Position numbers and translations under genes: made by a program. This document shows, one piece after another, positions 1-49,948 of a stretch of DNA of 49,948 bases. Below the pieces are notes generated by a model that was given only the letters and a program-made list of their open reading frames with translations, did no database searches and was not told the DNA's origin. Each line of letters starts with the position of its first letter. Position 1 is the stretch's first letter. The stretch lies in contig CAIUOD010000038.1 of assembly GCA_903900775.1 (NCBI GenBank), positions 1-49,948 on the forward strand, in the 5' to 3' direction. This DNA is from Candidatus Adlerbacteria bacterium. Its GTDB lineage: Bacteria > Patescibacteriota > Minisyncoccia > Phycocordibacterales > SBAW01.

Positions 1-378
1 TTCAGCAAAGAGCTCGTGTATCACGAGCCGCTCGTAGGAACTCATCGGCTCAAGCTCGACATCGTGTTTAAAAAGCCGCGCGCGCTGCGCAAGCATGCGC
101 GCCTGCGCACGCACCCGCTCCATCTGTTCTTCGTGATAGCCATTTACATCAAGGAGGAATCCCGGCGTGTCTTCGCCAAATTTATTTTCGGCCAAGCGGC
201 GCAGAAGCGTGTTAAACGCGCGCAAATGCTCGCCGCGCGGGCCGATGAGCGCATTGGGGTCTTTGGTGGTGACGGCGATAACCGTGCGATGCCCGCTGGA
301 GAGATCGATGCTCTCCACTGAAGCACCAAAGGCCTCCAGAAGCTCGGTGGCTACTTTCTTGAGGAGTTCGGGATCCAT
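1..378 (-). CDS. jag: Jag/KhpB-type RNA-binding protein (KH + R3H domains); C-terminal end cut by the window edge
   Basis: Absent from the ORF track because it runs off the edge. Reverse-strand ATG at 376-378. Translation is MDPELLKKVATELLEAFG..LIGPRGEHLRAFNTLL (KH-like GxxG) ..MSSYERLVIHELFAE (R3H). It sits in the canonical position downstream of rnpA-yidC. Confidence 0.7.
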   Translation of the reverse strand, partial: MDPELLKKVATELLEAFGASVESIDLSSGHRTVIAVTTKDPNALIGPRGEHLRAFNTLLRRLAENKFGEDTPGFLLDVNGYHEEQMERVRAQARMLAQRARLFKHDVELEPMSSYERLVIHELFAE

Positions 379-438
379 CTACCCACAATACGCATCCTAA
401 GCCCTGCGCGCAACTTGACGAGAGCCCCGCGAGAAACC

Positions 439-1176
439 CTAATGGGCGGCCGTGACGCTCGTGCCTTTAATTTCGCGACGAATAAGCCACTCTTGCCCGA
501 GCGAAACAGCGCTCATGGTAAGTAAATAGAGGCCCATTGCCGAGGGGAAGGCGTAGGAAAGCGCCCCCATCATGGCTGGCATGACATAACGCATGAGTTG
601 CTGTTGCATCCGCATAGCAGCTTCTTTTTCTTTATTACCCACCCCGGGGGTAGGTTTACTTGCGCGCGCTAAAGAGAAAGAGATGACGCCGTATTGCAGG
701 ACGCCCACCAGAATCGCGAGGAATATATTGTGCGTGCCAAGCAAATTTAACACACCAAAAAAATTGGTAGCGACGTGTGCGGGAGCCGGGGTAAATGAGT
801 AGAGGAGGGTGGTCGCGATTTTCGGCAACCCCTCACGAAAGAAGGTGTACGAGAGCGCGAAGAATACTGGTAATTGAATCAGGAGTGCGAGAATACTGCC
901 AAAGGGGCGTATTTGGTGCTCCTTAAAAAGCGCCATGGTTCGTTTGGCTTTTTCATCCGGGTTATCTTTATATTTTTTGTTTATCTCATCAATCTCACCC
1001 TGGATACGTTGCATGCCCATCTGGGTGCGGATTGAGGCGCTGAACGCCGGGTAGAAAACCAGACGAATAATGAGTGTGAGCGCGATAATCGCCAAGCCCA
1101 CATCGCCGCCAGGCATAATGCCAATAAGCAAAACGAAGAGGTTGTAAATGGGTTGGACAAGAAAAGTTTGAAACAT
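439..1176 (-). CDS. yidC: membrane protein insertase YidC (short form, 245 aa)
   Basis: Polytopic membrane ORF with a YidC/Oxa1-like core (..MQRIQGEIDEINKKYKDNPDEKAKRTMALFKEHQIRPFGSILALLIQLPVFFAL..). Synteny is rpmH-rnpA-yidC-jag. Confidence 0.9.
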   Translation of the reverse strand: MFQTFLVQPIYNLFVLLIGIMPGGDVGLAIIALTLIIRLVFYPAFSASIRTQMGMQRIQGEIDEINKKYKDNPDEKAKRTMALFKEHQIRPFGSILALLIQLPVFFALSYTFFREGLPKIATTLLYSFTPAPAHVATNFFGVLNLLGTHNIFLAILVGVLQYGVISFSLARASKPTPGVGNKEKEAAMRMQQQLMRYVMPAMMGALSYAFPSAMGLYLLTMSAVSLGQEWLIRREIKGTSVTAAH

Positions 1177-1179
1177 GGA

Positions 1180-1506
1180 TTAGTGTGTGGGTGGAAATAT
1201 TTTTTTAGTAATCTCCACTATATCAGTTGCAAAAGCACGAGAGAGTGGCGGGGTGGGGACCTTCTGCACAAACACAACCAGATCACCATGCCCTGAGAGA
1301 GGGGAGAGTGCCTGGTAGAGCGCCCGGCGCAGACGATTGCGCGCCACCGCACTCCGGGCCACCTTCTTCGAGACGACCGCCGCCACACGCAGGGCCTCGG
1401 GGCCGGAGGCAAACTTAGCGGCGAGCACCCCCGACCGCAATGAGCGCCCCACAGAAAGTACCCGCCGGACATCCGAGGCATTCAGCCGGCGACGCTTGGG
1501 GAGCAT
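1180..1506 (-). CDS. rnpA: ribonuclease P protein component
   Basis: 108-aa basic protein (MLPKRRRLNASDVRRVL..VSKKVARSAVARNRLRRALYQAL). It lies immediately downstream of rpmH. Confidence 0.85.
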   Translation of the reverse strand: MLPKRRRLNASDVRRVLSVGRSLRSGVLAAKFASGPEALRVAAVVSKKVARSAVARNRLRRALYQALSPLSGHGDLVVFVQKVPTPPLSRAFATDIVEITKKIFPPTH

Positions 1507-1508
1507 GG

Positions 1509-1643
1509 TTAGGCCGAAAGCCGAGCGCGGCCTTTGTGTGCGCGACGAAGAAGCGTTTTGCGGCCCGCAGTAGTGCTTTTACGCTTTAAGAACCCGTGCG
1601 AGCGGGCGCGTTTGCGCTTTTTGGGTTTATACGTTTGCGACAT
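1509..1643 (-). CDS. rpmH: 50S ribosomal protein L34
   Basis: Below the ORF-track size cut-off. Reverse-strand translation is [44 protein letters not shown] (44 aa), a typical L34. The stop TAA is complementary to 1509-1511. Confidence 0.9.
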
Positions 1644-1657
1644 GGGTACACTTTAGC

Positions 1658-1677
1658 GTATCCACAGGTTCTCCACA
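1658..1677 (+). promoter_or_regulatory. two tandem DnaA-box-like 9-mers in the rpmH-dnaA intergenic region
   Basis: gTATCCACA (1658-1666) and TTcTCCACA (1669-1677) each match the TTATCCACA consensus at 8 of 9 positions. They lie about 70 nt upstream of the dnaA start. Confidence 0.5.
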
Positions 1678-1742
1678 AGCTGTACACAGGGTTGTCTCTT
1701 TTGACGGGGCACCCGTACTCCCGTATCCTGGGGGAGACCACC

Positions 1743-3089
1743 ATGACTACTACTAAAGAACTCTGGGAAAACGCACTGGTAGAACTTGAGCTCAGTATTT
1801 CAAAACCGAATTTTAATACGTGGTTTAAAGACACTCATATTGTTCGCATTGAGGATGGCACCATATCGCTCGGCGTCCCTTCGCAGTTTGCTCGCGACTG
1901 GCTCTCAACGAAGTTTCACAAAGATATTGTGCGCTCACTGCGCGGGCTCTCCGACTCGGTGCGCGCGGTCGAGTATGTCATCTCGCGTGGCCCGCGGCGC
2001 GGAGCAGAGGAAGCGCGTGTAGTACCCGCCGCACCTTCAGAGCTGCCTCTTGAGAGCGTGCATGCCAAATCCAACCTTAATCCGCGATTCACGTTTTCTA
2101 ACTTAGTCGTCGGGCCTTTTAATGAGCTCGCCCACGCCGCCGCACAAGCGGTCATCCGCCGCCCAGGTGGCGCCTATAACCCACTCCTCGTCTATGGCCC
2201 GACCGGTTTAGGTAAAACGCATTTAGTCCAAGCTATTGGCAACCACTTCCGCATCAACGCACCCGAGCGCAAAGTTTTTTACTGCACATCGGAGAAATTC
2301 TCGATGGATTATGTTTCGGCATTACAAGGTGGGGGAGAAAAAATCCAACACTTTAAAGAAAAATACCGCCAGTACGATCTCCTCATTATGGACGACGTGC
2401 AGTTTCTTGCTGGGCGCGAAAAAATTAAAGAAGAATTCTTCCACCTTTTTAATTTCCTCCACGACAGCAACAAGCAGCTGGTTTTTTCCTGCGACCAGCA
2501 CCCCAATGTTATCCAAAACCTCGAAGACCGCATTAAAAGCCGTTTCGCGGGCGGCATGATAATCTCGGTGACCCCGCCCGACCACGAGTCGCGCCTCGCT
2601 ATTGTGCGCTCTAAAGCGGCCATGCATAACGTTATATTCCCCGACGAGGTGCTCGAGTATCTTGCTTCAACTATTGAGGGTAATGTGCGCGAACTTGAGG
2701 GTGCGCTTAATTTACTCCTTATCCAGCTCGATGCGCGCGGCGAGTCGCTCACGGTTAATGACGCGCGAGCACTCTTACGTAGTGCGGGTGGTGCGAATAA
2801 AAAATCAATCTCTATTCCCGAGGTGGTAAAGACGGTGGCACATTTTTATGGCATCCCCGAAGAAAGTATTTATGAGAAAACCCGCCGCAAAGAGGTGGTG
2901 CGACCCCGGCAAATCATTATGTTTCTTCTGCGTGAGGATTTTAAAATATCGTTCCCCACCATTGGCGAAAAACTTGGCGGGCGCGACCACACCACCGTCA
3001 TACACTCATGCGATAAAATCCGCGGTGATGTGCTTAATGATAGTGTCCTCAACCAAGATCTCCACCAAATCCGCCTCATGTTGAAGTGA
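1743..3089 (+). CDS. dnaA: chromosomal replication initiator protein DnaA
   Basis: MTTTKELWENALVELE.. N-terminus, AAA+ Walker A GPTGLGKTHL, Walker B LLIMDDVQF, and a C-terminal DNA-binding domain (..FPTIGEKLGGRDHTTVIHSCDKI). The start was moved from the ORF-track 1596 to the ATG at 1743, because the extension overlaps rpmH and the DnaA boxes. Confidence 0.95.
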   Translation: MTTTKELWENALVELELSISKPNFNTWFKDTHIVRIEDGTISLGVPSQFARDWLSTKFHKDIVRSLRGLSDSVRAVEYVISRGPRRGAEEARVVPAAPSELPLESVHAKSNLNPRFTFSNLVVGPFNELAHAAAQAVIRRPGGAYNPLLVYGPTGLGKTHLVQAIGNHFRINAPERKVFYCTSEKFSMDYVSALQGGGEKIQHFKEKYRQYDLLIMDDVQFLAGREKIKEEFFHLFNFLHDSNKQLVFSCDQHPNVIQNLEDRIKSRFAGGMIISVTPPDHESRLAIVRSKAAMHNVIFPDEVLEYLASTIEGNVRELEGALNLLLIQLDARGESLTVNDARALLRSAGGANKKSISIPEVVKTVAHFYGIPEESIYEKTRRKEVVRPRQIIMFLLREDFKISFPTIGEKLGGRDHTTVIHSCDKIRGDVLNDSVLNQDLHQIRLMLK

Positions 3090-3289
3090 GGGGATAAGAA
3101 GGGGATAGTGGGTGAAGGAAAGGTGAAGAAAGTTCTTATGAGCGGACCGAAAAAAGTTATCAACAAAACTACACCACCAAACACCATAAAACCAGAAACA
3201 AAAAGGGGAAGGAAAAGGCTCGTAACATGAACAGAAAATGAAGTTATTCGAGTAATCCACAAGGCTAATAGTAATAATAAGATTTAAAT
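3090..3289. promoter_or_regulatory. candidate oriC segment in the dnaA-dnaN spacer
   Basis: 200-bp non-coding spacer with TTATCaACA (3157-3165) and TaATCCACA (3253-3261). It also has purine-rich tracts and an AT-rich stretch (3262-3289) directly upstream of dnaN. Confidence 0.4.
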
Positions 3290-4387
3290 ATGAAATTTGA
3301 GACCAATATAGAACAACTCCGAAGTGCTTCAGGAATTTCAGCACGCTTCGCAGAACGAAGAGCGAATTTACCAGTCCTAGGGAGTATTTTAATTGCAGCT
3401 GAAGGTGGGCGTTTAGTATTGCGTGCGACTAATCTGGAATGTGGCGTCGAGATTTCGGTGCCGGCTAAAATTGGGGTGGAGGGTGTTGTGGCGGTCCCCG
3501 CGCCTATTTTTGCTGGATTTTTAAATAGTGCGCACGGTAAAAACATTTCAGCGGTACTTGAGGGTGGTGTTCTTTTGTTAAAAACAGAGCGCGCCGCCGC
3601 TTCAATAAAAACAATTCCCCACGATGATTTTCCCAACCTACCTCGTGTTTCGGCCGAGCGATCGTTCTCAATAAAAGCGGCTGACTTACAACGAGTTCTG
3701 CGGAGTGTGGTGCAGTGTGCTTCAACTTCAACGGTTAAGCCCGAGCTTCAGAGTGTTTTGTTGTTTGGGGATGTGGGTAAGCTCGTTGCGGCAGCAACAG
3801 ACTCCTTCCGTCTCGCAGAAAAAAGCGTCCCACGTCGTGGGAGCTCGGTGGTGTCACCCCTCCTTCTCCCCGCACGCAATGCGGCAGAACTCCTACGGCT
3901 CCTGGAAGGGGTTAAGGGCGATGTAGAACTCTACTACAACGACAACCAGCTTTCCGCGCAGCTCGAAGATATTTACTACACCAGCCGGCTTATTGACGGC
4001 GCCTTTCCGAATTATCAACAAATTGTCCCTAAGACGTTTGCTACCGAGGCGGTGGTCTTGCGCGAGGATTTTTCTTCGGCGCTCAAATCACTCGCCATAT
4101 TTTCCGATAAGTTTTTACAAGTTTCGCTCGCGGTTGAGCCGAGTAAAAAAGCACTCCTCCTCTCGGCGCGCAACCCCGACGTGGGTGAGCAGACGAGCAC
4201 CGTGGTAGCGACTATCCAAGGCGAGGCGGTCGCGCTCTCGTTTAATAATCGCTATCTTGCCGACGGCCTCTCCTCGATTGTGGGGGAGAGTGTGCGGCTC
4301 TACTCCAACGGTCCCGGTAAAGCGCTCCTCATTAAAGACGCAGCCGACGAAAGTTTTTTCTACCTCGCAATGCCCATGAACCGGTAG
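3290..4387 (+). CDS. dnaN: DNA polymerase III beta sliding clamp
   Basis: 365 aa with typical DnaN blocks (..LLLPARNAAELLRLL.., ..YTSRLIDGAFPNYQQIVP.., C-terminal ..FFYLAMPMNR). It follows dnaA. Confidence 0.9.
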   Translation: MKFETNIEQLRSASGISARFAERRANLPVLGSILIAAEGGRLVLRATNLECGVEISVPAKIGVEGVVAVPAPIFAGFLNSAHGKNISAVLEGGVLLLKTERAAASIKTIPHDDFPNLPRVSAERSFSIKAADLQRVLRSVVQCASTSTVKPELQSVLLFGDVGKLVAAATDSFRLAEKSVPRRGSSVVSPLLLPARNAAELLRLLEGVKGDVELYYNDNQLSAQLEDIYYTSRLIDGAFPNYQQIVPKTFATEAVVLREDFSSALKSLAIFSDKFLQVSLAVEPSKKALLLSARNPDVGEQTSTVVATIQGEAVALSFNNRYLADGLSSIVGESVRLYSNGPGKALLIKDAADESFFYLAMPMNR

Positions 4388-4398
4388 AGAATTACTTT

Positions 4399-6498
4399 CT
4401 ATTTATATCCATGTTGTTCGCCCCAGAGTTTGACACCGTAGTCCCAATAACTGAATTGCGAATCGGAGGCGGGGTTTGAAGGGGTGGGGCCTTGGGGATT
4501 ATTTTTATCAACCCAATAGAGAATGTCGTGGAGCGCGCCATCGGCGCCAGGGTTTTGCCACACCCCATGCATGACGGGTTTCATTTGGCTCTCGTCCACC
4601 TCGGTGCGGGTAAAGGTCGCTGTGGGGGTGTTGGCGAGCGCATACTGCATAAATTCGTTCCACATGGGGCCCACAATAAATCCGGACACTTTGTGGACCA
4701 TCGGCGTATTGTCGTTGTTGCCGACCCACTGGCCGACCACCAGGTTGGGGGTGTAGCCGATAGTCCAGGCGTCGCGGTAATTGTTGGTGGTGCCGGTTTT
4801 GACCGCCACATCGCGGCCGGGGAAGGAGAGTAGATCGTTCTCACCGAGCGGCGCGCGCGCGATAGGGTCGGAGAGAACATCGTTTATTTCTTGTGCAATG
4901 TTTGCGGGTAGAACCTGGGATCCCGTGGGCTGTGAATTGTCCTCGATAACCTTACCGGTATTGTCGGTGATTTTGAGGATGGGGGTAGGTGGGTAACGCA
5001 TGCCGTCGGTAGCAAAAACGCCGTAGGCGCTCGTTATGTCGAGCAGTGATACTTCGCCACCGCCGAGCACCAACGTGAGCCCATACTGGGCTTGGTCGCC
5101 TTCAAGGTTTACGCCAAGCGATTTAGCGAGCATGAGGGTGTCGTTGATCCCGGCCACATAGAGCACTTTAACCGAGGGCACGTTGATTGACTGAGCGATA
5201 GCGTCACGCATGGTCATAGGTCCGCGGAATTTGTTGTCATAGTTCTGGGGTGCGTAGCAGGGCGGGGTGTCGTTCTGGGTGTCCCAAGGCGAACAGGAGG
5301 TTGAGAATTGGGTGGGGACGTCATAGACCACGGTGTCGGGGGTATAGCCCTTCTCAAAGGCTTCAGCATAAGCAAAGGGTTTAAAGGTCGAGCCTGGCTG
5401 GCGAGGGGCGAGCGTAATATTAAAGTTGCCGTCAATCGAGGTGTCGAAATAGTTACGCGAGCCGACCATGACAAGGATCTGCCCGTTGGTGGGGTCAAGC
5501 GCGATCATGCCAGTGTTGGAGGCATTAAACTGCGACTCCTGGGTCGCGGCGTGGCCTTGCACGTCTTCCTCTGCTTTGGTTTGAAGGTTGGCATCCAAAG
5601 AGGTGACAACGCTCCAGCCGCCCTGCTCGAGCGCGTCTTGGCCATATTTATTTTGCAAATATTGTTCGACGTAAAAAACGAAGTGCGGCGCAACAATTGA
5701 CGAAGTGGCGGGCGCAAACGTCACCTGCGCCACTTTGGCGTTCGCCTCTTGGTCGGCGGTGATGTAGCCATACTGATACATTTTATCGAGCACGATGTTT
5801 TTACGCGCGTCGAGCGCGGCTTTGTGGGTGCCATAAGGCGAGTAGTAGGTGGGGGCAGGGAGCATGGCGGCAAGGTAAGCGGCCTCGGCGATAGAGTCAT
5901 CACTCGCGTGTTTATTAAAGAAAGTTTCCGAGGCCGCCTCAACACCATAGAGGTTGCCGCCATAGGGCGCTTGGTTGAGATAGAGCTCGAGTATTTTGTC
6001 TTTGCTAAGTGTTCGGGTCAGTTTAAGCGCCAAGACCCACTCCTTAAGTTTCCGGGTAAAAGTTTTATCATTGTTGAGGATGGTGTTTTTCACCACCTGC
6101 TGGGTCAAGGTCGAGCCGCCTTGTGAGAGGCCGCCAGAGGTGATGTCGACCCAAATAGCGCGCAGGATAGCGGTCGGTTCAATGCCGATGTCGTGATAGA
6201 AGTTCGGGTTTTCTATTGCGAGGGTTGCGTCTTGAACATTGGTGGAGATTTGGTTGAGCGGCACAATGGTGCGCTGGGTGCTGTTGTTGAGGTCGTAAAG
6301 TAGCACGGTACCGGTGCGGTCATAGAGCTTGAGCGATTGGTCAACACGGCGGGTCTCAATTGAGGAGAGGTCGGGCGCCGGGAGCGTCGCCGCCCATATA
6401 ATCGCGCCTCCAACAAGGAGGAGAAAAAGCCCGGCGCACCACAACAAGACGGCGCGCCAGTGAGCGCGCAGAAAACTACGGCCCCTCGAGCGGTTCAT
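4399..6498 (-). CDS. bifunctional class A penicillin-binding protein (PBP1A family: glycosyltransferase + transpeptidase)
   Basis: N-terminal TM segment. GT51 motifs IENPNFYHDIG and GGSTLTQQ are present. Transpeptidase motifs are STFK (SxxK) and KTGTT. Confidence 0.9.
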   Translation of the reverse strand: MNRSRGRSFLRAHWRAVLLWCAGLFLLLVGGAIIWAATLPAPDLSSIETRRVDQSLKLYDRTGTVLLYDLNNSTQRTIVPLNQISTNVQDATLAIENPNFYHDIGIEPTAILRAIWVDITSGGLSQGGSTLTQQVVKNTILNNDKTFTRKLKEWVLALKLTRTLSKDKILELYLNQAPYGGNLYGVEAASETFFNKHASDDSIAEAAYLAAMLPAPTYYSPYGTHKAALDARKNIVLDKMYQYGYITADQEANAKVAQVTFAPATSSIVAPHFVFYVEQYLQNKYGQDALEQGGWSVVTSLDANLQTKAEEDVQGHAATQESQFNASNTGMIALDPTNGQILVMVGSRNYFDTSIDGNFNITLAPRQPGSTFKPFAYAEAFEKGYTPDTVVYDVPTQFSTSCSPWDTQNDTPPCYAPQNYDNKFRGPMTMRDAIAQSINVPSVKVLYVAGINDTLMLAKSLGVNLEGDQAQYGLTLVLGGGEVSLLDITSAYGVFATDGMRYPPTPILKITDNTGKVIEDNSQPTGSQVLPANIAQEINDVLSDPIARAPLGENDLLSFPGRDVAVKTGTTNNYRDAWTIGYTPNLVVGQWVGNNDNTPMVHKVSGFIVGPMWNEFMQYALANTPTATFTRTEVDESQMKPVMHGVWQNPGADGALHDILYWVDKNNPQGPTPSNPASDSQFSYWDYGVKLWGEQHGYK

Positions 6499-6542
6499 GA
6501 GGGCTATTCTACCACGCGTGCGGCTGTGCTACAGTATTTTGT

Positions 6543-7742
6543 ATGAACGCGACCCCTATTTCAACCGACGAGAAGGCAATAGATGAATTGCTCACCCGGG
6601 GAGTGTCTGAAGTGATTGTCAAAGATGATTTGCATAAAAAACTGCTTTCGGGGCGACAGTTGCGCGTGAAGCTTGGTATTGACCCTACTTCGCCTGACCT
6701 TCATCTGGGCCGAGCGGTGCCGCTACTCAAACTCCGCGATTTTCAAAACCTCGGGCACCAGGTCGTTTTTATTGTAGGCGACTTCACGGCGGTTATCGGT
6801 GACACTTCCGACAAAGAGGCCGAGCGCCCGATGCTCGCGAAGGAGGTTATAGAAAAAAATAAAGAGCACTACTTTGAGCAGGCGGGTAAAATCCTTGACC
6901 TCTCACGGGTCGAGATGCGCTACAACAGCGAATGGTTATCACCTTTAACCTACCGAGAGATTGGCGAGCACGCTGACCTTTTCTCGGTTGCCGATTTTAT
7001 TGCACGCGAAAATATTGCCAAGCGCCTCACCGCAGGGAAGCGGGTTTCTCTACGAGAACTGCTCTACCCGCTCATGCAGGGCTACGATAGTGTCATGGTT
7101 GAGGCCGATGTCGAGCTTGGCGGTACCGATCAAAAGTTCAATGTCCTGGCTGGCCGCCCCCTACAGCAGCATTTTAATCAAGAACCGCAGAATGTGGTGC
7201 TGGGGCCACTCATCGACGGCCTCGACGGAGCCAAAATGAGCTCGAGCCGCGGCAACACCATCGCGCTCACGGCCGAGCCGAGCTATATGTATGGCCAAGT
7301 GATGAGCATGAACGACGCGTTGGTGGTTAATTATTTTGAAGTATGCACGCGCTTGCCCATGAGTGAAGTTGAAGAAATCAAAAACGCGCTCGCTGGCGGT
7401 GCCCTACATCCCAAAGATGCCAAAATGCGCTTAGCTCGTGAGATTGTCGCGATGTATCACCGTAAAGAAGCGGCACAAAAAGCCGAAGAAGACTGGACTA
7501 AAACTTTTAGCGAGGGCGGCGTGCCGGAGAGTGTTGACCAAATGTCTATCCAGCGGGGCGGCACTTACGCCATGGCGTTAGAAAGCCTCGGTGAGTCAAA
7601 GAGCGAGTTGCGTCGCCTCGCAGAGGCGGGGGCCATTTCGGAAGTTAGCGGTGAAAAAATAATAGATCTCAACAAATCAATTGAGCGGGATATAGTATTG
7701 CGCATCGGCAAGCACCGCTTTTTAAAGATTGTCGTCAAATAA
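6543..7742 (+). CDS. tyrS: tyrosyl-tRNA synthetase
   Basis: Class I signature DPTSPDLHLGR (HIGH variant HLGR), GGTDQKFN, KMSSS (KMSKS-like) and a C-terminal S4-like domain. Confidence 0.9.
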   Translation: MNATPISTDEKAIDELLTRGVSEVIVKDDLHKKLLSGRQLRVKLGIDPTSPDLHLGRAVPLLKLRDFQNLGHQVVFIVGDFTAVIGDTSDKEAERPMLAKEVIEKNKEHYFEQAGKILDLSRVEMRYNSEWLSPLTYREIGEHADLFSVADFIARENIAKRLTAGKRVSLRELLYPLMQGYDSVMVEADVELGGTDQKFNVLAGRPLQQHFNQEPQNVVLGPLIDGLDGAKMSSSRGNTIALTAEPSYMYGQVMSMNDALVVNYFEVCTRLPMSEVEEIKNALAGGALHPKDAKMRLAREIVAMYHRKEAAQKAEEDWTKTFSEGGVPESVDQMSIQRGGTYAMALESLGESKSELRRLAEAGAISEVSGEKIIDLNKSIERDIVLRIGKHRFLKIVVK

Positions 7743-7747
7743 AAAAA

Positions 7748-7771
7748 CCCGCCTCGCTGGCGGGATTTTTT
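7748..7771 (+). terminator. rho-independent terminator, probably bidirectional (tyrS on +, ruvC unit on -)
   Basis: Stem cccgcc/ggcggg with loop tcgct. It is flanked by an A-run upstream and a T-run downstream. Confidence 0.7.
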
Positions 7772-7772
7772 A

Positions 7773-7892
7773 TTATAGTTCTTCTTCGTCTGGCTCGGCT
7801 TCCTCTTCAGGCTCTTCCTCTTCCTCCTCTTCAGGTGAGTCTATCGCCCCGTCGTCGTCGAGCAGATTTTCTTCCAAAAACTCATCGCGCAT
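7773..7892 (-). CDS. possible 39-aa highly acidic peptide
   Basis: Reverse-strand ORF MRDEFLEENLLDDDGAIDSPEEEEEEEPEEEAEPDEEEL. It lies between ruvC and the terminator. It is low-complexity, so coding status is uncertain. Confidence 0.25.
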   Translation of the reverse strand: MRDEFLEENLLDDDGAIDSPEEEEEEEPEEEAEPDEEEL

Positions 7893-7978
7893 ACTGCTTT
7901 GTTATTACCGATTAATATAATTTATGCTCGTAACACTCGAGTTGTACCAAACCTATTAATCTTTGCAACTCCACCTTG

Positions 7979-8485
7979 CTAGCTCTGTGGATAAATGCGC
8001 AGCGATGCCAGGCAGGTGAGCCCGACCGCGATGGCATCCATTTCGTCGTCCAGCCGCTTTTTTACTCCCACCTTTGCGGCTGGCAAGGCCACTAGATGCG
8101 GCACCATGGCCGCCACGGCATGCTTGTCGCTCTGGCCATAACCAGTGACGGCTATTTTGACCTGGAGCGGTGTGTAGTGATGGACGGGCAAACCTTTCGC
8201 GGCGGCGAGATAGATAAGCATGCCGCGCACCTCGGCAACCTGCATCGCTGTTTTTACATTTTTAGCAAAATACAAATCCTCAAGCGCGACTGCCTCCGGC
8301 TTCCATTTTTTTAAAAGCTTTTCTACCTCGCGCCCAAGCGAGGCCAAACGCTCGGGGAAGGGGAGCACGGCGTCCGAGCGCAGGCAGGCAGAATACAAAA
8401 GTATGTCTGTACCTTTAACCTTCTCCACCACTGCGGCGCCGAGCCGCTCAAACCCTGGGTCAAAAGCTAAAACGCGCATACTCAA
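7979..8485 (-). CDS. ruvC: crossover junction endodeoxyribonuclease RuvC
   Basis: MRVLAFDPGFERLGAAVVE.. RNase H-fold N-terminus, 168 aa. It overlaps the yebC stop by 4 nt. Confidence 0.9.
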   Translation of the reverse strand: MSMRVLAFDPGFERLGAAVVEKVKGTDILLYSACLRSDAVLPFPERLASLGREVEKLLKKWKPEAVALEDLYFAKNVKTAMQVAEVRGMLIYLAAAKGLPVHHYTPLQVKIAVTGYGQSDKHAVAAMVPHLVALPAAKVGVKKRLDDEMDAIAVGLTCLASLRIYPQS

Positions 8486-9012
8486 GCGGCGTTGGTGTAG
8501 ACCTCGCTCACGTCGTCGTGCTCCTCGAGCTCGTCAATAAGCTGTGCGAGTTTCTCCAAATCTTCGTCGGGTAATTCAATCGGCGACTGTGCCTCAAGCT
8601 TGCCCTCGGTATTTTTCTGGAATGCCCACAGAGCCGAGCCAGGTGCCGCCAAGCTGCCGCCATTATGACTCAAGATAAACTTAATTTCTTGCGCGGTGCG
8701 ATTGCGGTTGTCGGTATAGCCCTCGACGATAATCGCCGCGCCGCCCGGGCCGTAGCACTCATAGACAACCTGCTCAAGTTCCTCGCTGGAAGCCGAGGCC
8801 TTGGTGATGGCGCGCTCGATGTTGTCGGCTGGCATGTTCTCGGCGCGCGCCTTCTCAATCGCCACGCGCAAACCCGGTGCGTTTTTGTCGCCCTTGGCTT
8901 TTTTGGCCTCGACGGTAATAAAGCGCACCAATTTTGAAAACACCTTGCTCTTGCGCGCGTCGGTGCTCGCTTTTTGGTGTTTAATTTTGCTCCATTTATT
9001 GTGGCCGGACAT
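8482..9012 (-). CDS. yebC: YebC/PmpR family DNA-binding regulator, shortened (176 aa)
   Basis: MSGHNKWSKIKHQKASTDARKSKVFSKL.. and ..ECYGPGGAAIIVEGYTDNRNRT.. are canonical YebC blocks. About 65 aa of the usual middle/C-terminal subdomain are missing. Confidence 0.85.
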   Translation of the reverse strand: MSGHNKWSKIKHQKASTDARKSKVFSKLVRFITVEAKKAKGDKNAPGLRVAIEKARAENMPADNIERAITKASASSEELEQVVYECYGPGGAAIIVEGYTDNRNRTAQEIKFILSHNGGSLAAPGSALWAFQKNTEGKLEAQSPIELPDEDLEKLAQLIDELEEHDDVSEVYTNAA

Positions 9013-9054
9013 ATACCGAAACTATACTCGCGAGTTTGAAAAAGGAAAGAGCCC

Positions 9055-9486
9055 TTAAAAAACCTTCAATGAGATTTTTGTATCAGAAAAATCGTTAAAG
9101 GTTATTTGGTACATTGTGATGATGTTATCTTCTGGGCCGTTCTTTATTCTTCGAACGGCTTTTGAAGGGAATAAACAATGATTGCCTTTAATGTTTACCA
9201 CCCAATCGCCAGCAGTTACCCCTTCTTTTGGGACAGTCCATTCCCCAAAACCAAGTTGCCTTATCAAAGTTTCTCCAACGTAGCACCCATAGCCAGTACC
9301 AATGAGATTTGCCATTTGATCAGTCAGGGCACCGGCTTTGAATTTTTCATGATATGCGGCAAGTACTTTCTCCACCCCTTCGATACTTTCGTGTGAATAA
9401 TCCAAAGTTATGCCAAAAGACTTTGCATCCTCAACAGCGCCTTGTACAAGCTTTTCTATATCTTGGAGCGTGTCGTGATTTTCCAT
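9055..9486 (-). CDS. hypothetical protein (143 aa) in a low-GC patch
   Basis: Clean ORF between yebC and ruvB on the same strand. Two hand-counted 60-nt stretches gave about 28% and 40% GC, and neighbouring genes look clearly more GC-rich. I could not assign a family with confidence. Confidence 0.55.
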   Translation of the reverse strand: MENHDTLQDIEKLVQGAVEDAKSFGITLDYSHESIEGVEKVLAAYHEKFKAGALTDQMANLIGTGYGCYVGETLIRQLGFGEWTVPKEGVTAGDWVVNIKGNHCLFPSKAVRRIKNGPEDNIITMYQITFNDFSDTKISLKVF

Positions 9487-9493
9487 ATTTTTA

Positions 9494-10528
9494 TTATAGC
9501 AACTTTCCAGTTAAGTCTTCAGGTGGCTCTTTGCCGACGTGCTCGTAGGCCGCGCGGGTGGCGACACGGCCGCGCGGGGTGCGTTCGATGAGGCCAAGTT
9601 GGAGGAGAAAAGGTTCATGGACTTCAGAAAGCGTCGCCGGCTCTTCCGAGAGTGCTGCGGCGAGCGCCGAGACCCCGGCCGGGCCGCCGTTAAAACGCTC
9701 GATAAGTGCCAAAAGTAATTTCCTATCGAGTGGCGTCAAACCCAGTTCATCCACCTCGAGCATGCCGAGCGCGGCCGAAACGGAATCTTTTGAAAGAGGA
9801 GCGCGTTTGAGCTGTGCCCAGTCGCGTGCGCGTTTGAGTAGATAGTTGGCGGTGCGTGGTGTCGAGCGGCTGCGCTTGGCAATCTCATTGATGGCATCGG
9901 GCGATATTTCAACCCCAAGGATACCGGCAGAGCGTTTAACAATGCGCGCGATATCGTCATGCGAATAAAACTCAAGGCGGAAGGTCCCGCCCGAGAAGCG
10001 CGAACGCAGGGGCGCCGAGAGATCGGCCACGCGCGTGGTGGCGGCCACCAAGGTGAAGGGCGGTAGGGGCAGGTCGAGCGTGCGGGCCGAGGGGCCTTTG
10101 CCGATGATGATGTTGAGCACCCCGGACTCCATCGCAGGGTAGAGGACTTCTTCAATGGCGCGCGAGAGGCGATGGATCTCGTCGATAAAAAGGATGTCGC
10201 CCGGCCCCAGGTTGGTGAGGAGTGCTGCCAGATCGCCCACACGCTCGAGAGCCGGCCCCGAGGTGGCTCGGAGTGCCCCGCCCAGCTCGTGGGCGATAAG
10301 GTGCGCCAGCGTGGTCTTGCCGAGCCCCGGGGGCCCATAAAAAAGGACGTGCTCGGGTGGAGTGCCGCGCTCCTTGGCGGCCGTGATGAGAATGTGGAGG
10401 TTGTTTTTTATAGCTTCCTGGCCGACATATTCGTCCCAGGAGGAGGGCCGGAGCGTTTGATCAAGAAAGACCGGCGCCTCAAGGGCTTCTTCGGAAGGTC
10501 CTTTCATTTCTTTTGGGGCGCTTGACAT
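9494..10528 (-). CDS. ruvB: Holliday junction branch migration ATPase RuvB
   Basis: GPPGLGKTTLA Walker A, ILFIDEIHRL Walker B, and a C-terminal winged helix (..RTPRGRVAT..). Confidence 0.95.
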   Translation of the reverse strand: MSSAPKEMKGPSEEALEAPVFLDQTLRPSSWDEYVGQEAIKNNLHILITAAKERGTPPEHVLFYGPPGLGKTTLAHLIAHELGGALRATSGPALERVGDLAALLTNLGPGDILFIDEIHRLSRAIEEVLYPAMESGVLNIIIGKGPSARTLDLPLPPFTLVAATTRVADLSAPLRSRFSGGTFRLEFYSHDDIARIVKRSAGILGVEISPDAINEIAKRSRSTPRTANYLLKRARDWAQLKRAPLSKDSVSAALGMLEVDELGLTPLDRKLLLALIERFNGGPAGVSALAAALSEEPATLSEVHEPFLLQLGLIERTPRGRVATRAAYEHVGKEPPEDLTGKLL

Positions 10529-10844
10529 AAAAAATATACCATGCTAGGTTATTAGGAGCGCTCCATCGGGGGCCTTTTTGTTTACTTTGAGTTGGGAAGA
10601 GTATACCTTCAAGCAATACGGCCCGCCCGGGTTCTGGATGCTTACTAAGGACGCGCCGGCCTCATGTTTTATACATCGTTGCGGGCGCTATCCTCAAGTT
10701 TGACATCCGCTTCTTCGCTTGCGAAGTTGGGTATTGCTTGGCGGTATACTCCTTCAAACTTGTTTACTCTGTCGAACTCCTTCAACTCTACACCCGCCGC
10801 TTTTGGGTGCAATGTTGACGAGCACTAACTTTATTGCTCCTCAC
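10529..10844. other. 316-bp non-coding spacer with nested direct and inverted repeats; candidate structured RNA or regulatory region
   Basis: No ORF of 60 aa or more. ttgtttactttg (10578-10589) repeats as ttgtttactctg (10760-10771). gtataccttcaa (10601-10612) repeats as gtatactccttcaa (10744-10757) and ctccttcaa (10777-10785). The inverted pair caagcaatac (10610-10619) / gtattgcttg (10731-10740) encloses about 110 nt of GC-rich hairpin-forming sequence. A perfect palindrome ggagcgctcc lies at 10554-10563. Confidence 0.3.
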
Positions 10845-12551
10845 TCATCCTAAATCAACAACGCGCGAGAGCTCCTCGAGTGAGGTGATGCCTAAGAGGA
10901 CTTTCAGCGCGCCATCCTCCTGCATGGTGGGGAAGCCCTGCGGGCGAGCGGCCGCGAGCACCTCGCGGCCGCTCGGCTTCGTGCGCAGCACCTCTTCTAT
11001 TTTTGCATCCATAAAAATACATTCAAAGATACCCACGCGGCCCCGGTAGCCGCGGCCGTGGCACTCGGGGCAGCCTTCGGGCTTGGCGTCGTACACGGTG
11101 AATTCTTTTTGATTTACATTCGCGCTTGCGGGCACCAGCGATCGATCAACGATTGAGGCGAGATGTCGCCCTACTATTTCTTGCTCGGGTGCGCTCGCGG
11201 GTCGCGAAGTGCGGCATGCGGGGCAGAGTTTGCGCACGAGGCGCTGTGCCATCGCGGCGTTAATGGCCGAGCTCAAGACTTTTTCGCTGACGCCCAGGTC
11301 GATAAGCCGAGGGAAGGAGCCCGCGGCGTCGTTGGTGTGGAGCGTCGAGAAGACGAGGTGCCCGGTGAGCGCGGCGTTAATGGCCGTCTCGGCCACCTCG
11401 CCGTCTCTAATCTCGCCAACCATGATGACGTCGGGGTCTTGTCGGAGCGCCTCGCGCAGGGCGAGCGCAAAGGTGTAATTCTTTTTATCCACTTGCGTTT
11501 GCACAATACCCTGGAGGTGATACTCGACCGGGTCTTCAATCGTGATTATTTTTGTCCCCGGCACATTCACCTTGCGCAAGAAGGCATAGAGCGTCGTGGT
11601 TTTGCCGGCGCCGGTCGGGCCGGTAGTCAGCACCATGCCGTTGGGTTTTGCAATTTCTTTCTCGATACGTTCGCGTAGCTTGGGCGCGATACCGAGCTCG
11701 TCGAACTGCACTGCGATTGAGGCTGGGTTGAGCAAGCGCATCACCATGGTCTCGGCGTAATTGTCGGGCAGGATCGAGGCGCGTATTTCGATTTCTTCGC
11801 CGCGCACTTTGATGCTGAAGCGCCCGTCCTGGGCGAGGTTGGTGATGTTGAGCTTCATTCCTGAGAGGAGTTTGAGTCGCGAAAGCGCGAGCCGATAGGT
11901 CTCTTGGTCGAGGTCGAGCACGTCCACCAGGATGCCGTCGAGCCGGTAGCGCAGGCGCACCGAGGCCTCTTGCGGTTCAAAGTGGATGTCCGAGGCACTC
12001 AAGGCGAGCCCGCCGGCCAGCACTACCTCCAAAATGCGGGTGACGCGGTAGGTGCGCTGCATCGAGACCGCCTCTCCAATCAGTTTTTTAATATCGTCCG
12101 TCGTTTTGATAGCTGCGAGCAACTCTTCGATAGCGGCGGGGGTCAAACTGAAGACGCCCGCGTGGCTCTCGGTCGCGTAGGAAAGGTCGGCGTAGCGAGA
12201 GAAGGCGCGCTTGAGCGACTCCTGCGAAACCATGAAGACGTTCGGTGTGAAGCCGCGCTCAACTAATCCTGCGAGCAGTGCCTTAACTTTAGGGTTCTCT
12301 GGCGCGCGGGCGGCGACACTCAAGCGTTTGCCGACCATACCAAAAACGGCCGCCTCGGTTTCGCGCGCCTCGGCCTCCGGCACGAGGCGCAGCGCGTCGG
12401 TGTTGATAGCCACGAGTGAGAGATCGACATACTCGACGCCATATTTATGCGAGAGCATTTGCGCCAGCGACTCTTCTTCGCGCTTTTTGAGAAAATCGAC
12501 GCGCTTTTCTTGTTCGGCATCGGCAAAGACCACCATTCCTCTATTGTACAC
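10845..12551 (-). CDS. pilB: type IV pilus assembly / type II secretion ATPase (PilB/GspE family)
   Basis: N-terminal GSPII_E_N-like region, Walker A GPTGAGKTTT, Asp/His boxes, and a C-terminal tetracysteine CPACR..CPECHGRGYRGRVGIFE. Confidence 0.9.
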   Translation of the reverse strand: MYNRGMVVFADAEQEKRVDFLKKREEESLAQMLSHKYGVEYVDLSLVAINTDALRLVPEAEARETEAAVFGMVGKRLSVAARAPENPKVKALLAGLVERGFTPNVFMVSQESLKRAFSRYADLSYATESHAGVFSLTPAAIEELLAAIKTTDDIKKLIGEAVSMQRTYRVTRILEVVLAGGLALSASDIHFEPQEASVRLRYRLDGILVDVLDLDQETYRLALSRLKLLSGMKLNITNLAQDGRFSIKVRGEEIEIRASILPDNYAETMVMRLLNPASIAVQFDELGIAPKLRERIEKEIAKPNGMVLTTGPTGAGKTTTLYAFLRKVNVPGTKIITIEDPVEYHLQGIVQTQVDKKNYTFALALREALRQDPDVIMVGEIRDGEVAETAINAALTGHLVFSTLHTNDAAGSFPRLIDLGVSEKVLSSAINAAMAQRLVRKLCPACRTSRPASAPEQEIVGRHLASIVDRSLVPASANVNQKEFTVYDAKPEGCPECHGRGYRGRVGIFECIFMDAKIEEVLRTKPSGREVLAAARPQGFPTMQEDGALKVLLGITSLEELSRVVDLG

Positions 12552-12583
12552 CGCGTTTCGGTATTATTTGTTACACTGCCGGC

Positions 12584-13045
12584 ATGGAGAGAGTTGCGCG
12601 GGCCGATCTTGAAGTGTTTGCGAAGAGGGTGCTCGCGCGCGTCGCGGGAGATTCGCTCAACAAAAAAGATGGCGCAACTATTATCGCGCTCGAGGGTGAT
12701 TTAGGGGCGGGCAAAACAACCTTCACCCAGGCACTCGCGCGAGTGCTCGGTATTGAAGAGGCAGTCCAGAGCCCGACGTATGTGTTGATGCGGAGCTACG
12801 AGCTCAAAAACTGCCCGTTTGCTACACTGGTGCACATCGACGCCTACCGGCTCGAGAGTTCCGATGAGTTTAGAGCACTCCTGCCAAGGCAGGCAGGCAA
12901 ACCGAATTTTTTGCACGATCCTAAGACGCTGGTTCTCGTTGAGTGGCCCGAGCGCCTCGCGGGCGTACTCCCGCCACCCGACCTCACCCTGCGATTTTCT
13001 TCAGAAGGGGCCTCCGCCGCAGAGCGGTATATTGAAGTGATATGA
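12584..13045 (+). CDS. tsaE: tRNA t6A biosynthesis ATPase TsaE
   Basis: GDLGAGKTTFTQ P-loop, SPTY, HIDAYRL. 153 aa. ATGA overlap with polA. Confidence 0.85.
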   Translation: MERVARADLEVFAKRVLARVAGDSLNKKDGATIIALEGDLGAGKTTFTQALARVLGIEEAVQSPTYVLMRSYELKNCPFATLVHIDAYRLESSDEFRALLPRQAGKPNFLHDPKTLVLVEWPERLAGVLPPPDLTLRFSSEGASAAERYIEVI

Positions 13046-15531
13046 AGTCTCAAAAACGCTTAGTTATTCTCGACACCCACGCGATTTTACATCGCGCGTA
13101 TCATGCTCTGCCGGATTTTTCGTCCAGCAAGGGGGAACCCACTGGTGCGCTCTACGGGCTCATCTCGATGCTGGTCCGGATTATCGCGGACTTGAAGCCC
13201 GACTACATTGTGGCGGCCTTTGATTTACCCGGGCCGACCTATCGCCATGTGGCCTACGAAAAGTACAAGGCCCAGCGACCGCAGGCCGAGGACGATCTGG
13301 TTGCGCAGATTAAACGCTCGCGCGATGTGCTCGATGCCTTTGGCATCCCGCGCTACGAATGCCCGGGTTTTGAGGCCGACGACGTGATCGGCACTATTGT
13401 CGAAGAATTGTCAGTTAATAATGCGAAAAAAAATAAAGACAAAAAAGAAACCGAGGGAGTAGATATCGTCATTGCCTCCGGCGACATGGACACGCTCCAG
13501 TTGGTGGATGATAAACGCGTGCAGGTATTTATGCCCAAGAAAGGTCTTTCAGAAACCGTTTTATATGACGAAAAAGGCGTTGAAGAAAAATACGGCTTCG
13601 GGCCGAAACTCGTGCCCGACTACAAAGGCCTGCGCGGCGACCCATCGGACAATATCCCCGGTGTGTTGGGTGTGGGCGACAAAACTGCGACTGTGCTTAT
13701 CGCGACGCTCGGCTCAATAGACGAAATTTATAAAGCGCTCAAAAAAGATCCTAAAAAAGCCGTCGCGGCCGGGGTCAAAGAGGGGATGATTAAAAAGTTG
13801 CTCGAGCAGGAGGAAATGGCACGGTTCTCTAAAATGTTGGCCGAGATTCGTCGTGATGCGCCGATTGATTTTAAACTCCCCGAGAAAGAGTGGCGTGCGG
13901 CTGTCGACCCCGAGCGCGTTCTAGCGATGCTCGCCGAATTCGACTTTCGCTCTCTGATGCCGCGAGTGAAAGATATGCTAAGTGGGGGCTCTGGAAGCGA
14001 CTCCAACGGAAACTCCTCTCAAAAAGTCCTCGGTTCTCCCTCGCCCGCCGTTACGGCGGACTTCGGGCCAGACTTTTCTCAAGAAGTTTCCGTCTCCGCC
14101 GATACGAATCAAAATATTCCCGAGGAAGAACTCGAAAAAGCGCAATTGGCAGTGTGGGTGCTCGATTCGGGTGTTACCAAGCCGACGTTTGAGGATGTGT
14201 GCCGCGTCGGGAAGAGCGATGATTTCAACACCGCATTTAAAAATCTCCTACAAGAAATCAAAGAAAAAGAACTTTCGTTTGTGTACGAAAAAATTGAATT
14301 GCCGCTCGTGCCGGTCTTGCGGCGCATGGAGCGTCGCGGGGTCAAAATAGATAAAGCATTTTTAAAACAACTCTCGGGCGACTATGGCAAAGAGCTCGCG
14401 AACATCGCCGGGCGTATTTATGCCGCCGCTGGCTCGGAGTTTAATATCAGCTCACCTAAACAACTCGGCGTAGTCCTCTTTGACACATTAGGGCTTGCCG
14501 CGAAGAACCAAAAAAAGACGGCCGGTGGCCAGCGCTCCACCCGCGAGTCAGAACTCGAGAAGCTCAAAGACGCGCACCCTATCGTTGCCGATATTTTGGC
14601 CTACCGCGAACTTTCAAAACTTCTTTCAACCTATATCAATGCCATCCCCGAGCTTCTCGATGGAGAAGACCGCCTCCACACGCACTTCATCCAGGCGGGC
14701 ACGACTACGGGGCGCATCGCCTCACAGGATCCGAATCTTCAAAATATTCCCATCAAGACTGATCTCGGCCGCGCCATCCGCCGCGCCTTTGTGGCAAGCC
14801 CTGGTATGCGGCTGGTCTCGTTCGATTACTCGCAGATAGAATTGCGCATCGCGGCGCTCCTCTCGGGAGATGAGGCACTTACCGATATTTTTAAAAATGG
14901 ACGCGATGTCCATCGTGAGGTGGCGGCGCGCGTTTTTCACGTCGGCGTGGAAGAAGTCACTTCGACCCAACGCCGCGCCGCAAAAGTCATCAACTTCGGC
15001 ATTCTCTACGGCATGGGGGTGAACGCTCTGCGTGAAGCTTTAGGCTCGACGCGCGCCGAGGCGCAAGAATTTTATGATCAATACTTCGCGGCCTTTCCGC
15101 GGCTCGCGGAGTATATCGAAGAAGTTAAAGCCGATGCCGCCCGTGAGGGTTTTACCAAGACGCTTTTCGGCCGCCGGCGCTACTTCGAGGGTATTCACTC
15201 AAGCATCCCGTATGTGCGCGCGAGTGCCGAGCGCATGGCCATCAACGCGCCGATGCAGGGCACCCAGGCCGACCTGGTGAAACTCGCGATGATAGAAATT
15301 AATGAGTGGCTCGCGAAAGAAAATCTTCTCGAGGAGGTGCACCTGCTCCTCACGGTGCACGACGAGTTGGTATTTGAGGTCGTAGAAAAAAATATTTCTC
15401 ATTGCGCGCCAATGTTTAAAAAAATAATGGAAAGCATTCTCCCCGAGAAAGAGCGTCACGGCATACCCATCACGGTTGAGGGGAAGTCGGGCCCAAATTG
15501 GGAGGAGATGGAGCCGCTGCCGGCAAACTAA
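13042..15531 (+). CDS. polA: DNA polymerase I (5'-3' exonuclease + polymerase; vestigial 3'-5' exonuclease region)
   Basis: N-terminal FEN-like domain (LILDTHAILHRAYHAL.., GDPSDNIPGV). Pol A motifs DYSQIELR, RRAAKVINFGILYGM and LTVHDELVFE. Confidence 0.95.
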   Translation: MKSQKRLVILDTHAILHRAYHALPDFSSSKGEPTGALYGLISMLVRIIADLKPDYIVAAFDLPGPTYRHVAYEKYKAQRPQAEDDLVAQIKRSRDVLDAFGIPRYECPGFEADDVIGTIVEELSVNNAKKNKDKKETEGVDIVIASGDMDTLQLVDDKRVQVFMPKKGLSETVLYDEKGVEEKYGFGPKLVPDYKGLRGDPSDNIPGVLGVGDKTATVLIATLGSIDEIYKALKKDPKKAVAAGVKEGMIKKLLEQEEMARFSKMLAEIRRDAPIDFKLPEKEWRAAVDPERVLAMLAEFDFRSLMPRVKDMLSGGSGSDSNGNSSQKVLGSPSPAVTADFGPDFSQEVSVSADTNQNIPEEELEKAQLAVWVLDSGVTKPTFEDVCRVGKSDDFNTAFKNLLQEIKEKELSFVYEKIELPLVPVLRRMERRGVKIDKAFLKQLSGDYGKELANIAGRIYAAAGSEFNISSPKQLGVVLFDTLGLAAKNQKKTAGGQRSTRESELEKLKDAHPIVADILAYRELSKLLSTYINAIPELLDGEDRLHTHFIQAGTTTGRIASQDPNLQNIPIKTDLGRAIRRAFVASPGMRLVSFDYSQIELRIAALLSGDEALTDIFKNGRDVHREVAARVFHVGVEEVTSTQRRAAKVINFGILYGMGVNALREALGSTRAEAQEFYDQYFAAFPRLAEYIEEVKADAAREGFTKTLFGRRRYFEGIHSSIPYVRASAERMAINAPMQGTQADLVKLAMIEINEWLAKENLLEEVHLLLTVHDELVFEVVEKNISHCAPMFKKIMESILPEKERHGIPITVEGKSGPNWEEMEPLPAN

Positions 15532-15537
15532 GTAAGT

Positions 15538-16104
15538 ATGTTGAGCGTTATTATCGGCAGTGCAAAAATTTCGGGAGCCGAGGATCTCGCCTGGGACGCA
15601 ATATCGGCCGAGGAACTCGCCGCAATGGCGGGGACGCCCTCGCTCTTGGGGGATGCAAAAAAATATCTCCTGCGCGGGGCGCTCGCAGGGGAGCGTGGAG
15701 GAGATTTTTTAAGTATGGCGAAGGTGCTGGCTATCTCGCCGCACCTGTTTGTTTTTGAAGAAGAAAAATTGCTCAAAGCGCCCACACTCGTGCTCGAGAA
15801 GGCGGGGGCATTGATTGAGGAGCACAAAGTAAAGAGCACAAAAAAAGAATCGGCTGGTGGTTTTGACCCATTCGGTCTTACTGCCGCACTCGCCGCACAC
15901 GATCGCAAGCGATTGTGGCTCTCGCTCACCAAAGCCTTTCGTGCAGGAGAAAAACCCGAAGCTATAGCGGGCCTTTTGGGTTGGAAGGCGCGCCAAATGA
16001 AAAGTGCGGGGCTCTCGCGCGCGCTCGTTTCTCTCTATCACGATTCACATCGCGGCGCGGGCGATCTCGAATTACTACTTGAACGTTTCGCCCTGACGCT
16101 GTAA
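15538..16104 (+). CDS. possible minimal DNA polymerase III delta subunit (HolA-like), 188 aa
   Basis: Weak resemblance to HolA in pattern only: SLLGDAKKYLLRG.., ..FGLTAALAAHDRKRLWLSLTKAFRAGEKPEAIAGLLGWKARQM. It sits directly after polA. It is much shorter than the canonical 320-340 aa. Confidence 0.4.
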   Translation: MLSVIIGSAKISGAEDLAWDAISAEELAAMAGTPSLLGDAKKYLLRGALAGERGGDFLSMAKVLAISPHLFVFEEEKLLKAPTLVLEKAGALIEEHKVKSTKKESAGGFDPFGLTAALAAHDRKRLWLSLTKAFRAGEKPEAIAGLLGWKARQMKSAGLSRALVSLYHDSHRGAGDLELLLERFALTL

Positions 16105-16115
16105 CGTATCCCTAT

Positions 16116-16188
16116 CCGCCCATAGCTCAGTTGGTAGAGCAGCTCCCTTTTAAGGAGACGGTCCCAGGTTCGAGCCCTGGTGGGCGGA
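16116..16188 (+). tRNA. tRNA-Lys (anticodon TTT)
   Basis: Hand-folded cloverleaf: acceptor ccgccca/tgggcgg, D arm gctc-agttggta-gagc, anticodon loop cTTTTaa, T arm ccagg-ttcgagc-cctgg. 73 nt. CCA is not encoded. Confidence 0.9.
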
Positions 16189-16207
16189 CAGATTTTGCAG
16201 GAAACAA

Positions 16208-16426
16208 TTAATCCACCGAGAGCATTTTGGAAGGGGAGTGGTGGCCGTTTATAATGCGCACCTTTTTTAGCGGGACGCCAAAGTGCGCGGCAATAATCTC
16301 CATCACGCGGCGGTTTGCTAAATTTTGCTCGGCTTTTTGCACAATCGAAATAGCAAAGCGATTTTCGGAAAGCATTGCCACTTCTTCCCGCTTGGCTCCC
16401 GCGCGAACGCGGACTTTGATGTACAT
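16208..16426 (-). CDS. DUF167 (YggU) family protein
   Basis: MYIKVRVRAGAKREEV..NRFAISIVQKAEQNLANRRVMEIIAAHFGVPLKKVRIINGHHSPSKMLSV matches the DUF167 pattern. The start was moved to the internal ATG (16424-16426). Confidence 0.7.
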   Translation of the reverse strand: MYIKVRVRAGAKREEVAMLSENRFAISIVQKAEQNLANRRVMEIIAAHFGVPLKKVRIINGHHSPSKMLSVD

Positions 16427-16452
16427 ATTGAAACGATAGCATGCGCCGGGCA

Positions 16453-16496
16453 CTAAAATAAAAAAGACAGAGCCGTCGGGAGTTCCCGACGGCTCT
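16453..16496 (-). terminator. rho-independent terminator after the 111-aa ORF
   Basis: 12-bp stem agagccgtcggg/cccgacggctct with loop agtt. A T-run follows on the minus strand (A-run 16455-16465 on plus). Confidence 0.65.
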
Positions 16497-16512
16497 CGCG
16501 CCCGAACCATCT

Positions 16513-16848
16513 TTAGTGCCCGAATGCGGGGAGCACAGCAGTATCGGCCTTTTTTATATTTCCGTTGGCTGCGCGCTCCTTATCCACCACAACGATGAAT
16601 GTCCGGGTGGCCTCGTCGTACCAGCAGTCGCTAAGATAGTAAGCGATGCTGTTGTTGTTGAGAGCCGCGTCGCCCAAAGCACGGCAGAGCTGCGTCTTGA
16701 TTGATACGCCGGGCTTGGCGGCTTTGAGGCCGTCGGCGTCATTCTCGGTGAGCTCGAGAACAATCCTGCCGTCCTTCCGACCGACTTGATACATCCTATC
16801 GCCCACATCGGGGGCAATAGTGACCGTTTCTTCGTTAAGTTTTGCCAT
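16513..16848 (-). CDS. hypothetical protein (111 aa)
   Basis: ORF with its own terminator. No family recognised. Confidence 0.5.
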   Translation of the reverse strand: MAKLNEETVTIAPDVGDRMYQVGRKDGRIVLELTENDADGLKAAKPGVSIKTQLCRALGDAALNNNSIAYYLSDCWYDEATRTFIVVVDKERAANGNIKKADTAVLPAFGH

Positions 16849-16953
16849 GCCCGCCTCCCTGTTTACGTTATGCGCCCAAGACCGCGCTGGGGTAATTAAT
16901 ACACCAGTTTTAATGAAAAGTCCAGAGTCCGGCTATTTACCCCGGGCTAGTTT

Positions 16954-17358
16954 CTAGAGCGGTAGATCGAAAGCAAAGGCGCCTGCGCCGGTCATGAGGA
17001 GCGCGAGGCATATAAGCGCCACGAGCGCGTAGGTTGAATGGGCTAAAGGCCCGAGCGCGCGCAGGCCACGGCGCATAATAAGAATCTTTAAGCAGATGAT
17101 GAGGCCGAGGAGTGCAGCAATTTGTGTCCAAAAACCAAAGAAGAGCCCCAGCGCGATTACTATTTCTACAAGCAGATAGAGCGGCAAAATAATTTTCACC
17201 ACGCCGCGCGAGAGGATCGGCGTGAGTTCATTCGCCACTTCAGCGCGATGTTTGAGATGGAACCATGAAAGATAAAAGAATATGCACGAGGCGCCGAGTC
17301 GTAGCAGGGTGAATGCCAAGAAATGATAATCGAGCAGTGAAGGGAAGGGGTTAAGCAT
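16954..17358 (-). CDS. DoxX-family membrane protein
   Basis: Four predicted TM segments and a C-terminal ..LLMTGAGAFAFDLPL typical of DoxX. The start was moved to the ATG at 17356-17358, because the longer form overlaps the upstream small ORF. Confidence 0.6.
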   Translation of the reverse strand: MLNPFPSLLDYHFLAFTLLRLGASCIFFYLSWFHLKHRAEVANELTPILSRGVVKIILPLYLLVEIVIALGLFFGFWTQIAALLGLIICLKILIMRRGLRALGPLAHSTYALVALICLALLMTGAGAFAFDLPL

Positions 17359-17365
17359 ATAGTTT

Positions 17366-17542
17366 TTAATTAGTTTGATTATTTTGTGACGAACTTGGCG
17401 AAACAAAGAGCCCTTGTCCGCTCATCCGTGCCTGTTCGGGGCCGCCCCGCACCCACCACAAGGCAAAGAGAACGACGAGGAGCACTACGATAAAAATAAC
17501 CGGCTCCCAAGGATTAGCAGGCGCTGGTTTTGGAGGAGGCAT
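17366..17542 (-). CDS. possible 58-aa single-pass membrane protein
   Basis: Below the ORF-track cut-off. MPPPKPAPANPWEPVIFIVVLLVVLFALWWVRGGPEQARMSGQGLFVSPSSSQNNQTN. It fits exactly between the murE stop and the DoxX start. Confidence 0.35.
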   Translation of the reverse strand: MPPPKPAPANPWEPVIFIVVLLVVLFALWWVRGGPEQARMSGQGLFVSPSSSQNNQTN

Positions 17543-17551
17543 ACTCCTATG

Positions 17552-18829
17552 CTAGCGCGCGGGAGCACTCTCCGCCAGCAACTTATCCAGCTCTTCTTCG
17601 GCAATTTTTCTGTCACTCCATGGCATTTTACTGCCGTGCGGCCCCATGATGAAGGGGTCGGTGCCCTTGCCGGTGATGAGGACGGCTACGCCCTGGTCGC
17701 CCCCGGCCCCCTCGAGAGCCCGTGCCTCTTTAAGTGCCGCCCCAATGGCGGCGCGCCGGTCGAGCACGATGCGCGGCTCATGTTTCTTGAACCCCTTTGC
17801 TATTGCCTCAACTATTCCGCGTGGGTCTTCGTCGTAGGGGTCTTCGTTGGCGATAATAGTCACCTCGCAAAGTTCATCGGCAATGGCGCCCATCTGCGGG
17901 CGCTTCCACTGGTCGCGACCGCCGCCGGTCGAGCCCATGACGCAGACGAGTTTGTTTTTAGGGTGATAGGTCTCAAGCAGGGCGCGCAGTGAATCGGGGG
18001 TGTGCGCGTAGTCGATTATCACCGCGAATTTCTGCCCGCGCTCCACGCGCTCGGCGCGCCCCAGAACCGGGCTCACATGTTCAAGCGCATGCTTCATTAT
18101 CAGTCGCGACACCCCCATCGCCTCGCCGAGCGCAAGTGCCGCCAGCGTGTTTTTGAGATTAAACAGCCCAGGTAAGGGTACCGTGAAGAGCTCTCCGCGC
18201 CGCCAGACAAAGCGGATACTCTGGTCGTCGGCGGTGTAGGGCTCGGCATCGGCGAGCGAGAACGGCACTTTTGCCTCGACCTCGGCCGCTAAAAACTGCT
18301 CGCCGTAGGTGTCATCGGCATTGGCGATGACGTATCGCGGCCGCTTGCGGGAGTGCTCGAGCGCACGGGCGAGCGAGAGCTTTGCCGCCGCATAATTCTC
18401 GATGCCACCGTGGCTCTCGAGGTGCTCGGGCTGGAGATTGGTGAAGATGAGCGCATCGAGCTCGATGCCGCGATGGCGATATTGGCGCGCGCCTTCTGAA
18501 GTCATCTCGATGACCGCGTGGGTCGCTCCCGCGTCAACCGCCTTGCGCAAAAATTGCTGGAGATAGGCGTGCCCCGGCATCGTCATTTTAAAAAGATTAG
18601 GGTGGCTATCCTCGCCGATGGCGAAGCGGATGGTCGAGGCGAGCGCTACTTTGTGGCCTGCCTCGGTCAGTATTGTGCGTACGAGCTCGCAGGTGGTCGA
18701 TTTGCCCTTGGTGCCGGTTATGGCCACGACGAAAAGTTTGCGAGAAGGGAAGCGATAGAAAAGCGCGCCTCCATAGGCGAAGGCGAGGTGGTACCAGGCA
18801 AGCAATTTTTTAGGGATGAATCTTCTCAT
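17552..18829 (-). CDS. murE: Mur ligase, MurE-like (UDP-MurNAc-L-Ala-D-Glu: diamino acid ligase) lacking the usual N-terminal domain
   Basis: ITGTKGKSTT P-loop at residue ~38, MTMPG, FTNLQPEHLESHG, DYAHTPDSL, GSTGGGRDQWKRPQMG. In place of the DNPR specificity motif it reads NEDPY. Confidence 0.75.
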   Translation of the reverse strand: MRRFIPKKLLAWYHLAFAYGGALFYRFPSRKLFVVAITGTKGKSTTCELVRTILTEAGHKVALASTIRFAIGEDSHPNLFKMTMPGHAYLQQFLRKAVDAGATHAVIEMTSEGARQYRHRGIELDALIFTNLQPEHLESHGGIENYAAAKLSLARALEHSRKRPRYVIANADDTYGEQFLAAEVEAKVPFSLADAEPYTADDQSIRFVWRRGELFTVPLPGLFNLKNTLAALALGEAMGVSRLIMKHALEHVSPVLGRAERVERGQKFAVIIDYAHTPDSLRALLETYHPKNKLVCVMGSTGGGRDQWKRPQMGAIADELCEVTIIANEDPYDEDPRGIVEAIAKGFKKHEPRIVLDRRAAIGAALKEARALEGAGGDQGVAVLITGKGTDPFIMGPHGSKMPWSDRKIAEEELDKLLAESAPAR

Positions 18830-19434
18830 GGTAGTGTAGCGGCTCCTTTGCCGCCGCTTAAGTATTGGAGCGCGGCCGAGAGTCGCGAACGCATCTCTAC
18901 AATGTCGGGGCGGATCTCTTTAAGCGCTCGGCGGCCCTCGGCGGCACTGTAGCCGAGAACCATGAGCGCATCAAGCACGTCGCTGTCGCCCTCATTCGCG
19001 CGCGCGACGGGGGAAGTGTCGCTTTTAATTGTCTCGCCCATTTTGTCGCGCAACTCCACGACGATGCGCTCGGCACTTTTCTTGCCGATGCCAAAGACTT
19101 TGGTGAGCGCCGAGGCGTCGCCGCGCGCGATAGCGCGCGCCAGAGTCGGCACGTCGGCAATATCACAAACACCGAGCGCGGTTTTGGGGCCGATACCCGA
19201 GACGCTACACAGGAGTTTAAAAAAATTGAGTTCGTTTTGGGTAGGGAAGCCGTAGAGGTCGATAGCGTCCTCGCGCACCGCGGTGTGGATGAAGAGCGAG
19301 ACCTCGGGCGAGCCCGAAAGTAGCAAGAGTGTGCCGGCCGGCACTTTGACCGCATAGCCCACTCCATGCACGTCGACGAGCGCGACACCGTCACCCGCTG
19401 TGCCTGCAAATCGCCCCGTGAGCTTGCCTATCAT
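18826..19434 (-). CDS. ruvA: Holliday junction DNA helicase subunit RuvA
   Basis: MIGKLTGRFAG.. start (ATG at 19432-19434), HhH motifs (..VSGIGPKTALGV.., ..VFGIGKKSAERIVVEL..) and a C-terminal domain III. Confidence 0.9.
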   Translation of the reverse strand: MIGKLTGRFAGTAGDGVALVDVHGVGYAVKVPAGTLLLLSGSPEVSLFIHTAVREDAIDLYGFPTQNELNFFKLLCSVSGIGPKTALGVCDIADVPTLARAIARGDASALTKVFGIGKKSAERIVVELRDKMGETIKSDTSPVARANEGDSDVLDALMVLGYSAAEGRRALKEIRPDIVEMRSRLSAALQYLSGGKGAATLP

Positions 19435-19457
19435 ACGAAATAGTGTACTATCTCCGC

Positions 19458-19700
19458 ATGGCAATCACCACATCTGCTAAGAAGGCCCACCGCCAATCCC
19501 TGCGCAAAAAGGCTATGAACGACGCTCGTCGCGAGGCTATGCGCGGCGCCCTTAAGGTAGCCCGCTTGGCCCCGAAGGGCGACAAGAAGGCACTCTCCGC
19601 GGCCTACAAGGCAATCGACAAAGCGCTCAAGCGCGGCATTCTCCAAAAAAGCACCGCCGCCCACCGCAAGGCCAAAGTCTCAAAACTTTTGAAGGCGTAG
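19458..19700 (+). CDS. rpsT: 30S ribosomal protein S20
   Basis: MAITTSAKKAHRQSLRKKAMNDARR.. is a typical S20. The start was taken at the ATG at 19458. Confidence 0.9.
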   Translation: MAITTSAKKAHRQSLRKKAMNDARREAMRGALKVARLAPKGDKKALSAAYKAIDKALKRGILQKSTAAHRKAKVSKLLKA

Positions 19701-19715
19701 TTGCTCGCACATTTG

Positions 19716-19790
19716 TGGTGCTCCCGGCAGGAATCGAACCTGCATCGCCTCCTTCGGAGGGAGGCGTCCTATCCATTGAACGACGGGAGC
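19716..19790 (-). tRNA. tRNA-Arg (anticodon CCG), CCA encoded
   Basis: Reverse complement gctcccg-tc-gttc-aatggata-ggac-g-cctcc-ctCCGaa-ggagg-cgat-gcagg-ttcgatt-cctgc-cgggagc-a-cca. 75 nt. Confidence 0.9.
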
Positions 19791-19954
19791 GTGTTTTAGA
19801 CCGTCTCTATCTTACACCTTTGTGGTCACGAATAATTCTTCGCCGTCGCTCAGAATTTTCTCGACCCCGGCTCGCGGTTTCGCCTGCTGGCGAAACATCG
19901 CTCCGCCTGGCACCAAGCGCAAAATGCGCCGCAGGGCGCATTGTTGCTATAGCT

Positions 19955-20029
19955 TGGTGCCCCCGGCAGGAATCGAACCCACATTGCATCCTCCGCAAGG
20001 ATGCGTCCTATCCATTGAACGACGAGGGC
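19955..20029 (-). tRNA. tRNA-Arg (anticodon GCG), CCA encoded
   Basis: Reverse complement gccctcg-tc-gttc-aatggata-ggac-g-catcc-ttGCGga-ggatg-caat-gtggg-ttcgatt-cctgc-cgggggc-a-cca. 75 nt. Its D and T arms are identical to the neighbouring Arg-CCG gene. Confidence 0.85.
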
Positions 20030-20086
20030 GTACCAAATAAAACTACGTTAAAAGAGGCAGCAAGTAAAGCGTCAGCGAGCGGGCGG

Positions 20087-20560
20087 TTATAAACCCAAGA
20101 GCTCGGCGAGATATTCGCTCAAGTGCGGCTCTTGTTCTTCTTCGGGGATATATTGCAAAAGATATTGTCGCACCGAGGCGCCGTGGTTGGCATCGTCCAA
20201 GGGTACGGTGTGGCGCGGCAAAACGAGGCCTTGGGTCGCAATGAAGAGCCGCGGCGCGCGCTCGCCGAGGAGCTCGTGATCCTCAACCCAAAACGAGTGG
20301 ATGGCGCGGTAGGGGTAGAGCGTCCCGTCCATCGTCACGCCGCGCTTATCAAGTTTCACTTCGTGCTCGCGGGGGCCGCGCGCGGCCAGGATGCCGATGG
20401 AGGCGCCGCCCACTATTAAAATAACTGCCAGAAGATAGTTGGCAAAATAAATAGAGAGCGCGGCGCCGAGGATGGCGCCAAGCCCCAGCGCCCAGTACCA
20501 GTCGGCCGAGCGTTCTTTATGCTCGTGAGTGAGCACGTGCCAGACGATTTCGCCATTCAT
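20087..20560 (-). CDS. hypothetical membrane protein (2 TM + soluble C-terminal domain)
   Basis: WYWALGLGAILGAALSIYFANYLLAVILIVGGASIGILAA hairpin, then about 90 soluble residues. No family assigned. Confidence 0.55.
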   Translation of the reverse strand: MNGEIVWHVLTHEHKERSADWYWALGLGAILGAALSIYFANYLLAVILIVGGASIGILAARGPREHEVKLDKRGVTMDGTLYPYRAIHSFWVEDHELLGERAPRLFIATQGLVLPRHTVPLDDANHGASVRQYLLQYIPEEEQEPHLSEYLAELLGL

Positions 20561-20588
20561 CTTCTCTCAATTATCGCACGGATTTTTG

Positions 20589-21629
20589 CTATCGGAAGAG
20601 TATTTGCACCCAGCCGTTGTCGCCGAGGGAGAAGGGGATCGTCGTCCACTGATCGGGCAAGAGGCCGATTTCGGTTGAGGTCGAGTCGTCCGAGGAGCTC
20701 ACGCTGTAGCCGAAGCGGTGTCGATGGCCGCCCAAGCTGTAGTCACCACTGCTGGTGGTCTCCGCGGGGGCCGCCGTGCGCAAGACAGTGAAGCCGGAAC
20801 CACTATTCAGAGCCGAGGCATCCGCCAAGATTGTCTGGCCGTTGGCCGCCATACTCAACTTTTGCGCGCCAGCGCTCGCGATATTTTCGGTGGTGCCGTC
20901 AGCCGTAGTGTAGGCGTTTTCAAAAGTGACCGAACCGAAGTTGTCGAGCGGCAGATAGCCAAGCATATTCCCCGTGCCGCCGATGGGCATCTCTTCAATC
21001 CACTCGGCCGACGTATGTGAAGAGTTATAGGTGAGCGTCGTTTGATAATTTTGCCCCGTCGTATTGTTATGGAAGGAGAGCCCCCACTGCCCGGGCTTGC
21101 GCTCGGCCAAAGAGACCGTCACCGAGTCGCCAGCCGAAACCCCAAGCGGTATAGGCTCTAGAACATCCGGCAGTGTCTCGACCCAGGCCTGGTAGGAGAC
21201 TTGCCCATTTTGTGCAATGGCTTGGGTCCCGGCTTGTATGAGATCGCTCGAGCTCACGCCACCGATACCGACCCACGTAGCGTCGGCCGATGCCGGAGCA
21301 GAGCCTGAAGAGGAGTCGCTCGCGACGGTCGGCACCACCCAAGAGGCCCCGACCGCTGTGTAATTAGTATTTGTTTTATCGGCGACGTAGCCAGCCCAGT
21401 TGGCCGAGAGATTGTTGCTAATAGGCGCCTCGGGCGCTACCGAATTTGCACCTGGATTTCGGGCTAAGTCTGCGGATGAGGTCGAAGTGCTTCGATATGC
21501 AATGGTGGGGTGAGAAGTATGGGAAGCAGGAGAGATAGCCGCGTTTGCCGAGTTCCCCATGACGGGGCCACCCACCAGCAAGCCGCCCAGAAGTGCCACG
21601 CCAAGCAACGCATGTTTCCCATAGATCAT
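20589..21629 (-). CDS. secreted glutamic peptidase, family G1 (eqolisin / peptidase A4-like)
   Basis: Signal-peptide-like MIYGKHALLGVALLGGLLVGG. Blocks colinear with scytalido/aspergillo-glutamic peptidases: SANWAGY, WVGIGG..LIQAG (catalytic Gln position), SYQAWVETLP, GDSVTVSL, SAEWIEEM (catalytic Glu position), LDNFGSVTFENA. The ORF-track start (TTG at 21668) was replaced by the ATG at 21627-21629. Confidence 0.8.
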   Translation of the reverse strand: MIYGKHALLGVALLGGLLVGGPVMGNSANAAISPASHTSHPTIAYRSTSTSSADLARNPGANSVAPEAPISNNLSANWAGYVADKTNTNYTAVGASWVVPTVASDSSSGSAPASADATWVGIGGVSSSDLIQAGTQAIAQNGQVSYQAWVETLPDVLEPIPLGVSAGDSVTVSLAERKPGQWGLSFHNNTTGQNYQTTLTYNSSHTSAEWIEEMPIGGTGNMLGYLPLDNFGSVTFENAYTTADGTTENIASAGAQKLSMAANGQTILADASALNSGSGFTVLRTAAPAETTSSGDYSLGGHRHRFGYSVSSSDDSTSTEIGLLPDQWTTIPFSLGDNGWVQILFR

Positions 21630-21744
21630 ACTTGTGTATACGAGGACGATAATTCTCGTGGCGCGCAAAAATTCGCGAAACCAAAGTTCGCCTGAAGGCT
21701 TCAGATTTAAAAAAGTGAGAAAAGGTGCTATATACTATTGCTTC

Positions 21745-22152
21745 ATGGATACTTCAAAAAAGATATCGCTCGCCGTTTTATGTATCGATTATCGGATTTG
21801 GCCACAGGCACTCCCGCTCCTTAAGGGTAAATATGGCGCGTTTGATTTAATAGCAATGGCTGGTGCTTCTAAAAACTTAGTTTCGCCCGCGGCAGAAGGG
21901 GATAGAATAGTTCTGTTAGAAAATATCGCGACCTCAATCCGTCTCCATAACCCCGCGGTACTCATCCTCACCAATCACCTCGACTGCGGCGCCTATGGCG
22001 GCAGTAAAAAATTCTCCTCGCGCGAAGAAGAAATCGCCTTCCATCAGAGCGAACTTCAAAAAGCCAAAGCAGTCGTCAACGAAAAATTTCCCGAGCTTCC
22101 GGTCATCACCGAGCTTTTATTGATGGAGGAGGGGAATGTATCTCTAATGTAA
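21745..22152 (+). CDS. small beta-carbonic-anhydrase-like protein (135 aa)
   Basis: CIDYR .. MAGA .. NHLDCGAYGG reproduces the beta-CA zinc-ligand pattern CxDxR ... HxxCG at plausible spacing. The protein is much shorter than canonical beta-CA. The start was taken at the ATG at 21745. Confidence 0.4.
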   Translation: MDTSKKISLAVLCIDYRIWPQALPLLKGKYGAFDLIAMAGASKNLVSPAAEGDRIVLLENIATSIRLHNPAVLILTNHLDCGAYGGSKKFSSREEEIAFHQSELQKAKAVVNEKFPELPVITELLLMEEGNVSLM

Positions 22153-22199
22153 TTGCGGCATCCTGCAAAAAATATATCCCCTGACGGAGATTATTTTTG

Positions 22200-22286
22200 C
22201 GGAGAGGGTGAGATTCGAACTCACGGTGGAATTTCTCCCACGCCGCATTTCAAGTGCGGTGCCTTAGACCACTCAGCCACCTCTCC
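22200..22286 (-). tRNA. tRNA-Ser (anticodon TGA)
   Basis: Reverse complement ggagagg..gctgagtggtctaaggc..ccgca-ctTGAaa-tgcgg, then an 18-nt variable arm, then gtgag-ttcgaat-ctcac-cctctcc-g. 87 nt. Confidence 0.9.
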
Positions 22287-22343
22287 AGGTACTCGAACAT
22301 AAAAACGATACACTTTTTAGCCGTAATCCGCTATGCTTGAGGC

Positions 22344-22733
22344 ATGAGCTATCTCGGGATTGATTATGGCACCAAGCGCATCGGCGTGGCCTTCTCGAGC
22401 GAAGACAATTCGCTGGCCTTCCCGCTTAAGATTGTCGCGGCAGGCAACGGTGCGGTGGGGGAGATTGCGGCTATCGCACGCGAGCGCGGCGCGGGGGAGA
22501 TTGTGGTCGGCGAGTCTAATGACTTTGCCGGCAAGCCCAACGCGGTGATGAAAGAAATACATGCTTTTGCCGAGGCGCTTAAAGCTGAAGGATTTGTCGT
22601 GACTTTTGAGCCGGAGTTTTTGACCAGCGCTGCCGCTTTGCGCGGGCAAGAGGCAGTCGAGAAACATTTGGATGCTTCGGCGGCGGCGCTGATATTACAG
22701 AGTTTTCTTGATAGAATGAAAAACCATGGATAA
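22344..22733 (+). CDS. ruvX: putative pre-16S rRNA nuclease / Holliday junction resolvase-like protein RuvX (YqgF)
   Basis: MSYLGIDYGTKRIGVAFS.. N-terminus, 129 aa. Confidence 0.85.
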   Translation: MSYLGIDYGTKRIGVAFSSEDNSLAFPLKIVAAGNGAVGEIAAIARERGAGEIVVGESNDFAGKPNAVMKEIHAFAEALKAEGFVVTFEPEFLTSAAALRGQEAVEKHLDASAAALILQSFLDRMKNHG

Positions 22734-23100
22734 AGTCTCAATTGATGAATTTAAAAAAGTAGATATCCGCGTCGGCGAGATCCGTTCGGCCGAGAAGGTC
22801 GAGGGCGCCGATAAACTCTTGCGGCTTGTTGTAAATTTTGGCCCCGCCCCCGAGGGGGATTCGGTAGGAAAAGATGACGAGCGCCAAGTGGTCTCGGGCA
22901 TCGCGCCCTACTTCTCCGACCCGGACGCTCTGGTGGGGAAGCGCTGTCTCTTTGTCGCCAATCTTGAATATCGAACGATCCGCGGCCTCGAGAGCCAGGC
23001 GATGATTATGGCGGCAGGTGGCGACCCGCTACCTGATGGAACTGTCGGCCCGCTCTATTTGTTTGAGACAACGGCCCAGCCTGGTTCGCACGTGCGCTAG
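22726..23100 (+). CDS. tRNA-binding domain protein (CsaA/EMAP-like OB fold)
   Basis: IDEFKKVDIRVGEIRSAEKVEGADKLLRLVVNFG...VSGIAPYFSDPDALVGKRCLFVANLEYRTIRGLESQAMIMAA is the classic tRNA_bind pattern. Confidence 0.75.
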   Translation: MDKVSIDEFKKVDIRVGEIRSAEKVEGADKLLRLVVNFGPAPEGDSVGKDDERQVVSGIAPYFSDPDALVGKRCLFVANLEYRTIRGLESQAMIMAAGGDPLPDGTVGPLYLFETTAQPGSHVR

Positions 23101-23104
23101 AAAT

Positions 23105-23716
23105 ATGTTCACACTACTCACCAAATATCGGGATAGAAGCTGGCAATGGTTTACCCAAAAAGCCGCGAGCCCCTATGCACTAGGATGGCTCGCCGTTATG
23201 GCCTTCACCGACGCGATCTTTTTCCCGATCGCGCCGGAGGTTTTTTTGGTCGCGCTCATGCTGGCGCACCCCAGCCGATGGCGGCAGTATCTCCCCGTCG
23301 CGATCATCTCAAGCGCGCTGGGTGCCACGGTGGGTTATTTCATCGCCAACACACTCTTTGCCCAGTTTGGCGATCCAATCCTGCATTTTTATGGTCTACA
23401 AAAAGCCTTCTTCCTCGCGCGGCATGCCATCGGGGGCCACGTCTTCCTCACGATGATGTTTGCCTCGTTCACGCCTATTCCCGATAAAGTTTTTATCTAT
23501 GCGGGCGGATTTCTTGGCGCGCACTTTGTGCCCTTTATCACCGGCTATGTGCTGGGGCGCGGCGCGCGCATGGCGATTATTTGTTATCTCACCGGGCGCT
23601 TCGGCAAACGGACGCTCGAACTTATCGACGAATATCTACTCGCGGTCGGGGTGCTCCTCCTCGCGTTTTTAGCGTTGTATGGTATCGTTCATTGGCACCT
23701 CTTGGCGTGGTTTTGA
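23105..23716 (+). CDS. YqaA-like (DedA superfamily) membrane protein
   Basis: ..SPYALGWLAVMAFTDAIFFPIAPEVFLVALML.. plus several TM helices. The start was taken at the ATG at 23105. Confidence 0.65.
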   Translation: MFTLLTKYRDRSWQWFTQKAASPYALGWLAVMAFTDAIFFPIAPEVFLVALMLAHPSRWRQYLPVAIISSALGATVGYFIANTLFAQFGDPILHFYGLQKAFFLARHAIGGHVFLTMMFASFTPIPDKVFIYAGGFLGAHFVPFITGYVLGRGARMAIICYLTGRFGKRTLELIDEYLLAVGVLLLAFLALYGIVHWHLLAWF

Positions 23717-23730
23717 AGGTTAGAACCTAG

Positions 23731-23739
23731 TGCTATAAT
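23731..23739 (+). promoter_or_regulatory. extended -10 promoter element TGcTATAAT
   Basis: Perfect TATAAT (23734-23739) preceded by TGn. It ends 6 nt before the GTG start of the HNH ORF, which implies a near-leaderless transcript. Confidence 0.45.
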
Positions 23740-23745
23740 CTAGGT

Positions 23746-24057
23746 GTGGCTTACAAGTATCGGGAGGATCTTTATAAAGCTCAGAAGAGGCATCGTTTAA
23801 AAGTGCGGGCAAAGTTATTTGAGTTTTTGTCTGAAAAAGCCTGCATGGATTGTGGAGAAAGAGACCCCATTGTTCTTGACTTCGATCACAAAGACCCAAA
23901 GATGAAATTGAAAAACGTTGCAAGGATGCTTTCGGGGCACTATTCTTGGGAGTCGGTACTCGCAGAAATACAGAAATGTGAGATACGGTGTGCTAACTGC
24001 CATAGGCGCAAATCGTATGTTCAATTCGGGCATTTTGGCAGGACAAAGCCCTTGTAG
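23746..24057 (+). CDS. HNH endonuclease (free-standing, 103 aa)
   Basis: CMDCG..LDFDHKDP...KCEIRCANCHRRKS is a CxxC..H..CxxCH HNH/zinc-finger arrangement. It lies in a low-GC patch. The last 10 nt, including the stop codon, overlap tRNA-Arg(TCT). Confidence 0.7.
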   Translation: MAYKYREDLYKAQKRHRLKVRAKLFEFLSEKACMDCGERDPIVLDFDHKDPKMKLKNVARMLSGHYSWESVLAEIQKCEIRCANCHRRKSYVQFGHFGRTKPL

Positions 24058-24119
24058 TTTAATGGATAAAACTCCGGACTTCTAAGCCGGCTATCGAGGT
24101 TCGATTCCTCGCGGGGGCA
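24048..24119 (+). tRNA. tRNA-Arg (anticodon TCT)
   Basis: gcccttg-ta-gttt-aatggata-aaac-t-ccgga-ctTCTaa-gccgg-ctat-cgagg-ttcgatt-cctcg-cgggggc-a. 72 nt. One A-G mismatch closes the anticodon stem. Confidence 0.85.
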
Positions 24120-24126
24120 CAAAAAT

Positions 24127-24822
24127 ATGGAACGACCAGAAACAACACTTTTCATGCTCATGTCTGTCGATGGGAAAATATCGACCGGCGACACAGATAT
24201 AATGGATATCGATCAGGATTACAAAATTATTCCTGGGCTCAAAGAAGGTTTGCAGCAATACTATGATTTGGAACAAGAAACCGATTTATTTTCTTTAAAC
24301 ACTGGTCGGGTGTTTGCAAAGCTTGGGGTGAACGAAAAAACTGATGGGCCGGCAAAATCGCCAGTGAGTTTTATTGTAATTGATAACCGCCCGCACTTGA
24401 CTGCGAGTGGCGTAACGTATCTTTCGGAAAAAACTCAAAAGCTGTTTGTGGTTACTACGAATAAACTTCATCCTGCTTACGCAGTAAAACAAGCTCACCC
24501 GAACATTGAAATAGTCTCCTACGAACAGAAAATTGACCTCGCCGATTTAATGCAAAAACTCCGGAAAGATTATGGAGTTTTAAAACTTACGGTGCAGTCT
24601 GGTGGCACACTTAATACAGTGCTAGTGCGAGAGAGTTTGGTTGATCGCGTTCTAGTTGTGGTCGCTCCTGCGCTCGTGGGAGGGAAGGGCACGGCTAGTC
24701 TCATGGACGGAGAATCGCTCCATACACCCAAAGATTTGGGGGAAATTAAAACTCTCCAACTTGTCGAAACCCGACCGTTGAAGGAATCTTATTTACTTTT
24801 AGAATACAAAGTTAGAAAGTAA
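24127..24822 (+). CDS. RibD C-terminal domain / dihydrofolate-reductase-like reductase family protein
   Basis: TLFMLMSVDGKISTG.. N-terminus and ..LKLTVQSGGTLNTVLVRESLVDRVLVVVAPALVGGKG.. are typical of the RibD_C family. It lies in a low-GC patch. Confidence 0.6.
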   Translation: MERPETTLFMLMSVDGKISTGDTDIMDIDQDYKIIPGLKEGLQQYYDLEQETDLFSLNTGRVFAKLGVNEKTDGPAKSPVSFIVIDNRPHLTASGVTYLSEKTQKLFVVTTNKLHPAYAVKQAHPNIEIVSYEQKIDLADLMQKLRKDYGVLKLTVQSGGTLNTVLVRESLVDRVLVVVAPALVGGKGTASLMDGESLHTPKDLGEIKTLQLVETRPLKESYLLLEYKVRK

Positions 24823-24881
24823 TTCCTGCCAAGCAGGACAGGCTTCGACTCATAGACGCACTCGGTGTACACTAAGCGCTC

Positions 24882-24954
24882 GCACCCTTAGCTCAGTTGG
24901 TAGAGCAGCGCTTTTACACAGCGAAGGTCGCAGGTCCGAATCCTGCAGGGTGCA
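24882..24954 (+). tRNA. tRNA-Val (anticodon TAC) with atypical T-loop
   Basis: gcaccct-ta-gctc-agttggta-gagc-a-gcgct-ttTACac-agcga-aggtc-gcagg-tccgaat-cctgc-agggtgc-a. 73 nt. The T-loop reads TCCGAAT, so position 55 is C rather than the near-invariant U. Confidence 0.8.
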
Positions 24955-24958
24955 CCCG

Positions 24959-25654
24959 ATGGAACCCAAAATTATTTTTGAAGACGCACAGATGCTGGTG
25001 CTCGACAAGCCTGCCGGGCTCATGGTCCACCCGGCTCTGCATCACGCCCCCGAGCCGACGCTGGAGGATTGGCTGAAAGAAAAATATCCAGCGCAAGGTG
25101 ATGTTCCGGGTTTTTATCTCGTGCATCGTCTGGACGCTGACACCTCGGGGGTTATTGCGGTCGCGCGCACGGAGGCGGCGTTCGCGTATCTCAAGGCGCA
25201 GTTTAAAAATCGCGAGACGCGCAAGACCTACTGCGCGTTTCTCTATGGCGCGCTCAAGGATGATAGGGGAGTGATTGATAAACCCATTGGGAGCGCGCGC
25301 GGCGGCTTGGGGCCGCGCTCAGCGAAGCGGCCGTATGGCCGCGAGCGCGATGCGGTGACGCTCTATCGGGTCATTAAGCGCGGCTCGGCCGACTCGGACA
25401 ACAAAGCCTCGTACGTCGAAGTCTTCCCTAAAACCGGCCGCACGCATCAGATCCGCGTGCATTTTTCTTCGATTGATCACCCGGTCGTCTGTGACAAACT
25501 TTATGCCCACGGCCGCCCCGCGCTCTTGGGGTTTGAGCGCCTTGCCCTGCATGCCTTTTCTCTGACGCTGAAGCATCCCATCAGTAAAAAAGAAATGACC
25601 TTTGAGGCGCCCTTACCCCCAGATTTTCTTGAAGCCGAGAGAAATCTTAAATAA
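24959..25654 (+). CDS. RluA-family pseudouridine synthase (no S4 domain)
   Basis: VLDKPAGLMVHP, catalytic HRLDADTSGVI, and KTYCAFLYG. The ATG at 24959 lies 4 nt after tRNA-Val. Confidence 0.85.
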   Translation: MEPKIIFEDAQMLVLDKPAGLMVHPALHHAPEPTLEDWLKEKYPAQGDVPGFYLVHRLDADTSGVIAVARTEAAFAYLKAQFKNRETRKTYCAFLYGALKDDRGVIDKPIGSARGGLGPRSAKRPYGRERDAVTLYRVIKRGSADSDNKASYVEVFPKTGRTHQIRVHFSSIDHPVVCDKLYAHGRPALLGFERLALHAFSLTLKHPISKKEMTFEAPLPPDFLEAERNLK

Positions 25655-25658
25655 CGTC

Positions 25659-25732
25659 GCCGCAACTCGCTTCCCAAATTTCCTCGGGCCGGCCTAATCG
25701 GCCTTCCAGAAATTTGTCTAGCGAGTTGCGGC
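25659..25732 (+). promoter_or_regulatory. long imperfect hairpin between rluA-like and rplS (terminator and/or rplS leader)
   Basis: 13-bp outer stem gccgcaactcgct (25659-25671) / agcgagttgcggc (25720-25732). The inner pairing is caaatttc / gaaatttg, and the tip is GC-rich. Confidence 0.35.
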
Positions 25733-25744
25733 TCGGTGCCTAAT

Positions 25745-26260
25745 ATGCTAAAGTTTGCCGACATGAAATCCGCCGTCACTATATCGCCAATCAACATGAA
25801 GGAACGCGCCGGGCTTGATTTGCGCGCCGGTGATACCGTGCGCGTCTGGCAGAAAATTGAAGAAATTAAGCAGGGCAAGGCCGCCAACAAAAAGCAGGTC
25901 GTCACGCGCAATGTCCGCAAGCAAGCTTTTGAGGGGCTCATTTTGGCCGTCAAACATGGCACCGAGGCAGGCGCAACCTTCACCGTGCGGCGTGTCGCCA
26001 GCGGGGTGGGGGTTGAGAAGATTCTTCCGCTCTATTCGCCGACTATTGAATCGATCGAGGTGCTCCGCCGCGCGCGCACCCGCCGCGCCAAACTCTACTT
26101 CATCCGCGAGAAGGCCTCGCGCGATGCCAAGCGTGCTATGCGCAAGCAGGTTGCTCTCACCCCTAAGGCCGCTGAGGCCGAGACAGTTGAAGAAGAGATT
26201 GTGGATGCCGCCCCTGAAGTCACTGAAGAAGTTTCTGAGTCGCCAGAGGTTGCTGCGTAG
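25745..26260 (+). CDS. rplS: 50S ribosomal protein L19 with internal insertion and acidic C-terminal tail
   Basis: ..RAGDTVRVWQKI.., ..QAFEGLILAVKHG..ATFTVRRVASGVGVEKILPLYSPTIESIEV..RRAKLYFIRE.. The start is uncertain (GTG 25736, ATG 25745 or ATG 25763). Confidence 0.85.
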   Translation: MLKFADMKSAVTISPINMKERAGLDLRAGDTVRVWQKIEEIKQGKAANKKQVVTRNVRKQAFEGLILAVKHGTEAGATFTVRRVASGVGVEKILPLYSPTIESIEVLRRARTRRAKLYFIREKASRDAKRAMRKQVALTPKAAEAETVEEEIVDAAPEVTEEVSESPEVAA

Positions 26261-26296
26261 CTTCGCTTGGCGTATCGTAGGGAGGTTCGCACCCAT

Positions 26297-26378
26297 GCCC
26301 GGGTGGTGAAATTGGTATACACGTATCCTTGAGGTGGATATGCCGAAAGGTGTGGAGGTTCAAGTCCTCTCCCGGGCA
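26297..26378 (+). tRNA. tRNA-Leu (anticodon GAG)
   Basis: gcccggg...tatcc-ttGAGgt-ggata, a 13-nt variable arm, then ggagg-ttcaagt-cctct-cccgggc-a. 82 nt. Confidence 0.9.
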
Positions 26379-26512
26379 CAGATTTAGTAGAATTAGTTTA
26401 AATATTTTTTATCCCCGCTTCGCAAAGAAAGAGGGGATTGTAGGCGTGCTAGAGTTGAGGTGTTATTTGGGTGCGTATTAAAAATGTTTTGTAATAACCA
26501 CATTTAATAATT

Positions 26513-27385
26513 ATGTTTTCTCCTAAAAAACTCGCTGGTCTCCTTGTTACCGTTTTTTTATTTGGGTTTGCACTCGCTCCCGCGGTACAAGCCTCGGGTC
26601 TCTCGTCTACCCAAATCTCCGCTGTCCTTTCTCTGCTTCAGTCTTTTGGTGCCGACCAAGTCACCATTAACAATGTTTCTGTCGCATTGGGCGGCAACTC
26701 AAACACTCATGCATGTGCAGCTATAACGCATAATTTTGGAATAGGTGCGACCGATGCCAGTGTGGGCGGCGACTTATCCCGACTCATAACTTTCTTAGAT
26801 AAAGCAAACTATTTTGGTGACGCGCGTATCGACGGTACTTTTAATGAGCAGACAAGCGCTTCGCTGCGTTCTTGGCAAAAGAGCGTTGGTTTGGATGGTG
26901 TGGGTGTTGTGGGGCCAAAAACACGCGCGGCGATTGATAAAGCTTGCAACTCTGTGTCGCCGACTCCCGCGACACAACTACGTGCAAAGAGTGATATGCC
27001 TAGTGTAACGTACTCGTATAGAACCGGTCCGGGTGACGCTACATATGCCACCACGACGGAATCTGCTTTTGGTGAAGGTGTGGTCGTTGATCCAACCAAG
27101 GAGCGAGCGCCAACTAGTGTGGCTCAACAGGGTAACACCATATTACGGATGCTCTATGTTGATAAAGCGCTAGTCAACAAATCAGGCGGCTCTTATCCAG
27201 CCGTGAGTGATGCTATGTTTGAGGGCGGAACGGTGTACTTGTGGTGTACCTATGCGCCGGCCAAGGCAGTCGGTGTTCATGTGATACTCCCGGCGAACCT
27301 GATAATGGCCTGTAATCCTGGTGCCGAAGCACTCATCACTCGTGACGGTAAAGATATACCGCTATCCAACTGGGCAGCAAATTAA
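26513..27385 (+). CDS. secreted protein with peptidoglycan-binding (PG_binding_1-like) domain
   Basis: Signal peptide ..LFGFALAPAVQASG. PGB-like ..IDGTFNEQTSASLRSWQKSVGLDGVGVVGPKTRAAI.. The C-terminal half is of unknown family. Confidence 0.6.
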   Translation: MFSPKKLAGLLVTVFLFGFALAPAVQASGLSSTQISAVLSLLQSFGADQVTINNVSVALGGNSNTHACAAITHNFGIGATDASVGGDLSRLITFLDKANYFGDARIDGTFNEQTSASLRSWQKSVGLDGVGVVGPKTRAAIDKACNSVSPTPATQLRAKSDMPSVTYSYRTGPGDATYATTTESAFGEGVVVDPTKERAPTSVAQQGNTILRMLYVDKALVNKSGGSYPAVSDAMFEGGTVYLWCTYAPAKAVGVHVILPANLIMACNPGAEALITRDGKDIPLSNWAAN

Positions 27386-27404
27386 CGCGACTACCCCTCT
27401 GGTG

Positions 27405-28850
27405 CTAGAGTTTAATTTGGCGGTAGTGGGGCAGGGCACATGAGGTACAGGCGGTCTCAATGGCGGTGTTTGCGGATTGATCAAACCAGTCGGCGAGATT
27501 TTTGGTGTCGCTGGTGTAGTCGTCTGAGTCGAGTACTACCACGGCAATGCGCCGCTTTTGGCCGTTGATGGGGGTCGAAAATACCGAGACCATGGTGTCT
27601 TGGGCAGGTGTCGTGTGGCCCACCTTGCCGCCAACAAACGAACGTACGTCGGAGAATTTATTGAAGTTGGCGAAGGTGTAGCTCGAGCCGTCGCTCGCGG
27701 TAATCGTTTTATTCGGCGTGCGAGTGATATTCCATACGAACGATTTTTTGTTCGCCAGATATACCGCGAGGCGATACAGATCTTCGGGAGTCGAGACATT
27801 GTCGGGCGAGACACCGCTGGCGTCGGCAAACGTGGTCGAGGCCATGTCGAGTGCTTTAGCTTGCCGATTCATCCAACCAACAAATGCGCTGGTGCCGTAA
27901 TACGCAGCCAGCGTGTCGGCAATGTTATTGTTCGATTCCATGAGGAGCGGATAGAGCAAGTCGCCGATAACGAACGTCTCGGGAGTGGTGTCGCTCTCAA
28001 CCGCGAGGTCTTGGAGTTCGCCGCGCGGCACGGTCACCTTATGGTCGAACATGATAGTTTCGTTGGCGACGAGTGCGGTCATCAGTTTAGTGACCGAGGC
28101 GATGGGGCGCCCCACTGCGGCATTTTTTTCGGCATACACATCCCCAGTATCTACATCGGCAACTAAGTACGATGCGGCGGATATTTTTGGTATAGGGATA
28201 CTCCCGAGCGCCAACGATGGTGCCGAGGTCGCGGCGCCTGTGTCATAGACGAAAACACCCGTGCCCTTGTCGGCAAAATCATATACTTTTTCAGCATCAT
28301 TTGTGTTGAGCCGGATACAACCACCTGAGTAGGTCGAGGCAACCGGCGTGCCATCGGTATAGGTCGGCCAGCCATGAATAAAATAATTCCCATAAAACTC
28401 CATGCTGTAGGGCATGTTAACCTTTTCTCCAGCGTTAAAATGATTTGCTTCTTTATAGAGCACGTTATAAAAACCGCTCGGTGTCTCGTAGGGTGTGCCC
28501 GGCTTGCCTTTAGTGAGGATAGGATAGTCAGCGGTGCTCACACCGTCCTGATACAGAGAGAGCTTCATAATGGTCAAGTCGGCGACAATAAATTTCCCTT
28601 GGGCGGGCACCGCGTCGGAGATAGTTATAGCGTTAAGAACGCGCTCGGGTGTTGTGCTCGAGAGCGCCACGGCGGCGGCAAGCGGTGCGGCTTCTACTAC
28701 GGCTACCGTTGCGGGAGCTGGCTTAGTAAATTGTGAGAGGGCATAGGCAAGTCCAAAGTGCCCGATGCTGCCGATGGTGAAACATAGGGCGAATATTTTA
28801 AGAAAAAAATAACACCCCTCCCAATCAAATGAGTGATCAGCGCTTCTCAT
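27405..28850 (-). CDS. fusion protein: L,D-transpeptidase (YkuD) domain + D-alanyl-D-alanine carboxypeptidase (S11, PBP5-like) domain
   Basis: N-terminal TM. YkuD signature ..FIHGWPTYTDGTPVASTYSGGCIRL.. (about 28236-28598). S11 motifs SVTK (SxxK), ESNNN (SxN) and GKVGHT (KTG variant) follow (about 27441-28178). Confidence 0.8.
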   Translation of the reverse strand: MRSADHSFDWEGCYFFLKIFALCFTIGSIGHFGLAYALSQFTKPAPATVAVVEAAPLAAAVALSSTTPERVLNAITISDAVPAQGKFIVADLTIMKLSLYQDGVSTADYPILTKGKPGTPYETPSGFYNVLYKEANHFNAGEKVNMPYSMEFYGNYFIHGWPTYTDGTPVASTYSGGCIRLNTNDAEKVYDFADKGTGVFVYDTGAATSAPSLALGSIPIPKISAASYLVADVDTGDVYAEKNAAVGRPIASVTKLMTALVANETIMFDHKVTVPRGELQDLAVESDTTPETFVIGDLLYPLLMESNNNIADTLAAYYGTSAFVGWMNRQAKALDMASTTFADASGVSPDNVSTPEDLYRLAVYLANKKSFVWNITRTPNKTITASDGSSYTFANFNKFSDVRSFVGGKVGHTTPAQDTMVSVFSTPINGQKRRIAVVVLDSDDYTSDTKNLADWFDQSANTAIETACTSCALPHYRQIKL

Positions 28851-28872
28851 GTGTTTATTCTAGCTTATACTA

Positions 28873-29925
28873 TTGGGCATGAACCGAATATTTTTAGGGC
28901 TGCTTATTTTTACTCCGATAGCGCTCGCGGCGGCGTATTTTAAACTCGCGCCCACGACCGTTTTCTTTCTCTGTGCGCTGGCAATCGTGCCACTGGCAAA
29001 ATATATTGGCGAGTCGTCCGAAGAACTTGCTTCGCGCACCAGCCCCGCATTGGGCGGCCTTCTGAACGCAACCTTCGGCAATGCCACTGAGCTCATCATT
29101 GGTATTTTTGCCCTGCGCGCGGGGCTCATCGAGGTGGTCAAAGCCTCCATCACGGGTTCAATCATCGGCAATCTTCTTTTGGTGGTCGGCTGTGCAATGC
29201 TCTTCGGCGGGATCAAACAAAAAAAGCAAGTCTTCAACCGCACTGCGGTCTTGGCCAGCGGCTCGACGCTTTTTATCGCCGCGATAGCACTCGTCATCCC
29301 GGCCATTTTTTTGCAGAGTATGCCGATGGTAGGCAGTGGCGTCGTTGAACACTTAAGCGTGTTAGTCTCCATCGCGCTCCTTCTAGTCTACGCGGCAACG
29401 CTCCTCTTCTCGCTCAATACGCACAAACATCTCTATACCGAAGAGGTAGGGAAGCTTGAACCGCGCTGGAGCGTCCCGAAGAGCGTCCTCATCCTGCTTG
29501 GCGCGACACTCGCGGTGGCGATCATGAGCGAAATCCTGGTTGCTTCGATAACGCCCTTGGTTGAGAGTTTTGGTTGGTCGCAGATGTTCGTGGGCGTTAT
29601 CTTCTTGGCGATTATCGGCAACGTCGCTGAGCACTCCTCGGCGGTCACCGTGGCGGTGAAGAATCGCATGGATCTCTCACTCCAGATCTCGATCGGCTCG
29701 GCGACCCAAATCGCGCTCGTGGTAGCGCCGCTCCTCGTGCTCGCGAGCTTGCTCCTGCCTCACGCCATGAATCTTATCTTCGACCCGTTCGAGCTCGTCG
29801 CCATCGTACTCTCGGTCCTCATGGTCAATCTCATCGTGCAAGATGGCGAGAGCAATTGGCTCGAGGGCGTCCAACTCCTGGCCGCCTACGCAATTATGGC
29901 GGTGGCGTTTTTCTTCCATCCGTAG
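28873..29925 (+). CDS. Ca2+/H+ antiporter (CaCA family, ChaA/CAX type)
   Basis: About 11 TM helices with the two alpha-repeat signatures GNATELIIGIFAL and GNVAEHSSAVTVA. Confidence 0.85.
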   Translation: MGMNRIFLGLLIFTPIALAAAYFKLAPTTVFFLCALAIVPLAKYIGESSEELASRTSPALGGLLNATFGNATELIIGIFALRAGLIEVVKASITGSIIGNLLLVVGCAMLFGGIKQKKQVFNRTAVLASGSTLFIAAIALVIPAIFLQSMPMVGSGVVEHLSVLVSIALLLVYAATLLFSLNTHKHLYTEEVGKLEPRWSVPKSVLILLGATLAVAIMSEILVASITPLVESFGWSQMFVGVIFLAIIGNVAEHSSAVTVAVKNRMDLSLQISIGSATQIALVVAPLLVLASLLLPHAMNLIFDPFELVAIVLSVLMVNLIVQDGESNWLEGVQLLAAYAIMAVAFFFHP

Positions 29926-30140
29926 GTTGTCTAACGGTCTTCTATCGCAGTGTTCTGGAGCGGAATCACGTTCCTGCAATATGTAAGCGTTGCAAGATTA
30001 GTGATAAGCGGTTGCTCGCGGTACACCACATAGATCAGAATCGAAAAAATAATATAGTTAAAAATCTCACGCGGCTCTGTCATAATTGCCACCACCTCGT
30101 TCATCGATATCCGGACGAGCGAAAGAAAATACGTTTTTGA
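29856..30140 (+). CDS. small HNH endonuclease, possibly a 5'-truncated remnant
   Basis: Complete HNH core CKRCK..LAVHHIDQNRKNN..NLTRLCHNCHHLVH. The only in-frame start is a TTG at 29856, which overlaps the cax 3' end by 70 nt. No ATG/GTG/TTG lies between the cax stop and the core. Low-GC patch. Confidence 0.45.
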   Translation: MARGRPTPGRLRNYGGGVFLPSVGCLTVFYRSVLERNHVPAICKRCKISDKRLLAVHHIDQNRKNNIVKNLTRLCHNCHHLVHRYPDERKKIRF

Positions 30141-30174
30141 GTTAATATGTGGTATAAAAACAGCGTTCATTCAT

Positions 30175-30250
30175 GGTGGTCGTAGCTCAACGGTAGAGCC
30201 CTGGTTTGTGGTACCAGTTGTTGTGGGTTCGAATCCCATCGACCACCCCA
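30175..30250 (+). tRNA. tRNA-His (anticodon GTG) with encoded G-1 and CCA
   Basis: g(-1)-gtggtcg-ta-gctc-aacggta-gagc-c-ctggt-ttGTGgt-accag-ttgtt-gtggg-ttcgaat-cccat-cgaccac-c-cca. Confidence 0.9.
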
Positions 30251-30273
30251 AAATAAGAAGCAAGCTGACAAAG

Positions 30274-30309
30274 AAAAACCGCCGGATCATCCGGCGGTTT
30301 TTCTTTTTG
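30274..30309. terminator. bidirectional rho-independent terminator
   Basis: aaaaa-ccgccgga-tca-tccggcgg-tttttcttttt. An 8-bp GC stem is flanked by A-run and T-run. It lies between tRNA-His (+) and the 30325-30954 gene (-). Confidence 0.75.
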
Positions 30310-30324
30310 CAATCCAGACAGTGG

Positions 30325-30954
30325 TTATATCGTCTGGAAGGTCGCGGGCCAGGTGACGCTCACGTTGCCTGCCTGGTCGGTGGTGTAGACCAAGTAGTAA
30401 TACGTGGTGTGGCCTTGCAAGTTTGAGAGCGCGACGCTCTGCGCGGTGCGGTAGTTGGTGTCGGTCATTACCGTGTTGCCGCTCACATCAACGGAGTTCG
30501 TGCGCTCGTAGAGCGTTAGCGGACTGTTGCTGTAGTAGACGACGCCTTTTGACGCCTGGTCGGTATTCCAATTCACCGTGGCGCTATTTTGGCTGGCGTT
30601 CGTGGTGACGCTCGAGATGGTGGGCGCGGTAGCACCGCTCACGCCGCCATTTCCCATTTGGAGATTGAGGACCGACAGGGTTTGCGGGCCGACGCGGCCA
30701 ACCGAAGCGATACCGTTGAGAGTCTGGAAGTTGGATACCGCGGCCGAGGTAAGGGTGCCGAAGTAGCCCGTGATAAGACCTTGTGGGTAGACATTCGCGT
30801 CGCCCGCGAGGAAGGTCTGGAGTGCGGAGACATCGCTACCCGACATCCCGATATCCAATTGGCGATTGAGTGCGTTAGCAGAAGCAAGAACTGGTGCGGC
30901 GATGATGAGGAGCGATATTACAGAAGCTGCAATAAGACCTGTTTTTTTAGTCAT
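30325..30954 (-). CDS. secreted protein with PG-binding domain + fibronectin type III-like domain
   Basis: Signal/TM ..LIAASVISLLIIAAPVLASA. PGB-like ..GSDVSALQTFLAG..GYFGTLTSAAVSNFQTLNGI..GRVGPQTL.. FN3-like ..TISSVTTNASQNSATVNWNTDQASKGVVYY..TTYYYLVYTTDQAGN.. Confidence 0.6.
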   Translation of the reverse strand: MTKKTGLIAASVISLLIIAAPVLASANALNRQLDIGMSGSDVSALQTFLAGDANVYPQGLITGYFGTLTSAAVSNFQTLNGIASVGRVGPQTLSVLNLQMGNGGVSGATAPTISSVTTNASQNSATVNWNTDQASKGVVYYSNSPLTLYERTNSVDVSGNTVMTDTNYRTAQSVALSNLQGHTTYYYLVYTTDQAGNVSVTWPATFQTI

Positions 30955-31066
30955 AAAGTTATCTAATGTTTACTGGGTGGTTAATGATTGGTTTGGTATA
31001 TCGACCTTTTGAACCCTTACTCTTCTCGAGCCGTGGGTGGGCAAGAACTATTACAGAGGGCGGTGC

Positions 31067-31588
31067 TTACCGCTTCTTTTTAAGCTGATTTATCTCTTTT
31101 TCGAGCTTCTCGATGTGTGCCTCCATTTTCTTGGTTCGCAGAGCTAATCGGGTCTCCACCTGGGCCGCGTGGCCGGCAAGCGTTTCGGCAACCACCATCA
31201 TGTCGGTGACATCCTCCATAGCAAGCAAGATGATGGGCGGGAACATGCCGGAAGCGTCTTCTTTGTAGACACGGCGTGCATTCAGAATCATCACTTTGCG
31301 ACCGATGAGCGGGAATTCGTGCGTAACCTCGAACCCTTTAAAAAAACTGTTTTGGGGGAGAATATCATCGAGTAATTTCCGGAGCGCGGGGATATTCCAC
31401 TGGCCGTTACCTAGCTCGTAGACGCGCTTCCCTTCGGTGTCTTTGAGTTCAACCTGGAATGTCCTATAAAAAGATTCATTAGCGACCATAACCCGCAGTT
31501 CTTTATCAAGAACGAGGAATGGTTCTCGCACCGTGTCCACCACGGTTTTAATGTAGGTCCAACTATCCTCCCATATTTTTTTCTCCAT
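31067..31588 (-). CDS. stand-alone PAS-domain protein with C-terminal coiled coil
   Basis: ..VREPFLVLDKELRVMVANESFYRTFQV..GKRVYELGNGQWNIPALRKLLDDIL.. is a PAS pattern of the type seen in CheB/CheR-linked sensors. The tail ..HIEKLEKEINQLKKKR follows. Confidence 0.65.
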   Translation of the reverse strand: MEKKIWEDSWTYIKTVVDTVREPFLVLDKELRVMVANESFYRTFQVELKDTEGKRVYELGNGQWNIPALRKLLDDILPQNSFFKGFEVTHEFPLIGRKVMILNARRVYKEDASGMFPPIILLAMEDVTDMMVVAETLAGHAAQVETRLALRTKKMEAHIEKLEKEINQLKKKR

Positions 31589-31680
31589 GTTTGCTATGCC
31601 GAAGTGAGCGCTCCGGTATTACACCTAATTCGCTCTACAGTCAAAACACAGGTTGATGTGATATGCCTTAATTTGACTTT

Positions 31681-32214
31681 ATGACCGCAGAGCAAACAAA
31701 AAGAGGGGAGCAGATGGATGCGGATATGAGCGTGGCCTACCATGATTACAAGGGAGGCTTGAGCACCCGGTCATTTTTTAAAGTGCACAATCGTGAGTTG
31801 AGTGAGGATTTAGTGCAAGATACTTTTATGAAAACCTGGAGCTATCTGGTGCGTGGCGGGAAAATTGATGTAATGAAAGCGTTTCTCTACCATACGCTCA
31901 ATTGTCTTATTATCGACGAGTATCGCCGGCATAAGACCGTTTCGCTCGAGGCGTTGCTCGACAAAGGGTTTGAGCCGAGCGGCGACACTCCCGAACATTT
32001 ACTCAATGTGCTTGATGGCAAAGCGGCGATGATCCTCATTGAGCGCCTCCCCGAGAAATATCAACGGGTCATGCGCATGCGCTATACGCAGGGCCTCTCG
32101 CTTGAGGAGATGTCGCTCCTGACCGGGCAGACAAAAAACGCCTTAGCGGTGCAGGTGCACCGCGGGCTCGCCCAGCTTCGGGTGCTGTACGGGCACACGC
32201 AAGGGAGGCTGTAA
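31681..32214 (+). CDS. ECF-type RNA polymerase sigma-70 family factor
   Basis: Region 2 ..EDLVQDTFMKTWSYL..LYHTLNCLIIDEYRR.. and region 4 ..RVMRMRYTQGLSLEEMSLLTGQTKNALAVQVHRGLAQLR. Confidence 0.8.
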   Translation: MTAEQTKRGEQMDADMSVAYHDYKGGLSTRSFFKVHNRELSEDLVQDTFMKTWSYLVRGGKIDVMKAFLYHTLNCLIIDEYRRHKTVSLEALLDKGFEPSGDTPEHLLNVLDGKAAMILIERLPEKYQRVMRMRYTQGLSLEEMSLLTGQTKNALAVQVHRGLAQLRVLYGHTQGRL

Positions 32215-32244
32215 CATTGCGCGCGCCGCAGTATACTGCCACAC

Positions 32245-32667
32245 ATGGCAAGCGCGAGGAGAAGATTTAAAGCGGGGGAATATGAACTGCGGGTGGGCAA
32301 ATCGTCCGCCGGTCGAGGCCTCTTTGTTGAGGAGCCGATAAAAAATGGCGCCTGCATTATCGAATATATCGGCCGGCCGGCCACGACGCTCCAACAAAAA
32401 AAGAATACGGGGAAGTATTTGTTTTGGACCAGCGACTCGAGCATGATTGATGGCTACATTCACGCCAATAAAGCGCGGTTTATTAATCATAGTTGCCGGC
32501 CCAACTGTGAGATTGACCTCAAGAATAGACGCATTTTTGTTTTCGCAAAAAAGAATATTAAAGTTGGCGAAGAACTTTCCTATGATTACGGGCCGGAATA
32601 TTTTAACCTCCATTTTTCTGGCGGGCGCTGTCGGTGTGAGAAGTGTCTGTCATCCAAGCGGATATAA
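32245..32667 (+). CDS. minimal SET-domain protein-lysine methyltransferase (140 aa)
   Basis: GRGLFVEEPIKNGACIIEYIG (N-SET GxG block), ARFINHSCRPNC (RFINHSCxPN), GEELSYDYG (ELxYDY) and the terminal Cys cluster CRCEKC (post-SET-like). Confidence 0.85.
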   Translation: MASARRRFKAGEYELRVGKSSAGRGLFVEEPIKNGACIIEYIGRPATTLQQKKNTGKYLFWTSDSSMIDGYIHANKARFINHSCRPNCEIDLKNRRIFVFAKKNIKVGEELSYDYGPEYFNLHFSGGRCRCEKCLSSKRI

Positions 32668-32676
32668 TCAGAAGAT

Positions 32677-33390
32677 ATGAAGCGCAAACTCGAAACCACA
32701 ACCTTGCTTGGGATTGATTGTGTCGACATCGATCGTCTGATAGTGGCCGCCGAGATTTGCCAGCAAGCATTTGATTTTGCAGAAGTAAAACTCTTAACAT
32801 CTCTGCCGTCGAATAACTCAAACATCATCCTCATCCCGCCGGTTGATTCAATCGAAGAATACTCGCGCTTTATGATCGAGGAGCTCGATGCCTATGTCGA
32901 GACGCCGCACGTGCTCGTTATTCAATACGATGGATTTATTCTGAACCCGAGCGCTTGGACAGATGAATTTCTTGCCTACGATTATATCGGTGCGCCGTGG
33001 TTTGTGGATAGATGGGCAGTCGGGAAATTCGGTCTTTCTGAAGATCTCATCGGCACCTCGATAGTGGGGAATGGCGGCTTCAGCCTGCGGAGTAAAAAGT
33101 TCCTCTCGCTGTGCGCCGAGCTCTCCCGTGAGCACGCGCTTGAGAAGTTACACCCCGAAGATGCCGCACTGTGTGTATGGAATCGCGAATTATTAGAAGC
33201 GCGTGGTGCACGCTTTGCTCCGGTGGCGCTCGCAAAGCAATTTAGCTTTGAAAGGATAACAAATGACCATACTAAATGGGATGAGCAGTTCGGCTTCCAC
33301 GGATTCCGCTGGAGCGACATTACCAAGTGGCAGGCAGAGCATCCTGAATACGAAATTAATGCGGAGCAAAAAACAATCCGCCACGTTTAA
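32677..33390 (+). CDS. DUF5672-like protein (uncharacterised)
   Basis: ..YDYIGAPW.. and ..VGNGGFSLRSKKF.. blocks, as I remember them for DUF5672. It lies 9 nt downstream of the SET gene. Confidence 0.5.
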   Translation: MKRKLETTTLLGIDCVDIDRLIVAAEICQQAFDFAEVKLLTSLPSNNSNIILIPPVDSIEEYSRFMIEELDAYVETPHVLVIQYDGFILNPSAWTDEFLAYDYIGAPWFVDRWAVGKFGLSEDLIGTSIVGNGGFSLRSKKFLSLCAELSREHALEKLHPEDAALCVWNRELLEARGARFAPVALAKQFSFERITNDHTKWDEQFGFHGFRWSDITKWQAEHPEYEINAEQKTIRHV

Positions 33391-33443
33391 TCCACGAGCT
33401 CTGGGGAAATGCAAATGTAAATAATTTCGGGTATTATGTCGGC

Positions 33444-33953
33444 ATGTCTGCGGACGCACATAAAAAAGATTTGGAGAAGAAAACTGGTTTTTGGGCGGAT
33501 TTCCGCGCCTTCGCCGCAAAGGGGAATGTTATTGACCTGGCCGTGGCCGTCGTCATTGGCAGTGCCTTCACGGCGGTAATCAATTCGCTGGTTGCCAACG
33601 TCATCACGCCGCTCCTCGGGCTTCTCACCGGTAATGGTTCTACCGATGTCAAAAATCTTTCAATCACTCTGCATTCGCCCAATCCGCTCGTGGCCAACGC
33701 CCAGCCGCTCATGCTCAACTATGGCGCGTTCATTCAGGCGGCCATCAACTTCTTTATCATCGCGCTCTCGATCTTCCTTTTGTTCAAGCTCGTCTCCTCT
33801 ATGCGCCGAACGATATTTCGGCAGGGTGAGGATGCGGTGCCCGAGCACGAGAAACCAGCCGAAGAGCGTCTGTTGGAAGAGATTCGCGATTTACTGCGCC
33901 AGCAAAATGGGGAGCCAGAGGTTGCGCAAGGGGCGGCAACGGCACAGGAATGA
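33444..33953 (+). CDS. mscL: large-conductance mechanosensitive channel MscL
   Basis: ..FRAFAAKGNVIDLAVAVVIGSAFTAVINSLVANVITPLLG.. plus a second TM and a charged C-terminus. Confidence 0.9.
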   Translation: MSADAHKKDLEKKTGFWADFRAFAAKGNVIDLAVAVVIGSAFTAVINSLVANVITPLLGLLTGNGSTDVKNLSITLHSPNPLVANAQPLMLNYGAFIQAAINFFIIALSIFLLFKLVSSMRRTIFRQGEDAVPEHEKPAEERLLEEIRDLLRQQNGEPEVAQGAATAQE

Positions 33954-33965
33954 TATAGTGGCTCC

Positions 33966-34676
33966 ATGTCTGAACCAGAACAAGCAAAATTTACTATTTC
34001 ACCGGGCGTTTCTATTATTCTCGCGGGCGTACTCATCGCAGGCTCGATTGTTTTTGTAAATCTGCACCCGGCACCTTCTACGGCCGCCGTCGCAGAAGCT
34101 GCCGCCGCACAGGTACCTACCCAGATGAATGTCCGCGCTCCCTCGGCGAGCGATCACCTCATCGGTTCGTCTACAGCCCCCATCGTGCTCATCGAATATG
34201 CGGACTTCCAGTGCATTTACTGCGCACGCATCTATCCGTCGCTTAAAAACATTGTTGAGAATTCAAACGGTACCGTGGCGTGGGTTTATCGCGAGCTCCC
34301 GCTCACCAGCATCCACCCCGAGGCACTGCCGGCCGCCGAGGCCGCCGAGTGCGTCGCAGCACAATTAGGCGATAAAGGATTCTGGGCATATACCGAGGCG
34401 GTGTTCGATAATCAAGGCTCGCTCTCGCAAGAGTATTCGGCTGGGCTCGCCAAACAATTTGGTGCTGACCCTAAAAAATTCGCCAGCTGTGTCTCCGCCA
34501 AAACCTATCAGAGTAAAATTGATACAGACACTGCCGAGGGTGAACACTTGGGAGCACAGGGTACACCTTTCACGGTCGTCTACAACACAAAGACCGGCAA
34601 GAGTGAAGTCGTTTCGGGAGCGTTCCCACAGGCACAAATAGAGGCCGTGATACAATCAGTCGAGAAGGGCAACTAG
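33966..34676 (+). CDS. DsbA-family thiol:disulfide oxidoreductase (membrane-anchored)
   Basis: N-terminal TM. Thioredoxin-fold active site ..IEYADFQCIYCARIYP.. (CxxC), and ..GAQGTPFTVV.. (cis-Pro loop region). Confidence 0.8.
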   Translation: MSEPEQAKFTISPGVSIILAGVLIAGSIVFVNLHPAPSTAAVAEAAAAQVPTQMNVRAPSASDHLIGSSTAPIVLIEYADFQCIYCARIYPSLKNIVENSNGTVAWVYRELPLTSIHPEALPAAEAAECVAAQLGDKGFWAYTEAVFDNQGSLSQEYSAGLAKQFGADPKKFASCVSAKTYQSKIDTDTAEGEHLGAQGTPFTVVYNTKTGKSEVVSGAFPQAQIEAVIQSVEKGN

Positions 34677-34715
34677 CCCGTAGTGGTTGCTTATTAGTAA
34701 TTAGTATTTATTTCT

Positions 34716-35567
34716 ATGGATACTCTTTTCCAAGGTGCGTCGGGCGACAAACTGCGCAAGGCAGTCTTAACGGCAGTCAGCATGCTCGCGCTCTTTCTCC
34801 TCTTCGAAGCCATCAGTGTCGTGCTCGGCTTCCCCTACATCGGCGCCGTTGAGAAGCAGGGCTATACGATAAATGTTGGCGGCCACGGCGAAGTGTTGGC
34901 CGTGCCGGACATCGCGACCTTCAGCTTCTCGGTCGTTTCGGATAAATCGACCGTTGCCGCGGCGCAGGATGACTCTGCCACCAAAGCCAACGCCATCACC
35001 GCCTATGTAACCAGTGCGGGTGTTGATACTAAAGATATCCAAACGACCGACTACTCGGTCGCGCCGCAGTACGAATATCAAAACGCTGTCTGCCCGCAGG
35101 CGGCAACTGCGCCGAGTGCGGTTGGCTCGGGGATGGGTGTCAACTCGGTCGTGTACTGCCCGTCGGGCAAACAGGTACTCAAGGGCTACGAGGTGCGCCA
35201 GCAGACAACCATCAAAGTGCGCGATACCAGCAAAGCAGGCGACTTGCTCGCAGGTGTGGGCGGTAAAGGTGCCACCGAGGTGAGCGGGCTCTCCTTCACT
35301 TTGGACAATCCCGAAGTGATACAACAGCAAGCGCGCGCCAAGGCGGTCGCGGACGCGCAGCAGCAGGCGCAGGCGCTGGCCAAATCACTCGGTGTCTCGC
35401 TTGGGCGCGTGAGCTCGTTCTACGAGAACGCCACCCAAGACAGCTCGCGCTCGCCTATGCCGTACGCCACAATGACCTCAAGCGGTAAGGGCGTGGTGGC
35501 TCCCGAAATATCGACCGGCCAAAACAAAGTGACCGACGACGTTACCGTCACCTACGAAATTCGGTAG
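34716..35567 (+). CDS. SIMPL (DUF541) domain envelope protein
   Basis: N-terminal TM. ..TINVGGHGEVLAVPDIATFSFSV.. , ..LKGYEVRQQTTIKVRD.. , ..ARAKAVADAQQQAQALAKSLGVSLGRV.. follow the SIMPL pattern. Confidence 0.7.
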   Translation: MDTLFQGASGDKLRKAVLTAVSMLALFLLFEAISVVLGFPYIGAVEKQGYTINVGGHGEVLAVPDIATFSFSVVSDKSTVAAAQDDSATKANAITAYVTSAGVDTKDIQTTDYSVAPQYEYQNAVCPQAATAPSAVGSGMGVNSVVYCPSGKQVLKGYEVRQQTTIKVRDTSKAGDLLAGVGGKGATEVSGLSFTLDNPEVIQQQARAKAVADAQQQAQALAKSLGVSLGRVSSFYENATQDSSRSPMPYATMTSSGKGVVAPEISTGQNKVTDDVTVTYEIR

Positions 35568-35584
35568 TTAAAGTTGTAATAGCG

Positions 35585-35625
35585 AAAGGGCCGGGACATC
35601 GTTAGATTGATGCCCGGCCCTTTTT
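35585..35625. terminator. bidirectional rho-independent terminator
   Basis: aaagggccggg (35585-35595) pairs with cccggcccttt (35613-35623), with A/T runs on both sides. It lies between convergent genes. Confidence 0.7.
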
Positions 35626-35636
35626 GCGGCTCGTGC

Positions 35637-35963
35637 TCATGCTTTGGGTTTCGGCACGAAAGTCAGCATGATGCTGCCGTCAGGATCCTCGACGGCCCGG
35701 TAGACCTCCAGATCGCTTGTTTGTTTCGGGTACTCGATATACCTGATCTGGCCGAAGGCTCTGTCAGCGGTCGAAGACGCCCATGGCCGGGGCTTTGCCG
35801 GGTCTGGGGCAGTAGAATGTACGATGAGTCGGGCAAATTCCTTTCGGTCGCCTTCCACCAGCCACAACCCATCGGGGTTTCTGATGAGATAGCTAACCCC
35901 CTTCTCCTGCTCGGCTCTTGCGCGCGTCTCAATCATGGCCGCACTCTTATACAGGTCGTGCAT
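35637..35963 (-). CDS. hypothetical protein (108 aa)
   Basis: Internal ATG (35961-35963) preceded by GGAGGGAG at a 2-5 nt spacing. MHDLYKSAAMIETRARAEQEKGVSYLIRNPDGLWLVEGD.. No family recognised. Confidence 0.45.
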   Translation of the reverse strand: MHDLYKSAAMIETRARAEQEKGVSYLIRNPDGLWLVEGDRKEFARLIVHSTAPDPAKPRPWASSTADRAFGQIRYIEYPKQTSDLEVYRAVEDPDGSIMLTFVPKPKA

Positions 35964-36114
35964 GTCTCCCTCCGGCGGTGCATATGCGGCGGGGCGCCGC
36001 AACCAGTTGAAATCTAGCAGGCGGGGACTTTTTTAGCAATTCGACACCGACGTACTTACGGGCATTGTATGTGCGGGTGTGCTATAACCAGGGTGGCAAT
36101 GTGGGGAGGTTTAC

Positions 36115-36285
36115 ATGCCGAATTGGGAGCGTTCTCTGCGAGACCAAACGGGATTTTTCCCGGAAGGCCCCGGCTTCCGTTTTTGGCTGGCATGCGGGAC
36201 TTTGAGGGCTATGGAATGGGGGAAGTCGCTCCCAGCCCGGCTCAAGGGCGTCGCGTATGTCGTGTGCGGGGTCATCGTCAAGTGA
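36115..36285 (+). CDS. possible 56-aa Trp-rich small protein
   Basis: Below the ORF-track cut-off. GGGGAGG Shine-Dalgarno 5 nt before the ATG at 36115. MPNWERSLRDQTGFFPEGPGFRFWLACGTLRAMEWGKSLPARLKGVAYVVCGVIVK. A strong terminator follows. Confidence 0.4.
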   Translation: MPNWERSLRDQTGFFPEGPGFRFWLACGTLRAMEWGKSLPARLKGVAYVVCGVIVK

Positions 36286-36304
36286 TGACTCCGTGCCGAA
36301 ACTA

Positions 36305-36339
36305 GGGGTCTTTGCGGTTGCAAGGACCCCACCTTTTTA
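36305..36339 (+). terminator. rho-independent terminator
   Basis: 11-bp stem ggggtctttgc / gcaaggacccc with loop ggtt, then acCTTTTT. Confidence 0.75.
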
Positions 36340-36341
36340 TG

Positions 36342-36369
36342 TTGACACCCACTTCAAATAGGGTAGAAT
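36342..36369 (+). promoter_or_regulatory. sigma-70-like promoter for the secE-nusG-rplK unit
   Basis: TTGACA (36342-36347), a 16-nt spacer, then TAGAAT (36364-36369). The ~108-nt leader contains hairpins at 36380-36397 (aaagccc-tgcg-gggcttt) and 36437-36467 (gccgcgt...acgcggc). Confidence 0.5.
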
Positions 36370-36483
36370 GGTATGTATTAAAGCCCTGCGGGGCTTTTAA
36401 AATTGGCAAAAATTAAGAAAGAATAATAAAGAAAACAGCCGCGTCTTAAAGGACGATACGCGGCATGATTTCGACTAAATCAT

Positions 36484-36654
36484 ATGTTTAACTACTTTAA
36501 AGAGGTTCGTGCAGAAATGCGGCATGTCACATGGCCGAGCCAGAGCCAAGCCATCATCTATACCAGCATTGTTATCGGTATCTCGCTCCTCACGGCTGCC
36601 TACCTCGGGCTCTTGGATTACATCTTTGGGCTCATCATTCAGAAGATTATTTAA
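36484..36654 (+). CDS. secE: preprotein translocase subunit SecE
   Basis: Below the ORF-track cut-off. MFNYFKEVRAEMRHVTWPSQSQAIIYTSIVIGISLLTAAYLGLLDYIFGLIIQKII (56 aa). It has the classic SecE C-terminal TM and sits upstream of nusG. Confidence 0.85.
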   Translation: MFNYFKEVRAEMRHVTWPSQSQAIIYTSIVIGISLLTAAYLGLLDYIFGLIIQKII

Positions 36655-36678
36655 CGCGCGCTTATCCTCTCAAATCAC

Positions 36679-37230
36679 ATGTCAAAACAAGACAACAGTG
36701 TCGGGCGCGCGTGGTATGCGGTGCACACCTATGCCGGCTATGAGAACGCCGTCGCGCGCAATCTCAAACAGCGCATCGAGTCGATGGGCCTCTCGGACAA
36801 AATTTTCAATGTCGTCGTACCGACCGAGCGCACCATTAAGATTAAAGGCGGTCGCCGCGTCGAAGAAGAAGAAAAAGTCTATCCCGGCTATGTGTTGGTC
36901 GAGATGAGCGTCGACGATCAGTCGTGGTTTGTCGTGCGCAACACCCCGCGCGTGACGGGTTTCGTCGGCTCGGGCACCACCCCGGTCCCGCTCAAAGAGT
37001 CCGAAGTCGCGGCGCTCTTGGGGCGCATGCAGGAGAAAGAGGGAAGTGTCACCCATGAGATCGACCTCACTCCGGGCGAGTCGGTCACCATCATCGACGG
37101 GCCGTTTAAAGATTTGGACGGCAAAGTGGGCGAGGTAGACGAGGCCCGCGGCAAGGTGAAGGTTTTGGTGGCGATGTTCGGCCGCGAGACGCCCGTCGAG
37201 CTCGATTTCTTGCAAATTAAGAGAATTTGA
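36679..37230 (+). CDS. nusG: transcription termination/antitermination factor NusG
   Basis: ..AWYAVHTYAGYENAV.. NGN domain and a KOW motif (..GESVTIIDGPFKDLDGKVGEVD..). Confidence 0.95.
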   Translation: MSKQDNSVGRAWYAVHTYAGYENAVARNLKQRIESMGLSDKIFNVVVPTERTIKIKGGRRVEEEEKVYPGYVLVEMSVDDQSWFVVRNTPRVTGFVGSGTTPVPLKESEVAALLGRMQEKEGSVTHEIDLTPGESVTIIDGPFKDLDGKVGEVDEARGKVKVLVAMFGRETPVELDFLQIKRI

Positions 37231-37245
37231 GATAGAGTCCGCTAC

Positions 37246-37309
37246 AGAAAATACTATTCCCGCTCACTGCAGGGCAACAAGGGGACGTTCGCTTAAAACA
37301 GTATTTTCT
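37246..37309 (+). promoter_or_regulatory. hairpin in the nusG-rplK spacer (candidate rplK leader/attenuator)
   Basis: 10-bp inverted repeat agaaaatact (37246-37255) / agtattttct (37300-37309) enclosing 44 nt. It ends 16 nt before the rplK ATG. Confidence 0.3.
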
Positions 37310-37325
37310 TTCGCTCAAACACAAC

Positions 37326-37748
37326 ATGGCAAAAAAAGTAACTAAAAAACTGAAAATCATCGCTCCGGCAGGCAAGGCCACGCCGGCGCCTCCGCTCGGC
37401 ACCACGCTCGGGCCCGCCGGCATCAACATCGGCGAATTTGTGCAGAAGTTTAACGCGGCCACTCAAGACCGTTTGGGCAACCTGGTCCCGGTCGAGATAA
37501 CCATCTACGAAGACCGCACCTACGATTTCGTTCTCAAAACGTCGCCAGCCTCCGGCCTCATCATGAAGAAGCTCGGCAAGGAGAAAGGCTCGGGCAAACC
37601 CAACACTTCTAAAATCGGCACGCTCACTCAAGCGCAATTGCGCGAGATTGCCGAGGAGAAAATGGTGGATCTCAATGCGAACGATGTCGACGCCGCGATG
37701 AAAATAATCGCCGGCACCGCTCGCTCGATGGGGGTCGACGTGAAGTAG
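37326..37748 (+). CDS. rplK: 50S ribosomal protein L11
   Basis: [43 protein letters not shown].. is canonical L11. Confidence 0.95.
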
Positions 37749-37849
37749 GAAACGTCGACCGGCCGGAGGCTGTCGAGCCGAGGCGGGCCCGCACAACTTT
37801 TCAGCAGAAAAGTATGCGTGGGTGGACGTGAAATAATTTTTAAAAAACT

Positions 37850-38599
37850 GTGGAGGTTTTGCCCATACATCTGCCGCCGCTTGTGCCACCCAAGGACGAT
37901 TTGCTGGGGAAGATTTTTGCATCAAAGATTCGGCTCAAAGACGGCGACGTTCTCGCGATTTCTTCTAAAGTGGTGAGTATTGGCGAGGGGCGCTGCGTGC
38001 CTACTTCTTCAATCACCAAAGAAGAGTTGATTAAAAAAGAGGCAAAACTTTTCTATGCGCCGAAAGAGACTGAAAAGTGGGGTTATCAGTTCACTATCAC
38101 ACACGGCGTCTTGTGTGGCAGCGCGGGTATCGACCAGAGCAACGGTAACGAGCATTTTATTTTATGGCCAAAAGACCCGATGCGTTCAGCAAAAGTTGTG
38201 CGTCTCGCGCTCATGAAGCACTATCATCTTAAAAAATTCGGCGTCGTTATTACCGACTCGACCAGTCGGCCACTACGCCGCGGAGCGATGGGCTTCGCGC
38301 TCGCGTGGGCCGGTATTGATCCTCTTTATGACTATCGTGGCACGAAGGATATTTTTGGCCGCGCCATCCGCGTTGAGCAAGCCAACATGATAGACGGCCT
38401 CGCCGCCGCCGCGGTCCTCATGATGGGGGAGGGAGCGGAGCAGACACCGCTGGCGCTCATCCGCAATGCCCCAACACATCTGTGGAAGAGCCGCCACACG
38501 AGCCTTGGATGGAATAAACTAATCGTGCCGCTCAAAGACGATCTCTTTGCGCCGTTTCTCCTACGCGCCAAGTGGCAAAAAGGCAAAGGGAAGAAATAA
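37850..38599 (+). CDS. CofE-like gamma-glutamyl ligase family protein (F420-0:gamma-glutamyl ligase fold); putative folate-related ligase
   Basis: ..LKDGDVLAISSKVVSIGEGRCV.., ..SAGIDQSN.., ..VVITDSTSRPLRRGAMGFALAWAGI.. follow the CofE/F420_ligase pattern. GTG start at 37850. It is adjacent to folA. Confidence 0.7.
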   Translation: MEVLPIHLPPLVPPKDDLLGKIFASKIRLKDGDVLAISSKVVSIGEGRCVPTSSITKEELIKKEAKLFYAPKETEKWGYQFTITHGVLCGSAGIDQSNGNEHFILWPKDPMRSAKVVRLALMKHYHLKKFGVVITDSTSRPLRRGAMGFALAWAGIDPLYDYRGTKDIFGRAIRVEQANMIDGLAAAAVLMMGEGAEQTPLALIRNAPTHLWKSRHTSLGWNKLIVPLKDDLFAPFLLRAKWQKGKGKK

Positions 38600-38616
38600 T
38601 TTTATTTTTGCCGCGG

Positions 38617-39117
38617 TTATTTCTCTAAATCAACCCACGAATATTTCAAACCGTTCCATTCGCGCGCCTCTTCAGCAATTTTTTTGGTGAAAATATATTC
38701 GTAGGCGGGGAAGTAAGCGTCGCCCTCTTTTTCATCATCAATCAAGGTGAGGTAGAGACGATTAGCCAAGGGTAATCCTTGTGCATAGGTCAAAGCGCCG
38801 CCGATGATAAAAATTTCTTCGCCGTCTATCGCACTCGCTTTTGCTATCGCGTCTTCTATTGAAACGGCAGTCATGGCGCCGTCGTGGTGCCAGGAGGCTT
38901 TATCCGAGATGACGATGTTGGTGCGGCCGGGGAGTGGCTTGCCTAAGGTGGAGAGAATCGAATGGAAGGTGTTATAGCCCATAATGACCGGATGGCCCAA
39001 AGTGAGCTGTTTAAATCGCTTGAGATCGTCCGGGATAGGCCACAGAAGCTGGTTTTTTAGGCCGATAACGCGGTTTTGGCCTAAGGCGGCAATCATGCTG
39101 ATGCGCGATTTTTGCAT
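38617..39117 (-). CDS. folA: dihydrofolate reductase
   Basis: ISMIAALGQNRVIGLKNQLLWPIPDDLKRFKQLTLGHPVIMGYNTFHSI..GRTNIVIS.. is canonical DHFR. Confidence 0.9.
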   Translation of the reverse strand: MQKSRISMIAALGQNRVIGLKNQLLWPIPDDLKRFKQLTLGHPVIMGYNTFHSILSTLGKPLPGRTNIVISDKASWHHDGAMTAVSIEDAIAKASAIDGEEIFIIGGALTYAQGLPLANRLYLTLIDDEKEGDAYFPAYEYIFTKKIAEEAREWNGLKYSWVDLEK

Positions 39118-39144
39118 ATATTCGCCTTAGTGTACACTAGGCCC

Positions 39145-39819
39145 ATGCAGTCCTACGAGGTTGAGGTGAAGTCTCTGCTCGGGAATCCCGAGCGCGCCGA
39201 AGTTCTGCGTGCGCGTCTGCGCGAGCTCGACCCCGCGGTAAAAATTCTTTCGCGTAATAAACAGCTCAATCATTATTTTGTCGGCGGTAATATTGCGGCG
39301 TTAGCACAAGCGACCGATGCGCACCTCTCGACCCAAGCGAAAGTAAAGATAGACGATCTTGCTGCGCGGGCTAAAGAATTTTCCGTTCGCACGCGCGAGA
39401 AAGACGGCGAGGTACTCCTGGTAGTGAAGTGTTCGGTGGGGGATGACACCAGCGCCAATGGCGTGGCGCGCATGGAGTTTGAAGAAAAGGTGTCGCTCGC
39501 GTTGCTCGAACTCGACCAGCTCGTTCTCTCGGCCGGCTTTGACTATCAAGCCAAATGGTCGCGCGAGCGCGAAGAGTATCTCTGCCGCGACATCAACATC
39601 TGCCTCGACCGCAATGCCGGCTACGGCTGGCTGGCCGAGTTTGAGAAGGTGGTGGAGGCTGAAGCGGAGGTCGCGCTCGCGCGCCAAGAGATAGCCGCGC
39701 TCATGGCGGAATGTGGGGCCTCGGAGCTCCCGCAGGATCGGCTCGAGCGGATGTTCGCGTTCTATAATGCGCATTGGCCGGAGTATTATGGGACGGAGAA
39801 TATTTTTATTATTGAATAA
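39145..39819 (+). CDS. CYTH-domain (triphosphate tunnel metalloenzyme, CyaB-like) protein
   Basis: N-terminal EVEVK (ExExK), acidic/basic strand pattern ..SVRTRE.., ..RMEFEEK.., ..KWSREREEY.., ..GYGWLAEFEKVV.. The start was taken at the ATG at 39145. Confidence 0.6.
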   Translation: MQSYEVEVKSLLGNPERAEVLRARLRELDPAVKILSRNKQLNHYFVGGNIAALAQATDAHLSTQAKVKIDDLAARAKEFSVRTREKDGEVLLVVKCSVGDDTSANGVARMEFEEKVSLALLELDQLVLSAGFDYQAKWSREREEYLCRDINICLDRNAGYGWLAEFEKVVEAEAEVALARQEIAALMAECGASELPQDRLERMFAFYNAHWPEYYGTENIFIIE

Positions 39820-39831
39820 TCAAAAACGAAT

Positions 39832-40416
39832 ATGTTTCTCTCTGATGTCGATATAGCGAAAGGGGTCAAAAACGGCGAGATCACACTCACCCCTTTCGAC
39901 GAGGCGCGCCTTGGGCCAGCCAGCTATGATATTTTGTTGGGCAACACGTTTCTTTTAAACGACGAATACACGGCCGCGATAATTGACCCAGTAAAAAAGA
40001 TTTACGCGCAGACGCGTGAGGTACGTGTGAAAGATGGTGATGAGTTCATCTTGCGCCCTGGCATCTCGGTGCTCGGTTCCTCCAAAGATTTTTTTGGCTC
40101 GGACGCGCTCTTGATACAACTTAGTGGCAAGTCATCTTTGGCGCGCGTGGGGCTGATGATCCACAACACCGCTGGTATTGTGAACCCGGGGCATTTCCTC
40201 AACATTACGCTTGAAATAACCAACCAAAATAACATCCCAATAGTCCTGCGCCCCGGCATGAAAATCGCACAGATAACCTTCTCGACCCTGTCGTCGCTAC
40301 CGAAACAAAATTATCGAAAAACTGGCCGTTTTGCCAAGGATAACTGGAAGCATTTTGTATCCGAAAAGGCGGTACCAAAAAAGCAGAAAAAAATTATTAG
40401 AAAAATTAAAAAATAA
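39832..40416 (+). CDS. dcd: dCTP deaminase (possibly bifunctional dCTP deaminase/dUTPase type)
   Basis: MFLSDVDIAKGVKNGEITLTPFDEARLGPASYDILLG.. and ..SSLARVGLMIHNTAG.. are typical Dcd blocks. Confidence 0.9.
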   Translation: MFLSDVDIAKGVKNGEITLTPFDEARLGPASYDILLGNTFLLNDEYTAAIIDPVKKIYAQTREVRVKDGDEFILRPGISVLGSSKDFFGSDALLIQLSGKSSLARVGLMIHNTAGIVNPGHFLNITLEITNQNNIPIVLRPGMKIAQITFSTLSSLPKQNYRKTGRFAKDNWKHFVSEKAVPKKQKKIIRKIKK

Positions 40417-40417
40417 T

Positions 40418-41383
40418 ATGGCACAACACCCCGAGCAGCAGTATTTGGATCTTCTTGCACAGGCACTTGATCACGGCGAAGAGCAGGTGGATAAAGGGAC
40501 CGGGGTGAAAACCTATAGTTTGTTCGGCGCGCAAATGCGTTTTGATTTGTCAGAAGGTTTCCCGCTTTTGACGACTAAAAAAGTATACTGGAGCGGCGTC
40601 CTACACGAACTATTCTGGTTTCTTTCGGGGCAGAGCAATATTAAATACTTAGTGGATAACAAGGTACACATTTGGGACGATTATCCATACAAAATTTATA
40701 AAGAAAAATCTGACAAAGGCGAAGTCCCTGCGCTTACCAAAGATGAATTTATAGCGCAGATAGCGGCGGATGCGTCTTTTGCAGAAAAGTTTGGTGAACT
40801 GCGCCACATTTATGGCGAACATTGGCGTCGGTGGGAGGCAAAAGATGGCCGCAAGGTAGATCAGCTCGGCTGGGTGATCGACGAACTTCGCAAGGATCCA
40901 GATGCACACAATACGCTCGTGACCTCGTGGAATCCGGAGTATCTGTACGCAATGGCCCTCCCCGGGGAAGGCGTGCGGTTTCCTATTTGTCACAATCTTT
41001 ACCAGGTGAACATTAAACACGGCAAGGTGTGTCTGCAGCTCTACCAGCGCAGTGCGGACATCTTCCTCGGCGTGCCATTTAACATCGCAAGCTACGCGCT
41101 ACTCACGGTCGTTATCGCGAAGATCCTCGGTCGAGAGCCAGGAGAGTTTATCCACACGTTCGGCGATTTCCACATCTACGAAAACCATATTGAACAGGTT
41201 AAAGAACAGCTCTCACGCGCTCCGCGACCGTTCCCAACCCTCAAAATAGAAGGGGAAGTGCCGACGCTCGATTCATTTATTACAGGGCAAGTAAAGCTTG
41301 AAGGATATGATCCGCACCCACCCATTAAAGCGGAACTGACCGTTTCAGGTGGCTACAATGAAAAGATGCACAAGAAGGTATGA
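40418..41383 (+). CDS. thyA: thymidylate synthase ThyA (321 aa, with an internal insertion)
   Basis: ..YLDLLAQALDHGEEQVDKGTGVKTYSLFGAQMRFDLSEGFPLLTTKKVYWSGVLHELFWFLSG.., the catalytic-Cys region ..FPICHNLYQV.., and ..QRSADIFLGVPFNIASYALL.. The ATG at 40418 lies 1 nt after the dcd stop. Confidence 0.95.
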   Translation: MAQHPEQQYLDLLAQALDHGEEQVDKGTGVKTYSLFGAQMRFDLSEGFPLLTTKKVYWSGVLHELFWFLSGQSNIKYLVDNKVHIWDDYPYKIYKEKSDKGEVPALTKDEFIAQIAADASFAEKFGELRHIYGEHWRRWEAKDGRKVDQLGWVIDELRKDPDAHNTLVTSWNPEYLYAMALPGEGVRFPICHNLYQVNIKHGKVCLQLYQRSADIFLGVPFNIASYALLTVVIAKILGREPGEFIHTFGDFHIYENHIEQVKEQLSRAPRPFPTLKIEGEVPTLDSFITGQVKLEGYDPHPPIKAELTVSGGYNEKMHKKV

Positions 41384-41823
41384 ACAAAGAATTTGAGAGT
41401 CGGGCGACGTTTCGATCGGCGGCTTTCTTAGTGCTCAAAAAAGACGGCAAAGTGCTTCTCTCCAAGCGAATCAATACGTCGCACGAGGACGGCAACTACG
41501 GTCTCGTAGCCGGGCATCTCGAAAAAGGGGAGACCCCACAGGAGGCAATTGTGCGCGAAGCCAAAGAAGAGATCGGATTAGATATTAAAGAAGAAGATCT
41601 CGAAGTGGTGCACGTGTCGTTCAATCAGTCCGAACTTGATTACTTTCAAATTTATCTCACGCCTAAAAAATGGCAGGGTGAGGTAGAAAATAGGGAGCCA
41701 GAAAGATGCGCCGACCTCGCATGGTTTGCCGAAGACAGCTTGCCGCCCAACACCATAAAATACATCGCCTTTGTGCTCGGGAAAATTAAAGAAGGAGTCA
41801 TGTATAGCAATTTTGGCAAGTAG
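41380..41823 (+). CDS. NUDIX hydrolase
   Basis: Nudix box GHLEKGETPQEAIVREAKEEIGL. ATGA overlap with the thyA stop. Confidence 0.8.
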   Translation: MNKEFESRATFRSAAFLVLKKDGKVLLSKRINTSHEDGNYGLVAGHLEKGETPQEAIVREAKEEIGLDIKEEDLEVVHVSFNQSELDYFQIYLTPKKWQGEVENREPERCADLAWFAEDSLPPNTIKYIAFVLGKIKEGVMYSNFGK

Positions 41824-41888
41824 GATATACTCATTTTATGATCTAACGGTTTCTCGGCGACGCTTATTTGATTAACCAGAGCCAAGCT

Positions 41889-43157
41889 ATGGATTCCTAT
41901 ACCCACATACAACAACAAGACCCCGAGGTGTTCGGGACACTCCAGGGCGAAGAGGAGCGCGAGCGCGACGGGCTCGAACTCATCCCGTCGGAGAATTATG
42001 TCTCGAGAGCGGTGCGCGAGGCGCAGGGTTCGATCTTCACCAACAAATATTCCGAAGGCTATCCGCACAAGCGCTACTACGGCGGGCAGATGTTCACCGA
42101 CTCGGTCGAGGAGATTGCGATCGCGCGCGCCAAAAAGCTTTTTGGCGCGAGCTTCGCCAATGTCCAGCCGCACGCCGGCGCCAACGCCAACATCGGCATG
42201 TACTTCGCGCTACTCCAGCCCGGCGACACGGTGCTCGGCATGGATCTCTCCCACGGCGGGCACTTGACCCACGGCCACCCGGTGACCTACATCACCAAAT
42301 TCTTCAACTTCGTGCGCTATAAAATGAAGGATGCCGATACCGGCGAAATAGATTACGACGAGATGTTGGTGGTCGCGAAAGAGCACAAGCCTAAAATTGT
42401 GCTGGCAGGATTCTCGGCCTACTCGCGCGAATTGGATTACGAAAAATTTGTCGCCATTGCGCGCGAGGTGGGCGCGTATGCCGTCATCGACATTGCGCAC
42501 ATCGCGGGGCTCATCGCGGGGAAGGCCGTGAAGAACCCATTCGATTACGGCTTTGACGTCATGACCTCAACCACGCACAAAACCCTGCGCGGGCCGCGCG
42601 GCGGGCTCATCCTCACGCGCGAGTCCGAGGAGATCGCCAAAAAAATAGACAAAGCGGTTTTCCCGGGGCTCCAAGGCGGGCCGCTCATGCACGTGGTGGC
42701 AGCAAAAGCGGTGGCTTTTGGCGAAGCGCTTGAGCCTCAATTCAAAACCTACGCGGCGCAAATTCTCAAAAACGCCAAAGCGATGGAAGAAGTGCTACAC
42801 GCCCATAATGTGCGCATGCTCGGCGGGGGCACCTCCAACCACCTCATCTTGGCCGACGTCTTCGGCTCGCTCGGCATCCCGGGGCAAGAGGCAGAGGTAG
42901 TGCTCGACCGCGTCGGTATCACGCTCAACAAAAATACGATTGCCGATGATACACGCAAGCCGATGGACCCTTCCGGCATCCGCTTTGGCACGCCGGCCAT
43001 CACGACACGCGGCTTCAAAGAAAAAGAGTGCGCGCAGGTGGCTGAGCTCATGCTCGGGGCGCTTGCTTCTCGTGCGGATGACGCGAAGCTCGAGAAAATC
43101 CATCAAGAGATAAAAACACTGGCCGCACAGCACCCCATTCCCGATTCGTTCAATTAA
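41889..43157 (+). CDS. glyA: serine hydroxymethyltransferase
   Basis: ..LELIPSENYVSRAVREAQGS..TNKYSEGYPHKRYYGG.., PLP-Lys region ..MTSTTHKTLRGPRGG.. The ATG at 41889 was preferred over the TTG at 41868. Confidence 0.95.
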   Translation: MDSYTHIQQQDPEVFGTLQGEEERERDGLELIPSENYVSRAVREAQGSIFTNKYSEGYPHKRYYGGQMFTDSVEEIAIARAKKLFGASFANVQPHAGANANIGMYFALLQPGDTVLGMDLSHGGHLTHGHPVTYITKFFNFVRYKMKDADTGEIDYDEMLVVAKEHKPKIVLAGFSAYSRELDYEKFVAIAREVGAYAVIDIAHIAGLIAGKAVKNPFDYGFDVMTSTTHKTLRGPRGGLILTRESEEIAKKIDKAVFPGLQGGPLMHVVAAKAVAFGEALEPQFKTYAAQILKNAKAMEEVLHAHNVRMLGGGTSNHLILADVFGSLGIPGQEAEVVLDRVGITLNKNTIADDTRKPMDPSGIRFGTPAITTRGFKEKECAQVAELMLGALASRADDAKLEKIHQEIKTLAAQHPIPDSFN

Positions 43158-43173
43158 GCGCTACAATGCCCTC

Positions 43174-44292
43174 ATGAAAGGGTGGGGGAAGAAAGTGCTT
43201 CACTTTTGGCAACAGTATAGCCGGCCTATTAACTTGGTCTCCTTGGCCGCGGGTTTTTGTTTTGATCTCTATTTGGCTAAGCGCCCCGACTCGCTACCGG
43301 ACAATATTCTACTCTTGAGCTACCTTGCTCTTTCGGCGGTTATTATCACACTCCTTAATGTTCGCTCACGGCGTGCGATGGAGCGCGAAAGCCCGACCGA
43401 GCCGCTCCTCCTCCTACTCGTCTTGCAGTTTTGCTTTGGAGGTCTCGCGAGCAACTTGCTTATTCTCTACGGCCACAGCGGCACGATAGGGGGCAGTCTC
43501 TTTTTTGTCGCACTTTTGGCCGGCTTCGCCTTGGGGAACGAATTCCTCAAGAGTCGCTATGCACAACTGCGCTTTAACATCGCGGTCTATTATTTTCTTC
43601 TCCTGACCTACTGCGTTATCGCGGTGCCGACCTTTATCCTGCACGATATCGGCTGGCAGGCGTTTTTGTGGAGCACTGCCGCAAGCGCTGGCGTGATGGC
43701 CATCTTCCTTGCCATCCTCTTGCTCTCGCTCTCCGAACGTGACCGCGTGCGGAATATGTACGAAATAATCGGCATCGTGCTCGGCACACTGTGCGTCTTT
43801 AATCTTCTCTACTGGGGCAATATTATCCCGCCGGTGCCGCTCTCGCTCAAAAATATCGGTGTGTACCATTCGCTCGCGGCGCTCCCACAGCCCGATACCT
43901 CAGGCGCGATTTATGCGGCTAGCTACGAGCCATCCCTGTGGTATATCTTTTGGCGCGATACCTCTGCGACCTACACCTTCGCGCCGAGCGACTCGCGCAG
44001 GGCCTACTGCTTTAGTGCCGTCTTCGCGCCGGGTGGGCTCTCGACTCCCATCGAGCATCGATGGGAAGAGTACGATACTACAGCCAAAAAATGGCAAACG
44101 GTTTCTCTGGTCTCGTTCCCTATAAACGGTGGGCGCACCGAGGGTTATCGTGGCTATAGTGTTGAAGAAAATCTCTCGCCAGGGCAGTGGCGCTGTGATG
44201 TGGAGACCGACAAAGGTCAACTCATCGGCCGCATCTCCTTTGATGTGGTGCAAAGCTCAGCCACTCCCGCGCTCTCGACAACGGCGCTCTAG
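43174..44292 (+). CDS. polytopic membrane protein with C-terminal DUF2914-like domain
   Basis: About 8 TM helices, then ..GGRTEGYRGYSVEENLSPGQWRCDVETDKGQLIGRISFDVV, the pattern I associate with DUF2914. Confidence 0.55.
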   Translation: MKGWGKKVLHFWQQYSRPINLVSLAAGFCFDLYLAKRPDSLPDNILLLSYLALSAVIITLLNVRSRRAMERESPTEPLLLLLVLQFCFGGLASNLLILYGHSGTIGGSLFFVALLAGFALGNEFLKSRYAQLRFNIAVYYFLLLTYCVIAVPTFILHDIGWQAFLWSTAASAGVMAIFLAILLLSLSERDRVRNMYEIIGIVLGTLCVFNLLYWGNIIPPVPLSLKNIGVYHSLAALPQPDTSGAIYAASYEPSLWYIFWRDTSATYTFAPSDSRRAYCFSAVFAPGGLSTPIEHRWEEYDTTAKKWQTVSLVSFPINGGRTEGYRGYSVEENLSPGQWRCDVETDKGQLIGRISFDVVQSSATPALSTTAL

Positions 44293-44310
44293 GCCGGTAC
44301 TGTTTCAATC

Positions 44311-46062
44311 ATGCGAGACGAAATCGGAAAAGCATTGAAAGAGGCACTTAAAACACTAGGCGCGTCCAAGGCAGCGTTTGCCCTGGAGCGGTCGGACACG
44401 TTTGAACACGGCGACTATGCGACCAATGCGGCACTTATTGCCGCAAAAATACTTAAGAAAAATCCCAAGGAAGTTGCTGAAGCACTTAAAAAAGAGTTAG
44501 AGGGCAAAATCGAAGGCGTTAGAAAAATAGAAGTTGCCGGCGCGGGATTCATCAACTTTTTTCTATCCGACCAAGTGCTTAACAAAACGCTCCGCGACAT
44601 TATCTCGGCCGGTGATACGTGGGGGAGCGCGCCAAAAATAAAAGAGCGGTGGTTAATCGAGCACACTTCGCCTAACCCCAACAAGGCGATGCATATTGGG
44701 CACCTGCGCAATAACATCACCGGCATGGCCATCGCCAACATCGCCGAGTTCCGCGGGGTCGAGGTTATCCGCGACTGTATAGACAACAACCGCGGCATCG
44801 CGATAGCTAAGCTCATGTGGGGCTATGTAAAATTTGCCCACCGAGGCGGCACACCAATTGAAGACATTTCGTATTGGCACGAGCATCAGGGAGAGTGGCA
44901 AACTCCCGAAGAGATGGATATGCGCCCCGATCGTTTTGTTGACGCGCTCTATGTGCAGGGGTCAGAAGATTTCGAACACAGCCTCGATGTGGAGAAAAAA
45001 GTCCGCCAGATGGTGGTCGATTGGGAGCATAAAGAAAAAATAGTATGGGAGCTGTGGGAGAAAGTGCTCGCGTATTCGTACGCGGGCCAGCGCATGACTC
45101 TCGGGCGTTTGGGAAATAAATGGGATCGCGTATGGCATGAGCACGAGCACTATCAAGAGGGAAAAAATTTGGTAGAAGACGGTCTGCGCAAGGGCGTATT
45201 CAAAAAATTAGAAGACGGTGCGGTGCTGACCAACCTGGCCGCCTATAACTTGCCGGACACCATCGTGATGAAGTCGGATGGCACCTCATTGTATATTACC
45301 CAAGACATCGCGCTCACGCGACTTAAACGCGACACCTATCATCCCGACAGATTATTTTGGGTGATCGGTCCTGAACAGACGCTGGCGCTCAAGCAGGTTT
45401 TTGCGGTCTGCGAACAGCTCGGCATCGGCAAGTATACCGACTATACGCACATTTCCTACGGCTATATGAGTTTGAAAGGCGAGGCTAAAATGAGCTCCCG
45501 CAAGGGTAACGTGCTTTTTATTGATGATCTCATCGATCAAGTGAAAGAGTCGGTGAAAGATCTTCTGAAAGAGGCGGAACTTCCGGCCAGCAAGATTGAA
45601 ACGATCGCTGAAGAAGTTGCTGTGGGGGCGGTAAAATTTGGGATTCTAAAAGTGGGGCGCAACTCTAGCATCGTCTTTGATGTCGAGCGAGCGACCGACT
45701 TGCACGGCGACACGGGCCCGTATGTGCAGTACGCCCACACTCGAACCTGCTCACTGCTCAAGCACGCCGAGGGGAAGGGTATGAAAAGTGAAGTTATTGA
45801 AGACGCTGAAGCAAATGAGGTGGTGCGACTTCTCGCGCATTTTCCCAACGTCGTTGAGCGCTCGAATAGTGAACTCGAACCACACTATATCGCGACGTAT
45901 CTGCTTGAGCTCGCGAGCCTCTTCAGCCGATGGTATGCCGACGTGCATATTTTAGATGACGCATCCGACAGGGGACATAAAATTGCTATTGTTGATGCCG
46001 TGCGCATAACCCTCGGCAACGGCTTGCGTTTGCTTGGCATCCCGGCACCGGAGGAGATGTAA
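44311..46062 (+). CDS. argS: arginyl-tRNA synthetase
   Basis: ..EHTSPNPNKAMHIGHLRNN.. (HIGH), ..KMSSRKGN.. and a C-terminal DALR anticodon-binding domain. Confidence 0.95.
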   Translation: MRDEIGKALKEALKTLGASKAAFALERSDTFEHGDYATNAALIAAKILKKNPKEVAEALKKELEGKIEGVRKIEVAGAGFINFFLSDQVLNKTLRDIISAGDTWGSAPKIKERWLIEHTSPNPNKAMHIGHLRNNITGMAIANIAEFRGVEVIRDCIDNNRGIAIAKLMWGYVKFAHRGGTPIEDISYWHEHQGEWQTPEEMDMRPDRFVDALYVQGSEDFEHSLDVEKKVRQMVVDWEHKEKIVWELWEKVLAYSYAGQRMTLGRLGNKWDRVWHEHEHYQEGKNLVEDGLRKGVFKKLEDGAVLTNLAAYNLPDTIVMKSDGTSLYITQDIALTRLKRDTYHPDRLFWVIGPEQTLALKQVFAVCEQLGIGKYTDYTHISYGYMSLKGEAKMSSRKGNVLFIDDLIDQVKESVKDLLKEAELPASKIETIAEEVAVGAVKFGILKVGRNSSIVFDVERATDLHGDTGPYVQYAHTRTCSLLKHAEGKGMKSEVIEDAEANEVVRLLAHFPNVVERSNSELEPHYIATYLLELASLFSRWYADVHILDDASDRGHKIAIVDAVRITLGNGLRLLGIPAPEEM

Positions 46063-46092
46063 GAAGAGGCTAGAAATGCTATAGTTTTTGGC

Positions 46093-49000
46093 ATGGCAGA
46101 GATCCTCAAAGAGTCGCCGAAGGGTGACGCGGCCAAACGCGAGGAAGAAGTGCTCGCGTTTTGGAAGGAACAAAAGATCTTTGAACAGTCGCTCGAAAAG
46201 CCCGCACCTAAAGGCGACTATGTTTTTTATGACGGGCCGCCGTTCGCCACCGGCCTGCCACATACCGGCTCGCTTTTGGCCTCGGTCATTAAAGATGTCA
46301 TTCCGCGCTTTAAAACAATGCAGGGCTATCACGTGCCGCGGGTATGGGGCTGGGACTGCCACGGGCTCCCGATTGAAAACTTGGTCGAGAAAAAACTTGG
46401 CCTCAAGTCAAAAAAAGATATTCTCTCCGTAGGCATTGATACCTTCAACGAGACGGCGCGCTCGCTCGTTTTGCAGTATGTCGTCGATTGGGAAAAGTAT
46501 GTCGACCGCATCGGCCGGTGGGTGGATTTCAAAAACTCCTACAAGACGATGGATAATTCCTACATCGAGAGCGTATGGTGGGCGCTTAAAGAACTCAATA
46601 AAAAGAACCTGCTCTACGAAGGCCGACGCGTGCTCATGTACTGCACCCACTGCGAGACGCCCTTGGCCAAAGCCGAAATTGCCGCCGACAATACCTATAA
46701 GGATATTACCGAAGAGGCGGTAACGATAGAATTTAAACTAAAAGGGGATGAGCAGACGCGCGTGCTTGCCTGGACAACCACACCGTGGACGCTCCCCGGG
46801 AATGTTGCGCTCGCAGTCAACCTCGAAACCACGTACGTCACGCTTGAGAAAAAGGACGAAGGCGTGGGGCCGCTGGTGCGCTTCATTCTCGCGAAAGAAC
46901 GGATTGAGGCAGTGTTTGGTGACAGCGAATTTTCTATAGTAAAAGAGCAAAAAGGTAAAGAGTTAGTCGGTCTCGAGTATGAGCCGCTGTACGACATACC
47001 GGCCCTGCGTTCAAAAAATTCCTACAAAATATATGCGGCCGACTTTGTCACCACCGACGAAGGCACGGGTGTGGTGCACACGGCGGTCATGTATGGCGAA
47101 GACGACTACGTGCTGGGGCTTAAAGAAAAGTTGCCACTGGTGCAGATGCTCAACCCCAACGGCACCTACAACGATGAAGCGCCGGAGTTGGTGCGCGGCG
47201 AATACATTAAAAAAGCCGAAGAAAAAATAAAAACAGACTTAAGCGCGCGCGGCTTGCTTTTTGAGAAAAAAATGCACACGCACTCGTACCCACACTGCTG
47301 GCGCTGTGGCACCCCGCTCATCTACAACGCGGTGCCGTCGTGGTTCGTCAATATACAAAAAATAAAAGCGCGGATGCTCGCGGAAAACGAAAGAATAACC
47401 TGGGTGCCGGGGCACCTCAAACACGGGCGTTTCCAAAAAATTGTCGAGAGTGCTCCTGACTGGACGATCTCGCGCAACCGCTTTTGGGCTTCGCCTCTGC
47501 CGATATGGAAGGAGAAGGGAGGGAAGGGCCTCATAGTCGTGGGTTCTCTCGATGAATTGTTAACCAAAACAAAAAAATCTGGTAACCGCTACTTTGTGAT
47601 GCGGCATGGCGAAGCATTGAGTAATCTGCACAACGTCGTTGACTGCGGCGCTGATATAGAAAATCACCTCACGCCGGTGGGTAAAGCAGGGGTTGCGCAC
47701 ACGGGCGCGCAACTTAAGCGCGAGCATATAGACCTCATCATCATGTCGCCGGTCTTGCGCACACGAGAGACGGCCGCGCTCGTGCAAAAAGAACTTGGCC
47801 TGCCAGACTCGGCCGTCATGGTGGACGAGCGCCTGCACGAACTGCGCTTCGGTGTGTATGAGGGAAAAAGTTTGGAGGCCTGGGCCTGTTCCGCGACATT
47901 CCGTGAACGATTTGGCCAAGGGGTCGAGGGCGGGGAGTCGTATACGGATGTCCGCCGGCGCGTCGGAGATTTTCTCTTTGAGATGGAGCGGCGCTATGCG
48001 GGCAAACGCATCCTCTTGGTGACTCACGATTGTCCGGCGTGGCTTTTAGCAAGCGTGGCAGAACATAAAACGGCAGAAGAAATAATTACCGAAGACGATG
48101 GGACGCCGTATCTCACCCCCGGTGACTATACCGAAATTTCGTTTGTGCCGTTTCCGCACAATAAAAACTTTGAGCTCGACCTGCATCGCCCGTATATCGA
48201 CTCGATAGTACTTACCGACGCGCGCGGCAACACCTATGAACGCATACCCGAGGTGGTGGACTGCTGGGTTGAGTCCGGCGCGATGCCCTTTGCTTCGGTG
48301 GGCTATCCGCGTGATATCTCGCGCGTGAACCCCGGGCGGTTCTTTGGATTATTCCCCAAACGCTATCCGGCGGATTTCATCGCCGAATATATCGGGCAAA
48401 CACGCACCTGGTTTTATTATCTGCATGCCGTTGGGGTAGCGTTGTTTAATAAGACCTCCTTCCGCGCGGTAGCGGTGACGGGGAATATTCTGGCGGCCGA
48501 CGGATCCAAAATGAGCAAGTCGAAGGGTAACTATACCGACCCGATGGAGCTCATGAATCGTTTTGGGGCGGACGCACTCCGGCTGGCACTTATGGGGAGC
48601 GTGGTCATGGCAGGAGAAGATTTTAACTTTCGTGATGAAGAGGTGCGTGAAGCCTCGCGCCCACTCGGCGTCTTGTGGAATTCCTGCCAATTTTTCGCAC
48701 TCTATCGAGATAAGTGGGACGCCTCGGTTGACGCGGAGAAAAGTCCGCACATTCTTGACCGGTGGATGCTCGCACGCCTCGAAAGACTGGTGCGGGATGT
48801 TACCGTGGCACTTGAACATTTTGACACACCCGGGGCATGCCGGGCTCTGCGTGAAGGCATCGATGATTACTCAACCTGGTATGTGCGCCGCTCGCGCGAG
48901 CGCGTGCGCGGCACCGATGCCGCCGATATGCGCTTTACCTTGGCACTCCAGCGGCGCGTCTTGCTCGACTTTGCAAAACTGCTGGCCCCCATCACGCCCT

Positions 49001-49554
49001 TTCTGGCCGAGAGCATCTACCGCGAACTTAGGGGAGGAGAGGCGAGTGTGCATCTTGAATCGTGGCCCATGACCCTGCCTGAATCAAAGGGCGAGCAGAA
49101 ACTCTTGGACGATATGGTGCTCGTACGCACCGCGGTCTCTTTGGCGCTCCAGGCACGCGAGAAAGCGGGCATAAAAATCCGCCAGCCGCTCGGGCTCCTT
49201 TCTGTTCATCCGAGCATTTTCCCCGCGGGCGAACATAGTTCGGCATATTTGGAAATTGTGGGCGAAGAAATAAATGTAAAAAAAGTTGAGCTCTCGGATA
49301 CGGTCGACGTAACGACACTCGTGGCGCTCGACACCACGCTCACGCCGGAGCTCAAAGAAGAAGGGCTCGTGCGCGACTTCGTGCGCCGCATCCAGGCATG
49401 GCGCAAAGACGAAGGATTGGTTATCGCCGACCGGCCAGCCTACGAACTGGTCGTTTCAAAAGAAGAAGAATCGATTGCGAAGCAAAACAGCGACGCCATC
49501 ATGGCGGCCGCCGGGCTCTCGGCGCTCACGGTAACTTTGAGAAAAGATGCATAA
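46093..49554 (+). CDS. ileS: isoleucyl-tRNA synthetase (eukaryote-like/type 2 architecture) carrying a nested histidine-phosphatase domain
   Basis: ..YDGPPFATGLPHTGSLL.. (HIGH position reads HTGS), WDCHGLP, the CP1/editing region, WTISRNRFWASPLPIW, DLHRPYID, VVDCWVESGAMPFA and KMSKSKGN. One uninterrupted 1153-aa frame. Confidence 0.95.
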   Translation: MAEILKESPKGDAAKREEEVLAFWKEQKIFEQSLEKPAPKGDYVFYDGPPFATGLPHTGSLLASVIKDVIPRFKTMQGYHVPRVWGWDCHGLPIENLVEKKLGLKSKKDILSVGIDTFNETARSLVLQYVVDWEKYVDRIGRWVDFKNSYKTMDNSYIESVWWALKELNKKNLLYEGRRVLMYCTHCETPLAKAEIAADNTYKDITEEAVTIEFKLKGDEQTRVLAWTTTPWTLPGNVALAVNLETTYVTLEKKDEGVGPLVRFILAKERIEAVFGDSEFSIVKEQKGKELVGLEYEPLYDIPALRSKNSYKIYAADFVTTDEGTGVVHTAVMYGEDDYVLGLKEKLPLVQMLNPNGTYNDEAPELVRGEYIKKAEEKIKTDLSARGLLFEKKMHTHSYPHCWRCGTPLIYNAVPSWFVNIQKIKARMLAENERITWVPGHLKHGRFQKIVESAPDWTISRNRFWASPLPIWKEKGGKGLIVVGSLDELLTKTKKSGNRYFVMRHGEALSNLHNVVDCGADIENHLTPVGKAGVAHTGAQLKREHIDLIIMSPVLRTRETAALVQKELGLPDSAVMVDERLHELRFGVYEGKSLEAWACSATFRERFGQGVEGGESYTDVRRRVGDFLFEMERRYAGKRILLVTHDCPAWLLASVAEHKTAEEIITEDDGTPYLTPGDYTEISFVPFPHNKNFELDLHRPYIDSIVLTDARGNTYERIPEVVDCWVESGAMPFASVGYPRDISRVNPGRFFGLFPKRYPADFIAEYIGQTRTWFYYLHAVGVALFNKTSFRAVAVTGNILAADGSKMSKSKGNYTDPMELMNRFGADALRLALMGSVVMAGEDFNFRDEEVREASRPLGVLWNSCQFFALYRDKWDASVDAEKSPHILDRWMLARLERLVRDVTVALEHFDTPGACRALREGIDDYSTWYVRRSRERVRGTDAADMRFTLALQRRVLLDFAKLLAPITPFLAESIYRELRGGEASVHLESWPMTLPESKGEQKLLDDMVLVRTAVSLALQAREKAGIKIRQPLGLLSVHPSIFPAGEHSSAYLEIVGEEINVKKVELSDTVDVTTLVALDTTLTPELKEEGLVRDFVRRIQAWRKDEGLVIADRPAYELVVSKEEESIAKQNSDAIMAAAGLSALTVTLRKDA
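47581..48168 (+). other. inserted histidine phosphatase superfamily (branch 1, PGAM/SixA/CobC-like) domain within ileS
   Basis: Residues ~497-692: RYFVMRHGEALSN (RHG), LTPVGKAG, IIMSPVLRTRETA, LHELRFGVYEGKS, GGESYTDV and ILLVTHDCPAW (second catalytic His). The blocks are in the canonical order and spacing of this fold. Confidence 0.7.
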
Positions 49555-49948
49555 AATTTTTATCACGCGAGGGTTGGTACTCGGCAAGCGCGCGGCGGGG
49601 GAGGCGAACATTATCGCGCTCGTGCTCTGTGATGAGTTGGGGTTCGTGCGTGGTCGCGCGCAGAGCGCGCGGCTGGAGCGCTCAAAGCTGCGCTATGGGC
49701 TCGAGTCGCTCTCGCGTGGGCGCTTCACTTTTGTACGCGGGCGGCACGAGTGGCGGCTTATCGGCTCCTGTGAGCTCAGCCACGACTGCATCGCTCCCAC
49801 AACACCAGGTCGTGCCTCGGGGAGAGCGCGTGCTGGCCGGATAGCCAAATTACTCATGCGGCTGATGCCGGGTGAAGAGCCGGTGCCAGGCTTATTTGGC
49901 GAAGTAGTTGAAGGGCTCCGAGTGCTTGCGCGAGCGCAGGCGGAAGAA
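49547..49948 (+). CDS. recO: DNA repair protein RecO-like, N-terminal part (runs off window)
   Basis: Absent from the ORF track (no stop in window). The ATG at 49547 overlaps the ileS stop. MHKIFITRGLVLGKRAAGEANIIALVLCDELGFVRGRAQSARLERSKLRYGLESLSRGRFTFVRGRHEWRLIG.. fits the RecO OB-fold N-terminal pattern. Confidence 0.55.
   Translation, partial: MHKIFITRGLVLGKRAAGEANIIALVLCDELGFVRGRAQSARLERSKLRYGLESLSRGRFTFVRGRHEWRLIGSCELSHDCIAPTTPGRASGRARAGRIAKLLMRLMPGEEPVPGLFGEVVEGLRVLARAQAEE

What the first reader, a model, noticed from the sequence alone, without database searches (positions are those of the whole stretch)
47560..48180. Histidine-phosphatase (PGAM-like) domain nested inside an otherwise intact isoleucyl-tRNA synthetase
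Seen: ileS (46093-49554) is a single open frame of 1153 aa. It keeps the class I catalytic blocks, CP1/editing region, KMSKSKGN and the anticodon-binding C-terminus. Between WTISRNRFWASPLPIW..VGSLDELLTKTKK and FELDLHRPYID..VVDCWVESGAMPFA it carries about 195 extra residues. From my memory of family alignments, canonical IleRS has only a few tens of residues between these two blocks. The extra residues contain every signature block of histidine phosphatase superfamily branch 1, in canonical order: RYFVMRHGEALSN, LTPVG, SPVLRTRETA, ELRFGVYEGKS, GGESYTDV and LLVTHDCP. Established: the RHG His is the phospho-acceptor of dPGM/SixA/CobC-type enzymes. The second His, the two Arg and the GES/Glu complete the active site, so the insert looks catalytically competent rather than a decayed relic. 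Inference: this is a second enzymatic activity grafted into the aminoacylation domain. I am not aware of any described aaRS with this architecture. Plausible roles, all speculative, are removal of phosphorylated nucleotide by-products (Ap4A-type), tRNA 3'-end phosphate removal, or phospho-dependent regulation.
Basis: partly seen in the sequence, partly recalled or inferred. Interest (0 to 1): 0.8.

Follow-up and report, generated by a model that had tools for sequence, protein, structure and literature searches.

The report
Phosphatase domain nested inside isoleucyl-tRNA synthetase
In a large group of tiny uncultured bacteria (Patescibacteria/CPR), the enzyme that loads isoleucine onto tRNA has swallowed its neighbouring gene, a complete and apparently active histidine phosphatase, into one of its surface loops; no paper found here describes this, and what the phosphatase acts on is unknown.

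Summary
ORF 46093-49554 encodes a 1153-aa type-2 IleRS. A ~195-200-aa His_Phos_1 domain (Pfam 99.7 bits against a cutoff of 21.7) replaces a 7-8-residue loop of the CP3 subdomain. It is not an assembly artefact: all 120 closest relatives, from independent assemblies, share the architecture. They keep the catalytic residues R504, H505, N511, R556, E583 and H645 in 118-120 of 120.

New here: in sister Paceibacteria the same ~189-aa protein is a separate gene between argS and an insert-less ileS, overlapping it or ending 5 bp upstream. Across 22 loci the phosphatase is either free or nested, never both. The window reads argS-ileS[phosphatase]-recO.

Some IleRS carry tandem copies. ValRS of Gracilibacteria and Peregrinibacteria carry one to four copies, mostly in the homologous CP3 loop.

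The fold resembles compact small-molecule phosphatases (PhoE, CobC, PspA, GpgP). It fails every NCBIfam equivalog cutoff, including dPGM. The substrate is unknown.

My best inference is an accessory phosphohydrolase working with the synthetase. The main rival is an unrelated phosphatase occupying a permissive loop. Four literature searches found no description.

The parts
46093..49554 (+). ileS: 1153-aa type-2 (eukaryote-like) isoleucyl-tRNA synthetase carrying the nested domain
   Evidence: ORF. TIGR00392 scores 796 bits against a cutoff of 621. The best PDB sequence and fold matches are S. cerevisiae IleRS, P. megaterium IleRS2 and T. thermophilus IleRS.
47572..48141 (+). Nested histidine phosphatase (aa 494-683). 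This span aligns end to end, Met to last residue, with the free-standing ~189-aa proteins of sister lineages.
   Evidence: Alignment A2, 29-40% identity over the full length. The Pfam His_Phos_1 core is aa 501-662, nt 47593-48078. The AF2 model of the domain alone has pLDDT 92.6.
47602..47607 (+). R504-H505 of the RHG motif (H505 is the predicted phospho-acceptor)
   Evidence: R is kept in 119/120 and H in 120/120 homologs.
47623..47625 (+). N511, conserved Asn after the RHG loop
   Evidence: 118/120.
47758..47760 (+). R556 (SPxxR motif), second phosphate-binding Arg
   Evidence: 120/120.
47839..47841 (+). E583 (DERLxE motif), predicted general acid
   Evidence: 120/120.
48025..48027 (+). H645, second active-site His
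   Evidence: 119/120.
47452..47490 (+). CP2-CP3 linker APDWTISRNRFWA (aa 454-466). The homologous segment of yeast IleRS lines the tRNA-A76/reveromycin pocket.
   Evidence: Sequence. Homology to Sc 453-ARDWNVSRNRYWG-465 from the alignment and PMC7955072.
47491..47571 (+). N-terminal arm of CP3 (aa 467-493, SPLPIWKEKGGKGLIVVGSLDELLTKT). Relatives have a CxxC here; this protein has none.
48142..48258 (+). C-terminal arm of CP3 (aa 684-722, FVPFPHNKNFELDLHRPYID...ERIPEVV). Relatives have the second Cys pair here; this protein has none.
   Evidence: Alignment to 8wnd resumes at aa 695.
46261..46272 (+). Class I 'HIGH' signature, here H-T-G-S
   Evidence: HxGS in 102 of 120 close relatives. Distant insert-bearing IleRS and the insert-less L015 enzyme have HYGH.
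48508..48522 (+). KMSKS signature (aa 806-810)
   Evidence: Sequence. K806, S808, K809 and S810 are invariant in A1.
44311..46062 (+). argS (ArgRS), the upstream syntenic neighbour, 30 bp before ileS. In sister lineages the free-standing phosphatase gene sits in this gap.
   Evidence: Pfam tRNA-synt_1d, DALR_1 and Arg_tRNA_synt_N. Synteny.
49547..49948 (+). recO (5' part, runs off the window), the downstream syntenic neighbour. It overlaps the ileS stop by 8 nt.
   Evidence: Open frame. RecO_N E 2e-9. Synteny.

Best explanation
SHOWN. The window's ileS encodes a type-2 IleRS. A complete ~190-aa PhoE/CobC-like histidine phosphatase is nested in its CP3 subdomain, between the two halves of what is a CxxC...CxxC zinc knuckle in relatives. 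In sister Paceibacteria the same protein is a separate gene wedged between argS and ileS, either overlapping ileS or ending 5 bp upstream of it. In the window's lineage that coding region lies in frame inside ileS instead, and the free copy is gone. The nested domain keeps the full catalytic set (Arg-His nucleophile pair, Asn, second Arg, Glu, second His) under strong purifying selection.

INFERRED. The domain is an active phosphohydrolase that works as an accessory activity of the synthetase, first as an operon partner and then as a tethered domain. Its attachment point is about 25 residues from the linker that lines the adenylate/tRNA-A76 pocket.

My committed guess for the chemistry is removal of a terminal phosphate from a small-molecule ligand or product of the synthetic site. 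Candidates are pyrophosphate or adenine-nucleotide side products such as p4A or ADP. This would pull or clean up the adenylation reaction. I put this specific substrate class at only about 0.25.
For: Identity and site:
- establish the IleRS and the nested domain.
- PMC7955072 and PMC7191050 define CP3 and the CP2-3 linker.

Reality and breadth:
- All 120 best homologs (55-64% identity; NCBI, JGI, ENA and Logan; contigs up to 722 kb) have PF00133 plus PF00300.
- In an exhaustive scan of 1.84 billion representatives, 93 of the best 150 matches to the insert are IleRS with identical junctions, down to 33-40% core identity.

Activity:
- R504 119/120, H505 120/120, N511 118/120, R556 120/120, E583 120/120, H645 119/120. 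The insert overall is 48.5% identical among these relatives.
- Every tandem copy examined in IleRS keeps the set.
- The models are confident.
- Foldseek neighbours are PhoE, PspA, GpgP, CobC and HFP at TM 0.72-0.80.

Origin and coupling:
- Free-standing proteins of 188-196 aa align end to end with the insert.
- In four independent lineages the order is argS-HP-ileS(no insert)-recO, with a 5-bp gap or a 7-nt overlap between HP and ileS.
- Across the window plus 21 loci there is exactly one HP per locus, either free or nested.
- Intermediates keep CxxC...CxxC around the nested domain.

Specificity of the association:
- Among the best 150 relatives the only hosts are IleRS, one ValRS and one TsaC.
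- About 70 of 119 ValRS relatives from Gracilibacteria and Peregrinibacteria carry the domain. 73 of 83 mapped copies sit in the homologous post-'W-ISR' CP3 loop.
Against: - No substrate or activity was tested, and the geometry of the phosphatase pocket relative to the aminoacylation site could not be computed because model coordinates are not exposed.
- From my own knowledge, branch-1 histidine phosphatases are known as phosphomonoesterases or mutases, not pyrophosphatases.
- Tandem arrays of 2-4 copies and use of both CP2 and CP3 in ValRS fit poorly with a precisely positioned channelling device.
- About 40% of ValRS-nested copies lack the Glu and/or the second His.
- The same ValRS loops also host an unrelated DUF559 domain, so these loops are simply permissive.
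- The conserved operon also contains recO, which has no obvious link to aminoacylation.
- Two insert-less valS loci have no adjacent phosphatase gene.
- The TsaC fusion, which motivated the 'common product PPi' argument, is a single protein on one 3.7-kb contig.
Confidence: 0.5

Rival explanations
1. Hitch-hiking in a permissive loop. The phosphatase is an ordinary housekeeping small-molecule phosphatase with no mechanistic link to aminoacylation. It happened to lie upstream of ileS, and rearrangement placed it in CP3, which is a variable surface subdomain that tolerates insertions. The fusion persists because it is harmless and guarantees co-expression in a streamlined genome.
For: - CP3 differs in topology among solved IleRS structures (PMC7191050).
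- Patescibacteria ValRS also carry nested DUF559 and a C-terminal HU-like domain.
- NCBIfam has a separate 'ileS_w_GNAT' model, so IleRS can host other enzymes.
- Tandem arrays of 2-4 copies occur, and two different loops are used in ValRS.
- Fold neighbours are generic metabolite phosphatases.
- The operon includes the unrelated recO.
Against: - Among the best 150 relatives of the insert out of 1.84 billion representatives, the only hosts are IleRS (93), ValRS (1) and TsaC (1); no unrelated host protein appears.
- The same domain family was captured in the homologous loop of a second class Ia synthetase in other lineages.
- The free form overlaps ileS or ends 5 bp from it in four lineages, and free and nested states are strictly complementary.
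- On the IleRS core tree the two states are interleaved, which suggests repeated events (crude NJ tree).
Confidence: 0.27
2. Divergent glycolytic phosphoglycerate mutase. The domain is the 'missing' PGM of some Parcubacteria clades, riding on IleRS.
For: - His_Phos_1 is the dPGM superfamily.
- S. pombe dPGM (1fzt, 211 aa) shows that a small dPGM is possible, and it appears among the sequence and fold hits.
Against: - The domain fails all dPGM equivalog models by a wide margin: dPGM_arch 69.6 against 225, PRK01295 29.4 against 316, PRK14115 16.5 against 305.
- The motif after the catalytic Glu is ELRFG, not the dPGM ERHYG (sequence; the dPGM motif is from my own knowledge).
- The best fold matches are phosphatases, not mutases.
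- Gracilibacteria, whose ValRS carry the domain, include a complete genome that lacks glycolysis entirely (PMC7304191).
Confidence: 0.07
3. tRNA-end or macromolecular phosphatase. The domain removes a 3'- or 2'-phosphate from damaged tRNA ends before charging, or it dephosphorylates a protein (SixA/PGAM5-like), possibly IleRS itself.
For: - The attachment point follows the linker that lines the tRNA A76 pocket.
- The domain is compact at about 190 aa.
- The known hosts all belong to tRNA pathways.
Against: - No SixA, PGAM5 or Sts structure is among the 50 listed fold matches. SixA scores 31.5 against a cutoff of 74.5.
- The window's domain is acidic (net -9, pI 5.5), more so than its host. This is a weak argument, because charge tracks genome GC.
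- From my own knowledge, no branch-1 member is known to act on RNA ends.
Confidence: 0.1
4. Non-catalytic structural or regulatory module. The domain replaces the Zn knuckle as a scaffold for CP3, or it senses a phosphometabolite to tune aminoacylation, without turning over substrate.
For: - The window's subclade has lost all four Zn-ligand cysteines (121 of 132 parsed insert-bearing IleRS have none).
- 32 of 81 ValRS-nested copies lack the Glu and/or the second His.
Against: - In IleRS all six catalytic positions are kept in 118-120 of 120, while the domain overall has drifted to about 48% identity.
- Eight distant IleRS keep both the Zn knuckle and the nested domain, so the domain is not merely a replacement for it.
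Confidence: 0.05
5. Artefact (chimeric assembly or frameshift) or a recent selfish, intein-like mobile insertion.
For: The only hint is a modest rise in GC across 47600-48050 (0.58-0.60 against 0.51-0.53 upstream).
Against: - The same junctions occur in hundreds of independent assemblies.
- The ORF is continuous and the window has no Ns.
- There are no flanking direct repeats.
- GC3 of the insert is 0.615, within the range of the host genes (0.596-0.649).
- Pfam finds only His_Phos_1 in the insert, with no intein or endonuclease.
Confidence: 0.01

Closest known systems
Type-2 / eukaryote-like IleRS (P. megaterium IleRS2 8C8V, S. cerevisiae IleRS 8WND/7D5C, T. thermophilus IleRS 1ILE)
   Same: The overall fold and domain order match: Rossmann fold, CP core, CP1 editing, CP2, CP3, anticodon-binding and C-terminal domains. 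phmmer gives E about 1e-190 and Foldseek E 5e-71, with TM 0.66-0.83. KMSKS and the CP2-3 linker motif are conserved.
   Different: None of the solved enzymes has anything but a 7-8-residue connection at the site where this protein has a ~190-aa phosphatase. HIGH reads HTGS here. The CP3 zinc ligands present in T. thermophilus and in insert-less Paceibacteria IleRS are absent.
Compact branch-1 histidine phosphatases: PhoE (1H2E), PspA (4IJ5/4IJ6), GpgP Rv2419c (4PZ9), CobC (6E4B/6NRU), HFP (9MMH)
   Same: The alpha/beta fold matches (TM 0.72-0.80), the size is about 190-210 aa, and the R-H-G / R / E / H catalytic constellation is shared.
   Different: Identity is only 21-24%. Scores are far below each family's NCBIfam cutoff. 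All of those enzymes are free-standing metabolic enzymes. This one is nested in, or translationally coupled to, a tRNA synthetase.
Free-standing Patescibacteria His_Phos_1 proteins encoded between argS and ileS (for example P0286, P0283, P0380 and the L017 ORF)
   Same: They align with the insert from Met to the C-terminus at 29-40% identity. They share subfamily-specific residues (N-x-Y before RHG, DxRLxE, GE-Y) and the same genomic neighbourhood.
   Different: They are separate polypeptides, and their partner IleRS keeps a CxxC...CxxC CP3. Sources name them only as 'broad specificity phosphatase PhoE', 'histidine phosphatase family protein' or 'putative phosphoglycerate mutase'. The names give no sign of experimental study.
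NCBIfam NF040702 'isoleucine--tRNA ligase, N-acetyltransferase domain-containing' (ileS_w_GNAT)
   Same: It is a precedent for an IleRS carrying an extra enzymatic domain inside the chain.
   Different: The extra domain is different (GNAT, not a histidine phosphatase). Judging from the profile coordinates of the partial matches, the position is also different, near the CP1 region. The window protein scores 326 bits against a cutoff of 1999.
Bifunctional RNase H / acid phosphatase (PRK07238, Rv2228c type)
   Same: A His_Phos_1 (CobC-like) domain is fused to a nucleic-acid enzyme. It is the best NCBIfam match for the insert (73 bits).
   Different: That is an end-to-end fusion, not a nested one, with a different partner enzyme. 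The score is far below the cutoff of 326.

Membership tests
Isoleucyl-tRNA synthetase (TIGR00392 equivalog) | Whole-protein score above the curated cutoff | tested here: met
   796 bits against 621.4, in two stretches split by the insert.
Isoleucyl-tRNA synthetase (TIGR00392 equivalog) | Class I signatures HIGH and KMSKS | tested here: inconclusive
   KMSKS is intact at aa 806-810. HIGH reads HTGS, with the second His replaced by Ser. 102 of 120 close relatives have HxGS.
Isoleucyl-tRNA synthetase (TIGR00392 equivalog) | CP1 editing domain and anticodon-binding domain present | tested here: met
   The WTTTPWTLP and GTGVVHTAVMYGEDD motifs are in the sequence. Anticodon_1 E 1.7e-25 and DUF5915 E 3e-15. 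The fold matches IleRS over the whole chain.
Isoleucyl-tRNA synthetase (TIGR00392 equivalog) | Ile-tRNA(Ile) formation | not testable with these tools
   Needs an enzyme assay.
Histidine phosphatase superfamily, branch 1 (Pfam PF00300) | Profile score above the gathering threshold | tested here: met
   99.7 bits within the whole protein and 104.6 bits for the excised segment, against 21.7.
Histidine phosphatase superfamily, branch 1 (Pfam PF00300) | Catalytic core: RHG His nucleophile, two Arg, Glu proton donor, second His | tested here: met
   R504, H505, R556, E583 and H645 are present and kept in 119-120 of 120 homologs.
Histidine phosphatase superfamily, branch 1 (Pfam PF00300) | Alpha/beta fold of the superfamily | tested here: met
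   AF2 pLDDT 92.6. Foldseek probability 1.00 and TM 0.72-0.80 to PhoE, PspA, GpgP and CobC.
Histidine phosphatase superfamily, branch 1 (Pfam PF00300) | Phosphoryl transfer through a phospho-His intermediate | not testable with these tools
   Needs biochemistry.
Cofactor-dependent phosphoglycerate mutase (dPGM) | Score above the NCBIfam equivalog cutoffs | tested here: not met
   dPGM_arch 69.6 against 225, GpmB 44.4 against 261, PRK01295 29.4 against 316, PRK14115 16.5 against 305.
Alpha-ribazole phosphatase CobC (TIGR03162) | Score above the equivalog cutoff | tested here: not met
   65.3 against 162.9.
Phosphoserine phosphatase PspA (NF045917) | Score above the equivalog cutoff | tested here: not met
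   50.9 against 350. It is the best PDB sequence hit, but only at E 3e-8.
Phosphohistidine phosphatase SixA (TIGR00249) | Score above the equivalog cutoff | tested here: not met
   31.5 against 74.5, and only the N-terminal 75 residues align.
IleRS with nested GNAT (NF040702) | Score above the cutoff, with a GNAT domain present | tested here: not met
   326 against 1999. Pfam finds no acetyltransferase domain.
Intein or other mobile in-frame insertion | Hint/intein or homing-endonuclease domain, flanking repeats, foreign composition | tested here: not met
   Only His_Phos_1 is found in the insert. There are no flanking direct repeats. GC3 lies within the host range.

The most novel reading that the evidence does not exclude
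Patescibacteria have a previously unrecognised accessory enzyme for class Ia editing synthetases. It is a dedicated histidine phosphohydrolase that acts on a product, by-product or substrate of aminoacylation, such as pyrophosphate, adenine polyphosphates or a phosphorylated tRNA end.

Its importance is suggested by three observations. It is kept as a translationally coupled partner of ileS. It has been captured, possibly more than once, into the CP3 loop of IleRS, and separately into that of ValRS. In some lineages it is amplified to four copies per chain.

If this is right, it would add a new catalytic step to tRNA charging in a major branch of bacteria.
Probability: 0.3. Interest if true: 0.85.

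Novelty: new variant of a known kind. Interest (0 to 1): 0.68.

Why it matters
Aminoacyl-tRNA synthetases are among the most intensively studied enzymes. From my own knowledge, extra domains in bacterial synthetases are usually tRNA-binding or editing modules, not unrelated catalytic domains buried in the catalytic body. Here a complete second enzyme sits inside CP3 of IleRS across a large clade of Paceibacteria. ValRS of Gracilibacteria and Peregrinibacteria show the same thing in the homologous loop.

Both evolutionary states are available: a separate gene, and the nested domain with or without the ancestral zinc knuckle. That provides three things:
- A natural, stepwise example of a neighbouring gene being internalised into a loop of an essential enzyme.
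- A concrete, testable lead to unknown biochemistry in organisms with minimal genomes and no cultured representatives for most lineages.
- A practical annotation point. These proteins are currently labelled 'class I tRNA ligase family protein'. The free form is labelled 'PhoE' or 'phosphoglycerate mutase', which could mislead metabolic reconstructions of glycolysis in CPR genomes.

Tried and rejected
1. Domain-only NJ tree of nested, free-standing, tandem and ValRS copies. It is star-like, with very short internal branches, so it cannot say whether the nested copies are monophyletic. I did not use it.

2. IleRS-core NJ tree. Insert-less enzymes fall among insert-bearing ones, which suggests repeated fusion or fission. 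The tree is a midpoint-rooted NJ tree with only three insert-less sequences, so I treat it as suggestive only.

3. Charge/pI as a test for RNA binding. Free-standing proteins are very basic and nested ones acidic. However, all neighbouring proteins in the 33-38% GC loci are basic as well, so the signal is compositional and uninformative.

4. TsaC/Sua5-phosphatase fusion (P0208) as a 'Rosetta stone' pointing to PPi. A metagenome scan recovered only matches to the phosphatase half, which proved to be free-standing or IleRS-nested copies. The fusion is one protein on one 3.7-kb contig, so I downgraded it to a weak hint.

5. Adjacent-gene origin for the ValRS inserts. Two insert-less valS loci have no phosphatase gene within 6 kb either side. 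Not supported.

6. Link between the HxGS variant of HIGH and the insert. Distant insert-bearing IleRS keep HYGH, so the variant is a subclade trait.

7. Geometry of the phosphatase pocket relative to the synthetic and editing sites.

8. Literature. Four term combinations returned no papers, and a broader search returned nothing relevant.

9. Mis-assembly or mobile element. Rejected on the basis.


Full report
OBSERVATION

The window has one uninterrupted ORF, 46093-49554 on the + strand, of 1153 aa. It passes the NCBIfam ileS equivalog model (TIGR00392, 796 bits against a cutoff of 621). Pfam finds tRNA-synt_1 in two stretches, Anticodon_1, DUF5915 and, at aa 501-662, His_Phos_1 with E 2e-28 (99.7 bits against a gathering score of 21.7).

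Alignment to solved IleRS structures fixes the boundaries. Query 490->695 corresponds to S. cerevisiae IleRS 489->498, and query 489->691 to P. megaterium IleRS2 474->482. About 200 residues therefore stand where canonical enzymes have 7-8.

The 'HIGH' signature reads HTGS.

NOT AN ARTEFACT, AND NOT UNIQUE

All 120 best homologs carry both the IleRS families and PF00300. They are 55-64% identical to the query, 1007-1205 aa long, and come from NCBI, JGI, ENA and Logan assemblies on contigs up to 722 kb. Where named, they are Candidatus Paceibacterota, Adlerbacteria, Kaiserbacteria, Parcubacteria or Minisyncoccia.

An exhaustive HMMER scan of 1.84 billion cluster representatives with the insert alone gave 5831 hits at E<=1e-3 and 486 at E<=1e-10. 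Of the best 150:
- 93 are IleRS or IleRS fragments. The phosphatase sits at the same junction in all of them, even where the IleRS core has drifted to 33-40% identity.
- One is a ValRS.
- 56 have no synthetase flanks.

Eleven GTDB species genomes with close relatives were also recovered.

In the window there are no Ns and no flanking direct repeats. The insert's GC3 (0.615) lies within the range of the host genes (0.596-0.649).

ANATOMY

By the definitions used for yeast and Candida IleRS, the insertion site lies inside CP3 (Sc residues 459-526). It is about 25 residues after the CP2-3 linker (Sc 453-ARDWNVSRNRYWG-465; here APDWTISRNRFWA), which helps form the tRNA-A76/reveromycin pocket (PMC7955072). 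CP3 varies in topology among IleRSs and carries a zinc motif in T. thermophilus (PMC7191050).

The full-length AlphaFold model is confident (mean pLDDT 86.4, pTM 0.77), with insert blocks at about 84-96. Its best structural matches are IleRS2 and eukaryote-like IleRS. Modelled alone, the domain gives pLDDT 92.6 and pTM 0.89.

Its nearest solved structures are compact small-molecule phosphatases: a mycobacterial hydrolase, HFP, PhoE, GpgP, PspA and CobC. They match at TM 0.72-0.80 and 21-24% identity, and none stands out. No SixA, PGAM5 or Sts structure is among the 50 listed matches. The domain fails every NCBIfam equivalog cutoff, including dPGM, CobC, PspA and SixA.

SELECTION

Across the 120 homologs, identity to the query by region is:
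- N-terminal synthetase part: 71%.
- C-terminal core: 62%.
- Insert: 48.5%.

The catalytic set is nevertheless essentially invariant: R504 119/120, H505 120, N511 118, R556 120, E583 120, H645 119. This is the pattern expected of an active enzyme, not a relic.

ORIGIN

Many of the 56 flank-less hits are complete proteins of about 188-205 aa. A search seeded with one of them found a populous family of ~189-aa proteins in Staskawiczbacteria and other Parcubacteria and Patescibacteria. They align with the insert from their Met to their last residue, at 29-40% identity.

In four independent lineages (L012, L013/L014, L015/L016, L017) this gene lies between argS and an insert-less ileS of 929-987 aa, followed by recO. 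The insert-less ileS passes TIGR00392 at 684 and 878 bits. The phosphatase gene stops 5 bp before the ileS start in L012 and L015 and overlaps it by 7 nt in L017. In L013 a toxin-antitoxin pair and an HD-domain gene have been inserted between the two.

The window has argS (44311-46062), then ileS 30 bp later, then recO starting at 49547.

A tblastn map of ArgRS, IleRS-N, phosphatase, IleRS-C and RecO on the window plus 21 loci shows exactly one phosphatase per locus. It lies between argS and ileS in six loci and inside ileS in fifteen, never both. The remaining locus, L021, has a free-standing copy but ends just after it, so its neighbours cannot be seen. The window itself has no second copy.

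The insert-less enzymes have a CxxC...CxxC (or CxC) zinc-knuckle CP3. Eight distant insert-bearing IleRS keep both cysteine pairs with the phosphatase between them. The window's subclade has lost the cysteines: 121 of 132 parsed sequences have none.

The simplest reading has three steps:
1. The neighbouring gene was internalised into the zinc knuckle of CP3.
2. The free copy disappeared.
3. The zinc ligands later decayed.

On a crude core tree the two states interleave, so this may have happened more than once. That is not established.

VARIANTS AND GENERALITY

Some IleRS carry two tandem copies (P0234; P0264/P0276, 1484 aa), and all of these copies keep the catalytic set.

P0139 is a ValRS with four copies. 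A search seeded with it showed that about 70 of its 119 best ValRS relatives carry PF00300. They are named Gracilibacteria and Peregrinibacteria, sit on contigs up to 1.37 Mb, and range from 965 to 1626 aa. By my mapping, 73 of 83 copies sit after the W-ISR motif and before KMSKS, which is the homologous CP3 loop. Eight sit before the W-ISR motif, in the CP2 region.

In the ValRS copies the R-H pair is always kept. The Glu is kept in only 52 of 81 and the second His in 69 of 81, so 49 of 81 are complete. Some ValRS copies may therefore be impaired.

Two insert-less valS loci have no phosphatase gene nearby. Some of these ValRS also host a nested DUF559 domain or a C-terminal HU-like domain.

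One TsaC/Sua5-phosphatase fusion exists (P0208). It is a single sighting.

MECHANISM

Shown:
- A complete, conserved phosphatase fold and active site.
- Physical nesting next to the linker that lines the synthetic-site entrance.
- Ancestry from a gene tightly coupled to ileS.
- Recurrent association with the two sister editing synthetases.

Inferred:
- The domain is an active phosphohydrolase whose function is tied to the synthetase.

My committed guess is hydrolysis of a terminal phosphate on a small-molecule product or by-product of adenylate chemistry (PPi, p4A or ADP-type species). Three things point this way: the fold neighbours are small-molecule enzymes, these are the phosphate-terminated species generated at that site, and IleRS, ValRS and TsaC all share the ATP -> adenylate + PPi reaction. 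I rate that specific chemistry at only about 0.25.

Four things count against a tight mechanistic coupling:
- Tandem arrays occur.
- Two different loops are used in ValRS.
- Many ValRS copies have partly degenerate active sites.
- The same loops also accept DUF559.

The main rival (0.27) is therefore an unrelated housekeeping phosphatase that hitch-hiked into a permissive loop.

A 'missing PGM' reading is worth noting, because PGM is reported as undetected in some shallow Parcubacteria clades (PMC7304191). The domain fails all dPGM models, however. Gracilibacteria, which carry the ValRS version, include a complete genome without glycolysis.

The tRNA-end or protein-phosphatase role and the purely structural role are less likely, but neither is excluded.

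COMPARISON AND NOVELTY

The host is an ordinary type-2 IleRS and the guest is an ordinary branch-1 histidine phosphatase. The nested combination is the unusual part, along with its neighbour-gene origin, its tandem amplification and its parallel in ValRS.

The closest precedents are the NCBIfam 'ileS_w_GNAT' family (a different domain at a different site) and RNase H/acid-phosphatase fusions (end to end, with a different partner).

The architecture is visible in public databases. Sources label these proteins 'class I tRNA ligase family protein' or 'isoleucyl-tRNA synthetase'. I found no paper describing it in 7.7 million PMC papers and 0.34 million bioRxiv preprints. That library excludes most subscription journals, so the absence is not proof.

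I rate it a new variant of a known kind, with interest 0.68.

Noticed in passing
window 46261-46272 (aa 57-60 of IleRS): The class I 'HIGH' signature reads H-T-G-S. 102 of the 120 close relatives have HxGS, 9 have HxGN and only 8 have HxGH. Distant insert-bearing IleRS and the insert-less L015 enzyme keep HYGH. Loss of the second His of HIGH in a presumably essential IleRS is unusual in itself.
   Followed up: partly
P0139 and P0395-P0513 (ValRS relatives); example locus L024 6001-9210: ValRS of Gracilibacteria and Peregrinibacteria carry one to four nested His_Phos_1 domains. Most sit in the CP3-equivalent loop and some in the CP2 region. Proteins reach 1626 aa. Only 49 of 81 copies keep the full catalytic set.
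   Followed up: partly
P0418 aa 442-548; P0453 aa 262-372; P0427 aa 1072-1124: Some Patescibacteria ValRS also contain a nested DUF559 (endonuclease-like) domain or a C-terminal HU-like DNA-binding domain. P0428, P0422, P0415 and P0457 have 180-300-aa stretches with no Pfam match between known domains.
   Followed up: no
P0208 (387 aa, Logan, one 3.7-kb contig): A TsaC/Sua5 threonylcarbamoyl-AMP synthase (TIGR00057, 146.8 bits against a cutoff of 123.2) is fused at its C-terminus to a phosphatase 36% identical to the window insert. It has been seen only once. In L012 a separate Sua5_yciO_yrdC gene lies about 4 kb downstream of ileS.
   Followed up: partly
L013 8652-9819 and L014 8652-9819: In one lineage an RHH/ParE-type toxin-antitoxin pair and an HD_3 phosphohydrolase gene have been inserted between the free-standing phosphatase gene and ileS, breaking the otherwise tight coupling.
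   Followed up: no
window 49547-49554: The recO start overlaps the ileS stop by 8 nt. argS ends 30 bp before ileS. This suggests a tightly packed argS-ileS-recO operon.
   Followed up: partly
window 37850-44292: A compact cluster for dTMP and folate metabolism lies upstream of argS. In order: an F420-0:gamma-glutamyl ligase-like gene, DHFR (- strand), a CYTH-domain protein, a dCTP deaminase-like gene, thymidylate synthase, NUDIX, SHMT and a DUF2914 protein.
   Followed up: no
window 16116-30247: Eight tRNA genes on both strands lie within about 14 kb (Rfam RF00005, 52-67 bits).
   Followed up: no
alignment of P0001-P0120, region aa 490-695: The insert comes in two length classes: about 199-215 aa (102 sequences) and 171-173 aa (18 sequences). 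The least conserved part is the tail at aa 651-690 (33% identity).
   Followed up: no
literature (PMC7304191): PGM is reported as absent from several shallow Parcubacteria clades, 'possibly too divergent'. Sources label the free-standing phosphatase 'putative/probable phosphoglycerate mutase' in some records, which could mislead glycolysis reconstructions in either direction.
   Followed up: partly
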